Shown here piece by piece: positions 1 through 64,000 of a stretch of 64,000 bases of DNA (position 1 is its first letter; every line of letters begins with the position of its first letter). Source of the DNA: Bdellovibrionales bacterium. Its GTDB lineage: Bacteria; Bdellovibrionota; Bdellovibrionia; Bdellovibrionales; UBA1609. The stretch lies in assembly GCA_965205945.1 (NCBI GenBank), contig CBDBIB010000002.1, positions 67,614 through 131,613 of the forward strand. The letters are read 5' to 3'. The translations under genes and the position numbers were made by a program. The notes under the pieces are model-generated. The model worked only from the letters and a program-made list of their open reading frames with translations. It ran no database searches and was not told where the DNA came from.

Positions 1-135
1 CTTAGTACTACTGTTTATAAATGAGATTCCTTTAATCTTGTTTATTTTTATAAATTAATTTTTTATCAAAAAAAGTGATCAGTTTTACTCAAAGTTATTT
101 AGAATTTTTTTAAATCTATTTGATTGTTTTAAAGC

Positions 136-2094
136 TTATTTGTTTTCTTTTATGTCATTTATTAACACAATCCTCTTATCTTTAACAGTTAGAGGGAGAA
201 GGGGGCTTGCAAAATTGTGACCTTCTCGGATTAAACCTTGAGGTAAGCATTTATGAGTGATGATGGAGGTTTTGTTTAATGCTGAAAGGAGAGTTTTTCT
301 AGACGTGATTTTAAAATAATTATGTATACTATTTAAAATAACACCTATTTCAATGCCTTTAAAAACATAAGAATTAATAGGCTCTTGAAATTTTGATAAA
401 AATTCTTGTTCACACTTAGAAATAAGAATGTGAGGTTTAAAATAAGAACTTGCAAAGATGGAATTTTCTACAAAACGCTGCCCACGTTCTAATAAATCAG
501 GATCATTCCATAGGTGAGTGCCAAGTAAAGTAAGGTTTTCTACATCAAAGTAAGCAAGTGTAGAAGCAATAAGACCTCCATTTTTAGCTCCATCAGAGAT
601 AAAAAGGGCATCAAAATCTATTTGAGGCTTTAAAAGCTCTTCTATTTTGGGTGAAGTGTTTCCTCTAGAGTGGAAAGATTTTTGCCAATTCTTTAAAGCA
701 ACATTGTATTCTTCTTCTCGTCCTTTAATTGTAAGAAGTCCAACTAAGTTTTTAACAGTATTTGGAAGGGCTTTTTTTTCAGAAAGGTCATACTCAAGGG
801 TTTGTATAATCTGACCACCTTTTTTAGTAAAACTTTTAAAAAAGGCTTTAGCATATTTTGTAGAAAAAGATTTTTTTGAATGAAGAATAGACATACGTTT
901 AATATTTAATTTTTCAATGGCAATGCTGGAGATTAAATCAGTATATTTTTCTAAAGATTGCAAACTTTGAAAGCCATATTTAGAAGAATTAATAAGGCCC
1001 TCTTTTTGGCTTAAGGTTAGCGTTGGAATTTTGTATTCTTTTGATTTTTGTAAAAGAATTTTAGTGGTTTTTCCAATGAGCCCACCAATAATAGCAATGG
1101 GCTTATCATTTTTAATCAGTTCATCAAAAGCTGAGGGAACTTGATTAGGGTCACCTTGAGAATCTAGAACTGCAAGTTTAAACTTAGTTTTATTTGTTGA
1201 ATCCCAAATATTTAATGAGTATTGAAGACCTTTTAAAATTTGTTCACCAACAATCCGATATTTCCCGCTTAATGGAATGATTACGCCAATAACATCTTTA
1301 TTTGTCGATTCATAAAGGCGACCTCGTGTTATAAGTTCAGCCCTTTGATTTTTATAAAAAGGTTGGTTTAAAAGATGAGAATATGCCTTAAGATTTGAAA
1401 GGGCTAATTCAGGAGAGTTATTTTCAAAATAATAAGTTGTAAGATTTAATGCGGCTTGAGGATGAAAGATACTAAGAGAAGGCTGATTAAGAATTTTTTT
1501 AGTTTTTTCGCCTGTTAATTTTATTTTTAAAACATCTTGAGCCTGCTTAAATGTACTTTGAGCAAGTGTTTGATCTTTGGTTGTTAAAATAATATCTTTG
1601 GCATTATATAAATAATCAAAGTATCTTTCATTTTGAATAAGAAGAGGGGATTTAAGGAGCTGGATTTTTTTTAAGGAGCTTTGATCAATAAGCTTATGGT
1701 GTTTAACATAGTTTAATGTTTTAAGGGCTTCTTTGCTATTTCCAAATTGTAACAAAAGATTTACTTTTCTTATAAGTGTACGTCCATCAAGAGGAGATGA
1801 ATATTTTGAATCTAAAATTTTAGAATAGGCTTTAAGTGCACCTTTTAAATCCCCTGCTTTTTCTAGAAGGAAACCTAAAAGAAACAGGGCGTCATCAGAT
1901 AAATTATTTTTAGGATGGGTTGATAAGAGTTGATTTAGATTAGAAACTGCAAGGTTAGGATTGTTTGCAGAAATTTTTTGAATTCTTATTAGGGTATTTT
2001 GGTAATTTTTTGAAGCTTGTAAAGCTTCTTGCTTAAGCTCTAGGGTCTTACAGCTGGAAAGAAAGGTTAAAATTAAAACTGTGTATTTAAGCAT
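136..2094 (-). CDS. TPR-repeat / type-I periplasmic-binding-fold lipoprotein (LpoA/LivK-like)
   Basis: ORF 136..2100. Lipoprotein-type signal (LILTFLSSC). The N-terminal ~250 aa are TPR-like; the C-terminal half resembles Leu/Ile/Val-binding-protein folds. ATG at 2094 is preferred over GTG at 2100. Confidence 0.7.
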   Translation of the reverse strand: MLKYTVLILTFLSSCKTLELKQEALQASKNYQNTLIRIQKISANNPNLAVSNLNQLLSTHPKNNLSDDALFLLGFLLEKAGDLKGALKAYSKILDSKYSSPLDGRTLIRKVNLLLQFGNSKEALKTLNYVKHHKLIDQSSLKKIQLLKSPLLIQNERYFDYLYNAKDIILTTKDQTLAQSTFKQAQDVLKIKLTGEKTKKILNQPSLSIFHPQAALNLTTYYFENNSPELALSNLKAYSHLLNQPFYKNQRAELITRGRLYESTNKDVIGVIIPLSGKYRIVGEQILKGLQYSLNIWDSTNKTKFKLAVLDSQGDPNQVPSAFDELIKNDKPIAIIGGLIGKTTKILLQKSKEYKIPTLTLSQKEGLINSSKYGFQSLQSLEKYTDLISSIAIEKLNIKRMSILHSKKSFSTKYAKAFFKSFTKKGGQIIQTLEYDLSEKKALPNTVKNLVGLLTIKGREEEYNVALKNWQKSFHSRGNTSPKIEELLKPQIDFDALFISDGAKNGGLIASTLAYFDVENLTLLGTHLWNDPDLLERGQRFVENSIFASSYFKPHILISKCEQEFLSKFQEPINSYVFKGIEIGVILNSIHNYFKITSRKTLLSALNKTSIITHKCLPQGLIREGHNFASPLLPLTVKDKRIVLINDIKENK

Positions 2095-2100
2095 AGGCAC

Positions 2101-2973
2101 CTATTTTTTTCTACTTATTAAAGTTTCTTGAATTTTTTTAGAATATTCTTGCACAAGGGGGGTGGTTCTTTTACTAAGTAACTGTAAAGCTCTTAGTTCC
2201 TCAGGGGTAAGGTTTTCTGGAAAATCTACAATAATTTTAATAAGCATATCACCACGGCTGGTACCGCCAACTTTAGAAAAACCTTTTTGGCGAAGACGAA
2301 ATATTTTTCCAGTGTGTGTGTTTTCAGGTATGTTTAAAACAGCTTTTCCAAAGAGCGTTGGAACATTAACCTTTCCTCCAAGTACTGCAGTGCCTAGATT
2401 TAATGGAAGGTCCATATAGAGATTGCGACCTTTTCTTTCAAAAAGAGGATGTGGTAAAACATCAATATACACAAAGAGATCCCCCCTTTTTTTAGAGGAC
2501 AATACAGGGCCTTCCCCTTTAAGCTTTAGTTTTTGCCCTTCTTTAACCCCACGAGGCACTACGACTTCTAAACGTACCTCTTCTTTTTTACCAAGGGGTG
2601 AACTTTTGTAGAAATGAATTACTTTAGAGCAGCCTTGTCCACATTCTTCAAGAGATAGAAGAAGAGAGTATTTATAGTGAGGGGTTTTAGATTGATTAAA
2701 ACTAGGATCCGTTGCTGCGTTATTAGGGCTCCAGCCAGGGCAGGTGTTTTCATCAAAGGTGTCTTCATCCTTATTTAACTCAGCAGATAGGGCGTATTCA
2801 GATAACTTTTTATAGGCATCATTGATTTTATTAAAAACTTCTTCAGGATTGTTAATACTAGGATTCTTATCTGGGTGGTATTTTAACGCAAGTTGTCGGT
2901 AGGCCTTTTTAATGTCAGCAAGAGAGGCCCCCGATTTTAAGCCTAAAGTAGTATAGTAGGCGTTTAAATTCAA
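2101..2973 (-). CDS. J-domain co-chaperone, CbpA-like (no zinc-finger domain)
   Basis: N-terminal J domain (YYTTLGL...KKAYRQLALKYHPDKNP) and DnaJ C-terminal substrate-binding domains. No CxxCxGxG repeats. Confidence 0.85.
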   Translation of the reverse strand: MNLNAYYTTLGLKSGASLADIKKAYRQLALKYHPDKNPSINNPEEVFNKINDAYKKLSEYALSAELNKDEDTFDENTCPGWSPNNAATDPSFNQSKTPHYKYSLLLSLEECGQGCSKVIHFYKSSPLGKKEEVRLEVVVPRGVKEGQKLKLKGEGPVLSSKKRGDLFVYIDVLPHPLFERKGRNLYMDLPLNLGTAVLGGKVNVPTLFGKAVLNIPENTHTGKIFRLRQKGFSKVGGTSRGDMLIKIIVDFPENLTPEELRALQLLSKRTTPLVQEYSKKIQETLISRKK

Positions 2974-2975
2974 AG

Positions 2976-3533
2976 TTAGCTTTTGCTTGATACAGGTTTA
3001 GTTGCAATGATTACTTGTGCGTGGCGTAAAACTTTTTCATGGTAAAAATAGCCCTTTCTCATAACATTATAAACAAGGCCTTCTTTTATATCTGCTGAGG
3101 GAAATTGGCTTAGTGCTTCAGCCTGAGAAGGGTTAAAGGGTTTATTTTTGCAATCTATTTCACTTATTCCATGTTTGGAAAATACACCTTTAAGCTCTTT
3201 TTCAGTGAGCTTTACTCCATCAAGAAAAGATTGAAAGTTTTTAGGGGAGACTTTCATTTCTAAAGCTTTTTGAAAAACATCTAACACAGTTAAAAGGTCT
3301 CTTGCAATAGCTTCTCCTCCAAATTTAATAAGTTCTGAGTGCTCTTTAATTGAGTGCTTTCTAAAGTTGTCAAATTCGGCTCTAAGGTAAAGGTATTCTT
3401 TTTTTGAGTTTTTAAGTTCAGTCTTTAAGGACTCAAGCTCTAGGGCTTTGGGCTCTTCTTCTGAATTTACATTAGGCGGTTCTGGGATTTCATTTTCAGT
3501 GTCTATTTCAGAATTATTTGTATTGTTATTCAT
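2976..3533 (-). CDS. grpE: nucleotide exchange factor GrpE
   Basis: 185 aa with an acidic N-terminus, a coiled-coil (YLYLRAEFDNFRKH) and a C-terminal beta domain typical of GrpE. Confidence 0.9.
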   Translation of the reverse strand: MNNNTNNSEIDTENEIPEPPNVNSEEEPKALELESLKTELKNSKKEYLYLRAEFDNFRKHSIKEHSELIKFGGEAIARDLLTVLDVFQKALEMKVSPKNFQSFLDGVKLTEKELKGVFSKHGISEIDCKNKPFNPSQAEALSQFPSADIKEGLVYNVMRKGYFYHEKVLRHAQVIIATKPVSSKS

Positions 3534-3545
3534 ATAAATCTCCTT

Positions 3546-4730
3546 TTAAAAGCAAAGCTTTTTAAATACTTCATTAGGAATTTTAAATCCAGTAGATGTT
3601 AACGCCCATTGGCCATTATTATAAGATATTAGTCCATTTTGTTCCAATTTGGACAGGTTGTGCTCAAGTTTAGGGGGAATATTTTGGTATCCATATTTTA
3701 AGAGTAAACTTTTACGACTCATACCTTTAAGTTGCCTTAAAGAAGTATGACAAAAATCTGTAAGAGATTCATGGAGCTTTAAAATTTCTTTTTTTTGATG
3801 TGGCCTTAAAGGATTGCTTACACAAGTCTTATATTTTGAATAAACGCCACTGTTCCAAGATCGAGTTCCCCACTTAGAAGATTTTAAATAAGAATGGGCC
3901 CCCATCCCTAGACCTAAGTATTCGCAATCTTGCCAATAACCTTTATTGTGTTTAGACTCATACCCACTTTGAGCATAATTTGAAATCTCATATTTAAAAA
4001 TCTTATTTTCAGAGAGTCTATTTGTGATTAAGTCCATCATTTTAATTTGAATCTGGTCATTAGGGCGGTTTTTATTAAAGAAATGTTGGGTGGGAAGAGT
4101 TAAGTTGTACGGACTTACATGTTTTAAAGAAAAAGGTAAGAGCTTATTTAAGTCCTCATTTAAGTGTTTAAGTGTTTGATTAGGAAGGCCAAATAAAATA
4201 TCTATAGAAAAATTAATATTTAGGTGGCTCATGTTTTCTAAGTCTTTTAATGTTTGCTCAGGGCTGTGTTCTCTATGACATGCCTTTAAGAATAGGGGAT
4301 TAAGGGTTTGAACTCCTAGACTAAAGCGATTTACTCCAAGATCTAAGAGTTCTTTAAAATCATTTAAAGACAAGGTGCCAGGATTAATTTCTAAAGTGAT
4401 TTCAGGGTTTTTAACAAATGAGTACGTTTTTTGGACATCATTAAGAATACATTTTATTTGTTTAATAGAGAGAAGGGATGGGGTGCCACCTCCAAAGTAG
4501 AGAGTTTTAATTTTTTTGGGTCTATCAATGCTTTTAAGTTTAAGTTCTTTAGATAGCAGTTTAATGTAATCGGTAAGAGGTGGTAATTCATTTATTTGAA
4601 ATTTCACAAAATCACAGTAATGACACTTTTGTATGCAGTAAGGAATATGAATATAAAGACCAAAAGTTAAAGACGATCCCCTTTCTGGAGGAGAATTTGA
4701 TGAAAAATTTGAAAGTTGAGAGTCTATCAA
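3546..4730 (-). CDS. hemW: radical SAM heme chaperone HemW / oxygen-independent coproporphyrinogen-III oxidase-like
   Basis: YIHIPYCIQKCHYCDF (CxxxCxxC), GGGTPS, and a HemN-C-like tail. The only start in frame is TTG at 4730, which overlaps the divergent M16 gene start. Confidence 0.85.
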   Translation of the reverse strand: MIDSQLSNFSSNSPPERGSSLTFGLYIHIPYCIQKCHYCDFVKFQINELPPLTDYIKLLSKELKLKSIDRPKKIKTLYFGGGTPSLLSIKQIKCILNDVQKTYSFVKNPEITLEINPGTLSLNDFKELLDLGVNRFSLGVQTLNPLFLKACHREHSPEQTLKDLENMSHLNINFSIDILFGLPNQTLKHLNEDLNKLLPFSLKHVSPYNLTLPTQHFFNKNRPNDQIQIKMMDLITNRLSENKIFKYEISNYAQSGYESKHNKGYWQDCEYLGLGMGAHSYLKSSKWGTRSWNSGVYSKYKTCVSNPLRPHQKKEILKLHESLTDFCHTSLRQLKGMSRKSLLLKYGYQNIPPKLEHNLSKLEQNGLISYNNGQWALTSTGFKIPNEVFKKLCF

Positions 4731-7276
4731 ACAATATACCTTTATTTACGTTAAAATCTAAAAAAGCGCCTGTAGTTACATTGCAAGTTTGGGTGAAAAC
4801 AGGCAGTGCACACGAGTTTAAAACAGAAGCTGGTCTAAGTCATTTCATTGAACATCTTGTTTTTAAAGGAACCGATTCTTTTGCACCTGGTGAAATTGCT
4901 CAGTTAATAGAGTCTGTTGGTGGCGAATTAAATGCCTATACATCTTTTGAACAGACTGTTTTTTATACAACAGTACCTTATAAAAGTTTACATGTTGCAG
5001 CACATGCTTTATCTGAAATGGTGAATTCTCCTCGTTTTGATCCTAAGGAGGTAGATAACGAAAGAGAAGTTGTTATTGAAGAGATTAAGATGGGCCTTGA
5101 TCAACCAAGTAGAGTGGCTAGTAAAATGTTGTTTTCTCAAATGTATGCAGGACATTCATATGCCCTTCCTGTAATAGGAACAAAAGAAAATATACGTAGA
5201 GTGGGTCTTAATGAAATTAAAAATTATTTTAATGAACGCTATGTAGGAAAAAATATGGCTCTTATTTGCGTAGGAGATTTTAAGGATGAAGTTAAAGAGC
5301 TTTTAGAAAAGTATTTTTCAAAGCTTAAGTATGAAGGACCTTTAGGGCAGGATCGAAAAATAACGCCTAGAAGGTTAGAGAAAGAAAATGCTGTTAAGTT
5401 TGTAAAGTCGAAATTTGAAAAGGATCATTTTTATCTTTCCTGGCCTGTAGAGGGTTTTTTAAATGATATTGTAGATAACTATGAGCTTTTAGCTTTGATA
5501 CTTGGACAGGGAGAAAGCTCTTATTTGTATAAAGAATTAAAATTAAAGAAAGGAATATGTAGAAGTATTGGGGCTTCTTACTTTGGTGATCCTAAAGAAG
5601 GTGTTTTTGTTATAAGCGGGGTAACAACGTTAGGCGAAAGAGCGGCTTTGTTTAAGGAGTTGCCCGTTGTACTTAATACATTTTTAAATCAAACAGATAT
5701 ACGTTTTGATTTAGAAAAAGCTAGAAACATTTTTGAAAGTGAAGCCTCTTATGCAGAAGAATCGATATCTTTTTTGTGCAAAAATATTGGGAATGATTGG
5801 TTGTACTATGATGATCCATTTGTTAGAGAGAAGAGAAGAGAAAAAACGTTAAAATTAACAGAAAAAGATTTGATTAAAGCTGTGGAAAAAATCTTTTCTA
5901 AGAATGTATATTTAAGTGTGTTGTCTCAAAATGAACCTAATAAAGGCATTGATGAAATGATGACGGCTCTTACAAATTTAAAAAACGTAAAGGCTCAATT
6001 TCAAGAAAGTACAGGGCATAAAAAAAATAAGACTTCTTTGGTGGCTAAGGGGCTTGAGCAAAAAAATTATTTATGGAAAACCTCTAAGGGGAGTGATGTT
6101 TTATTTGTATCACAGTCATTAGGTTCTGTGGTGTCATTTAAGGTTGCCTTTGAAGGTGGGGAACTGTTGTCATCTGACAAAACTCAAGGGTTAGTGGCTC
6201 TTTTTGGGAGCGTTTGGGCTAGAGAGTTTAAGGGTGTTATAGAGCAAGAATTTATTCAAGAGATTGATTTTTATTGTTCAGATTTTAGTGTTTTTTTTGG
6301 TAAGCATTCTGTGGGTTTAAGTTTATCTACACAGGACAAACATTTTGAAAAATTATCTAAATACTTTGTAAAAGCTGTTAAGCATCCAGTTTTTTCTAAA
6401 GCCGTTATTGATAGAGAAAAGGAGAGCCTTCTTCAAAATTTAAAAACTAGATTGGATAGGCCCTCAGCTATGGCATTTAAGGAATTTTCAAAGCTTTTAT
6501 TTAAAGGTTCTATTTATGCTAGGGACGGTATTGGTGTAGAAGAACATATAAAAAAACTTACGCAAAAAGATTTGGAAATGTTTTTTGAAAAATCAAAAAA
6601 GAAAAAACGTATCTATAGTGTTGTTGGAAACTTGACGAAAAAACAAGTTGAAAAGACTGTGGAGTCTATTGAAGAACATCTTCCTGAATCAAAAGAAACT
6701 TTTTTCCATGAAAAGATTTTTTTTGACTGGAGTAAGGGGCAGAGAGTTGAAATAGAATCTGAAAAAAAACAATCTCATATTATTATGGGTTATCCAGGAG
6801 TAAGGTATTCTGATGAAAAAAAAATTCACTTAGAACTTTTAACTTCTTTACTTGGAGGTCAAGGTGGAAGATTTTTTATTGAATTAAGAGATAAGGCGTC
6901 ATTGGCTTATTCTGTGGTTCCCTTAGAATATTCAGGGGCATTTGGTGGATATTTTGGGGGGTATATTGCCTGTGATCCTTTTAAAAAAGAACTGGCAATA
7001 AAAATGATGAGAGAGGAGTTGCAAAAGCTATCTAAACAGACTGTATCTAAAGAAGACTTAAGGTGGATGAAAAATCAAGTTTTAGGTAGTTTTTTAATAT
7101 CCTCACAGAAGAACTCTTTTATTTGTGATATTATGTTGTTTGATTTTTTTTATGGTCTAAATGCATTTGCTTATCAAAGATTAGAAGAAGTATTAGAAAA
7201 AATAACTCCAGAGGAGTTAAGAGTTACAGCATCAGAGATTTTAAAAGGACCTGAGTATGTGGTTTCAGTTGGTTAG
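4700..7276 (+). CDS. double-length M16 (pitrilysin/insulinase) family zinc peptidase
   Basis: HFIEHLVFKG (HxxEH) with a downstream EREVVIEEI motif. The second half is a further M16-like pair without HxxEH. ATG at 4700 is preceded by GGAGGA; the track start at 4580 was rejected. Confidence 0.85.
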   Translation: MKNLKVESLSNNIPLFTLKSKKAPVVTLQVWVKTGSAHEFKTEAGLSHFIEHLVFKGTDSFAPGEIAQLIESVGGELNAYTSFEQTVFYTTVPYKSLHVAAHALSEMVNSPRFDPKEVDNEREVVIEEIKMGLDQPSRVASKMLFSQMYAGHSYALPVIGTKENIRRVGLNEIKNYFNERYVGKNMALICVGDFKDEVKELLEKYFSKLKYEGPLGQDRKITPRRLEKENAVKFVKSKFEKDHFYLSWPVEGFLNDIVDNYELLALILGQGESSYLYKELKLKKGICRSIGASYFGDPKEGVFVISGVTTLGERAALFKELPVVLNTFLNQTDIRFDLEKARNIFESEASYAEESISFLCKNIGNDWLYYDDPFVREKRREKTLKLTEKDLIKAVEKIFSKNVYLSVLSQNEPNKGIDEMMTALTNLKNVKAQFQESTGHKKNKTSLVAKGLEQKNYLWKTSKGSDVLFVSQSLGSVVSFKVAFEGGELLSSDKTQGLVALFGSVWAREFKGVIEQEFIQEIDFYCSDFSVFFGKHSVGLSLSTQDKHFEKLSKYFVKAVKHPVFSKAVIDREKESLLQNLKTRLDRPSAMAFKEFSKLLFKGSIYARDGIGVEEHIKKLTQKDLEMFFEKSKKKKRIYSVVGNLTKKQVEKTVESIEEHLPESKETFFHEKIFFDWSKGQRVEIESEKKQSHIIMGYPGVRYSDEKKIHLELLTSLLGGQGGRFFIELRDKASLAYSVVPLEYSGAFGGYFGGYIACDPFKKELAIKMMREELQKLSKQTVSKEDLRWMKNQVLGSFLISSQKNSFICDIMLFDFFYGLNAFAYQRLEEVLEKITPEELRVTASEILKGPEYVVSVG

Positions 7277-7743
7277 TAGCTGTTAAATTTGGCTTTTCTA
7301 TTACATTATAATATTAATGGTTAAAATTTAAAAAGAAAGAACAAAGAAAATCTTCGTATTTAAATTTTTATAAAAAGTATTTATTATAGATTATAATTAC
7401 TCTTAAATTGGATTAATAAGACTAAAGTCTTAAAAATGATTGGGTGAAATAAGGGAGCATTCTTTATTAAATTCTTCTTTTTATGGGGAAGTTATGGATT
7501 TAGTTTTAAATAGGGTTTTTTTACGTTTAAAGAGGCTGTATTGACATGCTCACTACCAGGGCTCAAGCTTTTAGTAAGGCTTAAATAGATTCTTTTTAAA
7601 TTATAATCATGAATAAAGCCTAAAGGAGTATTAAAGACTTAGAGAGCATATTTTTTAAACTAATTTCGTATAAAGTTCGATGAACCTGTAATGGAGGTGA
7701 TTTTATTTGTAATCAAAGTGACTCAATTTTATTAAGAGCTTCA

Positions 7744-8295
7744 ATGACGGACTTATTTAGGCCATTGATTAAAGAAGCTGCTAGAAAATCAAAATTTAAA
7801 CTTAAAGATAGTTCTTATGCTTATATACTTTCAATTTTAGAGCGCTGCTTGTTTAGTGAGGGGCTTTTTACAGGAGGTAAATCGGATCCTATGATTTTAG
7901 AGATTTTGTTTAAAGCACTTCAAGAAGAGGGGGTTCAAAAAAAACAAAGGCAACTAAAGTCTTTAGGAGAGGCGATTTTGTTTAAAAGTGGCTTTTTTGC
8001 TGAATCTTTTAAAAGAAAAATGGTTGGTATTGAGTACTATATTAATATGGGAAGCCTAGTGTATAAAAACTTATATGAATTTTCAAAGAATCAAGTTCAC
8101 GAGGATCTTTCAGATAGATTTTCTGGCTATGTGGATTTATTTTCTCAAGTAAGCTCTAAGGTGAATTTTAGTGATCAGGAAGATCTTTTGGTATTATTTG
8201 ATCGTTATTTAAGCGCTGATTCTGAGAGTGCTATGACTAAGCTTATAGAATTAGGGGCTGTTCCTGCGCAGTATAAAAAATCTTCAAACCAATAA
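7744..8295 (+). CDS. hypothetical protein
   Basis: 183-aa ORF immediately upstream of tatA/tatC. No recognisable motif. Confidence 0.5.
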   Translation: MTDLFRPLIKEAARKSKFKLKDSSYAYILSILERCLFSEGLFTGGKSDPMILEILFKALQEEGVQKKQRQLKSLGEAILFKSGFFAESFKRKMVGIEYYINMGSLVYKNLYEFSKNQVHEDLSDRFSGYVDLFSQVSSKVNFSDQEDLLVLFDRYLSADSESAMTKLIELGAVPAQYKKSSNQ

Positions 8296-8333
8296 AATTT
8301 TACAAATTTAAATAACTAAGTTAGTTTTAACCT

Positions 8334-8543
8334 GTGTTTAACTTAGGTTTTTGGGAAATGGTTGTTTTAGCGGTTATTGCGCTTTTGGTAGTGGGTCCTG
8401 AAAGGTTGCCTTCTTTGGCTAGAAATATTGGTCAATTTTTAAATCATTTAAAAAGAACGGTAAATACAATTACAGCAGATATTAATGAAACAATAGATGA
8501 GGATGAATTTTTAAAAGAATGTAGAAAAAAACCAGAGCATTAA
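8334..8543 (+). CDS. tatA: twin-arginine translocase subunit, TatA/TatB family
   Basis: N-terminal TM helix followed by GPERLPSLARNIG and an amphipathic helix. GTG start. Confidence 0.8.
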   Translation: MFNLGFWEMVVLAVIALLVVGPERLPSLARNIGQFLNHLKRTVNTITADINETIDEDEFLKECRKKPEH

Positions 8544-8619
8544 CTTAAGAGCAATCTTGATAAAGGTTTAAAAGCTTTACATGACCTTAAAAAAGAAAAT
8601 GAGTTAAAAAGTTTTAAAG

Positions 8620-9360
8620 ATGAAGGGTAGTATTTTAGAAGAACTTAAGCAAGAAACTTTGATTGATCATTTAAGGGAACTTAAAAAACGTTTAGTTTAT
8701 AGCATGTTTGGTATAGTTGTTGGGGCTGGTGTTTGTTGGCTTTATAAAGAGCTTTTGTTTGATATAATTAGAATGCCCATTGAGCCATTTTTATCTACAG
8801 AAGAAAGAGGGCTTATTTATACAGGCCTTATGGAAAATTTTATAGCATATGTAAAGATTTCTCTTCTAGGTGGTGTAGTAGTTTCTTGTCCTTTTTGGAT
8901 GTATCATTTATGGTGTTTTTTATCTCCAGCTTTGTATAAGAAAGAGAAAAAATATGGAGTTGGATTTATTCTTAGTGGAACTTTGTTGTTTTTATCAGGT
9001 ATTTTGTTTGTTTATTTTCTTGTTTATCCTCTAGCTTTTGATTTTTTATTAAGTTTTGGTCAAGGGCAAGATATGGCCTTAATTACTGTTAATGAGTATT
9101 TGTCATTTTTTTTAAAAACAACTTTCTTATTTGGAATGGCTTTTGAAATTCCACTGGCTCTTACAATTTTGGGGATTTTAGGAATAGTGAGTGCAGAGTT
9201 TTTATCAGAAAATAAAAGATATGCCATACTTTTTTTGTCTTTTATATCAGCACTTATGACACCTCCAGATCCATTAAGCATGATTATGATGGTTGGTCCT
9301 ATGTGGGTCTTGTATGAGCTTTCAATTATTGCCATTAGATTTTTTGTTCCAAAGGGGTGA
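8620..9360 (+). CDS. tatC: twin-arginine translocase subunit TatC
   Basis: 246 aa, six predicted TM segments, HLRELKKRL N-terminal motif, adjacent to tatA. Confidence 0.9.
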   Translation: MKGSILEELKQETLIDHLRELKKRLVYSMFGIVVGAGVCWLYKELLFDIIRMPIEPFLSTEERGLIYTGLMENFIAYVKISLLGGVVVSCPFWMYHLWCFLSPALYKKEKKYGVGFILSGTLLFLSGILFVYFLVYPLAFDFLLSFGQGQDMALITVNEYLSFFLKTTFLFGMAFEIPLALTILGILGIVSAEFLSENKRYAILFLSFISALMTPPDPLSMIMMVGPMWVLYELSIIAIRFFVPKG

Positions 9361-9425
9361 AATTTATTAAAACTAGTTTTTAAACTAATTTACCAGCATA
9401 TGCACATAGCTACACTTAGCGTTTT

Positions 9426-9722
9426 CTAGCCGTTATTTCCTTGTAGGGAGTGGGAGCTACACAGTATTAAGTTTTCTATAACTCTTTGGAATAAAAGACC
9501 TCTCGCCTTAGATGTTCTCCTGTTAAACCTAAAAATAAACTCCTTAAAATAACTATCCATATGTTTTAAATCCAGTCTTCCATGGAGCGTACCCATCAAC
9601 TATCTTTTTAAAAGTGCTGTTACAGTATTTATTCTCGGCAACAATTTATCAGGATCTACACTCGCTGATTTTCTTGGCAAATGGTTGTATCCTAAACTTC
9701 CAACATCATTATAACTTTTTTA
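9426..9722 (-). pseudogene. IS1595-family transposase C-terminal remnant
   Basis: Hand translation of the minus strand gives ..YNDVGSLGYNHLPRKSASVDPDKLLPRINTVTALLKR*LMGTLHGRLDLKHMDSYFKEFIFRFNRRTSKARGLLFQRVIEN... It carries the LLKRW/FRFNRR signature of ISXO2-like DDE transposases, an in-frame TAG where W is expected, and no N-terminal part. Confidence 0.6.
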
Positions 9723-9891
9723 GTTTTAATTGAACAAGGTTTTAATCCTTTAGTTTTTTTAGCTCATGAAATGTTTGTTTAGATAAACATGTGTGCTATG
9801 AAAGACTTAAGAAATATTGATATTGTCTTTAAAGGGTTTTGTGAGTTTAACTCTATAAAAGCTCAATAAACTTACAGAATTTTTTTTAGTG

Positions 9892-9922
9892 TTGACCAAG
9901 GGGGGGAGATGGGTTTTATCCT
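9892..9922 (+). promoter_or_regulatory. possible promoter of the tRNA-tuf operon
   Basis: TTGACC at 9892-9897. The best -10-like hexamer (TATCCT) is only at a 19-nt spacing, so the match is weak. Confidence 0.25.
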
Positions 9923-9935
9923 TCTTTCTTGTTTA

Positions 9936-10011
9936 GCTGGATTAGCTCAATTGGTAGAGCAGCTGATTTGTAATCAGCAGGTTGCGGGTTCGAGTCCCAT
10001 ATCCAGCTCCA
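9936..10011 (+). tRNA. tRNA-Thr (anticodon UGU)
   Basis: Hand-folded cloverleaf: acceptor GCTGGAT/ATCCAGC, anticodon stem GCTGA/TCAGC, loop TTTGTAA, encoded CCA. One mismatch in the T stem. Confidence 0.85.
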
Positions 10012-10014
10012 AGT

Positions 10015-10100
10015 GGAGAGATGTCCGAGTGGTTAAAGGAGACGGGCTGTAAACCCGTTCGTGTATGCGTACGCAGGTTCAAATCCTGCTCTCTCCACCA
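10015..10100 (+). tRNA. tRNA-Tyr (anticodon GUA)
   Basis: Acceptor GGAGAGA/TCTCTCC, anticodon loop CTGTAAA, long variable arm, encoded CCA. Confidence 0.9.
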
Positions 10101-10116
10101 TTATTTTTTACTCCGA

Positions 10117-10192
10117 GCGGGAGTAGCTCAATTGGTAGAGTATCAGCCTTCCAAGCTGAGGGTTGCGGGTTCGAGACCCGTCTCCCGCTCCA
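10117..10192 (+). tRNA. tRNA-Gly (anticodon UCC)
   Basis: Acceptor GCGGGAG/CTCCCGC, anticodon stem TCAGC/GCTGA, loop CTTCCAA, encoded CCA. Confidence 0.9.
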
Positions 10193-10224
10193 TTTTAAAA
10201 GGGTAAGGTGTTTAAGTTACTTAT

Positions 10225-10299
10225 GCCCATATGGCTCAGTGGTAGAGCACACCCTTGGTAAGGGTGAGGTCGAGGGTTCAATTCTCTCTATGGGCTCCA
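10225..10299 (+). tRNA. tRNA-Thr (anticodon GGU)
   Basis: Acceptor GCCCATA/TATGGGC, anticodon stem CACCC/GGGTG, loop TTGGTAA, encoded CCA. Confidence 0.9.
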
Positions 10300-10454
10300 T
10301 TATAATAATGGTTTGCTTTGGTTCTTATGCTAAGGGGAGTAAAAGATTTTAAAAATGTGTGACAAGACTCTTTTTTAATGGCACTTTTTTTTAATTGGTT
10401 TTTAAATATTAAAAACGCTATAAGCGTTTATTTTGTCATTCTAGGAGGAATAAA

Positions 10455-11645
10455 ATGGCTAAGGAAAAATTCGAGCGTAATAAGCCGCATATAAATATTG
10501 GAACTATTGGTCACGTAGACCATGGTAAGACGACTCTTACTGCTGCCATTTCTATGGTTTTAGCTGAAGCTACGGGCTCTAAGGCCATGAACTATGCTGA
10601 TATTGATAATGCTCCAGAAGAGAAAGAACGTGGAATTACAATTTCAACTTCTCACGTTGAGTATGAGACAGAGAATCGTCACTATGCTCATGTGGACTGT
10701 CCAGGTCATGCTGATTATGTAAAAAACATGATTACTGGAGCTGCACAGATGGATGGGGCTATTCTTGTTGTTAACGCCGCAGATGGCCCTATGCCACAAA
10801 CTAGAGAGCATATTTTGCTTGCTAGACAGGTTGGAGTTCCTTCTATAGTGGTTTTTTTAAACAAAGTTGATCAAGTTGATGATGCTGAACTTTTAGAGTT
10901 AGTTGAGCTTGAGATTAGAGAGCTTCTTTCTAAATATGAATACCCTGGAGACGAAGTTCCAATAATTGTAGGCTCTGCTCTTGCTGCTGTTGAAGGAAGA
11001 GACCCTTCTATTGGAAAAGATGCTATTCTTAAGCTTATGACTGAAATTGATAGATATGTTCCAGCTCCAGAAAGAGCAGTGGATTTACCTTTCTTAATGC
11101 CCATTGAGGATGTTTTTTCTATCTCTGGTCGTGGTACAGTTGTTACTGGTAGAATTGAACGTGGTGTTGTTAAAGTCGGACAAGAGATTGAAATCATAGG
11201 TATTAAAGAAACAACTAAGACTACAGTTACTGGTATTGAAATGTTTAGAAAGCTTCTTGATGAAGGTCATGCAGGTGATAATGCTGGCTGCCTATTAAGA
11301 GGTGTGAAGAAAGAAGATGTTGAAAGAGGACAGGTACTTGCTGTTCCTGATTCAATAAAACCACATAAAAAATTCAAATGTGAGGCCTATATTCTTTCTA
11401 AAGAAGAAGGGGGAAGACACACGCCATTTTTTAATGGATATCGTCCACAGTTTTACTTTAGAACTACTGATGTTACAGGTGTTGTGACTCTTAGTGCTGG
11501 TGTTGAAATGGTTATGCCTGGTGATAGAGTTGAAATGAGTTGTGAGCTTATTTGCCCAATTGCCATGGAAAAAGAACTTCGTTTTGCTATCCGGGAAGGT
11601 GGAAGAACTGTTGGAGCAGGTGTTGTAACTGAAATTGTTGAGTAA
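10455..11645 (+). CDS. tuf: elongation factor Tu
   Basis: [18 protein letters not shown] and NKVD motifs. 396 aa. AGGAGG upstream. Confidence 0.98.
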
Positions 11646-11668
11646 TATTAGTACTAAGCCCTAAATGC

Positions 11669-11700
11669 TAAAGAGTCTTTTTTTAAGGCTCTTTTTTTGA
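11669..11700 (+). terminator. possible weak intrinsic terminator/attenuator after tuf
   Basis: AAAGAGTC-loop-GGCTCTTT hairpin (one G.U pair) followed by a T-run. The stem is AT-rich. Confidence 0.35.
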
Positions 11701-11717
11701 AAATTGAAAGTTTATAA

Positions 11718-11794
11718 AGGGTAGTAGCTCTAATTGGTAGAGCAGTGGATTCCAAATCCACCGGTTGTGGGTTCGAATCCCTCCTGCCCTGCCA
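11718..11794 (+). tRNA. tRNA-Trp (anticodon CCA)
   Basis: Acceptor AGGGTAG/CTGCCCT (one G.U pair), anticodon stem GTGGA/TCCAC, loop TTCCAAA, encoded CCA. It sits in the canonical position between tuf and secE. Confidence 0.9.
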
Positions 11795-11875
11795 TTTTAA
11801 GTGCTTTTTTTTTCTAGGAAAGTGTAAGCCATGTCTCCGGTATAAATTGTAAACTATGTGTCAGGATGGACACAT

Positions 11876-11935
11876 TGTGAGAGTGTTAGAATCTAAGTCC
11901 ACTGGCTGTGGTTTGAATATCCCTTGCTTCGCCTA
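11876..11935 (+). repeat. degenerate copy of the 3' half of tRNA-Trp
   Basis: By eye, roughly 70% identity to tRNA-Trp from the anticodon arm to the 3' end (..GAATCTAAGTCCACTGGCTGTGGTTTGAATATCCCTTGCTTCGCC). No matching 5' acceptor strand. Confidence 0.55.
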
Positions 11936-12070
11936 TTTAATCAGCATAAATTGATAACTTTTTGTTTTTTAAAGGAATAGTTGGAAAACAAGTTTTTTGT
12001 TGATGATTCGAAAAAAATAACGTGACAAGGCATAGGTTTTCTGTGAGACATAAAAGCTCTGGAGTAAAAA

Positions 12071-12454
12071 TTGGATAAAGCAACGACAAATAAAATTATG
12101 ACGTTTTCCTTCTTATTGGCTGCGGTTCTTGTGTTTTGGACTGCTGGTGTTTTATTTGAGACTGCCTCTGATAGCTTTGCCGTTATAGCAAATTTTAAAG
12201 CACAGCCTATTATAAGGCACGGGTTTCCGTTTTTATGTGGTTTAGGAGTATTTTCGTGGCTTCAGTTTAGTGAGAAAAATAAAATTTTTGTTGACGAAGT
12301 GATTACTGAGACAGCTAAGGTTGTTTGGCCTTCGCTTCAAGATGTTAAGGGCATGACTATTGCGGTGACTATTATGTTGATTATATCGGGTATTATTATT
12401 TCTGGATTTGATTTTGGGGCTAGTAAGACTATAAAACTCATATTAGGTATGTAA
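12071..12454 (+). CDS. secE: preprotein translocase subunit SecE (three-TM form)
   Basis: Position between tRNA-Trp and nusG, C-terminal KVVWPS motif followed by a TM segment, TTG start after GGAG. Confidence 0.85.
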   Translation: MDKATTNKIMTFSFLLAAVLVFWTAGVLFETASDSFAVIANFKAQPIIRHGFPFLCGLGVFSWLQFSEKNKIFVDEVITETAKVVWPSLQDVKGMTIAVTIMLIISGIIISGFDFGASKTIKLILGM

Positions 12455-12459
12455 GGACA

Positions 12460-12999
12460 GTGAACGTGGATAAAAAATGGTACATTGTTAATGTTCAAAC
12501 TAGCTGTGAAGGGATTGCAAAATCTGCAATCCAAGAGCGAGTTGAAGCAAAAGGGATGGGAGATCTTTTTGGGGAAATTCTTGTTCCTACTGAAAATGTA
12601 GTTCAGCTTATTAAAGGTAAGAAGCAAAATAGGGTTAAAAAATTTTTTCCTGGTTACATTTTTATCCAAATGTTTTTAAATGATGACACTTGGCATTTAG
12701 TAAGAGGCAGTTCAAAAGTTACAGGTTTTGTTGGAAGGTCAAGTAATCAAAAACCTATGCCTGTTCCTGAGGAGCAAGTAACTCGGATTACAAATATGGA
12801 GTCTGGGGCTATTAAGTCTATAACCAAGGCTGATTTTAATGTTGGTGAGTCTGTAACGGTTATAGATGGTCCATTTAATAACTTTTCTGGAACAGTTGAA
12901 GAGATTAATGAGGATAAAGGTAAAGTTAAGGTGTCAGTGATGATTTTAGGCCGCTCGACACCTGTAGAGTTGGATTTTGTTCAAGTTGAAAGAGGTTAA
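12460..12999 (+). CDS. nusG: transcription termination/antitermination factor NusG
   Basis: KWYIVNVQT NGN domain and a C-terminal KOW domain. The start is GTG at 12460 or, with better SD spacing, GTG at 12466. Confidence 0.95.
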   Translation: MNVDKKWYIVNVQTSCEGIAKSAIQERVEAKGMGDLFGEILVPTENVVQLIKGKKQNRVKKFFPGYIFIQMFLNDDTWHLVRGSSKVTGFVGRSSNQKPMPVPEEQVTRITNMESGAIKSITKADFNVGESVTVIDGPFNNFSGTVEEINEDKGKVKVSVMILGRSTPVELDFVQVERG

Positions 13000-13064
13000 T
13001 TAAATTGTATTTTTTCCTAAATTAATTTAGGAGTACATTACAACTGTGTGTTGAGGAGTGGTAA

Positions 13065-13490
13065 ATGATAAAAAAAGTAGCAGGTGTGATTAAGCTACAG
13101 ATACCAGCAGGGAAAGCGAATCCATCGCCTCCTGTTGGACCAGCACTGGGACAACATGGTGTTAATATAATGGATTTTTGCAAACAGTTTAATGCAAAAA
13201 CTCAGGCCATGGGTGATACAATCGCTCCAGTTATTATTACTGTGTATACGGATCGTTCTTTTACATTCATCGTAAAAAGCCCACCGGTTTCAGTTTTATT
13301 AAAAAAAGCTGTAAACCTAAAGAGTGGATCTAAAATGCCTCAAAAAGACAAAGTTGGAAAAATTTCTAATGCACAAGTTGAGGAAATTGCAAAAATTAAA
13401 CTTCCTGATTTAAATTGTATAGGTCTAGAGCCTGCAATGGAACAGATTAGAGGAACGGCTAAGTCTATGGGCTTAGAGGTGGAGACTTAA
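13065..13490 (+). CDS. rplK: 50S ribosomal protein L11
   Basis: [23 protein letters not shown] motif. 141 aa. Confidence 0.97.
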
Positions 13491-13491
13491 G

Positions 13492-14187
13492 ATGGGTAAA
13501 GTGTCTAAGAAAATGAAAGAGCTCGTAGTTAAGATTGATAAGGGTAAACAATACTCTTTAAATGAGGCTTTTAACTTAGTAATGTCTGGCAAGAGTGCTA
13601 ATTTTGATGAATCTATTGACTTCTCCATTCGTTTAGGAATTGATCCTAAACAATCGGATCAACAAGTAAGGGGGGCTGTTGCTCTTCCTAACGGTCTAGG
13701 CAAAGAGGTTAGAGTAGTTGTCTTTGCTAAGGGTCCTAAAGAGGAAGAGGCAAAAAATGCTGGAGCTGATTTTGTTGGAGCTAATGATTTGATTGAGAAA
13801 ATTCAAGGAGGGTGGCTTGAATTTGATAAAGTTTTAGCAACACCAGATATGATGGCAACTGTTACAAAAGTTTCAAAAGTTTTAGGTCCAAGAGGATTGA
13901 TGCCTAATCCAAAAGTTGGAACCGTGACTTTAAATATTGGAACAGCTGTTGAGTCAGAGAAAAAGGGGAAACTAAGTTTCAGGGTTGAGAAGAATGGTAT
14001 TCTTCATGCCTCTGTAGGTAAAAAATCTATGGGTACAGAAAAACTTAAGCAAAATGCTGCTGTATTTTTATCAGCTGTAATTAAGGCTAAGCCTGCATCA
14101 AGCAAAGGTATTTATTTAACAGGTATTGCGATGTCTTCAACTATGGGCCCTGGGGTTAAAGTTGATGTGAGGTCTGTTATTGATTAA
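13492..14187 (+). CDS. rplA: 50S ribosomal protein L1
   Basis: 231 aa, L1 family, directly follows rplK. Confidence 0.97.
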   Translation: MGKVSKKMKELVVKIDKGKQYSLNEAFNLVMSGKSANFDESIDFSIRLGIDPKQSDQQVRGAVALPNGLGKEVRVVVFAKGPKEEEAKNAGADFVGANDLIEKIQGGWLEFDKVLATPDMMATVTKVSKVLGPRGLMPNPKVGTVTLNIGTAVESEKKGKLSFRVEKNGILHASVGKKSMGTEKLKQNAAVFLSAVIKAKPASSKGIYLTGIAMSSTMGPGVKVDVRSVID

Positions 14188-14341
14188 TTTTTTTTAATTT
14201 CTCTAGCTAGCCAGAGATATATTGGTGCCCTGTTTTATAAGTTATGCAGGGTTTAAATAAGTCAAAAGACTTAGCCATGTGAGGTAAAGGGAAAAAACCT
14301 TCTTGCCTGGTTAGAGAAAATATATGAAAGGAGGTAGTAAA

Positions 14342-14860
14342 TTGTTAACACGTGAGAGAAAAGCTGAAATGATAAAAGGTCTATCTAGTAGATTTGAACG
14401 ATCTAAAGCGGCTTTTCTTGTGGACTTTAAAGGTCTTTCAGTTGAGCAAGTGACAATGTTAAGAAAGCAACTAACAAAAGTGGGGGCAGAGCTTAAAGTG
14501 GTACGTAATACCCTTGCAGTAAGAGCTTTAGCTGATCATAAAATTGAAAGTGGCGTTTTAGAGTCGAAACTTGTTGGAACGAATGCTTTTGTGTTTGCCT
14601 ACGAAGAGGTTTCAGCACCAGCAAAGACTCTAACACAACTTGCAAAGGATATGGAAAATTTAAAGATCAAATCTGGTGTTATGGGTGGGGAAGAACTTGA
14701 TGATAATAAAATTAAGTTCTTATCAACTCTTCCGGGGAAAAATGAGCTTAGAGCAATATTGTTAAGAACTTTGCAAGCTCCGGCTAGTCAATTTGTTCGT
14801 GTTTTAAATGCTGTCCCACAAGGAGTGGTAACAGTTCTTAAAGCTTATGCTGAAAAATAA
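14342..14860 (+). CDS. rplJ: 50S ribosomal protein L10
   Basis: L10 family. TTG at 14342 lies 7 nt after AAGGAGG and gives the usual MLTRERK start. The track ATG at 14324 would place the SD inside the coding sequence. Confidence 0.9.
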   Translation: MLTRERKAEMIKGLSSRFERSKAAFLVDFKGLSVEQVTMLRKQLTKVGAELKVVRNTLAVRALADHKIESGVLESKLVGTNAFVFAYEEVSAPAKTLTQLAKDMENLKIKSGVMGGEELDDNKIKFLSTLPGKNELRAILLRTLQAPASQFVRVLNAVPQGVVTVLKAYAEK

Positions 14861-14903
14861 ATAAATAAATTTAAAAGTTATAAAAAATATTGGAGAAAAT
14901 AAA

Positions 14904-15269
14904 ATGACTGATTTAAATAAAATTGTGGATGAATTATCAACGCTACCTGTTTTAGAAGTAGCTGAACTAATTAAAATGCTTGAAGAAAAATGGGGGGTTT
15001 CTGCTGCAGCACCTGTTGCTGCTGCTGCTAACCCTGCTGCTGGGGCTGTTGAGGAGAAAACAGAATTTGATGTTATTCTTACAAGTGTTGGTTCAAGTAA
15101 AATTAATGTGATTAAAGAGGTGAGATCACTTACTGGATTAGGTCTTAAAGAAGCAAAAGATTTAGTTGAAGCAGCTCCTAAGGCTGTAAAGGAAGCGGTT
15201 AATAAAGAAGAGTCTGTAAAGATTAAAGAAGCTTTAGAAAAAGCTGGAGCAACTGTAGAAGTTAAATAA
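14904..15269 (+). CDS. rplL: 50S ribosomal protein L7/L12
   Basis: Ala-rich hinge and a C-terminal [13 protein letters not shown] motif. Confidence 0.97.
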
Positions 15270-15298
15270 TTTCATCACAGTTGATGTAATTTACTTTA

Positions 15299-15335
15299 AA
15301 CCAGAGCCGCCCTTTAGAGCTCTGGTTGCTTTGGT
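15299..15335 (+). terminator. rplL-rpoB intergenic hairpin (possible attenuator)
   Basis: AACCAGAGC-N11-GCTCTGGTT 9-bp stem followed by GCTTTGGTTT. An attenuator at this position is known in E. coli. Confidence 0.4.
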
Positions 15336-15400
15336 TTAAAGAGAGCAAGAACTTTTTGTGTTTAATTTAAATCGTAACTTTAAAAAAATGGAGATAAAAT

Positions 15401-18400
15401 ATGGCTAAGAATGCAGTCACAGCTTCTAACCTCAGATTAAGAAAGAGTTTCTCTAAAAATAGTGTCGTAATTGACATCCCAAATTTAATTTTACTACAAA
15501 AGCAATCATACGAAAAATTTCTTCAAAAAGATGCTGATTCTGAAAGAAGAGAGGAGTTTGGTCTTCAGTCTGTATTTCAGTCTGTATTTCCAATTTCTGA
15601 TTTTAATGGAACATCTAATTTAGAGTTTGTTAATTATACCCTTGAACCGCCTAAGTATGATGTTGATGAGTGTAGACAAAGAGGGATGACATTTGCCTCC
15701 CCACTAAAAGTAACATTACGTTTAATTGTTTTTGAAGTTGATGAAGTTACTGATGCTCGTTCTATTAGGGATGTAAAAGAGCAAGAGGTATATTTAGGTG
15801 AAATTCCGCTTATGACAACAAATGGATCATTTATTATAAATGGAACAGAAAGAGTTGTTGTAAGTCAATTACACCGTTCACCAGGTGTTTTCTTTGACCA
15901 TGATGGTGGAAAGGGAAGTACAACAGGAAAATTTTTGTACAATGCACGGGTCATTCCTTATAGAGGGTCTTGGTTAGATTTTGAGTTTGATCAAAAAGAC
16001 CTTCTTTATTGTAGAATTGATAGGAGAAGAAAATTTCCTGTAACAATTTTATTAAAAGCTTTAGGCTATAACGATGAAGAATTACTACAGTTTTTCTATG
16101 ATTTAGATAAAGTTATTTTTGAAAATGGAAAATACTTTAGATATATTAGTGTTGAAAAATTATCAGGTCAAAGAGCAATTTCTGATATTAAAGATCCAAA
16201 AACTAATGAAGTTTTAGTTAAAGCTGGGCGTCGTATTACGCGTGCTTTAGTTAAAAAGATGGAAGCTGTTAATTTGGAAAGAATTGAAGTTTCTACTGAA
16301 GATATGATTGGTAAAACTTTAGCAAGGCCTATTGTTGATCTTACTACAGGTGAGGTTTTGGCTGATACAAATACAGAAACAACAGCTGATTTATTAGAGT
16401 TGGTAAAATCTGTAGGAGTGTCGGAATTTTCGGTAATCTTTTTTGATGGTTTATCAGTAGGTCCTTATCTTAGAAACACTCTTTTAATTGATAAGGTTTC
16501 GACTAAGGATGAAGCTCTTGTAGAGATTTATAAACGTTTGCGCCCAGGAGAACCTCCGACAATTGAAGCAGCGGCGGCTTTTTTTAAGCGTTTATTCTTT
16601 GACCCAGAAACCTATGATTTAAGTGAGGTGGGTCGCTTAAAAATCAATCATAGATTCGGATTTGATAGTGGTAATAAATCTTTAGAACTTCAAACGCTAA
16701 CTCAAGATGGTATTATGGCTGTTGTTAAGACTTTGATTGATCTTAAAAATGGTCAAGGAAAAGTTGATGATATTGATCATCTTGGTAACAGAAGAGTGCG
16801 TTCGGTTGGTGAGCTTTTAGAAAATCAATATAGAATCGGTCTTGTTAGAATGGAACGTTCAATTAAAGAAAGAATGAGCCTTCAAGATTTAGAGACAATG
16901 ATGCCACATGATTTAGTTAATGCTAAACCTGTAAATGCAGTTGTTAAAGAATTTTTTGGATCTAGCCAGCTTTCTCAATTTATGGATCAAACAAATCCAC
17001 TTTCTGAAATTACTCATAAAAGAAGACTTTCTGCTCTAGGTCCAGGGGGGTTAACTAGAGACAGGGCTGGTTTTGAAGTTCGTGACGTACATCCTACGCA
17101 TTATGGTCGTATTTGTCCCATTGAAACTCCGGAGGGGCCCAATATTGGTCTGATCGCCTCACTTGCTACATATGCAAGGATTAACAAACATGGATTTATT
17201 GAAACCCCTTATAGAGAGGTTGTGGAAGGTAAGGTATCTTCTGAAATTAAATATTTTTCTGCACTTGATGAATTTGGGAAAACAATTGCTCAGGTTGATA
17301 GGGATGAGAGGAAAACAGATAAGATTATAAAAGATAAAGTTAATGTTAGGCATGATGGAGAATATGAAATTCTTGATAAGAACTGCGTATCTTTAATGGA
17401 TGTATCGCCAAGTCAGTTGGTGTCTATTGCTGCATCGTTGATTCCTTTTTTGGAACATGATGATGCAAATAGAGCTTTAATGGGATCAAACATGCAGCGT
17501 CAGGCCGTTCCGTTAATGAGATCTAAAGCTCCACTAGTAGGAACTGGTGTTGAAAGGCTTGTAGCTAAAGACTCTGGAACATCTATTGTTGCAATGAACG
17601 ATGGTGTTGTTGAAGAGGTGGATGCATCTAGGATAGTGATAAGAAGGTTTGCAAGAGCTGGAGAACTTGGGGCGAATATTGATATTTATAATTTGACAAA
17701 ATACCAAAGGACCAACCAAAATACTTCGTTTAATCAAAAACCAATCGTTAATCTTGGTGATGTAGTTAAAAAAAATAATGTTGTTGCAGATGGTCCATCT
17801 ACTGAGCTTGGTGAATTGGCTTTAGGCCAAAATATTTTAGTCGCATTCACACCTTGGATGGGTTATAATTATGAGGATTCAATTCTTATTTCTGAAAGAC
17901 TCATTAAAGATGATGTGTACACATCAGTTCACATTGAAGAGTTTGAGTGTGTTGCAAGAGATACTAAGCTTGGAAAAGAAGAGATAACTAGAGATATTGC
18001 AAATGTTGGTGAAGAGGCTTTATCAGAGCTAGATTCTTCAGGTATCATTAGAATTGGTGCCGAAGTAACTCCGGGAGATATTTTAGTCGGTAAAGTGACT
18101 CCTAAGGGGGAGACTCAGCTTTCTCCAGAAGAAAAGCTTTTAAGAGCAATTTTTGGCGAAAAAGCTGGGGATGTTAGAGACAGTTCATTAAGAGTACCAT
18201 CTGGAGTTCAAGGCACTATAATTGATGCTCAAGTTTATTCAAGAGATGCAACTAATCAGAGTGAACGATTGCTATCAATTTTAAATGATAAGAAAATCAA
18301 GCTTGAAAAAGATCATGGCATTGAACAAAATGTAATTAAAAACGCAGCTTTAGATAAGCTTAAGACTTTGTTAATTGGTAAAAAAATAATTGGTGAACTC

Positions 18401-19564
18401 TTAAATGAAGATGGATCTAAAGTCTTATTAAATGAGGGTGATATAATTACAGGTGAAGATCTTGAGAGTATTCCATTTGGGCTTTTAAGCTATTTACCAC
18501 TTGCTTCTGAAATCGAGCAACAGGTTGTTTATATTGTTGATGGCGCAAGAAATAAGCTTGAGGCCATTAAAATGGTTTTTGAAGACAAGATTGAAAATCT
18601 GTATAAAGGTGATGAGCTTCCTCCAGGCGTTGTAAAGATGGTTAAAGTTTATGTTGCAATTAAACGTAAGCTGCAAGTTGGTGATAAATTTGCCGGTCGT
18701 CACGGTAATAAAGGGGTTATTTCTAGAGTTATGCCTGTAGAAGATATGCCTTATTTAGAAAACGGAACTCCTGTTGATATGGTTTTAAATCCACTAGGGG
18801 TGCCTTCTCGTATGAACATTGGTCAGATCTTAGAGATTCATTCAGGTATGGCAGCTAGAACACTAGGTGTTCAGATTGGTGATATGCTTGAAGATTTTAA
18901 TGCAGATCAAGTAAGGGAAAAACTTAAAATTTCTTACTCAGATGATGTTATTTCAAAAAAGATCAATAGTGCAGATGACAATTCAATTAAGAAGATGGCT
19001 ATTAAAGTTAAAGATGGAATTCATTTAGCAACACCAGTTTTTGATGGTGCTAGAGAGTTTGAAATTAAAGAAATTTTAGCTCGTGCAGGACTTTCTACAA
19101 CAGGTCAATCATTATTATTTGATGGAAGAACAGGGGAGGCCTTTGAAAACCCAGTTACTGTTGGAATCATGTATATGCTAAAACTCCACCACTTGGTTGA
19201 AGAAAAAATTCATGCCAGATCTATCGGTCCATATTCACTAGTATCTCAACAGCCATTAGGTGGTAAGGCGCAATTTGGTGGACAAAGACTTGGAGAGATG
19301 GAGGTCTGGGCCATTGAAGCATATGGAGCAGCATATTGTTTACAGGAATTCTTAACAGTTAAATCAGACGATGTGGCTGGTAGGACTAGAATGTATGAGA
19401 GTATTGTTAAAGGTGAGTATGTATTAGAGCCAGGTCTTCCTGAGTCTTTTAATGTGCTTCTTAAGGAATTACAGTCTTTAGCGCTAGATGTGCAATTAGT
19501 AGAATCAAATGTTTTATCTGATGATGAAGTAGATGCTGTTAAACCTCAACTAGAATTACAATAA
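15401..19564 (+). CDS. rpoB: DNA-directed RNA polymerase subunit beta
   Basis: 1387 aa. Contains [25 protein letters not shown] and other conserved blocks. Confidence 0.99.
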
Positions 19565-19579
19565 GTAAGGAGTTAGAAA

Positions 19580-22500
19580 TTGAAAGATTTATTAAACTTT
19601 TTTGATAAACCAAAAGATCCATTAGCCTTTGAAGGTGTTAAAATTGGTTTAGCTTCCCCAGAGCTTATTCAAAGCTGGTCGTTTGGTGAAGTTAAAAAAC
19701 CTGAGACGATTAATTATAGAACGTTTAAACCTGAAAGAGAGGGTTTGTTCTGTGCTAAGATTTTTGGGCCAATTAAAGATTATGAGTGTTTATGTGGAAA
19801 GTATAAGAGAATGAAATTTCGTGGTGTTGTTTGTGAAAAATGTGGTGTTGAGGTGACTCAATCTAAAGTGCGCCGTGAACGTATGGGTCATATTGAACTT
19901 GCATCTCCAGTTGCTCATATTTGGTTTTTAAGATCACTTCCAAGTAGAATTGGAAACATTCTTAATTTAACATTAAAAGATGTAGAAAGAGTTCTTTATT
20001 GTGAAGCTTATGTGGTTATTGATCCAATGGAGACAACATTAGAAGAGTCTCAAGTTCTTGGGGAAGAAGCTTACCAAGCTGCTTTAGAGGAGTTTGGCCC
20101 CAATTTTCATGCTGATATTGGAGGCAATGCAATTTCAGAGCTTCTTAAAAAAGTTGATGTTGAGTACTTATCTAAAAAACTTAGGATGGAGCTTAAAGAA
20201 GTTAAATCTGAAGCGGCAACTAAGAAACTAACTAAAAGACTAAAGGTTTTAGAGGCTTTTAAAGGTACAGTAAATAAGCCTGTGTGGATGATGCTACAAA
20301 ATGTTCCGGTAATTCCACCAGACCTAAGACCTTTAGTGCCTTTAGATGGTGGTCGCTTTGCAACTTCTGATTTAAACGATCTTTACAGACGAGTAATTAA
20401 TAGAAATAACCGTTTAAAAAGGTTACAAGAGCTAAATGCTCCTGATGTTATTATTAGAAATGAAAAAAGAATGCTACAAGAAGCTGTGGATGCGCTTCTT
20501 GATAATGGAAGGCGAGGCAAAACTTTTACTGGTCCAAATAAAAGGCCTCTTAAATCTTTAAGCGATATGCTTAAAGGCAAACAGGGTAGATTTAGGCAAA
20601 ATTTGTTAGGCAAGCGTGTGGATTATTCTGGGCGTTCAGTTATTGTTGTCGGTCCAAATTTAAAGCTCCATCAATGTGGTCTTCCAAAGAAAATGGCTCT
20701 TGAACTATTTAAACCATTTATTTTTGCAAAGCTTGAAGAACGTGGTTTTGCTACTACAATTAAGCAGGCTAAAAAATTAGTTGAAGAGCAGACTGTAGAA
20801 GTTTGGGATATTTTATCTGAAGTGGTTAAAGAACATCCGGTCATGTTAAACAGAGCACCTACTCTTCATAGGCTTGGTGTTCAGGCATTTGAGCCTGTTT
20901 TACATGAAGGAAAGGCAATTCGTCTACACCCTCTTGTATGTACAGCGTTTAATGCTGATTTTGATGGTGATCAAATGGCTGTACATGTGCCGTTATCTGT
21001 TGAAGCACAGGTTGAAGCACGTGTGCTTATGATGTCAACAAATAATATCTTGTCTCCTGCAAATGGTAGACCAGTAATTAATCCCACACAGGATATTGTT
21101 TTAGGTTGTTATTGGATGACAAGAATTAAGCCTGGAGCAAAAGGTACGGGTAAACTTTTTGGAAACGTAAATGAAGTTCTTTATGCTTATGAAGCAAAGA
21201 ATGTGGATTTACAAGCAGCTATTAAGGTTAGAGTTCATGGAAAAATTTATGATACATCTGTTGGAAGAGCTATTTTTAGTGATATTCTTCCTTTAGAGGT
21301 TCCTTTTAATGAAATCAATAAACCATTAGATAAGAAAGAGCTTGCTAGTGTGATTGATAAATCATTTAGACTTGCTGGCGGCAAAGCTACGGCAATTTTA
21401 GCAGACAATATTATGGAAAAAGGCTTTACCTATTCAACTAAAGCAGGGATTTCAATTTGCCTTGATGACTTAAAGATTCCTGAGGCAAAAACTAAAATGA
21501 TTCAAACTGCTGAAAATGAGGTTTTAGAGATTCAAGGGCAGTACGATGAAGGTTTAATCACTGACGGTGAACGCTATAATAAAGTTGTAGATATATGGGC
21601 TCAAACTGGTGATAAAGTGGCCAAAGAAATGATGAGGCATATTGAAAAAGAAGAGTTTAATGTAAATGGTGAAACTGTTATAGGGGATAGTTTTAATTCA
21701 ATTTTTGTTATGGCAGACTCTGGAGCAAGAGGTTCAGCTGCACAGATTAGACAACTTGCAGGTATGAGGGGTTTGATGGCTAAACCATCTGGTGAGATCA
21801 TTGAAACACCAATTACTGCAAATTTTAGAGAAGGTTTATCAGTGCTTCAATACTTTATTTCTACCCATGGTGCACGAAAGGGACTTGCCGATACAGCACT
21901 TAAGACAGCAAATTCAGGCTATTTAACAAGAAGGCTTGTAGATGTGGCTCAAGATGTGATTGTTACCCAGCAAGATTGTGGAACAACTGATGGAATGGCA
22001 CTTGTGCCGTTAATGGAGGGTGGAGAAATCATTCAACCGTTAAGTGAAAGAGTGCTTGGTCGTACCTGCATGGAAGATGTTAAAGATCCATATAGTGAAG
22101 AGGTTCTTGTAGAGGCGGGTGAAGAAATCGCTGAAGGTCATATTGAGAAAATAGATAAAGCTGGCGTTATTAAAGTTATGATTAGATCAGTATTAACTTG
22201 TAAATCTAGACGAGGCGTTTGTGTTAAATGTTACGGTCGTGACTTATCTCGTGGAACAACGGTTAACCTTGGTGAAACTGTTGGTATTATAGCAGCACAG
22301 TCTATTGGTGAACCGGGGACACAACTTACAATGAGGACATTTCATGTGGGTGGTACAGCAACTAGAGCTGTTGAGCAGTCAGTTCATATTTCTAGAATGG
22401 ATGCACTGTTTAAATTAGAAGGTGTTTCCACGGTTACTAATAAAGATGGAAAGCTTGTTTCTATGAATAGAAGTGGATATATTTTGCTTATTGATCCTGA

Positions 22501-23725
22501 AGGAAGAGAGAGGGATCGTTATGCAGTTGTTTATGGCTCTACAATTTATTTTAAAGATGGTGATCAGGTTAAAAAAGGTGATACTATTTGTGACTGGGAC
22601 CCTTATGCAAATCCAATTATTGCAGAAGTTTCAGGTAAAATTAATTTCCTTGGAATTGTTGAAGGGCAAACAATGTCAGAGCAAATTGACCCTGTAACAG
22701 GTTTTGCAACTAAAGTGATTACAGATTCAAAAACTGTAGATGACAATAAGCCAACAGTATTTATTTCAGATGTCCAGGGAAATCCAGTTGAAATTAAAGG
22801 AAGGGCTGCACCAGCAAGATATGTCATTCCAATGGGAGCGCAATTGTTGGTCTCAGTTGGAGATGAAGTTTGTGCTGGTGAAATTATTGCAAAAATCCAT
22901 AGAGAAACATCTAAGACAAAAGATATTACGGGGGGTTTGCCAAGAGTTGCTGAGCTTTTTGAGGCAAGAAAACCAAAAGAGGCTGCCATTGTAACTGAAA
23001 TTGATGGTTATGTGACTTTTGGAAAAGATATTAAAACTAAGCAAAGAGTGATTATTACTCCAGAGCTTGGTGAGCCGAGAGAGTATTTGATTCCAAAAGG
23101 AAAGCATTTTGCTGTTCGTGAGGGTGAGTTTGTTCAAGCAGGTGATGCTTTAATGGATGGACTAATTAATCCGCATGATATTTTAGCTGTTAAAGGTGAC
23201 CAAGAGCTTGCAGCCTATATGGTGAATGAAGTTCAAGAGGTTTATAGGCTTCAAGGCGTTGGAATTAACGATAAACATATTGAAACTATTGTAAGGCAGA
23301 TGTTAAGAAAAGTTACTGTGACAAGTCCTGGTGATACTATTTTCTTAAATGATATGCAGGTTGAAAAATATAGACTTGAAGAGGAGAATGAAAGAGTTCT
23401 GGCAGAAGGTTTAGAGCCAGCAAAAGTTCAACCACTTCTTCTTGGTATTACTAAAGTTTCATTAGGAACTGAGAGTTGGATTTCTGCTGCATCATTTCAA
23501 GAGACTACTAAAGTACTTACTGAGGCATCTATTAATGGAAAAGAAGATAAGCTTAAAGGTCTTAAAGAAAATATTATTATGGGTAGATTGATTCCTGCAG
23601 GAACAGGGGTATCAGCTTATAAAAAATGGAAGCTTAAGGTTGACGAGATTGAGGAGTCCTCAGGAGCTGTCTTACTGGGATTAGGAAGGGAATTTTCAAC
23701 TCAGGATGGGATAAATAGAGTTTAG
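19580..23725 (+). CDS. rpoC: DNA-directed RNA polymerase subunit beta'
   Basis: 1381 aa. [16 protein letters not shown] catalytic motif. TTG start after AGGAG. Confidence 0.99.
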
Positions 23726-23779
23726 GAGAATTAGGTGGAGGAGTTACTTAAAAAATAAGTGAAAGCCTGTTAATTAGGC

Positions 23780-23808
23780 TTGACGGCAAGGTTTTTGAGT
23801 CTTATTTT
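23780..23808 (+). promoter_or_regulatory. candidate sigma70-type promoter of rpsL
   Basis: TTGACG, 17-nt spacer, TATTTT, about 80 nt upstream of rpsL. Confidence 0.35.
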
Positions 23809-23890
23809 TCCTCCTTTATATGAGTTTAAAATAACTAAATTTTATTTTTTGTTGGGTTTAAAAGTAAGTAAAAATTAGAAAAGGAAAGCT

Positions 23891-24265
23891 ATGCCAACTA
23901 TTAATCAGTTGATTAGGAAAGAAAGAACAATTCAAAAGAATAAAACAACTTCTCCTGCATTAGCGTCATGCCCACAAAAAAGAGGCGTATGTACAAGAGT
24001 TTATACAACAACTCCAAAGAAACCAAATTCAGCTTTAAGAAAAGTTGCAAAGGTTAGACTGTCTAATGGGTTTGAAGTGATTTCATATATTCCAGGCACT
24101 GGTCATAACTTACAAGAACATAGTATTGTTCTTATTCGTGGTGGCCGTGTAAAAGACTTACCGGGTGTGAGGTATCATATTGTAAGAGGGATTTTAGATA
24201 CTCAAGGTGTTAAAGATAGAAAAAATAGCCGTTCTAAATATGGAGCTAAAAGGCCAAAAGTCTAA
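23891..24265 (+). CDS. rpsL: 30S ribosomal protein S12
   Basis: 124 aa, [10 protein letters not shown] motif. Confidence 0.98.
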
Positions 24266-24278
24266 GGAGAGGAGTTAA

Positions 24279-24752
24279 ATGTCTCGTAGAAGAAAAAGTG
24301 TAAAAAGAGAGATCCTTCCAGATCCGATTTATAATGATCTTACATTGGCTAAGTTTGTAAATACTCTTATGCTTGATGGGAAAAAATCAACTGCGCAAAA
24401 TATTTTATATAGCGCTTTAGATGAGTTAAAAGATAAAGTTCCTGGTGAGGAACCTTTAGCAGTATTTAAAAAAGCAATTGAAAATACAAAGCCTGCTGTT
24501 GAAGTTAAATCAAGAAGAGTTGGTGGTGCTACATATCAAGTTCCTGTTGATGTAAGGCCTTTAAGAAGACTTGCTCTTTCTATGAGATGGCTTGTTGAGT
24601 ATTCAAGAAAAAGATCAGAGAAAAACATGGCCAGTAGACTTTCTTCTGAATTTGCAGATGCTTTTAACGGGAGGGGAAATTCTGTTAAAAAAAGAGAAGA
24701 TGTTCATAAAACAGCTGAAGCTAATAGAGCATTTTCGCATTTTAGCTGGTAA
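24279..24752 (+). CDS. rpsG: 30S ribosomal protein S7
   Basis: 157 aa, S7 family, follows rpsL. Confidence 0.98.
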
Positions 24753-24789
24753 GCTTAGTTAAGGCTTAAAGTTTTATGGAATTTATAAG

Positions 24790-24818
24790 ACACTTCTTTT
24801 TAAGAGGTGTTTTTTTTA
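24790..24818 (+). terminator. intrinsic terminator/attenuator between rpsG and fusA
   Basis: ACACTTCT-TTTTA-AGAGGTGT hairpin (8 bp, one G.U pair) followed by T8. Confidence 0.6.
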
Positions 24819-24840
24819 TTAAAAGGTGTAAATAAACATT

Positions 24841-26937
24841 ATGGTATATAAACAGCCTGGAACAATTAAAGATTTAAAACTTACAAGAAATTTTGGTATT
24901 ATGGCGCATATTGATGCGGGTAAAACAACTACTACTGAAAGGATTTTGTTTTATACAGGAAAGAGTCATAAAATTGGTGAGGTCCACGATGGACAAGCTG
25001 TAATGGACTGGATGGAGCAAGAGCAAGAACGTGGGATCACGATTACTTCTGCTGCAATAACAAGTTACTGGAAAAACCACAAGATTAATATCATTGATAC
25101 GCCTGGACATGTGGACTTTACAATTGAAGTAGAGCGATCGCTACGAGTTTTAGATGGGGCTGTGGCTGTATTTGATGGAGTCAATGGTGTTGAGCCTCAA
25201 TCGGAAACAGTTTGGCGTCAGGCTGATCGCTATAAGGTTCCAAGAATTGTCTTTATTAATAAAATGGATAGGGTGGGAGCAGATTTTTATTATTCTATTA
25301 AAACTATTAAAAAAAGACTTAGTGGAAACCCCCTTGCATTACAACTTCCCATTGGTGAAGAGGATGGGTTTCAAGGTGTTGTAGATCTTATTTTAAATAA
25401 AGCTTATATTTGGGATGGTGAAGGTTTAGGGGTAGATTTTAAAGTCACAGAGATTCCCGAATATCTAAAAATAAAAGCTAAAGAGTATAGGCAAAAGGCT
25501 ATTGAAACTATATGTGAATTTGATGATGATCTTTTAGATGAATATCTTAAGGGTAAGCAGCCTAGTTTAGAAAAACTAAAGACTGTATTAAGACAAGCAG
25601 TTTTAGACTTAAAGATTTGTCCAGTTTTTTGTGGATCTGCTTTTAAGAACAAAAGTATTCAGCCTTTACTTGATGCCATTTTAGATTATTTACCAAGCCC
25701 TTTAGATAGATCTGCAGTAATAGGGAGAGACCCTAAAAGACAGGATAAGGCGATCATTTGTAAAACTGATTTTAAAGAAGCTTTAAGTGCTTTAGCTTTT
25801 AAAATAGCAAGAGATCCTTTTTCTGGAGTTCTTACTTTTATAAGAGTTTATTCAGGAGTAATTAAGACTGGAGAGGCGTTATTAAACCCAAGAACTCAAA
25901 AAAAAGAGCGTATTAGTAAGATTTTTAAAATGCATTCAAATACTAGAGAGGAAATATCAGAAGTTAAAGCTGGGGACATAGCAGCACTTGTAGGGTTAAA
26001 AGATACGGGAACTGGGGATACTCTTTGTGCTTCTAAGAGACCGGTTGTCTTAGAAAGAATTAAATTTCCAGATCCTGTGATTTCCGTAGCTATTGAAGCT
26101 AAGTCATCTATGGATCAAAAAAAGTTAGAAGAGGGTTTAGCTGCTTTATTAAGGGAAGATCCTTCTTGTAAGCTTGATATGGATCCTGACACTGGCCAAA
26201 CGCTTCTTTCAGGAATGGGGGAGCTTCACTTAGATATCTTAGTAGATAGGCTTTTAAAGGAATATAAGGTGAGCGCAAATATTGGTAAGCCACAAGTTTT
26301 TTATAGAGAGTTTTTAGAAAATAAATCTAAGGGTGAAGCTAGATTTGAAAGAGTAGTTTCTGGCACTACTGAGTGGGCAAAGATATCTTTAGAAATTGAG
26401 CCTCAAAAAAATGGTGAAGCCCATATGTTTATTAATAATTTTAAAACAGATAAAAAGCTAGATTCAATGTTAATTGATGCCATTAGGGATGGGGCTATGG
26501 ATGCTGTGGGTATAGGTCCTTTAGCGGGTTATCCAATGATGGGGATTAAAATTATTTTAAAGCACTTAGAATGGGATGTTTTTACTTCTAGAGGCGTTTG
26601 TAAAATTGCAACGTCTCAAGCGCTAAGGCAGTGTTTAAAAGAAGCAAAAGTGAGTGTGTATGAACCAGTTTTTAAAGTAGAGGTTTTATCTCCAGGAGAA
26701 TTTGTAGGTTCTATTGTTGGGGATATTAATGCTCGAAAAGGAAAAGTGTTAAACATGGAGCATAAGGGTGATAAGCAAATAATACATGCACAGATTCCAT
26801 TGGCCTCTTTGTTCGGTTATGCAACTGATATTAGGTCTTTAAGCCAAGGGCGTGCAATGTTTTCTATGGAGTTTTATAATTATGGAATGCTTCCTAAAAA
26901 ATCTCAAAATGAATTTCTATTAAAATTTGGACGGTAA
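24841..26937 (+). CDS. fusA: elongation factor G
   Basis: [20 protein letters not shown] and NKMD motifs. 698 aa. Confidence 0.97.
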
Positions 26938-26939
26938 GC

Positions 26940-28091
26940 TTATCTACTTTTTTCAATAAGTTTTAAGCCAATTAGAGTATTTTTTTTAAATGGAGGCATG
27001 ACAGGAGCATCGCTTCCAAAGTGATATTCGTATCCATGTGTATCTAGGAAAGTAAAGGGGTAAATTTCATGGGGCATGAGTAAAGCCTTATTCTTTTCAT
27101 ACCAAATCTTATCTTGAATCCAGTGTGCAGGCTGAAAATGGAAGACACATTTTAAATGGTGCGCACTTAAGATTTTTAAAGCATGTTTTGTAAAAATAGG
27201 AGCATGTTCAAGGTGTAGTGTTGGAATAGAGGTATTGTTTTTACTTAGAACTTGATAAACTTTTAAAACTTCTTGTAATGCTAAGTCTCCAATGGTGTGA
27301 ACGGCTAGTGGAACTTTTTGTACACATAAAATAAAAGTCATTTTTTTTAAAAGATCTTTTTTACTCATGCGGGGAGAGGAGCTTTTAAAAGAGCTAGTGT
27401 ATGCAGTGTTTGAGTTTAAAGAACCATCATAAAATATTTTTATACCTTTAGCCGAGAGTATTTTAGAGTTTGAAGTTTTAGCTAAATCCAACGCATTAAG
27501 TGCAGTCTTTATAGTTTGCCCCATGAATTCAGAGAAAAACACCTCGATATTAAGTTTTAAAAGATTCCTAGATTCAAGTTTTTTTAGGCAGATCCAATGA
27601 TCGATGTTTCCGGTGAGATGTCTGATTTTTTTAATGCCATTTTCCAAAAAAACATTTTGTGCAAATAATGCTATTTTTTTAAGTTCCTTTATTGAACGTG
27701 AAGGGATAAGTGCGTAGAAAGAATCTCGTTCAGCCTCTGAAAGGATAGATCCTGTTTTTAAAGGAATTGCATTTTTAGAAGAGAATTTTAAATGATCTAA
27801 AAGATTTTTTGAAACAAAAGAGCTGTGACCATCAATATATGAAATACAAAAATATTTATTAGGATACTTTTCACAAAGCTGGTTAAATTCTTTAAGAGGA
27901 AGTTTATTTGACCATCCAAAACCTCGAATTAAAGTTTGATTTTTTAGATTTTCTGGAAGATTTAGGGTGACAGCATTTTGATCAATAACAAAGTCTACAG
28001 CAGAAAGGCCTACACCAAAAAAGTGTACGTGGCTATCATAGTTTAGTTTTTTATATAAGCTAGTATTTGACAGGTTCAATTCTAACTTCAT
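26940..28091 (-). CDS. metal-dependent amidohydrolase family protein
   Basis: HVHFFG (HxH), HTIGD, HLEHA and FGSDAPV motifs of the amidohydrolase superfamily. Convergent with fusA, 2 bp apart. Confidence 0.7.
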   Translation of the reverse strand: MKLELNLSNTSLYKKLNYDSHVHFFGVGLSAVDFVIDQNAVTLNLPENLKNQTLIRGFGWSNKLPLKEFNQLCEKYPNKYFCISYIDGHSSFVSKNLLDHLKFSSKNAIPLKTGSILSEAERDSFYALIPSRSIKELKKIALFAQNVFLENGIKKIRHLTGNIDHWICLKKLESRNLLKLNIEVFFSEFMGQTIKTALNALDLAKTSNSKILSAKGIKIFYDGSLNSNTAYTSSFKSSSPRMSKKDLLKKMTFILCVQKVPLAVHTIGDLALQEVLKVYQVLSKNNTSIPTLHLEHAPIFTKHALKILSAHHLKCVFHFQPAHWIQDKIWYEKNKALLMPHEIYPFTFLDTHGYEYHFGSDAPVMPPFKKNTLIGLKLIEKSR

Positions 28092-29034
28092 TGTTATTGT
28101 TGTTTAATAAGATGATAAGAATTGACGCTAGTGTCACTCCTGTTATTGCATACCATGTTGATTTTTTTTGAAAAAAATTCTTTTTGTGTGGTAGTTTTAA
28201 GGGTTTATCGGTATGAATTTTAAAAAGTTTTTTTTGAGCAGGGTGGTTTATTTGTTTAGAAATTTTCTTTATACAGGATTTTGAAAAAAAGATTTCATCT
28301 ACTCTAAAACCTTGATGTGTAATAAAATTAGGATTAGCACATGTTCCAAGGTTTAATTTTTTAAGTTTAATAGGTTTAGTCTTTAAAATATTATCTCCTG
28401 ATAAGTTTAAGGAGAGTTCTTTGTAACCTTCTTTGAAAAATTTAAAATTATAATTTCCTGAGGGGTTAAGGTTAATTGTTCCAATGGTGAGCACACCATT
28501 AAAATAAATATGGGTATTCTCATCTGCTAAAGCAGATAGATCATAAGGAAAAGAGTAATTTTTTATTTCTTCTAATTTTATTGTATAATTACGAATAATA
28601 TCAGGGTTAAATATTTGATCAGAGAGTTTGTAATCAGGATTAAATAACAATCCTTGCTTAATCCAAAAATTAGATTTAATGCGTTCAAGATTTGAGAGTC
28701 GAAAATAGCTTTCTGAAATATGATTTTGAGCTTTTTTGGAAAAAATAAAATGAGATTTTAATTCAGTGAGTTCTTTAAAAAGATAAATTGAAGGGGTTAA
28801 GTCTTCTAAAAGTAAGCCTTTTACAGCAAGACTATGTTTATCAGAAATAGTTTTTTCACTAGATAAGAGTTGTTTTTCCATAAGGAGATTTGTGAGAGAT
28901 TTTTTATTAGAATTCTTTTTTAAATATAAATTAAAATTATTAATCTGTTTTGGGTTTCCAAGGGTAATAACGTTTGCATGGGAGAATGTAAAATGGGTTA
29001 TTATGAGTAATGATAAGAATATACTTTTTTTCAT
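28060..29034 (-). CDS. hypothetical secreted protein with C-terminal membrane anchor
   Basis: Signal peptide MKKSIFLSLLIITHFTFSHA (Met5 of the track ORF, directly after the upstream stop) and a C-terminal TM segment. Last gene of the Flp-like cluster. Confidence 0.55.
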   Translation of the reverse strand: MKKSIFLSLLIITHFTFSHANVITLGNPKQINNFNLYLKKNSNKKSLTNLLMEKQLLSSEKTISDKHSLAVKGLLLEDLTPSIYLFKELTELKSHFIFSKKAQNHISESYFRLSNLERIKSNFWIKQGLLFNPDYKLSDQIFNPDIIRNYTIKLEEIKNYSFPYDLSALADENTHIYFNGVLTIGTINLNPSGNYNFKFFKEGYKELSLNLSGDNILKTKPIKLKKLNLGTCANPNFITHQGFRVDEIFFSKSCIKKISKQINHPAQKKLFKIHTDKPLKLPHKKNFFQKKSTWYAITGVTLASILIILLNNNNNEVRIEPVKY

Positions 29035-29035
29035 A

Positions 29036-29521
29036 TTAACCTCCAAATGTAATTTTATTTTTAGATTTTTTATTTAACATCCAAACAGGGGGTTTGTTTA
29101 TATATTTTTGCAAAGCTATTTTAAATTCTAGTCCAAAAGAGGCTAATTTATTAGCAATATCTACAGGAACTACAAATGCTAAATGAGAAGGATCTTTTGG
29201 AGCCCTTAAAATCTTAATGTTTTTTGCAATTAAAGTGCCTGTTTTAGGGTTATATACTTGAACGATATTGTAGGCACTAAGGAGGGGTTGAATATGTTCA
29301 AAATTTACAGCCTGAAAAGGGTAGAGAATATAACCTTGTGGAATCATAACGGCTAAATTGATTTCTAGTTCTTTTAAAGCTGGTTTTTTTAAGTCAGAAT
29401 TGTCTTTAAGCATATAAATCAGTAGTGAAATAATGAAAGATATTGTAAGCCCTAAGATAACCTTAAAACGTTCTTCATTAGTATTTTTAAAGATATAGGC
29501 TTTGAATTTTTGTATGTTCAA
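29036..29521 (-). CDS. possible CpaB/RcpC-like Flp pilus assembly protein (short)
   Basis: N-terminal TM anchor. The C-terminal segment AFVVPVDIANKLASFGLEFKIALQK resembles the CpaB C-terminal motif. The assignment is tentative. Confidence 0.4.
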   Translation of the reverse strand: MNIQKFKAYIFKNTNEERFKVILGLTISFIISLLIYMLKDNSDLKKPALKELEINLAVMIPQGYILYPFQAVNFEHIQPLLSAYNIVQVYNPKTGTLIAKNIKILRAPKDPSHLAFVVPVDIANKLASFGLEFKIALQKYINKPPVWMLNKKSKNKITFGG

Positions 29522-29675
29522 TTTCTTTCTCCAAGGTTTTAAATTTTGAGGATTTAAGAAAACAAAGGAAGATTAATAAAATAGGAATAATGATTAGCAA
29601 TTCAATGCTTAGTTGTCCAGAATTAATTTTATATTTGATGGTAAACCTCCTTGAATGGTAAGCGTGCTTCCACAT
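29487..29675 (-). CDS. doubtful small ORF with prepilin-like G/QLSIE motif
   Basis: SGQLSIELLIIIPILL resembles a TadE/pseudopilin N-terminus, but the ORF overlaps both neighbours and has only ~25 aa after the TM segment. Confidence 0.25.
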   Translation of the reverse strand: MWKHAYHSRRFTIKYKINSGQLSIELLIIIPILLIFLCFLKSSKFKTLEKEIEHTKIQSLYL

Positions 29676-30244
29676 TTAAAATTAAAGTTTGTATTAAAAT
29701 TTAGATTTTTTTTTAAAAGAGTGGGAAGTATCTTTGTTATATTGATTCTTTTATAAAATATAGTTTTCTTTTTATTTTGATAATCTTTTTGTAAGCGGTA
29801 ACTTGGGCTATCTGAATTTTTAGGATAAGCTTTAACAAGCAGACCTTGAGGAGGGCTGGTTGATAGATATCCATTTTTAAAGAGTTTTCTAGATCTTTTA
29901 TAAGAATCTAGAGTTGCTTGATATAAAATATTTTTCTGATATGTGACAAGAGTTTTTTGAAGAACTTTTACACTATTTAAAGCTGCTAAAGCAGCGGCTT
30001 TGGCATAAGCAGGAGCTAATTTATATGTGATCTCTAAAGCCTTTCTTGATGCTCTTAGAGTAAAGGCCGTATTATTTTTTAAGAAAAGTGCTTTAGTCAG
30101 CTTTCGGTGTGAGTGTTGAAGTTCTGTAAGTTCAGTTATACAAAATTTTAGCTCTTTAGAAATATTTTTTTTAACACCTAAGATAAAAAGAAGGCTTAAA
30201 AAAATCATAGTTAAAAATGAGAATGATAAGTAAATTAAATACAT
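29609..30244 (-). CDS. membrane-anchored hypothetical protein (possible TadG-like)
   Basis: The Met18 start lies directly after the upstream stop. N-terminal TM segment. No firm motif. Confidence 0.5.
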   Translation of the reverse strand: MYLIYLSFSFLTMIFLSLLFILGVKKNISKELKFCITELTELQHSHRKLTKALFLKNNTAFTLRASRKALEITYKLAPAYAKAAALAALNSVKVLQKTLVTYQKNILYQATLDSYKRSRKLFKNGYLSTSPPQGLLVKAYPKNSDSPSYRLQKDYQNKKKTIFYKRINITKILPTLLKKNLNFNTNFNFKCGSTLTIQGGLPSNIKLILDN

Positions 30245-30248
30245 GAGC

Positions 30249-30584
30249 TTATTTTTGTTTTTGAAGTTTTTGAGACCATATAAAGTCTTTTCCAAAGAAA
30301 GAAGATTTAACCTTAACTTTATTAATAGAACCTTTTAAGGAGAGTTTTACTGAAATATTTTTTTGAAAGAATAAAAGCCGTTTTAATTGATGTGTTAAAT
30401 TATTTTTACATTTATAATTTGAAGAGTTTAAGCTTTCTAAGCAAAGAAGACTTTTTTGCATATAAAACTCAGAAATATATTTTGCATAAATTAAATAAAC
30501 AATGCAGGAACTCCCCATAAATAGGAGAAGTATCACTTTTAAAGTCAGCAGGGCTTCAAGTGTAGCTTGTCCTAAGTTCTTCAT
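30249..30584 (-). CDS. TadE-like pseudopilin
   Basis: MKNLGQATLEALLTLKVILLLF matches the G/xxxxE prepilin-peptidase-type N-terminus. Follows the Flp pilin gene directly. Confidence 0.55.
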   Translation of the reverse strand: MKNLGQATLEALLTLKVILLLFMGSSCIVYLIYAKYISEFYMQKSLLCLESLNSSNYKCKNNLTHQLKRLLFFQKNISVKLSLKGSINKVKVKSSFFGKDFIWSQKLQKQK

Positions 30585-30585
30585 A

Positions 30586-30840
30586 TTAATTGTCACCTTT
30601 ATTAGAAGAATTTTTTAAAAAATTACTTAAATCCTTTTGACTGTGGTGACTGTCATTAATTCCTATAGATTTTATTTTTGTAGAATGGTTGCCTTGAAGT
30701 GCATTAGTGATATTTGAAAGTTGAGCTCTTGTAGTTTGCCCAAGAACTCGAATAACACCAATTGAAGAGATGGCAATTAAAGCGACTAGTATGAGATACT
30801 CTGTTAAACTTTGTCCAAGTTGTTTTTCTCTATTTTGCAT
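30586..30840 (-). CDS. flp: Flp/Fap family type IVb pilin
   Basis: KQLG/QSLTEYLILVALIAISSIG matches the Flp motif (G-XXXXEY plus a hydrophobic stretch). 84 aa. Confidence 0.75.
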   Translation of the reverse strand: MQNREKQLGQSLTEYLILVALIAISSIGVIRVLGQTTRAQLSNITNALQGNHSTKIKSIGINDSHHSQKDLSNFLKNSSNKGDN

Positions 30841-31125
30841 ATAAAGCTATCCTTTAATAAGAAGATCTTATGCAAAAAAAAGGAGTCACTTGAAAAAGTA
30901 GTTTTAGATGATTTGACTAAAAAAATATCCGATTATTGGTTTAGTTCACCATAACCATTGTTTATAAACTAAGCTAGAAATCTTTGATAATGGTTGGTTA
31001 TATTTTTATTACCGTTTTTTAAAACTCTAGGGGAATTATATTGATTTTTTTAACTTTTTTTATTTAAAGATCAGAAAGGCTTAAAGATTCTAGGAATATT
31101 TTTTAGATATAGTTTTAAAGTTGGA

Positions 31126-31431
31126 TTATTTTATTTTCTTTTTTTTAGAGGTTTTTTTTGATTTAACAGAGGGATTTGCAGCTTTTGCTTTTTTACGAGC
31201 TAGTTGGCGTTCTTTTTTGCGCTCCTCTTTCTCTATGATTCTAAGCTCTTCTCGCTCATCCTGGATAACGGTAAGGATGGCCAGGGCCTCTTCTCTTAAA
31301 TCATTTTCATTTACAAATCTGTAAAAAGCTTCAATTTCAGGGCTTTGCTTAAATCTTTTTGCTGTAGATGGAACAGCCTCATCTGCTTTAAAATCAATTG
31401 TTCCATCAGTGCTGACTTTTACTTTTTCCAT
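31126..31431 (-). CDS. hypothetical protein with Lys-rich C-terminal tail
   Basis: 101-aa ORF, preferred over the antisense 67-aa ORF on composition and length. Confidence 0.5.
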   Translation of the reverse strand: MEKVKVSTDGTIDFKADEAVPSTAKRFKQSPEIEAFYRFVNENDLREEALAILTVIQDEREELRIIEKEERKKERQLARKKAKAANPSVKSKKTSKKKKIK

Positions 31432-31530
31432 ATGACTCTACCTTATATTTATGTTTAATATTTTAAATCAATATAGTAAAAAGAGCAATAAATATATACC
31501 TGCAGTATTTTGCAGATAGTAGGGGATTAT

Positions 31531-32376
31531 ATGCTTATTTTAGATGGTAAAAAATCAGCTCAAATACGTATTCAAGGTTTTAAAAAGAGAGTTGCTAATA
31601 TAACAAAGAAGCTAGGAAGAAGCCCAAATCTTTTGGCAGTATTGGTTGGAGAAGATCCTGCAAGTAAAATTTATGTAGATCATAAAAAAAAGCAGTGCTC
31701 TAAAGTAGGTATACAAAGCACAGTTATAGGGCTTTCAGAAAAAATCACACAAGTTGAGTTGATATCTGAAATTGACAAATTTAATAAAAATAATTGTATT
31801 GATGGCATATTGGTTCAACTGCCTCTTCCAGATCATCTTTTAAGTTTTGATCCATCAAATTATATTTTAGATCAAAAAGATGTTGATGGGTTAACTGCTA
31901 AAAATATGGGACTGATGGTTAAAGGAAGGGCTTTTGCTGAGCCCTGTACGCCAAGGGGTATTATTGAACTTTTAAAGTATTATCATATTGAGTTAAGGGG
32001 TAAAAGAGCTGCTGTTCTTGGGCGAAGTCAAATAGTGGGATGGCCTATGGCTTGGATGCTGACTCGTGAAAATGCGACTGTTACAGTTTGTCACTCAAGA
32101 ACAAAAGATTTAAAACCCATTCTTAAAGAAAGTGATTTAGTTGTTGTGGCTGTAGGAAAACCTCACTTTTTAAATAAGAACTTTTTTAAAAAAAGGGCCG
32201 TTGTAATTGATGTGGGTATACACAGACTACATTCAGGTAAACTTATAGGAGATGTTGATACTCAAGGTTTTAAGGAGAAGAATATTTCCTACTCTCCTGT
32301 TCCTGGTGGAGTAGGACCTATGACAGTGAATCAACTTGTAGGAAATTTAATAGACCTTGTGACATTAAAAGTATAA
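31531..32376 (+). CDS. folD: bifunctional methylenetetrahydrofolate dehydrogenase/cyclohydrolase
   Basis: MLILDGKK start (ATG at 31531) and the PVPGGVGPMT motif. Confidence 0.93.
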   Translation: MLILDGKKSAQIRIQGFKKRVANITKKLGRSPNLLAVLVGEDPASKIYVDHKKKQCSKVGIQSTVIGLSEKITQVELISEIDKFNKNNCIDGILVQLPLPDHLLSFDPSNYILDQKDVDGLTAKNMGLMVKGRAFAEPCTPRGIIELLKYYHIELRGKRAAVLGRSQIVGWPMAWMLTRENATVTVCHSRTKDLKPILKESDLVVVAVGKPHFLNKNFFKKRAVVIDVGIHRLHSGKLIGDVDTQGFKEKNISYSPVPGGVGPMTVNQLVGNLIDLVTLKV

Positions 32377-32388
32377 GGGTTTTATAAT

Positions 32389-33462
32389 ATGAAAAAAACA
32401 CCTTTGAATAAATGGCACCATGAAAATGGCGGGAAAATGATTTCTTATGCAGGATGGAATATGCCTGTGCAGTATAAAACGGGCTTATCCGTAGAGCATA
32501 AGTTTACAAGAGAAATAGCCTCTCTTTTTGATGTTTCTCATATGGGAGAATTTAGGTTTAAAGGACCTGAAGCTTTGATGGCTTTAGAGTATTTGTCTCC
32601 AACAAATATTTCTAAGTTAAGTAAAGGGGAGTCTTGTTATAGTTTTTTTCCCAATGAAAACGGTGGAGTGATAGATGACCTTTTAGTATATTGTTTTGTA
32701 GAAGGTGTAGATTATTTGATTTGTGTGAATGCTTTAAATACTGGAAAAATTAGTAAGCATATTAATAAATTTGCTCATAAGTTTAAAGTTTCTATTATAG
32801 ATGAGTGTAGAATGTGGGCACAGATTGCTATTCAAGGGCCTAAAGCTGTAGAGATAACTAATAGAATTATTCATGGAGTTTCCTTGATTAAACGATTTGG
32901 CTTTTTAAGCTTTGATTTTAATGGAGAAATAATATGGGTTTGTAGAACAGGTTACACAGGAGAAGATGGTTTTGAGATTTTTGTGCCACCTGTAAAGACT
33001 GAACAACTTTGGGTATCATTGTTAGGTGAAGGGGCAAGGCCTTGTGGCTTAGCAGCAAGAGACACTTTGAGGCTTGAAGCGGCATTAAACTTATATGGAA
33101 ATGAGCTTTCTGATAACTGTAATCCTTTTGAGCGTAGAATGGGGTGGACTATTGATTTTTCAAAATCTAACTTTTTAGCAAAAGATAAGCTGATTGATTT
33201 TAAAGAAAAAGCTACACGTGTTCTTATGGGCTTAAAGGTTTTAGAAAAGGCTATTCCAAGAGCGGGTTATAATGTTTTAGTCAATGATAAAGTTGTGGGG
33301 GTTATAACTAGCGGAACAATGTCTCCAACGTTTGCAGAGCCCATAGCTATGGTTTGGATTGACAAAACAGTTGCTTGGGGAGAGAAACAGCTTAAGGTTC
33401 AGATTAGGAATAAACAGGTAAATGCTGTAATAGTGTCTTTGCCATTTTTAAAGAAGAATTAG
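32389..33462 (+). CDS. gcvT: glycine cleavage system aminomethyltransferase T
   Basis: 357 aa, GYTGEDGFEI motif. Confidence 0.93.
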   Translation: MKKTPLNKWHHENGGKMISYAGWNMPVQYKTGLSVEHKFTREIASLFDVSHMGEFRFKGPEALMALEYLSPTNISKLSKGESCYSFFPNENGGVIDDLLVYCFVEGVDYLICVNALNTGKISKHINKFAHKFKVSIIDECRMWAQIAIQGPKAVEITNRIIHGVSLIKRFGFLSFDFNGEIIWVCRTGYTGEDGFEIFVPPVKTEQLWVSLLGEGARPCGLAARDTLRLEAALNLYGNELSDNCNPFERRMGWTIDFSKSNFLAKDKLIDFKEKATRVLMGLKVLEKAIPRAGYNVLVNDKVVGVITSGTMSPTFAEPIAMVWIDKTVAWGEKQLKVQIRNKQVNAVIVSLPFLKKN

Positions 33463-33490
33463 AAAATTATTACCAATAAAAGGGGTTTAA

Positions 33491-33877
33491 ATGGCGTATA
33501 AAGTACCAGAAGATATTTATTATACTAAAGAACATGAGTGGGCTTACGTTGATGAGAATATTGTTACTGTAGGTGTAACGTCTTTTGCTCAAGAAAGTTT
33601 AGGAGAAATTGTTTATGCTGAGCTTCCTGATGAAGGGCAAAAAGTTACTCAAAATGAGCCTTTTGGAGTAATTGAAAGCGTTAAAGCAGTTAGTGACCTT
33701 GTTTCTCCTGTAACAGGGACTGTAATTGAAACAAATGCTGTCTTAGTGGATAAACCTGGAATTCTTAATGATGATCCATGGAATGATGGCTGGTTGATTC
33801 GAATTGAAATGGATACAGAAAAAGAACTAGCCTCACTACTAAAAGCTTCAGAATATAAAAAATTAATTGATAAATAA
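33491..33877 (+). CDS. gcvH: glycine cleavage system protein H
   Basis: 128 aa, lipoyl-lysine motif ESVKAVSD. Confidence 0.95.
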   Translation: MAYKVPEDIYYTKEHEWAYVDENIVTVGVTSFAQESLGEIVYAELPDEGQKVTQNEPFGVIESVKAVSDLVSPVTGTVIETNAVLVDKPGILNDDPWNDGWLIRIEMDTEKELASLLKASEYKKLIDK

Positions 33878-33924
33878 AGAAAAGTTTCTTACATTAAATT
33901 TTTAATATTAATAATAGATTACGT

Positions 33925-34007
33925 GCCCGTGTGGTGGAATTGGCAGACACGCTAGACTTAGGATCTAGTGCCGCAAGGCTTGGAGGTTCGACCCCTCTCG
34001 CGGGTAC
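33925..34007 (+). tRNA. tRNA-Leu (anticodon UAG)
   Basis: Acceptor GCCCGTG/CGCGGGT (G.U pairs), anticodon stem CTAGA/TCTAG, loop CTTAGGA, long variable arm, encoded ACCA. Confidence 0.85.
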
Positions 34008-34069
34008 CATACGTTTTGTTGGGATTTGAGCCCCAAACCAAAATTAACAGCAAAAGAAGCTTAACTATC

Positions 34070-34252
34070 TTAAATTTTATTTTTAGGTTTAGAATTTATA
34101 CTTTTATGAAGAATAAAACTGAGGCCAAGTTTGAGGTAGTCTTTTAAATATCGTTGAATTGTTCTTCTTGATTTATTTAAAATTTTTTGAGCATTTAGAA
34201 TACTTATTTTTTCATTATCAATTTTAAGCTGTTTTGTTGAATTTATAATCAC
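34070..34252 (-). pseudogene. N-terminal HTH fragment of an integrase-core (rve-type) IS transposase
   Basis: The 60-aa ORF ..ILNKSRRTIQRYLKDYLKLGLSFILHKSINSKPKNKI resembles the HTH plus 'HGNRGRxxxN' linker of IS481/ISNCY-type transposases. The catalytic domain is absent, and the fragment abuts the tRNA-Leu. Confidence 0.45.
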
Positions 34253-34558
34253 TGCCTACCTCGCCCCTTCATTTTATTATTTAAAATATAATACAATAAT
34301 TTAACGCTGTGTGAGTGTCAGTTTCCCTTGGTAATGACACACGCCCTAGTTTCTTCTTCTGGTGAGAAAGTGAGATTGGTGCTCCCGAGTGTTTATAGAA
34401 GTCTTCTTGAGACCTGTTTTACTATATTAGTGGTAGATTTAAGTTGTTGATTTTTATAGACTTATTGGATTTAGATGTTTTTTCTACAACAAAATGACAT
34501 ATAAATTGTAGTTTGTGACAAAATATATTTTAATATTAGTAGAAAGGGTTGAGAGTAT

Positions 34559-35815
34559 ATGGTTTTAAAAGAAGAGTTTGAATTTTTAAATAGTGACCTT
34601 TGGTTAAAGTACACTCAAGAAAAATACACCCCTTTAGACGACATTAAGTATCGCTTGGATAAGCTTGGTATTTTAAAGAGCAATTGGTCGGAGTTAAGAC
34701 AAAAAATACAAATATATAGAAAGATGAGTGCTGTGCCATTTTTTCTAAAGTCCATTGATAAGAGATTTTGGTATTTTCCTTCAGATTCGATTAATAAAAA
34801 AATACATCGTGTAGAAAGCTTGGGAAATAAGTTGTTCGAAAAAATAGAAAATCATAGCTCATTTAAAATAGAATTTTTAGCAAATGCAGCTGTGGAAGAG
34901 GCTGTAGCATCTGCAATTTATGAAGGTGCTAACAGTACTCGTTTAAAAGCTAAGGCTTTAATTGCTTCAGGAAATAAACCTAAGGATAAAGATGAGTGGA
35001 TGTTAGTTAATAATCACCTAGCAATGAGGTGGGTTAAAGAGAATTCAAAACTTCCTGTATCCCATGGTCTGGTCTTAAAAATACATGAAATAGTTTCAAA
35101 AAATACTCTTCAGGGAGATGATATAAGTTTTTGTGGAAAGTTTAGAAATGATGTTGTTTATGTGGGGAATCATCAGGGAACTATTCATAGAAAAATAAAG
35201 GAAGCTTTAACTGAGGTAATAGAATTAACGACAAATCACCCTCGCTTTCTACATAGCTTAATTAAGGGAATCTTGCTTCACTATTTCGTTGCATATATCC
35301 ATCCATTTTTTGATGGGAACGGTCGTACTGCAAGAACATTATTTTATTTTAAGGCTATAAAAAATGATTTAAAATTTGTTGAATTATTATCAATTTCAGC
35401 AGACTTAAAAGAGCATGGAAAAAGATACAAAAGGTCTTTTGATTTAGTGAATGAACATGAGTTGGATATAACTTTCTTTATAGATTTTTGTTTGGATTCT
35501 TTAGTTACATCTTTAGGTAAGGTTGAGAAAAAAGTTAATTACTTATTTGATATTTCATTGCTTATTGAAAAAGAAGGACTTACTTTTAACCAAGTGTCAT
35601 TGTTGCAAAGGATGGCATTAAATAAATATAGAGCAACATCAATAGAGAAATATGCTAGAGAAATTAGGAAATCTCGTGAGATAGCAAGGCGGGAATTAAA
35701 AGATTTGCTTAAAAAGGCTTATTTAAAAGAAGAAAAGAAAGGTAGAAAATTTATTTACTACGTGAATAGTAAAGAGCTAAGGGCGAGAGTTGTAGGGTTA
35801 AACTACCGCAGTTAA
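34559..35815 (+). CDS. Fic family protein (putative AMPylase) with C-terminal winged-helix region
   Basis: Canonical Fic motif HPFFDGNGRTAR. An N-terminal SAIYEG matches the (S/T)xxxE(G/N) auto-inhibitory helix motif. Confidence 0.9.
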   Translation: MVLKEEFEFLNSDLWLKYTQEKYTPLDDIKYRLDKLGILKSNWSELRQKIQIYRKMSAVPFFLKSIDKRFWYFPSDSINKKIHRVESLGNKLFEKIENHSSFKIEFLANAAVEEAVASAIYEGANSTRLKAKALIASGNKPKDKDEWMLVNNHLAMRWVKENSKLPVSHGLVLKIHEIVSKNTLQGDDISFCGKFRNDVVYVGNHQGTIHRKIKEALTEVIELTTNHPRFLHSLIKGILLHYFVAYIHPFFDGNGRTARTLFYFKAIKNDLKFVELLSISADLKEHGKRYKRSFDLVNEHELDITFFIDFCLDSLVTSLGKVEKKVNYLFDISLLIEKEGLTFNQVSLLQRMALNKYRATSIEKYAREIRKSREIARRELKDLLKKAYLKEEKKGRKFIYYVNSKELRARVVGLNYRS

Positions 35816-36053
35816 ACCCTCTAACAAACCCCACGTCCTAATTCAGAATAGTCTATAGGCTTAGATTTCATGCTAATGGTGTTATTTTTAGAAAGCGGGA
35901 AGCGGATTTTAGTTTTAGTTAAATAGTAATAACTAGATTTTGGTATGTTTAAAACACCACATCCAATGGTGTTTCCGGACAAGATCCCACTATTATCTTC
36001 AAGGTATTTATCACTTGGTATGCGTTCATTTGATCTGCTCTGTAAAATTTAAA

Positions 36054-36434
36054 TCACAAGGCCTCTCGCTTCATGTGCAACAACGCCCTTTTATTGTTGT
36101 TTTTTTCGGAGTTATAATAATATCCAGAGATTTGTATTCGGCCTGAAAAGTTATGAATATTAGTTTTTGGAGGAATGTGAGCTTTAGCAAGGTAAAGGAA
36201 TAAGTCATTAAACTCTAAGAGGTCTGAGTTTGTTTGTGCTCTAAGTTCATTTATATCATTATAAATACTTTTTGTTTTTAAATTAAAATTAGTTAAAATT
36301 TTTTCTTTTAGTGACCCTGAGATTTGAAGAATAGAATTTTCTTTTTGTAGAGTAAAGAAATTTATAAAAAAGCTATTTTTTTCCAGAGAAATCTTGTGTT
36401 TAAGTGAAAATTATCTTTTAAAAATTATGTTCAT
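36054..36434 (-). pseudogene. decayed gene of unknown function
   Basis: Hand translation gives ATG at 36434, an in-frame TAA at codon 8, then a 118-codon open frame (36057-36410) with no ATG/GTG/TTG until near its end. Confidence 0.4.
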
Positions 36435-36475
36435 ATAACAGATCAGGCCAGAATTGATTGGGGGAGAAAAATATT

Positions 36476-36573
36476 TTGAAAAAACTGGGGACAGCTATGG
36501 GGACATTACTACTATTGTCTAGTAATTTAAATAAGATACGAGATTATTTTTTACCTCTCTCGCAGGTACCATA
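36476..36573 (+). repeat. degenerate tRNA-Leu 3'-end copy (att-like), ghost 1
   Basis: 36553-36573 ACCTCTCTCGCAGGTACCATA matches the tRNA-Leu 3' end ACCCCTCTCGCGGGTACCATA at 19/21. The upstream ~75 bp is shared with ghost 2. Confidence 0.65.
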
Positions 36574-36716
36574 TATAAAATGCCAGTATATTGCATCTAA
36601 TTCTTTTAAGTATTATCAAGTCAAATATAGCAGCAAAACAGATATAAATCCTTGTTTTTTTTTAAGGTTTTATTGGGTGCTTTTGTTCCGACACAAGAGA
36701 CGTGTGCAACCATACG

Positions 36717-37121
36717 TTAGTAACAATTACTACTAGGAATGTGAAATTTATCGGACCAATAAACAGAATGATTAATGTAAGGAAATATATTCTTATTCAT
36801 ATGTAATTCCATTTCTCCAGAAAAGACATTTTCATGTTCAAATGAAAGTTTGAGATATCCACCAAACCTTAAATTTAAATTCCAATCAGAGTCGCCATTT
36901 CCATATGAAATAAAGGAAAGCACAGTGCTTACTTCTCCACTCTCTCCATGGTCTTGAGTTGAAAAAGATAGCTTTCTTCCTGTTTCTAATGATTGAATTT
37001 CTAATATTCCATTTGAATCTGACATTGAATACCTAAACAAAGCACTCTCACATACTGTCGTCGCGGAAGAAATTTGAGAATAGAATAAAATTAAGACAAG
37101 AAAATAAGTAGTGATTTTCAT
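36717..37121 (-). CDS. small secreted hypothetical protein
   Basis: 134 aa, signal peptide, GGAGAG SD 5 nt upstream of the start. Cys residues near both ends. Confidence 0.6.
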   Translation of the reverse strand: MKITTYFLVLILFYSQISSATTVCESALFRYSMSDSNGILEIQSLETGRKLSFSTQDHGESGEVSTVLSFISYGNGDSDWNLNLRFGGYLKLSFEHENVFSGEMELHMNKNIFPYINHSVYWSDKFHIPSSNCY

Positions 37122-37279
37122 ATGAGCTCTCCAAATATACCGTTTATAACCTAAGCATAGATAACAAACATTCGTTTAAAATTCAGTATATAAGTTCTTG
37201 TATGCAATAAAGCAAGGGTTTATTTTTGTTCTTCGTTTTAAATTTCCGAGTGATTACAGTTGACTTGGAGGTTTTTTTT

Positions 37280-37357
37280 ATGGAAAATTCAGCCACTTTT
37301 GTAAAGCTTTCTAAATTTTTAAAGTTTGCCTTTAAAAACGAGATTTCTCAAACGTAA
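37280..37357 (+). CDS. candidate 25-aa small protein
   Basis: GGAGG, 8-nt spacer, ATG. Encodes MENSATFVKLSKFLKFAFKNEISQT. Followed by a hairpin plus T-run at about 37363-37391. Confidence 0.3.
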   Translation: MENSATFVKLSKFLKFAFKNEISQT

Positions 37358-37436
37358 AGAAAAAGGCGACTTTAAGGTCTTGCCTTTTTATCATTTCTTA
37401 GTTTTGTCGTTTAGGGCGTAATTATTTATCTGGTGA

Positions 37437-37545
37437 TTTTGAAAAAACTGGGGGTAATACTACTATTATCTAGTAATTTAAAATAAGACACGAGATTGTT
37501 TTTTTACCCCTTTTGTGGATGGCATACGTTTTATTGGGTTTAGAC
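37437..37545 (+). repeat. degenerate tRNA-Leu 3'-end plus flank copy (att-like), ghost 2
   Basis: 37506-37538 ACCCCTTTTGTGGATGGCATACGTTTTATTGGG matches the tRNA-Leu end plus flank ACCCCTCTCGCGGGTACCATACGTTTTGTTGGG at 26/33. The preceding ~70 bp matches ghost 1. Confidence 0.6.
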
Positions 37546-37699
37546 TTTGATAAAAACCAAATAGGAGAGGCCTAAAGATCAGGCAGTACTTATAAAAGAA
37601 AAGTAAGAAACCATGGGCTTTTAATTTTTTAGGGTTTTATATGCAGAATAAAAAGAAATAATAATTTCACTGTATTTGTTAAAATAAAGAAAGAAAACT

Positions 37700-38428
37700 T
37701 TAGAAGTAGTTATCATCGTCATTAGTATCTTCGTCGACTAAGCTACTGATATCTTCATAGAGCTCATCTTCTTGTTCATCATCTAACGTTAATTCCTCTA
37801 GGTTTCCATTATCAACTAAAAGGTCACTTATTAAAGACGTATGTTCATCTGAGTTATAATCATCACCATTTCTTTTTTTCTTTGTATTTTTAATTACAAA
37901 GGGATTTATGGGGGTTACGTAAGATTTACTTTTTAAAATTTCCTCTAAATTAGGAGTTATAGGTCTTTTACCTTCATTTTTTTTAGATTTTTGAGCAATA
38001 GGTTTTTTAGTTGTAGTTTTTATGGAATCTACAAGTTTTTGAGTTTGAGTTTTTCTGTTTGCAGCTTCTTTTTTTAATATTTTTTTAAGAAGAGTATTTT
38101 TTTTCTTAGTTATTTTTTTAGTTGTATTTTTTTTCTTAGTTATTTTTTTAGTTGTATTTTTTTTCTTAGTTATTTTTTTAGTTGCATTTTTTTTCTTAGC
38201 TGATTTTTTAGTTGCATTTTTTTTCTTAGTTATTTTTTTAGTTGTATTTTTTTTCTTAGTTATTTTTTTAGTTGCATTTTTTTTCTTAGTTATTTTTTTA
38301 GTTGTATTTTTTTTCTTAGCTGATTTTTTAGTTGTATTTTTTTTCTTAGCTATTTTTTTAGTTGTATTTTTTTTCTTAGCTATTTTTTTAGTTGTAGTTT
38401 TTTTTATAGTTTTCTTTTTTCTAGCCAT
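37700..38428 (-). CDS. Lys-rich tandem-repeat protein with acidic C-terminal tail
   Basis: Ten copies of the decapeptide TKKI[T/A/S]KKKN[T/A], then a linker and the acidic tail ..DDEQEDELYEDISSLVDEDTNDDDNYF. The ATG at 38428 lies 6 nt after GAGG and is preferred over 38440. Confidence 0.75.
   Translation of the reverse strand: MARKKKTIKKTTTKKIAKKKNTTKKIAKKKNTTKKSAKKKNTTKKITKKKNATKKITKKKNTTKKITKKKNATKKSAKKKNATKKITKKKNTTKKITKKKNTTKKITKKKNTLLKKILKKEAANRKTQTQKLVDSIKTTTKKPIAQKSKKNEGKRPITPNLEEILKSKSYVTPINPFVIKNTKKKRNGDDYNSDEHTSLISDLLVDNGNLEELTLDDEQEDELYEDISSLVDEDTNDDDNYF
38093..38392 (-). repeat. 30-bp in-frame tandem repeat, ~10 copies
   Basis: The unit ttttttcttagttatttttttagttgtatt (+ strand) is repeated with a few substitutions. 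Confidence 0.9.
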
Positions 38429-38521
38429 AATACACCTCATATATTGATAATGAAGTAGAAATGTTTAAGGAGCAAGAGTGAAAAACACTTTGCTCCAAAT
38501 TGGCCTTATTATAACGATGTA

Positions 38522-39211
38522 TTATTGGACATTTGCAAGCAGTACAGAAAGCTTTTGAGGTAGACGAAGTGAGATGAATACACCTCCACTGTGTTCATTG
38601 ATAGGAGCAAGCCAATGTATGTTTCCTATATGGCTGTTATTTTGCTCAGATCGTATAGGAACGGTTAAGTTAAGTGGAAGTTTAAGGCCTATCTCTACAA
38701 AAATTGAAAAGGAGTCAAAGGCAGCATATCCATAGGCATTAAGACCTAAAAACTTAAGTGGAAAACTAAATGATGGTGGCTCTCCACCATTTATATCCGG
38801 AAGAGGTCTTCCATTAGGCAAAGTTGTTGGGCTTTCTACAAGTTCTATATAGTCTAGTATGGGAATAGTTAGAGTTATTGTGCCTTCAATAGGATCAGTC
38901 TCAAAAGTGATGTTAGAGTTTTGGCGTATTGTACCTGATATGCCTGGAAGTGAAGCTCCTAAAGGAAAACGAATTGTAATTTCAAGGCTTTGGGTTGTAT
39001 TGTTATAGTTAATAATTTGACCATTATCTAAAAGGTTAGAGGGATCATCGAACCTTGCGCTAAACGAAATATTTTCATTTATTAAATTAGGGGTTTCACT
39101 AGAATTAAAGTCTTCACTGCGGGAGGTTGAATTTGAAAGTGAATTTAAATCATTTGTACAGCCTATAAAAAATAATAAGACTATATTTAAAATTAATTTT
39201 TTAGTTTTCAT
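38522..39211 (-). CDS. hypothetical lipoprotein
   Basis: Lipobox LLFFIGC. 229 aa. AAGGAG SD. Confidence 0.65.
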   Translation of the reverse strand: MKTKKLILNIVLLFFIGCTNDLNSLSNSTSRSEDFNSSETPNLINENISFSARFDDPSNLLDNGQIINYNNTTQSLEITIRFPLGASLPGISGTIRQNSNITFETDPIEGTITLTIPILDYIELVESPTTLPNGRPLPDINGGEPPSFSFPLKFLGLNAYGYAAFDSFSIFVEIGLKLPLNLTVPIRSEQNNSHIGNIHWLAPINEHSGGVFISLRLPQKLSVLLANVQ

Positions 39212-39442
39212 ATGTAGTTTCTCCTTATAAAATATTTCACCCAGTTAATCGAGGACTTAGACTATTGTCTTTAGGCCTTTTGTTTTATTTAAAGGGTGTT
39301 CTCAAAAAAAGACTTAAAAGTTAAAGTTATATATATATTTTTTAGACAGTTTAAAGTGGCATTGTTGGAATAATGTTTTGTTAGCCTTGACGAAGGCCTT
39401 TGACCTCTCATGTTTTATATATGGGGGTGTGCTGTGGATAAC

Positions 39443-41947
39443 ATGAATTCTAAATTCACACAGATTGTGGTAGAGAGTTTACAAGTAGCTTATGACAAAG
39501 CTTTAAAGAGTTCTTTTTCTGAAGTTAATGCAGCATGTTTATTTCTTGAATTTATGGGGTATGGAGAGGCTCTTTTTGGAAAATTTTTTATAGATCATAA
39601 AATTGAAATGAAAAGTGTTTTTGAAAAAAAAATGGAAAGTGCACCTAGGCTAAGAACCTTACCTCAAGGGCAAATTCCTTTTTCAGTATATATTCAACGA
39701 GCAATGTCTATGGCTTCGGAAAAGGCAAAAGAGATGAAGGATCAATTTATCTCTACAGAGCATTTTTTGTTCTACCTTATGTTAAATCAATCTGAATTTT
39801 CAGAGTATTTTAAGGGAATTAGTTTTACAGAAAACTTATTAAAAGAATGGATTTTAAAAAAACGAGGTGGAAAAAGAATCACCACAGATAATCCTGAAGG
39901 TACACATAATGCTCTTAATAAATATTGTAAGAATTTAAATCAAATGGCATTTGAAAATAAGTTAGACCCTGTAATAGGTAGAGATCAAGAAATACGTAGA
40001 GCCATTCAGGTTTTATTAAGGCGGACAAAGAATAACCCAGTTCTTATTGGAGAGCCCGGCGTAGGTAAAACGGCCATTGTTGAAGGTCTTGCTGGTAGAA
40101 TCGAAGATGGAGATGTTCCAGATATTTTGTTAGGTAAAAAAATTTATAGCTTAGATATGGGCCTTTTAGTTGCGGGAGCTAAGTATAAAGGTGAGTTTGA
40201 AGAAAGGCTTAAGGCTGTAGTTCAAGAAATTATTAATTCAAGGGGTGAGATTATACTGTTTATTGATGAGCTCCATACTTTGGTTGGAGCAGGGAAATCA
40301 GAAGGAGCTATGGATGCGGCTCAATTATTAAAGCCAGCACTGTCTAGGGGAGAGCTTCGTGTAGTTGGTGCCACAACCCTTGATGAGTATAAAGAGTATA
40401 TTGAAAAAGATAAGGCTTTAGAAAGAAGGTTTCAGTCGACTGTTGTGGATGAACCAACTAAAGAAGATGCACTAGAAATTTTAAGAGGATTAAAAGAAAA
40501 GTATGAACTTCATCATGGCGTAAGGATTAAAGATGAGGCTTTAAGTGCTGCTGTGGAATTGAGTTCTAGGTATATTAATCATAGATTTTTACCAGACAAA
40601 GCTATTGATTTAATTGATGAGGCAGCAAGCCAGCTAAATATTGAAATTAATTCAGTACCTGTCAAGATCGATGAACTTCAAAGAGAAATTATTAGGTTGC
40701 AGGTGAAAGTTAAGGCTTTAGAGTTTGAAGAAGGTATGGATGTGAGTTCTATAAAAAAACTTTTAGATGAAAAACTTTCTAGAAAAAGTGTACTTGTAAG
40801 GATTTGGGAAAAAGAAAGGGCTATTCTTAATAAAGACAAGGGTTTAAAGGTAGAGTATGAAAATGCAAAGCTAAAACTTCAACAGGTTGAGAAAACTGGA
40901 GATTTAGAAATTGCTGCAGAACTTAAATATGGAACCTTACCTAGGCTTGAGCAAAAAATAGCTGAAGTAGAGAACTCTTTAAAAGTAACAAGTCTTTTAA
41001 CCGAAAGCTTGGGTGCTGAAGAGGTTGCAAAGGTGGTCTCTAAATGGATAAAAGTTCCAGTTTCAAAACTTATAGATAGTGAGCGAGAAAAGCTTCTTAA
41101 GCTTGAGCAAAATTTAAAAAAAAGAGTTGTGGGTCAGGAGAAGTCCTTAAAAAGTATATCTCAAGCTGTATTAAGATCAAAGGCGGGATTTTCAGACCCT
41201 AATAAACCTTTAGGAGTGTTCTTATTCTTAGGTCCTACGGGGGTTGGAAAAACAGAAACTGTAAAGGTTTTAGCTGAACAGCTTTTTAATGATGAAGAAA
41301 AAATTGTTAGATTAGATATGAGTGAATATATGGAAAAACACTCAATATCTAAACTAATAGGTTCTCCTCCAGGGTATGTTGGTTATAAAGAGGGAGGACA
41401 GTTAACTGAAAAGATTAGAAGAGCTCCGTTTTCAGTGATTTTGTTAGATGAAATTGAAAAAGCACATCTAGATGTTTTTAATGTGCTTCTTCAAGTCTTT
41501 GATGAAGGGAGACTTACTGATGGTCAAGGAAAGATTGTGGATTTTAAGAACATCTTAGTGGTAATGACATCAAATTTAAAAAACAACAATTTAAAAACAC
41601 ATTTTAAGCCAGAGTTTTTAAATAGAATTGATGAGGTTTTAGAGTACAAAGCTTTAAACGATGAATGTTTAATAAAGATTGTAGATCTTTTAGTATTAGA
41701 GGTTCAAGATCGTATAATGAGTAGAGGAATTAAAATTTGTTTAAGTGATGGGGCTAAAAAGTTTATTTTTGAAAAAGGTTACAATCCAGAATTTGGAGCA
41801 AGACCTTTAAAAAGAACAATTGAAAAATTTGTTGTAAATCCATTGGCGTTTATGGTTCTTAATGAGGAGGTGAAAGAAGGTGCGGTCGTAAAAGTTGGTG
41901 CTTTAAAAGAAAAGCTAACTTTTAAGGTGGAATCGATTTTACAGTAA
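39443..41947 (+). CDS. clpB: ATP-dependent chaperone/disaggregase ClpB
   Basis: Two AAA+ modules ([13 protein letters not shown] and GPTGVGKTE) and a long coiled-coil middle domain. Start at MNSKFTQ (39443) is preferred over 39410. Confidence 0.95.
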
Positions 41948-42257
41948 ATTGTAGTTACACAATTTAATTTACAAGGCTTAGAATAAAAATCTTTCTAAGA
42001 AATTTTGGCTTGTTTATAACTCAAATCAGCGTTGTTGCACATGAGTGTTTAACCTAAGATTAAAGGTTTAAGAAAAACTTCCTACCCATTCTAAAATAAA
42101 CATACTAAAGATGCTTAATCCTAGTTTATTGTTAAGTAGTCATACAATTTGTTTTACAGGTCTCCATAAAATCCTATTAAAACCTGGAATAGTCATTTTT
42201 TACAAGAAATTAAAAAAATTCGAATTTGGCAGCTTCTATTCATCAAAAAAAAATAAA

Positions 42258-45200
42258 TTAATAATCAGGGCTACAACGTGTAAAATTAGGTTTTTCAGCA
42301 AGAGTCCAAGAAGTTAAAGTTTGGTATGAAAAACTTCCACACTCGACAACGTTAGAAACATTCCATGAACTGATGTCTTGATCAAAAGAATCTGCATTAG
42401 AAAACATAGACCTCATATCAGTAACCTTAGAAGTGTCCCAGTTAGAGGTGTCAGGGTTAGCTAAATCTGCACTTAAAAACATAGACCTCATATCAGTAAC
42501 CTTAGAAGTGTCCCAGTTAGAGGTGTCAGGGTTAGCTAAAGCTGCACTATTAAACATAGAGCCCATATTAGTAACCTTAGAAGTGTCCCAGTTAGAGGTG
42601 TCAGGGTTAGCTAAAGCTGCACTATTAAACATAGAGCCCATATTAGTAACCTTAGAAGTGTCCCAGTTAGAGGTGTCAGGGTTAGCTAAATCTGCACTAA
42701 AAAACATCCGGCTCATACTAGTAACCTTAGAAGTGTCCCAGTTAGAGGTGTCAGGGTTAGCTAAATCTGCACTAAAAAACATCCGGCTCATATTAGTAAC
42801 ATGTCTAGTTGAGCCACCATTAACAAGAGTTAAGTTATCTGCTTTATAAAACATATGACTAAAACTTTCCCACCCTGTGTCTCCTAATTCTGTAACCTCA
42901 ATTATTTGCTCGCTATCACGAAAGTTAAGATATGGGCAGCGCCCAGTGATTTTAACTATATAAGTCCCTGAAGATGAATAAGTATGATTTTTATCTAAAT
43001 CACTTGATGAAGTAACAACTCCCGAGGTTCCATCCCCCCAATGAACCATAAAGTTATATGTATAAGAAGAACTTAAACTAAGATTTAAATTTAAATCACT
43101 ACCATAAATACTAAATTTAGCTGTAAAAGGGGTTCCTAAATTTTGTATTTCAGTGCTTAAACTAACTACATCAGACAGGTTTCCGGCTGCATCTTGTGCA
43201 ACACCAGAGGCGATTGTAATTTGAATATTTCCGGTTTCATCACTGCAGTCTGAAATCCTAATACTTGGATTAATAGTTGTTCCATTTGTTACTAAAACTG
43301 TGCAACCTGTAGTAGCTCCAGTAAGGCTGACATTGCTCTTTTCTAGGTTTATACTACTAAAGTCTTGGCTTACAGTTATGGGAAAGTCTATAGAATTTGA
43401 ACTGCTTATTATATGGCTTCCAATACTGACAATAGGGGGTTTAGTATCTTTTATTAGATTTAAAACACCTGAAGTTTTAGAATTTCCAGCAATGTTTGTG
43501 ATACTAGCAGTTAGTGAAAGTGGACCATCACTTAGGCTTGAAAAATCAATATCACCACTAAAGCTTTTATTAGAACAAGTAATAAAGCTTGTACCATGTG
43601 AAAATGTGATAAGCTCACCATCTTCAGAACATGTTCCTAAAACCCTAAAACCCCCCTCATTAATAGAATTAATGTAAGATCCACTTAAAGAGTTTGTAAT
43701 AGAAATTGTTGGATCATTGTTACTTAAAAAAGTTTTCCACACTACCCCATCGCAAAACTCCAGTTTTTTTCCTAAAGAATTATACCTTAAAGTACCCTCA
43801 GTTAAACTGTCACAAGGGGTTGTAACTGTTCCAACTTTTTTTAAAAATGTAACAGTAGATGTACTAATAGATCCTGGAGTAGAAATGCTTCCAGAGACAG
43901 AAACATCACCATTATTGTTAATAGTGATTCCTTCATCATCGCCGTCTCCACTTAAATAATTTTGGTTAAGATTTATATTTAATCGAGCCCTGCCATCTCC
44001 CATATTATCAGCACTGCTTGGTAAGTTTATAAGCCGACTTCCATCAACAGCAGGCAGTCTTAAAGAGCTATCAAGCTTAATAAGCTGATTGCTCCCTGTG
44101 CCAACATCTAATCTAGCTGTGCTAATGGTTCCTGAAGTGATCTTTTCTCCATTTAAATCTGGTATATCAGATTTTAATAAACTTAAACCCTCAACCACTC
44201 TTCCTTTAACATCAACTCTAACTTTTGGGTACGTCCCTTGGGTTACACCCGTTGGTATAAGACTAGGGTTCGGGTAGGTTCCTGTAAGATCCCCTTGAGC
44301 CTGGCTTCCTAAAAGACTTGTGTCTGTCACACATGACCATAAATAAATAGGACCTTCACTCATTTGAAGTTTTTCATTGCTTTCACAATTAGGCACTCCA
44401 CCAGCATCCATTGCGTTGCCTGCATTTTTTCCTAAAGAAGCTTTTAAATAACCGTTTAAAAAGTTTGAATGTGTTATTTTTTTAAGACCACTTTGAGAAA
44501 CATCATACATTAAAACACTGTCTAAAGAATCAGCCGTAGTTTTTTCTGTAGTTTTGTTAATGTCTACACTTAAACTTCTATTAGTTGATAAATCTCCACC
44601 TCCACTTAATCCACTGTTTAAAGCCGTTCTAATAGTTCTAGTTATTGGAGCTTTTCTAGATTCAAGTTCATTAAGTGCACCTTCTACATCTGTAGCCTGA
44701 ATGTTTCCAAATGGAGTGTAGGTCACCGTGTTTGCCGCCAGACTTGCTAAACTCCAACCTTCAGACACATCCTTACAATTTGCTCCTCTTTCATCACAAA
44801 TTTGTGTTATTCTTGCTGTTCCAGCAACGTCTAATAAAGCCTCAGGACTAGCCTTACCAACTCCAACCCTTCCATTAGCATCAATAATAATTCCCTCATT
44901 ATCACCGTCTCCACTTAAATAATTTTGGTTAAGATTTATATTTAATCGAGCTATACCATCTCCCATATTATCAGCACTGCTTGGTAAGTTTATAAGCTGA
45001 CTTCCATCAACAGCAGGCAGTCTTAAAGAGCTATCAAGCTTAACAAGCTGATTGCTCCCTGTGCCAACATCTAATCTAGCTGTGCTAATGGTTCCTGAAG
45101 TGATCTTTTCTCCATTTAAATCTGGTATATCAGATTTTAATAAACTTAAACCCTCAACCACTCTTCCTTTAACATCAACTCTAACTTTTGGGTACGTCCC

Positions 45201-48200
45201 TGGGGTTACACCCGTTGGTATAAGACTAGGGTTCGGGTAGGTTCCTGTAAGATCCCCTTGAGCCTGGCTTCCTAAAAGACTTGTGTCTTGATCAACTTCA
45301 CATGACCAGGAATAAATAGGGCCGTTACTCATTTGAAGTTTTTCATTAGTTTCACAACTAGGCACTCCACCAGCATCCATTGCGTTGCCTGCATTTTTTC
45401 CTAAAGAAGCTTTTAAATAACCGTTTAAAAAGTTTGAATGTGTTATTTTTTTAAGACCACTTTGAGAAACATCATACATTAAAACACTGTCTAAAGAATC
45501 AGCCGTAGTTTTTTCTGTAGTTTTGTTAATGTCTACACTTAAACTTCTATTAGTTGATAAATCTCCACCTCCACTTAATCCACTGTTTAAAGCCGTTGTA
45601 ATAGTTCTAGTTATTGGAGCTTTTCTAGATTCAAGTTCATTAAGTGCACCTTCTACATCTGTAGCCTGAATGTTTCCAAATGGAGTGTAGGTCACCGTGT
45701 TTGCCGCCAGACTTGCTAAACTCCAACCTTCAGACACATCCTTACAATTTGCTCCTCTTTCATCACAAATTTGTGTTATTCTTGCTGTTCCAGCAACGTC
45801 TAATAAAGCCTCAGGACTAGCCTTACCAACTCCAACCCTTCCATTAGCATCAATAATAATTCCCTCATTATCACCGTCTCCACTTAAATAATTTTGGTTA
45901 AGATTTATATTTAATCGAGCTATACCATCTCCCATATTATCAGCACTGCTTGGTAAGTTTATAAGCTGACTTCCATCAACAGCAGGCAGTCTTAAAGAGC
46001 TATCAAGCTTAACAAGCTGATTGCTCCCTGTGCCAACATCTAATCTAGCTGTGCTAATGGTTCCTGAAGTGATCTTTTCTCCATTTAAATCTGGTATATC
46101 AGATTTTAATAAACTTAAACCCTCAACCACTCTTCCTTTAACATCAACTCTAACTTTTGGGTACGTCCCTGGGGTTACACCCGTTGGTATAAGACTAGGG
46201 TTCGGGTAGGTTCCTGTAAGATCCCCTTGAGCCTGGCTTCCTAAAAGACTTGTGTTTTGATCAACTTCACATGACCAGGAATAAATAGGGCCATTACTCA
46301 TTTGAAGTTTTTCATTGCTTTCACAACTAGGCACTCCACCAGCATCCATTGCGTTGCCTCGACTTTTTCCTAAAGAGGCTTTTAAATAACCGTTTAAAAA
46401 GTTTGAATGTGTTATTTTTTTAAGACCACTTTGAGAAACATCATACATTAAAACACTGTCTAAAGAATCAGCCGTAGTTTTTTCTGTAGTTTTGTTAATG
46501 TCTACACTTAAACTTCTATCAGTTGATAAATCTCCGCCTCCACTTAATCCACTGTTTAAAGCCGTTCTAATAGTTCTAGTTATTGGAGCTTTTCTAGATT
46601 CAAGTTCATTAAGTGCACCTTCTACATCTGTAGCCTGAATGTTTCCAAATGGAGTGTAGGTCACCGTGTTTGCCGCCAGACTTGCTAAACTCCAACCTTC
46701 AGACACATCCTTACAATTTGCTCCTCTTTCATCACAAATTTGTGTTATTCTTGCTGTTCCAGCAACGTCTAATAAAGCCTCAGGACTAGCCTTACCAACT
46801 CCAACCCTTCCACTAGCATCAATAATAATTCCCTCATTATCACCGTCTCCACTTAAATAATTTTGGTTAAGATTTATATTTAATCGAGCTACGCTATCTC
46901 CCATATTATCAGCACTACTTGGTAAGTTTATAAGCCGACTTCCATCAACAGCAGGCAGTCTTAAAGAGCTATCAAGCTTAATAAGCTGATTGCTCCCTGT
47001 GCCAACATCTAATCTAGCTGTGCTAATGGTTCCTGAAGTGATCTTTTCTCCATTTAAATCTGGTATATCAGATTTTAATAAACTTAAACCCTCAACCACT
47101 CTTCCTTTAACATCAACTCTAACTTTTGGGTACGCCCCTTGGGTTACACCCGTTGGTATAAGACTAGGGTTTGGGTAGGTTCCTGTAAGATCCCCTTGAG
47201 CCTGGCTTCCTAAAAGACTTGTGTCTGTGTCTGTATCAATATCAGCCACGCAAGAATAGCTTATTATAGCACCAGGGTTTCGTTGAATCTTTTCCCCACT
47301 AGTACACACAGGAAGAGTGTCCACTTGCATGAGCTGTCCTAAACCACTTCCTATATCTGCTTCTAAACCCCTTGGCGTAATTTTTAAACCACTTCCTACT
47401 TTTACTTTTAATTTATTTATATTAAACTCTAAACCCCCAGAAGAATCTAAATCTAAATCTATGTTTCCACTGTTGTTGTATAAACCCCTACCAAGGTTGA
47501 TGCTTATTGTTGGGTTGCTACCACCTGAAGAGGTTAAAGGAGCATTGACTAAAACACTTGATGCACTACTTAAGGTGCTTAAAACTTCTAAGCTAACACC
47601 ATTCCAATACTTAAGCGCTCCAGAGTCACTATTGTACCAAGTAGCCCCAGCATTGCTCATGTTCATAGATCCTAAAAGACTAACTTCTTCTAAATTCGTA
47701 TAAGAACCTAAGGTCATGGTACTTCCTGGGTTTTGCATAATATGACTTGTGTTTAGAATCTGATTATTATTAAAGTTAAGGTCACCTAATAAAACCCCTC
47801 CTGTAAGAGGAAGTTTTGTATTGTCAGTTCCTGTGGGAACCACTGAGCTTGGTAGAATTCCACTTGTGATTTTATTTGCATGAATACCGCTTGCAAGATG
47901 ACTGTTTAAAACACCCCCTGGTGCAATTAAAATTGTGCCACTGTTTGTAATGGTTCCACCACTTAAGCCGCTTCCTGCTGTAATACTGGTTACAGTTCCA
48001 CTACCTTTACCAACAACAGTGGCTGCTGATCCATTGTAGTACATGATTTGATTATTTGTAGAGTTATACCAAATATCTCCTGCCTGAGAATTAGGTGGTG
48101 GATGAGAGCTTGAAAAACTAGGTAAAAAGCTAGCTCCACTGATGCTTAATGGGGAGTATTGATTAGAACTGCCATTAATTAAAGCCATAAGCTCCCTTTG

Positions 48201-48794
48201 ATTGGCATCATTATCAAACACGGTCTCTAAATTGCTTTGAGTAACACCACGACTTACTTGAATAAAATCATTAACAGCTTTTCCACCAAGTTTGCCGGCA
48301 TACTGAGCATAGGGCACACTGTGAATTATATGGTCATTTGTTAAAGTAAGAGGGCCGCTGCCATGATCAAAAGTTACTCTAAGCCTTCTTGTATCGTTTA
48401 AGGTTGGAGTGTATGAAGACCCAAAGGCACAACTAAGACTTTTATTGTTTAAAAAAGAATTGTCTAAAGCTTTAGATAAATTTGTTAAGCCTCCATTTCC
48501 TGTGTTTATTCCAGACCCAACGTTTAAGTTAAAAACTCCCTTTGATCCTATCATATTAAGATTAAAACTTTCTTCGTAAAGAAGACAATGATCCATGGAG
48601 GATAAAACTTGAACAAGAAAGCTGACATTATTTTCTTCTAAAGCGTCTCCATTGGGTTTTACAATTTGGCCTTGAAAAACAAAAGAACTTGGGGTGGCTA
48701 GAGAATGGGGAGTTAATAGTAAAATTGTGAAGAAAGTTAAAGCTTTCACACTTATTTCTATGAAATTTTTTAATAAGTCATATACTCTATACAT
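42258..48794 (-). CDS. giant secreted fibre/adhesin-like repeat protein (tail-fibre-like repeats, Ig-like and PKD-like domains, DUF285/BspA-type C-terminal repeats)
   Basis: 2178-aa ORF with a signal peptide. Contains 3.4 x 323-aa repeats with GVTxGTYPKVRVDVKGRVVEG (phage tail-fibre-repeat-like) and GRVGVGKASPEALLDVAG motifs, a PKD-like HWGDG...HTYSSSGTY motif, and NWDTSKVTxMxxMF repeats. Confidence 0.9.
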   Translation of the reverse strand: MYRVYDLLKNFIEISVKALTFFTILLLTPHSLATPSSFVFQGQIVKPNGDALEENNVSFLVQVLSSMDHCLLYEESFNLNMIGSKGVFNLNVGSGINTGNGGLTNLSKALDNSFLNNKSLSCAFGSSYTPTLNDTRRLRVTFDHGSGPLTLTNDHIIHSVPYAQYAGKLGGKAVNDFIQVSRGVTQSNLETVFDNDANQRELMALINGSSNQYSPLSISGASFLPSFSSSHPPPNSQAGDIWYNSTNNQIMYYNGSAATVVGKGSGTVTSITAGSGLSGGTITNSGTILIAPGGVLNSHLASGIHANKITSGILPSSVVPTGTDNTKLPLTGGVLLGDLNFNNNQILNTSHIMQNPGSTMTLGSYTNLEEVSLLGSMNMSNAGATWYNSDSGALKYWNGVSLEVLSTLSSASSVLVNAPLTSSGGSNPTISINLGRGLYNNSGNIDLDLDSSGGLEFNINKLKVKVGSGLKITPRGLEADIGSGLGQLMQVDTLPVCTSGEKIQRNPGAIISYSCVADIDTDTDTSLLGSQAQGDLTGTYPNPSLIPTGVTQGAYPKVRVDVKGRVVEGLSLLKSDIPDLNGEKITSGTISTARLDVGTGSNQLIKLDSSLRLPAVDGSRLINLPSSADNMGDSVARLNINLNQNYLSGDGDNEGIIIDASGRVGVGKASPEALLDVAGTARITQICDERGANCKDVSEGWSLASLAANTVTYTPFGNIQATDVEGALNELESRKAPITRTIRTALNSGLSGGGDLSTDRSLSVDINKTTEKTTADSLDSVLMYDVSQSGLKKITHSNFLNGYLKASLGKSRGNAMDAGGVPSCESNEKLQMSNGPIYSWSCEVDQNTSLLGSQAQGDLTGTYPNPSLIPTGVTPGTYPKVRVDVKGRVVEGLSLLKSDIPDLNGEKITSGTISTARLDVGTGSNQLVKLDSSLRLPAVDGSQLINLPSSADNMGDGIARLNINLNQNYLSGDGDNEGIIIDANGRVGVGKASPEALLDVAGTARITQICDERGANCKDVSEGWSLASLAANTVTYTPFGNIQATDVEGALNELESRKAPITRTITTALNSGLSGGGDLSTNRSLSVDINKTTEKTTADSLDSVLMYDVSQSGLKKITHSNFLNGYLKASLGKNAGNAMDAGGVPSCETNEKLQMSNGPIYSWSCEVDQDTSLLGSQAQGDLTGTYPNPSLIPTGVTPGTYPKVRVDVKGRVVEGLSLLKSDIPDLNGEKITSGTISTARLDVGTGSNQLVKLDSSLRLPAVDGSQLINLPSSADNMGDGIARLNINLNQNYLSGDGDNEGIIIDANGRVGVGKASPEALLDVAGTARITQICDERGANCKDVSEGWSLASLAANTVTYTPFGNIQATDVEGALNELESRKAPITRTIRTALNSGLSGGGDLSTNRSLSVDINKTTEKTTADSLDSVLMYDVSQSGLKKITHSNFLNGYLKASLGKNAGNAMDAGGVPNCESNEKLQMSEGPIYLWSCVTDTSLLGSQAQGDLTGTYPNPSLIPTGVTQGTYPKVRVDVKGRVVEGLSLLKSDIPDLNGEKITSGTISTARLDVGTGSNQLIKLDSSLRLPAVDGSRLINLPSSADNMGDGRARLNINLNQNYLSGDGDDEGITINNNGDVSVSGSISTPGSISTSTVTFLKKVGTVTTPCDSLTEGTLRYNSLGKKLEFCDGVVWKTFLSNNDPTISITNSLSGSYINSINEGGFRVLGTCSEDGELITFSHGTSFITCSNKSFSGDIDFSSLSDGPLSLTASITNIAGNSKTSGVLNLIKDTKPPIVSIGSHIISSSNSIDFPITVSQDFSSINLEKSNVSLTGATTGCTVLVTNGTTINPSIRISDCSDETGNIQITIASGVAQDAAGNLSDVVSLSTEIQNLGTPFTAKFSIYGSDLNLNLSLSSSYTYNFMVHWGDGTSGVVTSSSDLDKNHTYSSSGTYIVKITGRCPYLNFRDSEQIIEVTELGDTGWESFSHMFYKADNLTLVNGGSTRHVTNMSRMFFSADLANPDTSNWDTSKVTSMSRMFFSADLANPDTSNWDTSKVTNMGSMFNSAALANPDTSNWDTSKVTNMGSMFNSAALANPDTSNWDTSKVTDMRSMFLSADLANPDTSNWDTSKVTDMRSMFSNADSFDQDISSWNVSNVVECGSFSYQTLTSWTLAEKPNFTRCSPDY
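42421..42800 (-). repeat. 75-bp (25-aa) DUF285-type tandem repeats, 5 units
   Basis: Units start at 42421, 42496, 42571, 42646 and 42721. Each encodes MF.SA.LANPDTSNWDTSKVT.M. Confidence 0.9.
43925..47219 (-). repeat. 969-bp (323-aa) near-identical tandem repeat, ~3.4 copies
   Basis: The SLLGSQAQGDLTG codon block recurs, ending at 47219, 46250, 45281 and 44318 (spacings 969, 969 and 963 bp). The shadow ORFs on the + strand are identical. Confidence 0.95.
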
Positions 48795-48884
48795 ATTGTA
48801 TATTTCGGATGAAAAGCTTAATAATTAGAGGAAATTAAATAGTTTTTTAGCTCTAATTCTACATTTTTATTTTCATTTAAAATC

Positions 48885-48927
48885 TGTGCTTTTACAAAAT
48901 ATGCCGATAAGGAGGATTATGTTACTA
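48885..48927. repeat. left 43-bp inverted repeat (IR-L)
   Basis: TGTGCTTTTACAAAATATGCCGATAAGGAGGATTATGTTACTA. Its reverse complement recurs at 49384-49426 (41/43 matches; the inner 27 bp are perfect). Confidence 0.95.
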
Positions 48928-49383
48928 CGTCTATTTTAAAATTATATTTAAGTTTAAAAGTATTTAATTATAAAAGTTTAGACTTTATTTTTTTAAAATT
49001 ATTATTTTCAATAAAATTTTTATCATTAAAAATAAGGACTGCTTTAGAATTTACTTTAAAAATATTTAATATTTAGCGCTCTTTTTTTAAAGCTTAGATT
49101 TAAATATCTTTATTTATCATAGCTGTTATTTTAACCAACATCTAAGTTTAAAAGTTATTAAGATACAGCATATGTATTATATAAAATTAAATAAATATTT
49201 AAAGCGATATTCTTTAAGGTTTTTTTAATATTTATTTGTATAGAGATATTATTTAAACAAGAAAATCTTGTTAATTAAACGTAACTATTTTGCAACATTT
49301 TTATGTTACAAAGAAATTTACACTTAAGCACCATAGTTAAAATCAGCAGGTCAAATCAAAAATAATGTGGTTTTAAGCAGAAA

Positions 49384-49426
49384 TAGTAACATAATCCTCC
49401 TTATCGGCATGTTTTATAAAAGCACA
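49384..49426. repeat. right 43-bp inverted repeat (IR-R)
   Basis: TAGTAACATAATCCTCCTTATCGGCATGTTTTATAAAAGCACA is the reverse complement of IR-L with 2 mismatches. Confidence 0.95.
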
Positions 49427-49811
49427 CCATCCATATTAATAACTTTAAAAGTATTCCAACCAGAAATGTTAGGGGGGTTGCTAAAGCTGCATTACTCAAT
49501 TTAATATTAGAGCTTTTGCGGGCAAATGACACAGAGCGCATTAGGAGTGTGAAAATAGTAGGGCTTTTGCTTATTTACCTATTCTAGGCAGATTCAAACT
49601 AGATTTAAATCAAGGGTATATTGTTGCATCACATTCTAAACTTAGAAGAGAGGAGTTATTTAAGTTATTCCACTAATATAAGCGCCTTTATCTAAAGGAT
49701 AAAGTATTTTATGAGATAAAAACTCTAACATACTGGTATCTTTTGTGGTTCTTAAATCTTTTGATTATATGCATGGTAGAAAAGCTATTTGTTTAGTGGT
49801 TAAATTTTAAT

Positions 49812-50651
49812 ATGAAGTTATTAAAGAAGCATAAGTGTTTTAATGGTGTAACAGAGTTTTTTGAACACGATTCTATTTTTACAAAAATCAAAATGAAATT
49901 TGCAGTGATTAGGTCTGAAAATTTAAAAGATATTAAAGGAGGTCTTATTTGGCTATCAGGGCTAACTTGTACTGAGGAGAACTTTGTAATTAAAGCCGGA
50001 GCTCAAAGAGTAGCTACTCAACTGGGTTTAGTTATAATTTGTCCAGATACTTCGCCAAGAGGTTTAAGCCTTTTAGGAGAGCATGAATCTTGTTATTTTG
50101 GCTCTGGGGCAGGCTGTTATGTGGATTCTTTAACTCAAGATTATAAACACCATTACAATATGTATTCATATGTGAATGATGAAATCTATGGGATTGTAAA
50201 CAAAGAATATAAGCTTAATGGGAATATAAGTATCTTTGGCCATTCAATGGGTGGGCATGGTGCTTTAGTTATTGGTTTAAGAAATACTAATAAATATAAA
50301 TCCATCTCAGCTTTTGCTCCTATTGTAAATTTAACAAAAGTAAATTGGGGTAAAAAAGCTTTTAAAAAATATTTAGGATCTGATGAAAATTTATGGAATA
50401 AATATGATGCTTGTGAATTAATTAAGAGTGGTAAATTTCATAAAAATAAAATTTTAATTGATCAGGGTACGGATGATGAGTCTTTAAATAAGAGCTTAAT
50501 GATTCCTAATTTTGAAAAAGCATGTGAATCATCACCTCAAGAACTTAAAGTAAGGTATCATAAGGGGTTTGACCACTCATATTACTTTGTTTCTACGTTT
50601 ATAAAAGACCATTTAAGGTTTCACCAAAGAAGTTTATTAAAACAAGTTTAA
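49812..50651 (+). CDS. S-formylglutathione hydrolase / esterase D family
   Basis: LSGLTCTEENF, PDTSPRG and GHSMGGHGAL (nucleophile elbow) motifs. 279 aa. Confidence 0.85.
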   Translation: MKLLKKHKCFNGVTEFFEHDSIFTKIKMKFAVIRSENLKDIKGGLIWLSGLTCTEENFVIKAGAQRVATQLGLVIICPDTSPRGLSLLGEHESCYFGSGAGCYVDSLTQDYKHHYNMYSYVNDEIYGIVNKEYKLNGNISIFGHSMGGHGALVIGLRNTNKYKSISAFAPIVNLTKVNWGKKAFKKYLGSDENLWNKYDACELIKSGKFHKNKILIDQGTDDESLNKSLMIPNFEKACESSPQELKVRYHKGFDHSYYFVSTFIKDHLRFHQRSLLKQV

Positions 50652-50931
50652 AACCATAATAACAGCATAAGAATTTAGTCTTAAATTAGGTTTTTTTTAT
50701 GTTATTAAGTCTGGATAAATTAGAATTTAAAAACTTATTATTGTAAAAAGAATGATGAGTTTATGGTATTTTAAAAATGTATTGATAAGATATTTTAAAT
50801 AAAATTAGTTTAATCCATTTAAACTATTTACAAGAATTCTAATAATAATTTTATTCCTAAAGTGCTTAAGAACAACTAAATAGGCAGTTAAAACTGTTCT
50901 TTTAAAGTATAAAGAGTGGTAGATAGAAAAT

Positions 50932-52077
50932 ATGAACAGGGTGTTTCTTGATAATAATGCAACTACGATGCCTTCTTGTGAAGTTTTAGAGGCTATAAGG
51001 ACTTTTTCTTCTTGGGGGAATCCAAGTTCTGTTCATAGCTCAGGGAGAGCGGCAAAATTTTCAATTTTAAAAGTCAGGCGCTCTTTAGCAGAATCATTTG
51101 GTTGCACTCCTGGAGAACTTGTATTTACCTCTGGCGGTAGTGAGGCTAATAATTCTATTGTAAAAGGTCTTATATCAAAGCTTTATAAGTGTGGGCAAGA
51201 CACAATTGTATCATCAACCATAGAGCATCCAGCTTTATTTAAAGCTCTTAATCAGGTAAAAAATTTAGGTTTTAAGATTATTCAGGTTCCGGTTACAGTG
51301 GATAAAGGTTTTGATTATTCTTTTTTAGAAAAAATTTTATCTGAGAATAAAGTAGGTCTTGTTAGTGTTATGCAAATTAATAATGAAACTGGTGAAGTTT
51401 TTAATTTAAAAAAAATAAGGCAAATAATTAATAGTATACAATCTGATAAAAAGATTTATTTTCATTCTGATATGGTTCAAACTTTGGGTAAAATATCAGT
51501 GGATTTATCTCCAATAGATTTTGCAAGTTTTTCAGCTCATAAGTTTTATGCTCTTCAAGGTGTGGGTCTTATTTTTCAGAAAAAAGGTTTAAGTTTAGAT
51601 CCTTTAATTATTGGTGGCGGTCAGGAAAAAGGTAGAAGAGCAGGGACAGAAAATCTTTTAGGAATTTATGCTTTTGGTGAACAGATTAAGAAACTAGATC
51701 AGGTTGAACAGGTGTCAGAAAGAATGACTAAGTTAAGAGACTATATGGAGTCTATGATATCTAGAAAAATAAAAAAAATTAGGTTTTTATCAAAAACTAG
51801 ATTGCGAGCTCCAAACACGTCTTTAATGCTTATTTGTGGAGTCCATGGAGAGACTCTATTAATGAATATGGATCTTTTAGGCTTTGAGATTAGCACAGGA
51901 GCCGCTTGCAGTTCAGGAAACCCTAAACCCTCATCAGTTTTAATTGCAATGGGCCTTAGCAATCATGAGGCTTCAAAATCTCTTAGAGTGAGTTTAGGTT
52001 GGCAAACTACACAAAACGAGATAGATAGATTTATTCAGGCTTTGGTTAAAGTAGTGAAAAAATTAAGAGGGCTTTAG
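50932..52077 (+). CDS. cysteine desulfurase (NifS/IscS class V aminotransferase)
   Basis: PLP-lysine context SFSAHKF and active-site loop TGAACSSG. 381 aa. Confidence 0.85.
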   Translation: MNRVFLDNNATTMPSCEVLEAIRTFSSWGNPSSVHSSGRAAKFSILKVRRSLAESFGCTPGELVFTSGGSEANNSIVKGLISKLYKCGQDTIVSSTIEHPALFKALNQVKNLGFKIIQVPVTVDKGFDYSFLEKILSENKVGLVSVMQINNETGEVFNLKKIRQIINSIQSDKKIYFHSDMVQTLGKISVDLSPIDFASFSAHKFYALQGVGLIFQKKGLSLDPLIIGGGQEKGRRAGTENLLGIYAFGEQIKKLDQVEQVSERMTKLRDYMESMISRKIKKIRFLSKTRLRAPNTSLMLICGVHGETLLMNMDLLGFEISTGAACSSGNPKPSSVLIAMGLSNHEASKSLRVSLGWQTTQNEIDRFIQALVKVVKKLRGL

Positions 52078-52079
52078 CG

Positions 52080-53183
52080 GTGGTATTAAATAAAAAAAAA
52101 CTTAGAATTTTAGTTGCTATGAGTGGTGGAGTGGACAGTTCTGTTGCTGCAGCGTTGTTAGTAGATCAGGGTTTTGATGTCATCGGGGCGACTATGCAGG
52201 TTTGGGATTATTCTAAAAACAAAGCTAAACAAGATTCTGATTGTGATGTAAATGGCACATGTTGTAGTAGTGATGACGTAGATGATGCAAGATGGGTTGC
52301 TGATCAACTAAGGATTCCTTTTTATGTTTTAAATTGTGAAGATCAATTTCAGGCAGAAGTTATTGATCCTTTTCTTGAATCTTATCTTTGCGGTAAAACA
52401 CCAATTCCATGTATAAACTGTAATACTTTTTTAAAGTTTTCACACTTGATTCAAAAAATGAAAGAACTTGATTGTGATTATCTAGCAACAGGTCACTATG
52501 CTAAGATTGTCACTGGTGATAATAATGAGCAGTTAATCCAAACTTCTGAAGATGGACATAAAGATCAAACGTATTTTTTATTTACATTAAACAAAGAAGT
52601 GATTTCTAAAATCATATTTCCTGTGGGAAATATGAATAAATCTGAAGTAAGAAGAATTGCTGAAGAAAAAAAATTAATAGTTGCAAAAAAGAAAGATTCA
52701 ATTGGAATTTGTTTTATTAAAAAAAATAGTTACAAAGAATTTTTTTCTGATCATGTGGCTCCAGATCTATTAAATAAAGGACCCATTGTACTTTATCCTG
52801 AAAATAAAGTAATGGGTGAGCATTCAGGTCTGTATGGTTTTACCTATGGTCAAAGAAAATCCTTGGGCGTTAATTTTTTAGAACCTTTATTTGTTAAATC
52901 TCTTGATATGGAAAATAATAAACTGATTCTGTGTCGTAAAGATGATCTTTATGCTTACAATGTTCAGGTTAGAGACTGTAATTTTTTTACAGATGTTTTT
53001 AAAGGTGAAGTTTATAGAGTTAAACTAAGATATCAGCATAAAGGTGCTGATTGTACAGTTGAGGATATTAAAAACAGCTTAGTGAAGCTAAAATTTAATG
53101 ATCCTCAAAGAGCTATTACTCCAGGTCAGGCTGCTGTTTTTTATAAGGAAAATAACCTTGTTGGAGGAGGTTGGATTGTGTAA
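52080..53183 (+). CDS. mnmA: tRNA 2-thiouridine(34) synthase
   Basis: PP-loop AMSGGVDSSVAA and conserved Cys residues. GTG start. Confidence 0.93.
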   Translation: MVLNKKKLRILVAMSGGVDSSVAAALLVDQGFDVIGATMQVWDYSKNKAKQDSDCDVNGTCCSSDDVDDARWVADQLRIPFYVLNCEDQFQAEVIDPFLESYLCGKTPIPCINCNTFLKFSHLIQKMKELDCDYLATGHYAKIVTGDNNEQLIQTSEDGHKDQTYFLFTLNKEVISKIIFPVGNMNKSEVRRIAEEKKLIVAKKKDSIGICFIKKNSYKEFFSDHVAPDLLNKGPIVLYPENKVMGEHSGLYGFTYGQRKSLGVNFLEPLFVKSLDMENNKLILCRKDDLYAYNVQVRDCNFFTDVFKGEVYRVKLRYQHKGADCTVEDIKNSLVKLKFNDPQRAITPGQAAVFYKENNLVGGGWIV

Positions 53184-54501
53184 AAAAAACAAAGATTCTC
53201 AGATACAGTATCATACGTTTGGTTGTAAGGTAAACACCTATGATACAGGCCTTATTCAAAAAAACTTAAAAGATATAAACATAGACAAGATATTAAATAC
53301 TAATAAGAAAATTCATATTTTAAATACATGTGCTGTAACAGCTGAAGCAACTAAAGACGCAGTAAGATTGACAAAAAAAATTAAAAAAGAAAACCTTCAG
53401 GCCATAGTAGTAGTGACGGGCTGTTCTGCTCAAATTGATAAAAAATATTTTGAATTAGAAGATTCAGTTGACCTTTTAGTAGGAAATTCACATAAAGAAG
53501 AATTTAAAGATTTATTACAAAAAAAAATTAATGGAGAGAATTTAGAACGGTTTTATCATAAAAATATTTTTAAGAAATCCTCAATGGGTGAAGGTGGTGG
53601 AATTGAAGAAAATCATACAAGGGCTTTTTTAAAAATTCAAGATGGATGCGATTCTTTTTGTTCATTCTGTGTTATTCCGCATACTCGAGGAAAAAGCAGA
53701 TCATTGCCATTAAATGCAATAGTGAAAAAAATTAAAGATTTTGTTTTAAATGGTCAAAGAGAAGTGGTTATTACAGGCATTCATATTGGAGACTATGTTA
53801 ATGAAGGTAAGAACCTTGAAGATATGATTGAGGCGATATTAAAAGAAACCACACTTCCAAGATTGAGGCTTACAAGTTTAGAGCCCTTAGAACTTACACC
53901 AAAGCTTATAAAAATTTGTAAAAACCCTAGAGTCTGTCCTCATTTTCATATGAGTGTTCAGTCTATAAACACAAAAATTTTAAAAGCCATGAAGCGTAAA
54001 TATACAAGGCAAGATGTTTTAGAGTCTTTTAAAAAAGCAAAATCTGTGAGAGAGAATGTTTTTGTAGGTATGGATATTATTGTAGGGTTTCCTGGAGAAA
54101 CTGAAGAAGATTTTAATGAAACATATAACGCTCTAAAAGATTCTCCTTATTGGGATAGAGTTCATGTTTTTCCTTATAGTGAGCGTCCTAAAACAAGAGC
54201 AAGCCTTTTAAAGGGTTTTGTTCCGGTAATGGAAAGAAAAAAAAGATCTAAGGCTTTAAGAGAGCTTTCAAAAAAACGTTTTCAAAGTAGTTTGGTTAAA
54301 CAAATTGGTAAAACTCTTAAGGTTTTGGTTTTTGAGGAAAAAAATTTAAAAAATCAAAGATCTTACTCACAAGGTTTGTCAGAAAACTACTACCCTGTAA
54401 TTTTTCCAGAAGGAGCTCCTCAACTTAAAGAAGTAAAAGCCCGGGTGGTTAAGGTAGATTACAATTTTAAATTAAATGGAGCTTTAATTTGTAAAATTTA
54501 G
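53176..54501 (+). CDS. mtaB: MiaB/RimO-family radical SAM methylthiotransferase (MtaB-like)
   Basis: YHTFGCKVNTYD (UPF0004 domain), CDSFCSFC radical SAM motif, TRAM-like C-terminus. TTG at 53176 lies 5 nt after GGAGGAGG; the track start at 53098 would overlap mnmA by 86 bp. Confidence 0.8.
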   Translation: MCKKNKDSQIQYHTFGCKVNTYDTGLIQKNLKDINIDKILNTNKKIHILNTCAVTAEATKDAVRLTKKIKKENLQAIVVVTGCSAQIDKKYFELEDSVDLLVGNSHKEEFKDLLQKKINGENLERFYHKNIFKKSSMGEGGGIEENHTRAFLKIQDGCDSFCSFCVIPHTRGKSRSLPLNAIVKKIKDFVLNGQREVVITGIHIGDYVNEGKNLEDMIEAILKETTLPRLRLTSLEPLELTPKLIKICKNPRVCPHFHMSVQSINTKILKAMKRKYTRQDVLESFKKAKSVRENVFVGMDIIVGFPGETEEDFNETYNALKDSPYWDRVHVFPYSERPKTRASLLKGFVPVMERKKRSKALRELSKKRFQSSLVKQIGKTLKVLVFEEKNLKNQRSYSQGLSENYYPVIFPEGAPQLKEVKARVVKVDYNFKLNGALICKI

Positions 54502-54811
54502 TCTAAAAATAACGTAAGCGAACAGTCCTTCTTTGTTTTAAAATTAGACTTGCCATGCCTTTTTAAGCTAAACCATTTATTTTACTCGCTCTATGGTTTT
54601 ATCAAGCTAGAAGTTATGAGTTTAGAGCAGAAAATTTTTCAGACAGGAATAAAGATGGAGCTAATCTTAAAGGTCTAGTAAGCTGCCCTCGTTGAACATT
54701 TAAAGCAGTTTGAGCTTTGATACAAATTTTAATTTAGAGTTAAGATTATTAAAAGTTATTGACTTAAGCCTATTTAATAAGCTATATGGATATAAAAGAT
54801 AGGAATTTCCT

Positions 54812-55477
54812 TTGATGATCTTAAAATTAGACGAACTTATAAAATCTTTAGATTTATATAAAGAGGCTTTTACACACAAGAGCTTATCTGCTCATAAGAA
54901 TTTTGAGCGATTAGAGTTCTTAGGTGATGCTTTATTAGGGGCAAAAATCACAGAGCTTTTATATCGTTATTATCCTAAGCATAAAGAGGGTGATTTAAGT
55001 CGTTGGAAATCTGGAATTATTAGTCAAAAAACCCTTTTAGAGGTTTCTAATGAGCTAGGGTTAATTCAATATTTAATGTGTAAGAACTCTGAAAAACCTA
55101 TGCTTTTAAAAAATGATAGAATTAAGGCTTCGATTTTAGAGTCATTTTTAGGAGCATATTATTTAGAAAAAGGCTATGAAGAATTTTCAACTTATGTGAT
55201 GAATTTATTTAAAGATAGGATTAAAAATGCTCAGATATTTTTTTTAAAGCAAGATCCTAAAACAATTCTTCAAGAAAAAGCACAGAACTTTTTAAAAGTA
55301 ACACCAATATATAAAATATTAGGGCAAACAGGCCCCCCTCATTGTCTTATATTTACTGCTGCAGTTTTAATAAAAGATGAAATTTATGAATCAGGAAAGG
55401 GTCATTCAATAAAAGAGGCACAAATGCAAGCTGCAAGAAAAGCAATAGTTAGGTTGCAGAAGAGTAAATATGTTTAA
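54812..55477 (+). CDS. rnc: ribonuclease III
   Basis: ERLEFLGDA signature and a C-terminal dsRBD. The start is TTG at 54812 or ATG at 54815. Confidence 0.93.
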   Translation: MMILKLDELIKSLDLYKEAFTHKSLSAHKNFERLEFLGDALLGAKITELLYRYYPKHKEGDLSRWKSGIISQKTLLEVSNELGLIQYLMCKNSEKPMLLKNDRIKASILESFLGAYYLEKGYEEFSTYVMNLFKDRIKNAQIFFLKQDPKTILQEKAQNFLKVTPIYKILGQTGPPHCLIFTAAVLIKDEIYESGKGHSIKEAQMQAARKAIVRLQKSKYV

Positions 55478-56381
55478 AGCAGCTACTAAGAAAAAAGCAG
55501 GTTATGTAGGAGTAGTGGGCCTACCAAACGTAGGTAAAAGTACTTTAGTAAATCATTTTATTAAAGCAAAGGTTTGTATAACTAGTAATAAACCACAGAC
55601 AACAAGAAAAAATATATTAGGTATTTTAACTAGAAATGAGTCACAATTTATTTTTGTGGATAGCCCAGGTTTTATACAGACTAAGAGTGGGCTTAATTCT
55701 TTTTTAGAATCTGAATGGAAAAAGGTGATTAAAGATATTCAAACACTAATTTTTGTTTTTGCTGTAGATTCTAAGAAGGAGAGTTTTCAAAGAACTCTAG
55801 ATATGCTTGATTCTATTGGGAATAAAAAAGTTGCAATAATCACAAAGGTTGATTTAGGGTTTTATGAAAGAGAATTAATTATTCAAAGAGAGTTAGAAAA
55901 ACGAGGGATACGTTTTTTTAAAGCCAGTAGAAAAGGAAAATCTGAAAGTCTTCAGATAACAGATGGTTGTTTAGATTATTTAGAAAGTAACCTTTTAGAA
56001 GTTAAAGAATTTTATTACGATAAAAAATTATATACAACTCAGACATTAAGAGAGTTGTCTGCTGAGATTGTATTAGAAAATATTTTTAGACATTTAAGTG
56101 ATGAACTTCCTTATGAAATAAGTGTTCAACCCATTAAGTTTGAAGAGCTTCCTACTATTTATAAAATTTATGTTCAAATTCTTATTTCAAAAGAAAGGTA
56201 TAAAAAAATTATTATTGGAAAGAATGGAAATACGATTAAAAGAATAGGAACTTTATCTAGAAAATCATTGGAGTTAGAGTTTGGAATGAAAGTGTTTTTA
56301 GATTTAAGGGTTAAATTTAAAAAAGATTGGAATAAGAACATTAGATCGTTAAAGGAGTTAGGTTATGGGCAGAAGCAATAA
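55470..56381 (+). CDS. era: GTPase Era
   Basis: GLPNVGKSTL G1 motif and a C-terminal KH domain. 8-bp overlap with rnc. Confidence 0.93.
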   Translation: MFKAATKKKAGYVGVVGLPNVGKSTLVNHFIKAKVCITSNKPQTTRKNILGILTRNESQFIFVDSPGFIQTKSGLNSFLESEWKKVIKDIQTLIFVFAVDSKKESFQRTLDMLDSIGNKKVAIITKVDLGFYERELIIQRELEKRGIRFFKASRKGKSESLQITDGCLDYLESNLLEVKEFYYDKKLYTTQTLRELSAEIVLENIFRHLSDELPYEISVQPIKFEELPTIYKIYVQILISKERYKKIIIGKNGNTIKRIGTLSRKSLELEFGMKVFLDLRVKFKKDWNKNIRSLKELGYGQKQ

Positions 56382-57741
56382 AGATTTATTTTCTGTTGCA
56401 TTAGTGGGGAGGCCAAATGTTGGAAAATCTAGCTTATTTAATGTTTTATGTCAAAAAAAAATAGCTCTTGTTAAAGATCAACCTGGTGTAACTAGAGATA
56501 TTCGACGTGGTGTTGCTAAATGGTGGGGGAAAGAGTTTTTTGTTTGTGATACTGGTGGTTGGACAAATGCTAAAGACACTATATCAAGAGCAGTTAAAGA
56601 AAAACTTCAAACCCAGCTTGAAAATTTTGATCTTCTTATTTTTATTTGTGATATTAGGCAAAAGCTGACTGCTGATGATAAGAATTTTTTTTCTATTATA
56701 CGCGGTATAGGAAAACCTTTTTTAGTAGTTTTAAATAAATGTGACTCAGACTCTCAAGATGAAATAGAGTTTTATGGTTTGGGTGTAGATGAATTTTTAA
56801 AAATATCTTGCGAGCATAAAATAGGTATAAGCCCTATAATTGAAGCAATACATCAAAATATAGATGATCTTAATATAGAATTAGGAGATGAGAAATTAGG
56901 TGCATACGAACTAAAGAATTTTCCAATCACTGTTGTTGGTAAGCCTAACGTTGGTAAAAGTTCATTAGTGAATAGAATTCTTAAAAGAGAGCAACAGTTA
57001 GTATCACCAGTTGCAGGTACTACAACAGACACATTGTCTTTTAATGGAAATCATAGAGGTTTTAAATTTAAAATTTATGATACAGCTGGAATTAGAAGAA
57101 AAGCAAAGCTTGATGGTGAGCTTGAAGGTTTAACAATGATTAAAGCTTTAGAGACAATTAATAAAGCTGAGTTTATTTTAATTGTTATAGATGGTACAGA
57201 TAAGCCATCTTTTGCTGATGCAAGGCTTATTGAGCGTTGTAGTGAGGAAAATAAACCTTTTTTAATAGTGGTAAATAAATGGGATCTTGCAAAGGAAAAA
57301 GAAGGTTTATTTAATAAGGATACTTTTAAAAAAGACTTAATTAAAGAATTTCATTTTTTAAAATTATTTAAAGTAGTTTTTGTTTCAGCACTTACAAGTA
57401 GTGGTATTGATAAGCTGTTTAAAGAGCTTTATATGCTTAAAGAAAAAATGGGTAAACATATAGGAACAGGGGAATTAAATAGATTTTTTAAGAAAGCTAT
57501 AAAGCTTACACCAGCTCCTTTTTATAAAAATAAACAGGTTAAACTTTACTATATTACTCAGACAAAACAAAATACACCAAGTTTTTTATGCTTTGCAAAT
57601 CACCCTAAAGGAGTAACTCCTTCCTATAGAAGATTTTTAGAGAATAGGATCACAGAAGAATTTGGTTTTGATGGTGTGCCAATAAGAGTGTTGTTTCTTC
57701 CTAAGAACACTGTAAAAAGAGGAATTTTTTTTAATGATTGA
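56365..57741 (+). CDS. der: ribosome biogenesis GTPase Der (EngA)
   Basis: Two tandem G domains (GRPNVGKSSLFN and GKPNVGKSSLVN) and a KH-like C-terminus. Confidence 0.93.
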   Translation: MGRSNKDLFSVALVGRPNVGKSSLFNVLCQKKIALVKDQPGVTRDIRRGVAKWWGKEFFVCDTGGWTNAKDTISRAVKEKLQTQLENFDLLIFICDIRQKLTADDKNFFSIIRGIGKPFLVVLNKCDSDSQDEIEFYGLGVDEFLKISCEHKIGISPIIEAIHQNIDDLNIELGDEKLGAYELKNFPITVVGKPNVGKSSLVNRILKREQQLVSPVAGTTTDTLSFNGNHRGFKFKIYDTAGIRRKAKLDGELEGLTMIKALETINKAEFILIVIDGTDKPSFADARLIERCSEENKPFLIVVNKWDLAKEKEGLFNKDTFKKDLIKEFHFLKLFKVVFVSALTSSGIDKLFKELYMLKEKMGKHIGTGELNRFFKKAIKLTPAPFYKNKQVKLYYITQTKQNTPSFLCFANHPKGVTPSYRRFLENRITEEFGFDGVPIRVLFLPKNTVKRGIFFND

Positions 57742-59084
57742 AGAAAAGTCAGTCTGGCGTAGTCGATTCGGGTTTTATATTGCTTCTATTGGAACAGCTT
57801 TTGGTTTAGGAAATCTTTGGAGATTCCCTTATGTTTCTATTGAGTACGGTGGTGGAGCCTTTGTTTTTATATATATATTAATGGCCTTTTTCATTGGTAT
57901 TCCTTTGCTTATTTCAGAAATAAGTTTAGGAAAATACTTACATAAAAAGGGGGTAAGCCTTTCAACATTAATCTTAAAAAAGAATTCAAAAATGAATATT
58001 ATTTTACAGCCACTTTTATGGTTGCCGTACTTAATTTCATTTATAGTCTTGTCTTATTACTGTATTCTAAGTGGATGGACTGTATACTTATTAGTGAAAG
58101 CTATAATGTATTTATCAAAAGGGATGTCGCATTTTGATGAATCGATATTTTTAACTCTAAAAGAAAAACCTATATTGCAGGTATTTTTATTAAGTATTTA
58201 CTTAATAACGGTATTTCTTATATCAATTAAAGGTTTAAAAGCCGGAGTTGAAAAATGGCTATCGTTTGTAATGCCTTTTTTTGTATGTTTTTTAATTTAT
58301 TTTTTATTTAAAATTATAAATCAAGCTGATCTTTTTGAGGCAGTTCGTTATATGATTTATCCGAATTTTCATTTACTAACATTTAAATCATTTTCTTATA
58401 TTTTAGGGCATGTGCTATTTACTATGAGTCTTGGTTTTGGTTCTGTTTTTACATTAGGTAAGTATTTGCCTAAATATGCATTATCAGGTATGGCGAGTGT
58501 GAGAGTTGTTGCTATAGATACATTAGTTTCTATTTGTATAGGTATTGTGATTTTTTCTATTATTGCTTTTTCAGGTTATAAAGGGGCTTTAAGTGAGACA
58601 TTATTTAGGGCGATTCCAAATTTTATTCAAATTAAAGGCTTGTCTATATTTTTGTTGTTAGGGTTTTATATTTGTATATTGATTGCTTTTATTAATGCTT
58701 CAATTGGTTTGATTGAAAACAATAATGTATAAATTAAACGATTCCACTGGTTGGAATAGAAAAAAATCTTCATTCTTTCTTTATACAGTTACAATAATAG
58801 TTTCAACTTTAATAATATACTTAAATAAAAATGGAGTAGGAGTTTTTCTAGGTAGAAGTTTTTTAGAGCAGATAGATGATGTAGTTATTAATTATATTCT
58901 TCCACTTTCAGCGATAGTGATTTCAGTGCTTACACTAAAATATGTTGAGAAAAGTTTTTTAAAAAATGAGTTTGATGTGGATGAAAAAATTGAAAATTTA
59001 AAAATTTATTATTTTTGGAGATTTTTTTTATATTTTATAATGCCAAGTATTTATATATTTTTTTTAGTACTCCGTGTGCTTTAA
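57734..59084 (+). pseudogene. sodium-dependent NSS/SNF-family transporter, split by a +1 frameshift as sequenced
   Basis: WRSRFGFYIASIGTAFGLGNLWRFPYV is the NSS hallmark. ORFs 57734..58732 and 58713..59084 join to about 455 aa if one A of the A4 run at 58716-58719 is removed. Confidence 0.8.
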
Positions 59085-59843
59085 AAGTTAAATCCAAGAC
59101 CTAGTTGAATAGATATAGGGTCGCCCTTAGGTATTAATGAAGTGGTAACAGTGCGATCATTGGGGGTGAGTAGTGTTATATTTTCACCTTCATCTGGAAA
59201 ATCTGCTTTGTAATATGTGGCTTGAAGTGATATAAAATTTTTGTTATTTATTAAACAAGTACTCAATACCAGCTCCAAAATCAAAGCTTCCAACAGTATC
59301 TTTTGCTAAAAGATAAGGGCTTGCTGTGCTTTGTGAGTTTCTGTTGATTTGAGAGAAGCCACCAATAAAGAATGGGTTGTATTTAGAAATACTTTTTCTA
59401 AGGTTTTGAGTGTTAATAAAATATTTACCATGAAAAGAGGTTGTTGAAAAAGTTGAGGATCCGTTAAATAATATGTTTTCTTCAGGAAAATTATAAGAAA
59501 GAGTATGAGTTCCTGTATGGTAAGAGATATGAACTGCAAATTGTAAATTCATATAATATGTGAATAAGGCTCCAAAATAAGTTCCGGTAGAGTAATTTGA
59601 CCCTAGATTTCCAGTAAAAGTACGTGTGCCTAAAAGGATACCTATACTTAACATTCTACCAAATTTAAAAAAGTTAGTATCAGTTTCTTCTGTAGAAATA
59701 TCTATAAAATCACTGTAATCAGCAAAAGGATCAAAAGCATCATCGGTTAGGCTATCATCGCAAAAACATAGCGCTGGAACTAGTAAAACCACTAAAATAA
59801 TTTTGGAGGCTATTATTTTCATAGATGTCTTATTATCGGACAT
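59081..59843 (-). pseudogene. outer-membrane beta-barrel protein, split by a +1 frameshift as sequenced
   Basis: Signal peptide, alternating beta-strand pattern, C-terminal ..GLGFNF. ORFs 59244..59843 and 59081..59293 join (..EYLFNNNKNFISLQ..) if one base of the run at 59247-59249 is removed. Confidence 0.7.
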
Positions 59844-60045
59844 TTATTTTTAAATGATAAGTAGGAAATAGAGCAAAACAGCTTGAATGAAACATAATAT
59901 TAGTATTTTTTAATATTTAGGATTGGCATTTGCTCTCTTTTATCATATAAAAGCCTTTACTTTTAGAGGCTTATATTCAAGAGCAAAGTTTAAACTCTTG
60001 TTAGAGAGGGGAAGCATAGGCCGCCTGCTAATAAGAAAGGACAAT

Positions 60046-60235
60046 ATGAAAACACATAGTGGTGCTCAAGAAACGTTTTCGTCTAAAGCCAGGTGGAAAA
60101 ATAAAAAGAAAAAAGCGTGGGCTTCGCCATATACTTACAAATAAAACATCTAAAAGAAAAAGACATTTAGGCATGATGGATCATGTTCATATATCTGATG
60201 TTAAACAGGTAAAGCGTATGCTAGGGGTGAGGTAG
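60046..60235 (+). pseudogene. rpmI: 50S ribosomal protein L35, +1 frameshift as sequenced
   Basis: The gene starts MKTHSGAQ. After codon 8 the L35 sequence continues in the +1 frame: KRFRLKPGGKIKRKKKRGLRHILTNKTSKRKRHLG..MLGVR*. One extra base lies near 60070-60073. Confidence 0.85.
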
Positions 60236-60238
60236 TTC

Positions 60239-60584
60239 ATGAGAGTTAAAAGAGGAGTCGTAGCACGCAAAAGAAGAAAAAAAGTTTTAGAAAGAGCAAG
60301 TGGCTATTACTCAGCAGGTAGCAGATTATTTACTGTTGCAAAAGAAAAGAAATGATAGAGCCTTAGTTTATGGTTATAGAGATAGAAAAACTAAGAAACG
60401 TGAGTTTAGAAAATTATGGAATCAAAGAATTAATGCTGGAGCTAGAATAAATGGAACAACTTATTCAGTTCTTATTGGAGCATTAAAGAAAACAGGTATC
60501 CAGCTTGATAGAAAAGTTTTATCAGATCTTGCAATTTTTGACCCTTTAGCATTTTCTGCCGTTGTTAAACAGGCCGGACTATAA
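60239..60584 (+). pseudogene. rplT: 50S ribosomal protein L20, +1 frameshift as sequenced
   Basis: [38 protein letters not shown] is followed in the +1 frame by [29 protein letters not shown].. One extra A lies in the A-rich run at 60341-60352. Confidence 0.85.
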
Positions 60585-60638
60585 TTAAATTTTGCTTAAG
60601 TTTTTAAAAGAGTTAAGAGTTTTTTTTAAGGCTTAATT

Positions 60639-61699
60639 ATGAGTAGATCAGAAGACCCAAAGCTTTTTGAGCAAAGAAAAAAAGATCATATTAAATGGTC
60701 TTTAAATAACAAATCTCAAGTAGGACTGTCTCCTTCTAAACAAGTTAAATTAATACATGATCCGCTCCCAGAAATTAATTTTAAAGATATAAAAATAAAG
60801 AGTTCATCTAGATTTTTAAAAACTCAAAGCCATTAATGGTGAGTTCTATGACCGGAGGCTATAAAGAAGCGTTTAAGGTTAATAAAATTTTAATGCAGGC
60901 TTGTTTAAATAAGAATTGGGCTTTTTCTATAGGGTCATTAAGAAAAGAACTAGAGATGATACATTTAAATGAACTTAGTAAAGAGTGGGTGGTTTTAAGA
61001 AAAGACTTTTTAAAATCAATGGATTTAATTGGTAATATTGGAATAGCTCAATTGATTTCACATAAAATCAAAGATATTCAAAAACTTTGTAAACTCTATG
61101 AACTTAAGGGTCTTTATATTCATTTAAATCCTTTACAAGAAGTGATTCAGCCTGAAGGCAATACAAATTTTAAAGGTGGTTTAGGGGCATTAAAGAATTT
61201 AACAGAAAATTTAGACGTGCCAGTGTTTTTAAAAGAAACAGGCACTGGTTTTTCAAAGCAAACATTTAAAAAAATTAAAAATTTAAATTTATCGGCAGTG
61301 GATGTTTCAGGTTTTGGTGGAACTCATTGGGGGCGTATTGAAGGCTTAAGGTCACAAGAAGAATCTATATTTTATAAAGCATCAAAAACATTTAAGGACT
61401 GGGGAGTAACAACTGTTGAGAGCCTGGAGGCTGGAAATGTTATATTAAAAGACAGTTCTACAGAACTATGGGCCTCAGGAGGCCTTAGATCAGGTCTTGA
61501 TGCGGCAATATGCTTTGCTTTAGGAGCAAAGTTTTGTGGCTTTGCAGGCCCTATGGTTAGAGCCGGACTTAAGGGTTTAAGAGCTGTGGAGTCATTAATG
61601 GATCAAATTGAATATGAGCTAAAAATTGCTTTGTTTTGCACTGGAACCTGCTCTATTAATGAGCTTAACAAAGAAAAGGTTTTAGAGTATGGAGCGTAA
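60639..61699 (+). pseudogene. fni: type 2 isopentenyl-diphosphate delta-isomerase, -1 frameshift as sequenced
   Basis: ORF1 (QRKKDHI..SSRFLKTQ) and ORF2 (MVSSMTGG.., LKETGTG, GGTHW, ASGGLRSG) are the two parts of one IDI-2. They join as ..QKPLMVSSMTGG if one A is added to the run at 60826-60828. Confidence 0.85.
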
Positions 61700-62996
61700 T
61701 TTAAAAGGGTTTTCAAAATTAAATAGATATGAGCGCTTTTCTAAGCTTCAAGAAATGGGGTTTTTAGAAAAAGAAGATATTAAGCTTTTAAAAGAATCTT
61801 TGTTTTTAAAAAAAGATTTAGCTGAAGATTTTATTGAAAATTCTTTAGGGTATTTTCCCATTCCTTACGGAGTGGTGACACATTTAAAGGTTAATGGAAA
61901 AAAAATACTGGTTCCCATAGCTGTTGAAGAGACTTCAATTATAGCAGCAGCAAGTAAAACATCTAAATGGATAAATGATAATAAGGGATTTATTCGAACA
62001 AACAGAGTTTCTCGTGAAGGTATTGGACAGATTCAGTTTTCGCATATTAAAGATAAAGAAAAATTTTGTAAGATTGTAGAACTTAGTAGCCCTGAGTGGG
62101 TTAAACTTTGTAATAAATCTATTGCTAAATCTTTATTTAAAAGAGGTGGTGGAGTAAAAAGATTTACCCCTAGAATTATAAAGCGTCCTGATAAAGGCTT
62201 TATGGGTGTGATACATGCTTATGTAGATACATGTGAAGCTATGGGTGCAAATGTAATCAATCAGGTTTGTGAGTTTATGCAGCCTACCCTAGAAGCTGAG
62301 CTTTTAGAAACTCCAACTATATGCATTCTTTCAAATTTAATGGATTCAAATTTGACAAAAGTTACAGTTGAATTTGAAGTTGATTCTAAGCTTGGTTATA
62401 AAATACAGGAAGCATCATATTTTGCAGAAGTTGATTCCTATAGGGCTGCCACTAATAATAAAGGCATTATGAACGCGATTGATTCTGTTTTAATAGCTAC
62501 AGGGAATGACTGGAGAGCTGTTGAGGCAGGGGCTCACTCTTATGCGGCAAGAAGTGGAAAATACTCATCTTTAGCAACATGGAGATTTACTCCTTATAAA
62601 GATATTTCTTTAAAAGGGCTTTTAAAAGGTGTTATGCAAATACCAATTTCCATAGGAACAGTGGGAGGGGTAACAAAGCTTCATCCTTTTGCACGGCTTT
62701 CTATGAAGCTTACTGGATCTAATAATGTTGATGACCTTGCTGGAGTTGTAGCTGCCATAGGTCTGGTTCAAAACCTTGGTGCTTTAAGAGCTCTTACAAC
62801 GGTTGGAATTATTAAAGGGCATATGAGACTCCATATTAAGAATTTAGCTTTAGGGGCTGGAGCTAAAGAGAATGAAGCTTCTCATTTACAAAAGAAACTA
62901 GAAGAGGTTTTAAAAATAACAAAAAGAATTTCTTTATCTCAGGCTAAAGAAGTTTTAACTGAAATGCGATCAGTTTTAAAAGTTAAAAGATCTTAA
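61689..62996 (+). CDS. mvaA: class II hydroxymethylglutaryl-CoA reductase
   Basis: EETSIIAAASK, EAMGANVINQ, GTVGG and GHMRLH motifs. 435 aa. Confidence 0.9.
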   Translation: MERNLKGFSKLNRYERFSKLQEMGFLEKEDIKLLKESLFLKKDLAEDFIENSLGYFPIPYGVVTHLKVNGKKILVPIAVEETSIIAAASKTSKWINDNKGFIRTNRVSREGIGQIQFSHIKDKEKFCKIVELSSPEWVKLCNKSIAKSLFKRGGGVKRFTPRIIKRPDKGFMGVIHAYVDTCEAMGANVINQVCEFMQPTLEAELLETPTICILSNLMDSNLTKVTVEFEVDSKLGYKIQEASYFAEVDSYRAATNNKGIMNAIDSVLIATGNDWRAVEAGAHSYAARSGKYSSLATWRFTPYKDISLKGLLKGVMQIPISIGTVGGVTKLHPFARLSMKLTGSNNVDDLAGVVAAIGLVQNLGALRALTTVGIIKGHMRLHIKNLALGAGAKENEASHLQKKLEEVLKITKRISLSQAKEVLTEMRSVLKVKRS

Positions 62997-63023
62997 AATT
63001 AGAAAATTTAAAGGGGATAACAA

Positions 63024-63836
63024 GTGAATATACCCAGCAAAACATTTTTAATGGGTGAATACACTGTTTTAAATGATGGGAGCGCTTTAGTGCTTGCACA
63101 TGAACCATTTTTTATTGTAAAAAATAAAATCCCTAAAAAAACCCTTCACCCAGAGAGTCCTGCTGGAAAGTTTTTAAAACAAAAAAGTAAAGAACAGAAT
63201 TTTAGTTTTTTTGACCCACATAAACAATCAGGTGGTTTTGGTAGTTCAACGGCAGAATACTTAGCGGCATATAAAAGTGTATTTCCTGATGCTAGTATAG
63301 ATGAGATACTAAAAACTTATTTTAAAAATTTTGAAGAAGTTAAAATTAAACCTAGTGGTGCTGACTTATGTGTGCAGTCTTATTATAAAAAAGGTGTTTT
63401 AGAATATAAAAAAAAACCATTAGACCATAGTTTATACGACTGGCCGTTTAAGGATTTAGATATTTTGATTTTTAAAACAAAAGATAAAATAAAAACACAT
63501 AGTCATTTAGATGTTGTTTATTTAAAAAATTTAAGAACTCTAGGAGTAATAGCGAAAAAAGCTATTGATTTTTTTAAAGTAGGAGATTCTTTAGGTTTTT
63601 TAAATTCAGTGGATTTATTTACAAAGGAACAGGCAATGCAAAGATTGCTTCATAAAAACACAATAAGACTTATATATGAAGTAAATCAAATAAAAGGGGT
63701 ACATACATCTCGTGGTTGTGGTGCTATGGGAGCAGATGTCTTAACTGTGTTTGTAAAGCCTTATTTAAAAGAGTATGTTTGTGAACAAGTATTAAGTAAA
63801 GGCTTGGGTTTAAAGGTTGTATTAAAAGTATTATAG
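63024..63836 (+). CDS. GHMP-family kinase, phosphomevalonate-kinase-like (could be mevalonate kinase)
   Basis: FLMGEYTVLNDGSALVLA N-terminus and GGFGSSTAEYLAAY GHMP motif. Lies between mvaA and mvaD. GTG start. Short at 270 aa. Confidence 0.65.
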   Translation: MNIPSKTFLMGEYTVLNDGSALVLAHEPFFIVKNKIPKKTLHPESPAGKFLKQKSKEQNFSFFDPHKQSGGFGSSTAEYLAAYKSVFPDASIDEILKTYFKNFEEVKIKPSGADLCVQSYYKKGVLEYKKKPLDHSLYDWPFKDLDILIFKTKDKIKTHSHLDVVYLKNLRTLGVIAKKAIDFFKVGDSLGFLNSVDLFTKEQAMQRLLHKNTIRLIYEVNQIKGVHTSRGCGAMGADVLTVFVKPYLKEYVCEQVLSKGLGLKVVLKVL

Positions 63837-63845
63837 GAAATGACA

Positions 63846-64000
63846 ATGAATAAAAAAAAATGGAATGCTAAAGCACCCTCTAATATAGCATTGATTAAGT
63901 ATATGGGTAAAAAAGATGAAAGGCTTAATATTCCTGATAATCCATCACTTTCTTATACATTACCACATTTGCTAACTAAAGTTGAACTTGAGATGACAGA
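63846..64000 (+). CDS. mvaD: diphosphomevalonate decarboxylase (5' part, runs off the window)
   Basis: Hand translation gives MNKKKWNAKAPSNIALIKYMGKKDERLNIPDNPSLSYTL.., matching the APxNIAxIKYWGK signature. Confidence 0.8.
   Translation, partial: MNKKKWNAKAPSNIALIKYMGKKDERLNIPDNPSLSYTLPHLLTKVELEMT

Follow-up and report, generated by a model that had tools for sequence, protein, structure and literature searches.

The window, the whole 64-kb stretch of DNA analysed here, contains an ORF on the minus strand (42258-48794, ATG start) that encodes a protein of 2178 amino acids. It is the sole long ORF at its locus, and the frame stays open over 6.5 kb without interruption in a genome of 33% GC. 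The same protein of 2178 amino acids has also been recorded as P0074. The neighbouring genes encode ClpB, an esterase, an IscS-like protein, MnmA and a MiaB-like protein. Neither phage structural or integrase genes nor a recombinase were found among the 19 larger ORFs of the window that were scanned, all those flanking the gene included. The features of the locus are collected in Table 1.

The N-terminus, reaching to KALTFFTILLLTPHSLA and followed by TPSS, resembles a signal peptide on inspection, as stated in the initial annotation. The same annotation reported no recognisable Shine-Dalgarno sequence, and indeed nothing similar to AGGAGG lies ahead of the ATG. The homologues P0002 and P0205 begin at GTG codon 16 (48747-48749 in this ORF), so the true start may be located 15 codons downstream. 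Their N-termini, aligned to this codon, read M(R/K)ALTLFTVLL...SLA, with predicted cleavage in front of VPSSFVFQGQ, and initiation at the GTG would yield a canonical signal peptide of 18 amino acids.

The inverted repeat said to adjoin the gene was located upstream of it, within an AT-rich region of 1 kb. Its two 56-nt arms (48885-48940 and 49371-49426) enclose a segment whose near end lies 91 nt before the ATG. The segment is present as a single copy in the window, and exact 19- and 22-mers detected no copy in L001-L003 or in the genome and metagenome collections. It may possibly be a regulatory element, an invertible element, or a MITE.

Table 1. Positions of the fibre protein's domains and of the upstream repeat in the window
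Feature	Residues (aa)	Position	Strand	Details
Inverted-repeat-bounded 542-bp segment		48885..49426	.	Arms 88% complementary
N-terminal signal peptide	1-33	48696..48794	-	Predicted cleavage between SLA and TP; sequence inspection
MAT_N domain	34-181	48252..48695	-	Beta-rich; contains Cys70 and Cys122; NF053851 match
Proximal stalk	182-493	47316..48251	-	Gly/Ser/Thr-rich; two WYN...Y(Y/W)NG hairpin motifs
Stalk repeat array	494-1635	43890..47315	-	969-bp period; phrog_7389; tblastn
Swap-joint module	1636-1690	43725..43889	-	C1661-x6-EGTLRYN-x6-EFC1681DGVVW
Two Ig-like beta-sandwich domains	1691-1888	43131..43724	-	Cys pairs 1722/1740 and 1831/1850
PKD-like domain	1889-1965	42900..43130	-	WGDG motif; model pLDDT >90
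DUF285/PARCEL solenoid head	1966-2178	42261..42899	-	Six 25-aa repeats and C-terminal cap; Cys2152, Cys2174

N-terminal domain and stalk

Residues 24-181 match the NCBIfam profile NF053851 (Bdello_MAT_N) with E 1.2e-42 and 145 bits, against a score cut-off of 60 bits, and cover profile positions 4-161 of 162. MAT_N is the domain defining the mosaic adhesive trimer (MAT) family and its presumed anchor to the surface of the predator. Members of this family consist of a signal peptide, a conserved N-domain of ~130 amino acids, a fibre, and a variable tip (Caulton 2024, PMC10769870). The domain shares 39% identity (E 1e-28) with the N-terminus of a Bdellovibrio bacteriovorus fibre of the S74 type. 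NF053851 matches 2061 representative clusters, and its position is always N-terminal among the best 150 listed. Almost all named homologues are proteins of Bdellovibrio, Bdellovibrionales or Peredibacter, labelled as 'tail fiber domain-containing' or 'beta strand repeat-containing'. RpoB, which is 92% identical to that of a Bdellovibrionales MAG and 76% identical to that of Bdellovibrio sp. HCB337, places the organism among uncultured Bdellovibrionales. Judged by its sequence, the protein belongs to the non-S74 class of MAT fibres, which bears out the earlier comparison with chimeric fibres of Bdellovibrio.

The Gly/Ser/Thr-rich segments described before are evident from the composition (G 10%, S 13%, T 9%). 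In local phmmer searches, many MAT_N proteins turn out to have a stalk homologous to the proximal stalk, which also displays weak PHROG matches to virion and tail fibre proteins. The following array comprises three full units (aa 526-848, 849-1171 and 1172-1492, with 323, 323 and 321 amino acids) and a partial fourth unit of ~140 amino acids (aa 1493-1635), 3.4 units overall. The full units are 95–97.5% identical to each other as protein, and the DNA repeats with a period of 969 bp at 95–97% identity. Thus, the proposed unit length of 323 amino acids and its motifs were recovered, but as three full copies and a partial one instead of several equal units. Each unit displays a tail-fibre-like hairpin (GVTxGTYPKVRVDVKGRVVEG), a VGVGKASPEALL loop, a C-x6-C loop, and a C-x17-C hairpin. 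The motif YPKVRVDVKGRVVEG occurs four times in the protein (aa 555, 878, 1201 and 1522) and GRVGVGKASPEALLDVAG three times (aa 662, 985 and 1308). The monomer model of the stalk is poor except for the hairpins (pLDDT 58, pTM 0.20).

Similarity of the units to phage tail fibres, as formerly suggested, is seen with PHROG phrog_7389 (tail fibre, E 3.9e-10) and by tblastn. However, the Pfam family Phage_fiber_2 matched neither the protein nor an isolated unit, even at E<=10. The tblastn matches are tail fibres of the P2 gpH type (phiCTX orf20, P2 H-like) and those of AP45 and HMO-2011, which share the motif GDLTGTYPNP..GVTxGTYxKVxVDxKGRVxxG..L..DIPxL...KITSG at 46–57% identity. In contrast to these proteins, the fibre protein has a Sec signal together with an anchor domain of cellular type, its gene stands outside any phage context, and the similarity is limited to this motif of ~50–60 amino acids.

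Joint and tip

The Cys-bracketed module noted earlier (C1661...EGTLRYN...EFC1681DGVVW) was located behind the stalk and matches phrog_30742 (tail fibre C-terminus, E 4.4e-4). Relatives with different tips and tipless relatives have no common element beyond this module: it precedes an Lcl_C tip in P0002 and P0077 and another C-terminal region in P0015, and it forms the C-terminus of the tipless P0070. P0002, a sister MAT from this lineage, shares 71% identity across the N-domain, the stalk and the joint (EGTLRY...EFC(D/N)G), but its cluster has 1.5 stalk units compared to 3.4 and continues with Lcl_C (DUF1566) after the joint. P0003, a further sister MAT, shares 52% identity in the N-domain and stalk, but ends in an S74 tip. 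The joint is the point at which related fibres swap their tips (Lcl_C, S74 or none). For the sister cluster, three loci on a single contig of 560 kb prove dispersed paralogy.

Beyond the joint, the AF2 model displays two all-beta domains (pLDDT ~77 and ~57), and Foldseek relates them to the tandem-Ig adhesins SiiE, InvD and MpIBP (E ~1e-4 to 1e-3). The Pfam profile Big_13 reaches a sub-threshold 20 bits in this region. The next domain scores 17.9 bits with Pfam PKD, below the cut-off of 23.5, and E 0.7 with PDB entry 4xed; a segment of this kind is common to 62 of 120 DUF285 relatives. The earlier assignment as Ig-like and PKD-like thus agrees with the structure model and the Foldseek matches, but the Pfam thresholds are not reached.

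The assignment of the head to DUF285/BspA is well founded (PF03382, E 2.7e-51). Five exact NWDTS repeats and a degenerate leading one account for the six that had been counted and correspond to six TIGR02167 stretches; in the DNA, a 75-bp repeat appears in 5.5 copies with 94% match. The model is a solenoid (pLDDT >90), which Foldseek superimposes on BspA-family LRR surface proteins of the BFVD at rmsd 1.3–3 Å.

Among ~210 MAT_N proteins examined, the combination of two Ig-like domains, a PKD-like domain and DUF285 is restricted to the immediate 90%-identity cluster, and not one of the 120 highest-ranking DUF285 relatives contains MAT_N, the stalk or the joint. In sister genomes, the lipoproteins P0085 and P0087, starting with MSKVIQCLFIIGLVGC, bear the same tip at 81–84% identity. 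Sequence comparison thus indicates that the tip arm is a portable cassette. The members of the 90% cluster have 5, 10, 12, 14, 14 and 31 head repeats, where assembly counts of near-identical repeats may err. Across 113 repeats, W2, D3, T4, S5, V7, M10, M13, F14, D23 and S25 are invariant, and positions 9, 11, 12, 15 and 16 are variable (1.7–2.2 bits).

Relation to known surface proteins

The closest described counterparts are the non-S74 MATs of strain HD100 (Bd2439, Bd2734, Bd2740, Bd2133 and Bd1334; PMC10769870). In these, too, MAT_N directly follows a signal peptide, the stalk is long and tail-fibre-like, and the tip is variable, self-folding and not a protease. They likewise form sets of dispersed paralogues whose tips have been swapped. 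Unlike these proteins of ~1000 amino acids, the fibre protein has 2178 and a stalk of three near-identical units. The capping-loop consensus of Caulton (V-G-G/N-pi-x-x-P-x-x-x-L) is not present in its exact form, the nearest match being the aforementioned VGVGKASPEALL loop, which is one residue longer. The protein has no sequence similarity to any crystallised MAT fragment in the PDB. For HD100 or in Table S3, the tip types given are S74, TNF-like, C-type lectin, beta-sandwich, SPRY, FGE, collagen-like and invasin (Caulton 2024, PMC10769870); the Ig-Ig-PKD-DUF285/PARCEL arm is not among them. The fibre is a further member of a known family, for which a solenoid tip of 25-residue repeats has so far not been described. 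The described tips are compact trimers, whereas the arm probably needs no trimerisation, since the cassette also works on lipoproteins.

PARCEL/DUF285 surface proteins (Roske et al.) share the 25-residue repeat with conserved hydrophobic and variable hydrophilic positions, and close relatives differ in their repeat number. They, too, occur on lipoproteins and show signs of having been shuffled both within genomes and from one genome to another. The pairing of PKD and DUF285 is common among Bacteroidota relatives. The difference lies in the mounting of the repeats on a MAT fibre. BspA-named LRR surface proteins also exist within Bdellovibrionota, in Peredibacter, and reportedly in no other Bdellovibrionota (PMC13147790). 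Those genes, compared by description only, are reported to be separate and are not fused to MAT fibres.

Possible function and alternative explanations

We hypothesize that the protein is a non-S74 MAT fibre of Bdellovibrio-like bacteria whose arm binds an epitope on the prey surface via its solenoid, a reading that we consider reasonably probable. The source organism, known from assemblies alone, would then be a predator, and the protein would trimerise, be displayed on the surface and bind prey. The prey epitope as ligand is an extrapolation from the MAT family, because no DUF285/PARCEL ligand is known in any organism. It is rather unlikely that a general adhesin for substrates, biofilms, or eukaryotic or other hosts was built on the MAT scaffold, either in a Bdellovibrionales lineage without obligate predation or with a role that has nothing to do with prey. 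The organism is uncultured, DUF285/BspA-type surface proteins occur in very diverse non-predators and even in viruses and algae, Foldseek sets the arm beside SiiE, InvD and an ice-binding adhesin, and MAT-like proteins of non-predators are included in Table S3 (Caulton 2024, PMC10769870). However, the named MAT_N matches come almost entirely from Bdellovibrio and similar organisms, and the lineage keeps multiple paralogues at scattered loci that differ in their tips, an arrangement that has been proposed to allow recognition of a broad range of prey.

Two further explanations concern the gene itself. Near-identical repeats in stalk and head, the presence of both separate parts (P0070 and P0085) in one sister genome, and the implausible, poly-G N-terminus of P0086 could point to an assembly artefact, in which a tipless MAT gene was fused with a gene for a PARCEL lipoprotein, or repeats were collapsed or expanded. 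This appears very improbable given the identical P0074, the uninterrupted frame at low GC, and the same joint-to-Ig junction in five further full-length members on contigs of three sizes. Moreover, the protein lacks the 150 lipoprotein-specific residues, and homology starts cleanly at PTI(S/D)ITN. That the gene is a leftover tail fibre gene of a chromosomal prophage or tailocin is scarcely credible. The stalk motif and the joint do resemble annotated phage tail fibres, and DUF285 heads are found in phage proteins; but the phage matches span just 15–22% of one stalk unit, no close relative was found in IMG/VR contigs, and the signal peptide, MAT_N and gene neighbourhood are those of a cellular protein.

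If the fibre is a prey-binding MAT, it would be exported via the cleaved N-terminal signal peptide, and MAT_N would keep it on the cell's own surface. Together with two further chains, the ~1500 tail-fibre-like stalk residues would build a long fibre, composed of the proximal segment and the recently amplified units, which local disulfides would staple; its length may be tens of nanometres, if the rise per residue is like that of Bd2133. The fibre would terminate at the EGTLRYN...EFCDGxxW joint, past which each chain may bear an independently folding arm, with the variable positions of the solenoid as the ligand-binding face. Points against this reading are the poor monomer model of the stalk, the inexact capping loop and the missing similarity to crystallised MAT fragments. 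In HD100, moreover, deletion of single MAT genes seldom yields a phenotype (Caulton 2024, PMC10769870). Diversity of the repertoire could arise by three routes: tip swapping at the joint, repeat number (5 to 31), and substitutions at the five variable repeat positions.

Family assignment and setting of the fibre gene

Sequence evidence supports the fibre protein (2178 aa) as a member of the mosaic adhesive trimer (MAT) family from an uncultured member of the Bdellovibrionales, bearing a tip type that is as yet undescribed for MATs. Residues 24–181 match the NCBIfam model NF053851 ('Bdello_MAT_N, mosaic adhesive trimer family chimeric fiber protein', hereafter MAT_N) with 145.4 bits at a cut-off of 60 bits, spanning positions 4–161 of the 162 positions of the profile. 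Compared with a 'tail fiber domain-containing protein' of B. bacteriovorus, which has Peptidase_S74 at its C-terminus, this stretch aligns with the N-terminus at 39% identity (E 1e-28). [quoted passage not shown] Those of these features that can be read from a sequence are all present in the fibre protein. A tip of the S74 type was rejected, because the protein displays neither a PF13884 match nor an SDxxxK motif, which places it in the non-S74 class of MATs. The initial annotation had read the gene as a chimeric fibre of the kind known from Bdellovibrio, and this holds in the form of a non-S74 MAT with a DUF285 tip. Prey recognition, oligomeric state and surface localization of the protein are what we infer by analogy with the MAT family. 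Sequence search of the PDB with the whole protein returned one marginal PKD match and left the crystallised MAT fragments unmatched.

A HMMER scan with MAT_N of 1.84 billion representative proteins yielded 2061 clusters at E<=1e-3, of which 951 remain at the stricter E<=1e-10, and the domain is N-terminal in all of the best 150 of the 2061 clusters. Named full-length homologues belong nearly all to Bdellovibrio, Bdellovibrionales MAGs or Peredibacter. Scanning a genome collection with residues 1–560 gave pattern matches, none of which was confirmed as a relative. The RpoB encoded in the window shares 92% identity with its counterpart in a 'Bdellovibrionales bacterium' MAG; the values for a Bdellovibrionaceae MAG and for Bdellovibrio sp. 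HCB337 are 80% and 76%. This identifies the source as an uncultured, low-GC member of the order.

Features of the fibre gene, its product and its surroundings
Feature	Position	Strand	Remark
Fibre ORF	42258-48794	-	ATG start, 2178 aa, sole long reading frame there
ClpB	39410-41947	+	flanks the fibre gene, on the side called upstream
Esterase	49812-50651	+	other flank, on the side called downstream
Inverted-repeat arms, 56 nt	48885-48940 and 49371-49426		88% complementary, bracket 430 bp
Proximal stalk	aa 182-493	-	homologous to stalk segments of many MAT_N proteins
Stalk repeat array	aa 494-1635	-	homologous to stalk segments of many MAT_N proteins
Joint	aa 1636-1690	-	Cys-bracketed module
Tip	aa 1691-2178	-	Ig-like, PKD-like and DUF285/PARCEL domains

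The fibre gene is a lone minus-strand gene amid plus-strand housekeeping genes; beyond the esterase follow an IscS-like aminotransferase, MnmA and a MiaB-like radical-SAM enzyme. The GC content of the fibre gene is 37.6% vs 33.1% in the window. A prophage origin of the gene was rejected on this gene context. The motifs quoted in the initial annotation are all found with the multiplicity given there, and nothing resembling a Shine-Dalgarno sequence precedes the ATG, as had been noted. A GTG at codon 16 (48747-48749) stands at the position where the nearest homologues start (M(R/K)ALTLF...), and a protein begun there would carry a signal peptide of textbook form and 18 residues. This leaves an uncertainty of 15 codons in the start, and judging by the alignment the annotated ATG may lie that much too far upstream. 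The proposed signal peptide is recognizable by inspection (hydrophobic core ALTFFTILLL, then SLA|TP) and aligns with the signal peptides of the homologues.

Stalk, joint and tip

The repeat array of the stalk consists of three full units of 323, 323 and 321 residues, which are mutually 95–97.5% identical, and a partial fourth unit of ~140 residues; in the DNA, the period is 969 bp at 95–97% identity. Of the 25 cysteines, 24 are placed in short-range pairs; MAT_N has one such pair and each stalk unit has two. An AlphaFold monomer model of one unit reaches a pLDDT of 58 and a pTM of 0.20, with four small beta-hairpins as its only confident part. Such a poor monomer model is compatible with an obligate oligomeric fibre, for which it would be expected, rather than proof of a trimer. 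Capping loops at beta-helix edges are frequent in MATs and do not serve as a criterion of membership (Caulton 2024, PMC10769870). The published consensus V-G-G/N-pi-x-x-P-x-x-x-L gave no exact regular-expression match in the fibre protein; a related motif that is one residue longer, VGVGKASPEALL, occurs three times, once per full unit. Bd2133 measures 142 A across 370 residues (Caulton 2024, PMC10769870), and if the rise per residue were the same here, extrapolation would give a stalk of some tens of nm.

The likeness of the stalk to phage tail fibres, which had been linked to the Pfam family Phage_fiber_2, stands in part. Phage_fiber_2 is without match at E<=1 for the whole protein and at E<=10 for an isolated unit, and no Pfam family at all matches the stalk even at E<=10, so this particular assignment is unsupported. 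However, the region around GVTxGTYPKVRVDVKGRVVEG matches the PHROG family phrog_7389 ('tail fiber protein', E 3.9e-10), and tblastn with this region displays 46–57% identity over 50–60 residues to annotated tail fibres, among them phiCTX orf20 (annotated as 'similar to H gene of P2') and proteins of Aeribacillus phage AP45 and Puniceispirillum phage HMO-2011. Similarity to fibres of the P2-H type appears in these PHROG and tblastn comparisons only, and it spans 15–22% of one stalk unit. A search of IMG/VR contigs with the stalk unit as a single protein found no close relative.

The joint (C1661-x6-EGTLRYN-x6-EFC1681DGVVW) is the final element that relatives with differing C-termini have in common. 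In the homologue P0002, N-domain, stalk and joint are 71% identical to those of the fibre protein and are followed by Lcl_C (DUF1566); P0015 continues after the joint with another unlike sequence, and P0070, which belongs to the same 90% cluster as the fibre protein, ends five residues past it. P0003, with a stalk 52% identical, carries a C-terminal S74. Hence relatives with the stalk of the fibre protein bear Lcl_C, S74 or no tip, i.e. the tip is exchangeable. The joint is present in 10 further MAT_N representatives, and a PHROG tail-fibre family matches it with its C-terminal part (E 4.4e-4). In our reading, this is where the oligomeric stalk ends and where tips are exchanged by recombination.

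The proposed head of the DUF285/BspA type is supported (PF03382, E 2.7e-51, 172.8 bits at a cut-off of 25), and TIGR02167 (PARCEL) matches six stretches of the tip with 63 bits at a cut-off of 30. The repeats correspond to a 75-bp tandem array of 5.5 copies with 94% match. For the proposed PKD domain the result is mixed: PF00801 reaches 17.9 bits and stays below its cut-off of 23.5, whereas the structural model displays a confident beta-sandwich. Homologues of this segment bear precomputed PF00801 or PF18911 matches. In the AlphaFold model of residues 1630–2178, which rests on 58 homologues, pLDDT exceeds 90 across the solenoid and the PKD-like domain ahead of it (residues ~1889–2139), is ~77 and ~57 for the two Ig-like domains, and is below 35 for the joint. 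A Foldseek comparison of the multi-domain tip with the PDB matched the Ig-like part only, at low TM-scores (tandem-Ig adhesins SiiE, InvD and the Marinomonas ice-binding adhesin), and found no solved DUF285 structure. Matches to the solenoid in BFVD include proteins of Aeromonas phage D3 and Klebsiella phage N1M2, with rmsd 1.3–3 A over 180–215 residues and E down to 7e-15.

The tip has more than 1000 relatives among DUF285 proteins, many of them from Bacteroidota and with a PKD domain ahead of DUF285; none of the best 120 among them has MAT_N, stalk or joint. Conversely, Ig, PKD and PARCEL segments are absent from all 143 further MAT_N representatives, and in 69 first-round matches MAT_N and tip are combined only in the cluster of the fibre protein. 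The tips listed for strain HD100 and other organisms differ in that the Ig-Ig-PKD-PARCEL type is not among them (Caulton 2024, PMC10769870), and a full-text literature search returned no paper that ties Bdellovibrio MATs to DUF285/PARCEL. Stand-alone BspA genes occur in Peredibacter and are reportedly missing from other Bdellovibrionota (2026 study, PMC13147790).

Cassette sharing, repeat variation and paralogues

The Ig-PKD-PARCEL cassette is found on a second type of anchor. P0085 (909 aa, Ig-PKD-PARCEL) and P0087 (585 aa, PKD-PARCEL) begin with a lipoprotein signal, MSKVIQCLFIIGLVGC, and bear a cassette that is 81–84% identical to that of the fibre protein; homology starts cleanly at PTI(S/D)ITN, directly past the joint. 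Both are on record for contigs equal in length to contigs that bear members of the fibre protein's cluster. Given that lipoprotein anchors bear it as well, the cassette presumably folds and works as a single chain, in which case the fibre would end in three separate arms.

The 90% cluster of the fibre protein has seven members (P0074 is identical to it), and all contain four stalk motifs. Their PARCEL counts, taken from assemblies, are 5 (window), 10, 12, 14, 14, 31 and 0. Over 113 repeats from these proteins, ten positions are invariant (W2, D3, T4, S5, V7, M10, M13, F14, D23, S25), and positions 9, 11, 12, 15 and 16 display an entropy of 1.7–2.2 bits; position 9 is located within the sole short strand that each repeat forms in the AlphaFold model. 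Published PARCELs are 25-residue repeats with variable number and variable hydrophilic positions, are found on lipoproteins and are shuffled within genomes (Roske et al.); the variation of the cluster in repeat number and at hydrophilic positions agrees with this description. Each 75-bp PARCEL coding unit within 42261-42899 of the window contains only one imperfect 18-nt palindrome, CAGGGTTAGCTAAAGCTG (78%), at most a faint resemblance to the dyad symmetry reported for the DNA of PARCELs. In another related protein, P0086, on a sister contig of 526 kb, the first Ig-like domain is present as four tandem copies ahead of PKD-PARCEL, and the N-terminus, MWVKVRGGGGGGGG, is implausible; it looks like the product of a truncated or mis-assembled gene.

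Several members of the cluster are on record for contigs of one and the same length, which suggests that they are paralogues. In the sister cluster with Lcl_C tips paralogy is proven, as a single ENA contig of 560 kb encodes P0002, P0084 and P0081 at three distinct loci. IS remnants adjoin two of these three, which fits a recombination-driven spread of MAT genes: an IS3-type transposase remnant (rve + HTH_Tnp_1) at 6442-7610 of locus L001, and a DDE_Tnp_1_3 fragment at 7911-8030 of locus L002. At the third locus, L003 (1-3494 and 4001-7750), an Lcl_C-tipped MAT paralogue sits immediately downstream of genes for secretin-, GspE-, GspF- and GspG-like proteins. This set, of type II secretion or type IV pilus-like kind, may hint at the route of MATs to the surface.

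Upstream inverted repeat and possible diversification

The inverted repeat that had been reported beside the fibre gene lies within a 1-kb AT-rich upstream spacer, its near end 91 nt from the ATG. Reading inward, each arm displays AAGGAGGA, then ATG. The segment is possibly an invertible promoter, a solitary MITE or a structured leader. Promoter-like hexamers within it face the fibre gene, in a number not above chance, and no recombinase was found near the repeat in the 19 larger ORFs of the window that were scanned. As for a mobile element, the window contains no further copy of the arm, and the regions upstream of the three sister paralogues (L001-L003) lack it; as an exact 22-mer or 19-mer the arm is found neither in these loci nor in GTDB representative genomes or JGI metagenomes. 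A multi-copy MITE is therefore unsupported, within the reach of exact words, which diverged copies escape.

At present, MAT fibres are the leading candidates for how Bdellovibrio-like predators recognise many different prey. One might imagine that PARCEL-tipped MATs form a rapidly diversifying repertoire of prey receptors, although we regard this as improbable. In that case three LRR-like arms would project freely from the end of a trimeric stalk, and their specificity would be tuned by slippage in repeat number (5 to 31 repeats) and by cassette exchange with lipoprotein genes, and in this copy the 56-nt inverted repeats bracketing the upstream promoter region would act as an on/off switch. 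This would amount to phase and antigenic variation as in mycoplasma surface lipoproteins, put to predation.

That the MAT family is defined by mosaic tips, and that an NCBIfam model exists for it, is already known. Published MAT tips are a small set, chiefly from one strain; to these the locus adds the Ig-Ig-PKD-PARCEL type, which within this lineage also heads lipoproteins, and it pinpoints a conserved joint for tip exchange. The observed variation in repeat number and at specific positions is of the kind expected of a binding surface under diversification. New here are the joint at which tips are swapped, the occurrence of one cassette on both fibre and lipoproteins, the series of repeat numbers and the position-specific variation. 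Residues 1691–2178, together with the natural allelic series, provide concrete material for learning what the very widespread DUF285/PARCEL domains bind.

On the ClpB side of the fibre gene, a 246-aa ORF (37700-38440, minus strand) matches the Chlamydia-type histone H1-like family HC2 (PF07382) with 40.2 bits at a cut-off of 40, which may merely reflect a Lys/Ala-rich composition. An Rfam scan of the window found tRNAs and nothing else. The gene of a 418-aa Fic/DOC-domain protein (34559-35815, plus strand) is flanked by a tRNA and by small ORFs without family match (36717-37121 and 38522-39211).

Follow-up and report, generated by a model that had tools for sequence, protein, structure and literature searches.

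A 542-bp inverted-repeat element upstream of a giant surface-protein gene in a Bdellovibrionales bacterium resembles a transposon-like element stranded where the genome was rearranged, rather than an on/off switch

In the window, that is, the whole 64-kb stretch of DNA analysed here, a gene for a giant repetitive surface protein (hereafter the adhesin gene) and a gene for an esterase / S-formylglutathione hydrolase point away from each other across a gap of about 1 kb (Table 1). This gap is more than plain intergenic DNA, since the stump of a further gene lies within it. Between the adhesin gene and the stump is a 542-bp unit (48885-49426) in which 43-bp inverted repeats surround a 456-bp non-coding interior. 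The remaining window is ordinary chromosome, with tuf, secE-nusG, rplKAJL, rpoBC, rpsLG-fusA and clpB, and further carries dnaJ-grpE, rnc-era-der and glycine-cleavage genes. The esterase and the N-terminal part of the adhesin both have their homologues in Bdellovibrionota / Bdellovibrionales MAGs, and the DNA probably derives from an uncultured low-GC member of this phylum; on the strength of these homologues, a Chlamydiae origin suggested by a hit to the HC2 family was rejected. No Phage_integrase, Resolvase, rve or DDE domain was detected in the main ORFs of at least 100 aa across the 64 kb, which for recombinase and transposase domains alike bears out the earlier remark that the window lacks a recombinase gene.

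Table 1. Coordinates of the features at the locus (window numbering; IR, inverted repeat).
Feature	Position	Strand	Description
Giant repetitive surface protein gene, 2178 aa	42258..48794	-	C-terminal DUF285, ~969-bp internal repeats, signal-peptide-like N-terminal segment
Adhesin upstream block, ~100 bp	48750..48847	-	Conserved with the relative's orthologue (L003 9918-10000); outside the element
Left spacer, 37 bp	48848..48884	.	Adhesin upstream block to IR-L; homology in the relative not detected
IR-L, left terminal inverted repeat	48885..48927	+	43 nt; starts TGTGC; AAGGAGG-ATT-ATG inward; weaker complementarity to 48940
Element interior	48928..49383	.	456 bp; no ORF of at least 30 aa; no Rfam match; five promoter-like sites per strand
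IR-R, right terminal inverted repeat	49384..49426	-	41/43 vs IR-L, inner 27 nt identical; weaker complementarity from 49371
Right spacer, 76 bp	49427..49502	.	IR-R to gene stump; homology in the relative not found
Gene stump (leader + first ~60 nt)	49503..49588	-	Counterpart in the relative (L002 7307-9229) is an undisrupted 640-aa ORF
Esterase / S-formylglutathione hydrolase gene	49812..50651	+	Synteny with the relative from here rightwards

Away from the locus, two other features of the window deserve mention. At 57734-59084 a sodium:neurotransmitter symporter (SNF) gene is present as overlapping ORFs of 332 and 123 aa, the nearest relative having a single 449-aa gene; the split is either a frameshift pseudogene or an assembly indel error. 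Immediately downstream of tRNA-Leu(tag), at 33925-35815, come a Fic/DOC-domain gene, several ORFs that lack Pfam matches and then a lysine-rich protein at the HC2 histone-like threshold, a region that could be a small island.

By blastn, IR-L and IR-R match over 43 nt at 95.3% (41 of 43 positions), the two mismatches falling in the outer 16 nt, and a repeat search extends the arms to 56 nt (48885-48940 / 49371-49426) at 88% complementarity. The 27-nt core, ATGCCGATAAGGAGGATTATGTTACTA, occurs exactly twice in the window, once on each strand, and never in 100 shuffles. Among inverted pairs within 3 kb, that of the element is the longest in the whole 64 kb, the runner-up measuring 22 nt. The outer ends read TGTGC and GCACA, i.e. 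5'-TG...CA-3', and their edges are sharp. Within each arm, AAGGAGG-ATT-ATG reads inward and opens an ORF of only 6 or 13 codons, with a spacing of 3 nt between Shine-Dalgarno and ATG. No ORF of at least 30 aa lies wholly within 48928-49383, and the GC content along the element is 0.17-0.22 in 300-nt windows, against 27-42% in 1-kb windows over the whole window. A target-site duplication is absent from the element ends, the flanks TTTAAAATC (left, ...AAAATC) and CCATCCATA (right, CCATCC...) having 1 nt in common. Our results here coincide with the initial annotation, which had reported the inverted repeats at these positions with 41 of 43 matches and a perfect inner 27 nt (repeat search and blastn agree), the ORF-free AT-rich interior, the AAGGAGG-N3-ATG motif in both repeats (as read in the sequence) and the missing target-site duplication.

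A transcript of the minus strand of the element region folds with z = -8.8 relative to shuffles. This fold is driven by the repeat and is not independent evidence, since any inverted repeat folds in this way. The search of the element against Rfam gave no match, either at the gathering threshold or at E <= 1. Separately, the sequence TAAGTTTAAAAGTATT is present in three direct copies (48949-48964, 49143-49158 and 49440-49455; 0-2 mismatches) and nowhere else in the 64 kb, two of them within the element and the third 14 bp beyond IR-R; whole-window shuffles miss the local GC content of 17%, so that the significance of these copies is not judgeable from them. Two candidate features were discarded. 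A sigma-28 site at GCCGATAA in the arm would have its -35 at the extreme edge of the repeat with a match of only 3/8, and the Shine-Dalgarno would fall upstream of the transcript start. An outer inverted repeat of 9-17 nt (48849-48865 / 49498-49514) was considered as the true ends of the element and attributed to chance: the flanks alone should contain about 0.8 such 9-mers, the two sites are not equally far from the inner repeat, and both of them align to relatives.

The nearest relative is represented by an ENA contig of 560 kb, whose esterase is 85% identical to that of the window, and two of its loci were compared, one around the esterase gene (L002) and the other around the adhesin orthologue (L003). 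From the esterase gene rightwards, L002 is collinear with the window at 87-88% nucleotide identity in blastn alignments, the sole exception being a 366-aa gene present only in L002. On the left side of its esterase gene, L002 carries a minus-strand gene of 640 aa that is intact. Of this gene the window keeps the stump: its start codon has changed from ATG to ATA, the gene body is gone and homology ends there. Synteny thus extends only rightwards from about 49503 and, judged from these alignments, the stump is the mark of the synteny breakpoint; the outer end of IR-R (49426) lies 76 bp to the left of the stump homology. The old promoter region of the stump persists to its right and is directed through the element at the adhesin gene. 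The stump's reading frame continues into IR-R as a 46-aa ORF (49401-49541).

The adhesin orthologue of the relative, 72% identical across the N-terminal 520 aa, lies 130 kb from L002 on the same contig and is flanked by unrelated genes. Homology at L003 spans the gene start and about 100 bp upstream of it, up to window position ~48847, and ends 37 bp short of IR-L. The inverted-repeat element is absent from both loci of the relative. Together, the two comparisons place the element in a lineage-specific segment of about 650 bp, which joins blocks unlinked in the relative. Since both loci are rearranged, the relative offers no exact empty site. A 12-nt match in L003 that might have been taken for one is attributable to chance in AT-rich DNA (E = 3.1), and the more distant esterase loci L008-L010 have another frmA-frmB context and were uninformative.

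The same comparison bears on the adhesin gene itself. The start of the orthologue aligns to a GTG at 48749, 15 codons downstream of the ATG of the longest ORF (48794), and the signal-peptide-like segment opens directly after this position. The true start of the adhesin gene is likely GTG 48749, which would put the element probably ~135 bp upstream of it, and not ~90 bp as first proposed. In this regard, the initial annotation had also seen no upstream signals belonging to the adhesin gene, a view at odds with the conservation of 48750-48847 in the region upstream of the orthologue. This block is probably the gene's own 5' control region, and its conservation suggests that adhesin control lies outside the element. 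Within the gene, a tandem array with a 75-bp unit (5.5 copies, 94% matches) lies near the 3' end at 42389-42800, and ~43736-47225 is occupied by about three and a half of the ~969-bp repeats, where differences in length and assembly problems are likely.

Mobile DNA has struck the adhesin locus of the relative more than once. An IS3-family IS (HTH_Tnp_1 + rve; L003 ~11662-12938) with a 30-nt inverted repeat interrupts the adhesin orthologue, leaving it as ORFs of 573 and 700 aa. In addition, a 159-bp element with perfect 16-nt inverted repeats (L003 9598-9756) lies 250-400 bp upstream of the orthologue and consists of the fused ends of a resident IS4-like IS (DDE_Tnp_1; L003 17393-19268), both 100% identical; from its sequence, it is a textbook MITE. 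This shows that the lineage makes such elements and that the region upstream of the adhesin gene receives them. The repeat of the window element is unrelated to those of the 159-bp MITE and to the relative's IS3-family IS. Just downstream of the Lcl_C-bearing C-terminal part of the orthologue (L003 12927-15029), bAvd and reverse-transcriptase genes are found at L003 15166-17051. Together they indicate a diversity-generating retroelement, of which the giant surface protein of the relative may be the target. The copy in the window ends in DUF285 instead of Lcl_C, and a reverse transcriptase is absent from the window.

The initial annotation had pointed to other copies of the repeat as the mark of a MITE, and none was found either in the 64-kb window or in the collections scanned. 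Within the window there is no second copy of the element, full or partial, and the 43-mer has no other source sequence there. The 21-nt core had no true match in 185,579 species-representative genomes; its sole hit, in an Armatimonadota MAG, is due to chance, similarity being confined to the 21-mer itself. The 21-nt core gave zero matches in JGI metagenome contigs, as did an 18-nt core in viral contigs. The outer 22-mer matched twice in JGI metagenome contigs, both times within a coding region and with divergence immediately after the match, and these hits were also set aside as chance. Only AT-rich chance matches were returned by blastn when the whole element was compared with PLSDB plasmids and phage records and when one arm was compared with PLSDB plasmids; a match in an Acinetobacter plasmid was not located at an IS end. 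Finally, a parent full-length IS with the same ends was found neither in the window, nor in the loci of the relative, nor in PLSDB.

Four explanations for this unit were weighed. The initial annotation favoured an invertible switch, and a reading of this kind would have a distant site-specific recombinase flip 48928-49383 and so change transcription of the giant surface protein. The layout invites the comparison: as in fimS, the Bacteroides capsule and fimbrial invertons and PhaseFinder-type invertons, long inverted repeats bracket a few hundred non-coding bp directly upstream of a surface-protein gene, and the arms share an identical inner stretch of 27 nt, which a crossover region would need. 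Global invertases, e.g. Mpi in Bacteroides, can act at a distance (cited in PMC11602134), and MITEs too have been reported to invert, the Correia element being an example (PMC10969869). Unlike the known invertons, however, the element has no invertase nearby, with no tyrosine or serine recombinase within 64 kb, and its promoter signal is neither enriched nor asymmetric. The initial annotation had noted promoter-like hexamers near both inner ends, as not diagnostic in DNA this AT-rich. A count over 48600-49900 gave 12 promoter-like sites, where shuffles gave 8.3 +/- 2.8. Within the element there are five per strand, and either orientation places such a site ~200 bp upstream of the adhesin start. 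Since these sites are equal on both strands, sequence alone gives no reason to expect an ON/OFF change from flipping. Where one invertase serves several invertons, these usually have repeats in common, and the repeat of the element was not found at any second locus. Moreover, a conserved region upstream of the adhesin gene lies outside the element, which itself stands at a rearrangement junction beside a stump, and no such repeat is present at the relative's adhesin locus. With its 542 bp, the element also exceeds the length of 75% of known invertons, more than 75% of the 10,983 PhaseFinder invertons being shorter than 300 bases (PMC11602134). We found no inverton described for Bdellovibrionota, and the text of that survey carries no mention of Bdellovibrio (PMC11602134). 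Lacking an invertase in the 64 kb, with symmetric chance-level promoters and a conserved block outside, the invertible switch no longer serves as the main reading and appears quite unlikely; that the element is now a working switch, or a Correia-like MITE that flips under a distant recombinase and gates the DUF285 surface protein, is decidedly improbable.

The position of the element exactly between blocks of different ancestral origin, within ~650 bp of lineage-specific DNA, is also what would be seen if the unit were a non-mobile scar with no activity of its own, i.e. an inverted duplication with AT-rich filler that arose on the spot as the rearrangement took place, through template switching or fold-back repair, for instance. 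The missing target-site duplication and the lack of any other copy wherever searched are in line with this notion. However, the clean TG...CA ends, the sharp-edged 43-nt repeat and the Shine-Dalgarno plus ATG in each arm resemble the ends of an element, and a source sequence for the 43-mer is missing elsewhere in the window; we regard such a scar as rather unlikely, yet as an origin that deserves some weight. Less probable by far is an RNA or cis-regulatory role, in which the arms would pair into a stem of ~43 bp within an extended 5' leader of the adhesin transcript or start small peptide genes, the stem serving as an RNase III target or for Shine-Dalgarno / anti-Shine-Dalgarno sequestration. 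The strong, repeat-driven minus-strand fold would suit it, as would the consensus Shine-Dalgarno in the arm with CCUCCU in its complement and the stump's old promoter region, which still faces the adhesin gene through the element. Yet this fold merely restates the inverted repeat, Rfam families are unmatched even at the relaxed threshold, the peptides would have only 6 and 13 residues with the Shine-Dalgarno 3 nt from the ATG, and the adhesin orthologue of the relative has no counterpart.

The reading that we favour, at about even chances, is that 48885-49426 is a MITE-like non-autonomous transposable element or a gutted insertion-sequence remnant. The initial annotation had named a MITE or a deleted IS as its alternative; the ends, the junction and the comparison with the relative make this fit better than a switch, but it stays unproven, as a further copy, a parent IS and a target-site duplication are all missing. 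The 5'-TG...CA-3' termini are typical of DDE elements (IS3/IS481/Tn7/Mu-type), and IS3/IS481-type insertion sequences in particular combine TG...CA ends with inverted repeats of 20-45 bp. The element is similar to the latter in its TGTG...CACA ends, its repeat length and the ribosome-binding site with ATG tens of nt inward, and differs from them in having no transposase gene and a non-coding, very AT-rich interior. Prokaryotic MITEs are AT-rich and intergenic and form stable stem-loops, and one of them, the Correia element of Neisseria, carries promoters (PMC10969869). Like them, the unit has terminal inverted repeats, is small, non-coding and AT-rich, lies in intergenic DNA just upstream of a gene and would form a stem-loop if transcribed. 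Additionally, it sits at a synteny break beside a stump and is absent from the relative, whose own adhesin locus has been struck by mobile DNA. The divergence between the arms (2/43) is lower than the intergenic divergence between the two genomes, which fits acquisition after their split.

Several observations stand against a MITE or IS remnant. MITEs usually have repeats of ~4-30 bp and a length under 500 bp (PMC10969869), and the element, with 43-bp repeats and 542 bp, is larger than these ranges, in its length only slightly. Unlike typical MITEs, it is known from a single copy and lacks flanking direct repeats, which fade with age (PMC10969869), and unlike the 159-bp MITE of the relative, whose ends match those of a resident IS at 100%, it has no known parent IS. 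The 456 bp of very AT-rich filler exceed what a simple internal-deletion derivative of an IS would be expected to keep, and the arm mismatches fall in the outer 16 nt, where transposase binding should best conserve the sequence. Finally, homology breaks off at distances of 37 and 76 bp from the repeats, and not at their ends.

These considerations allow us to propose a model of how a MITE-like element or IS remnant might have come to lie here. The Shine-Dalgarno and ATG within the repeat would be a fossil transposase gene start, copied to both ends. The element, or a recombining pair of its copies, may have taken part in, or landed at, a rearrangement that destroyed the 640-aa gene and brought the adhesin gene to its present place. 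As a consequence, it would now join the adhesin cassette with its ~100-bp upstream region to the stump of the 640-aa gene beside the esterase gene. If two copies recombined during the rearrangement, the target-site duplication would have been lost, as we infer. The present-day element is most likely inert, and transcription of the adhesin gene is probably driven by the conserved block upstream of it, with possible help from read-through of the stump promoter or from promoters that occur by chance in the AT-rich interior. Rare RecA-type flipping via the 27-bp perfect core is conceivable, which would not amount to a programmed switch.

Taken together, our findings point to a transposon-like unit left behind at a rearrangement junction more than to an on/off switch. 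If it is indeed a stranded MITE or IS remnant, it would represent a routine rearrangement footprint in an uncultured bacterium, ordinary in kind, and its main use would be as a marker for the relocation of the adhesin gene and the destruction of the neighbouring gene. The locus would matter more only if reads showed both orientations; it would then be an instance of phase variation governing a surface protein in this lineage, with a transposon-like element recruited as the switch.
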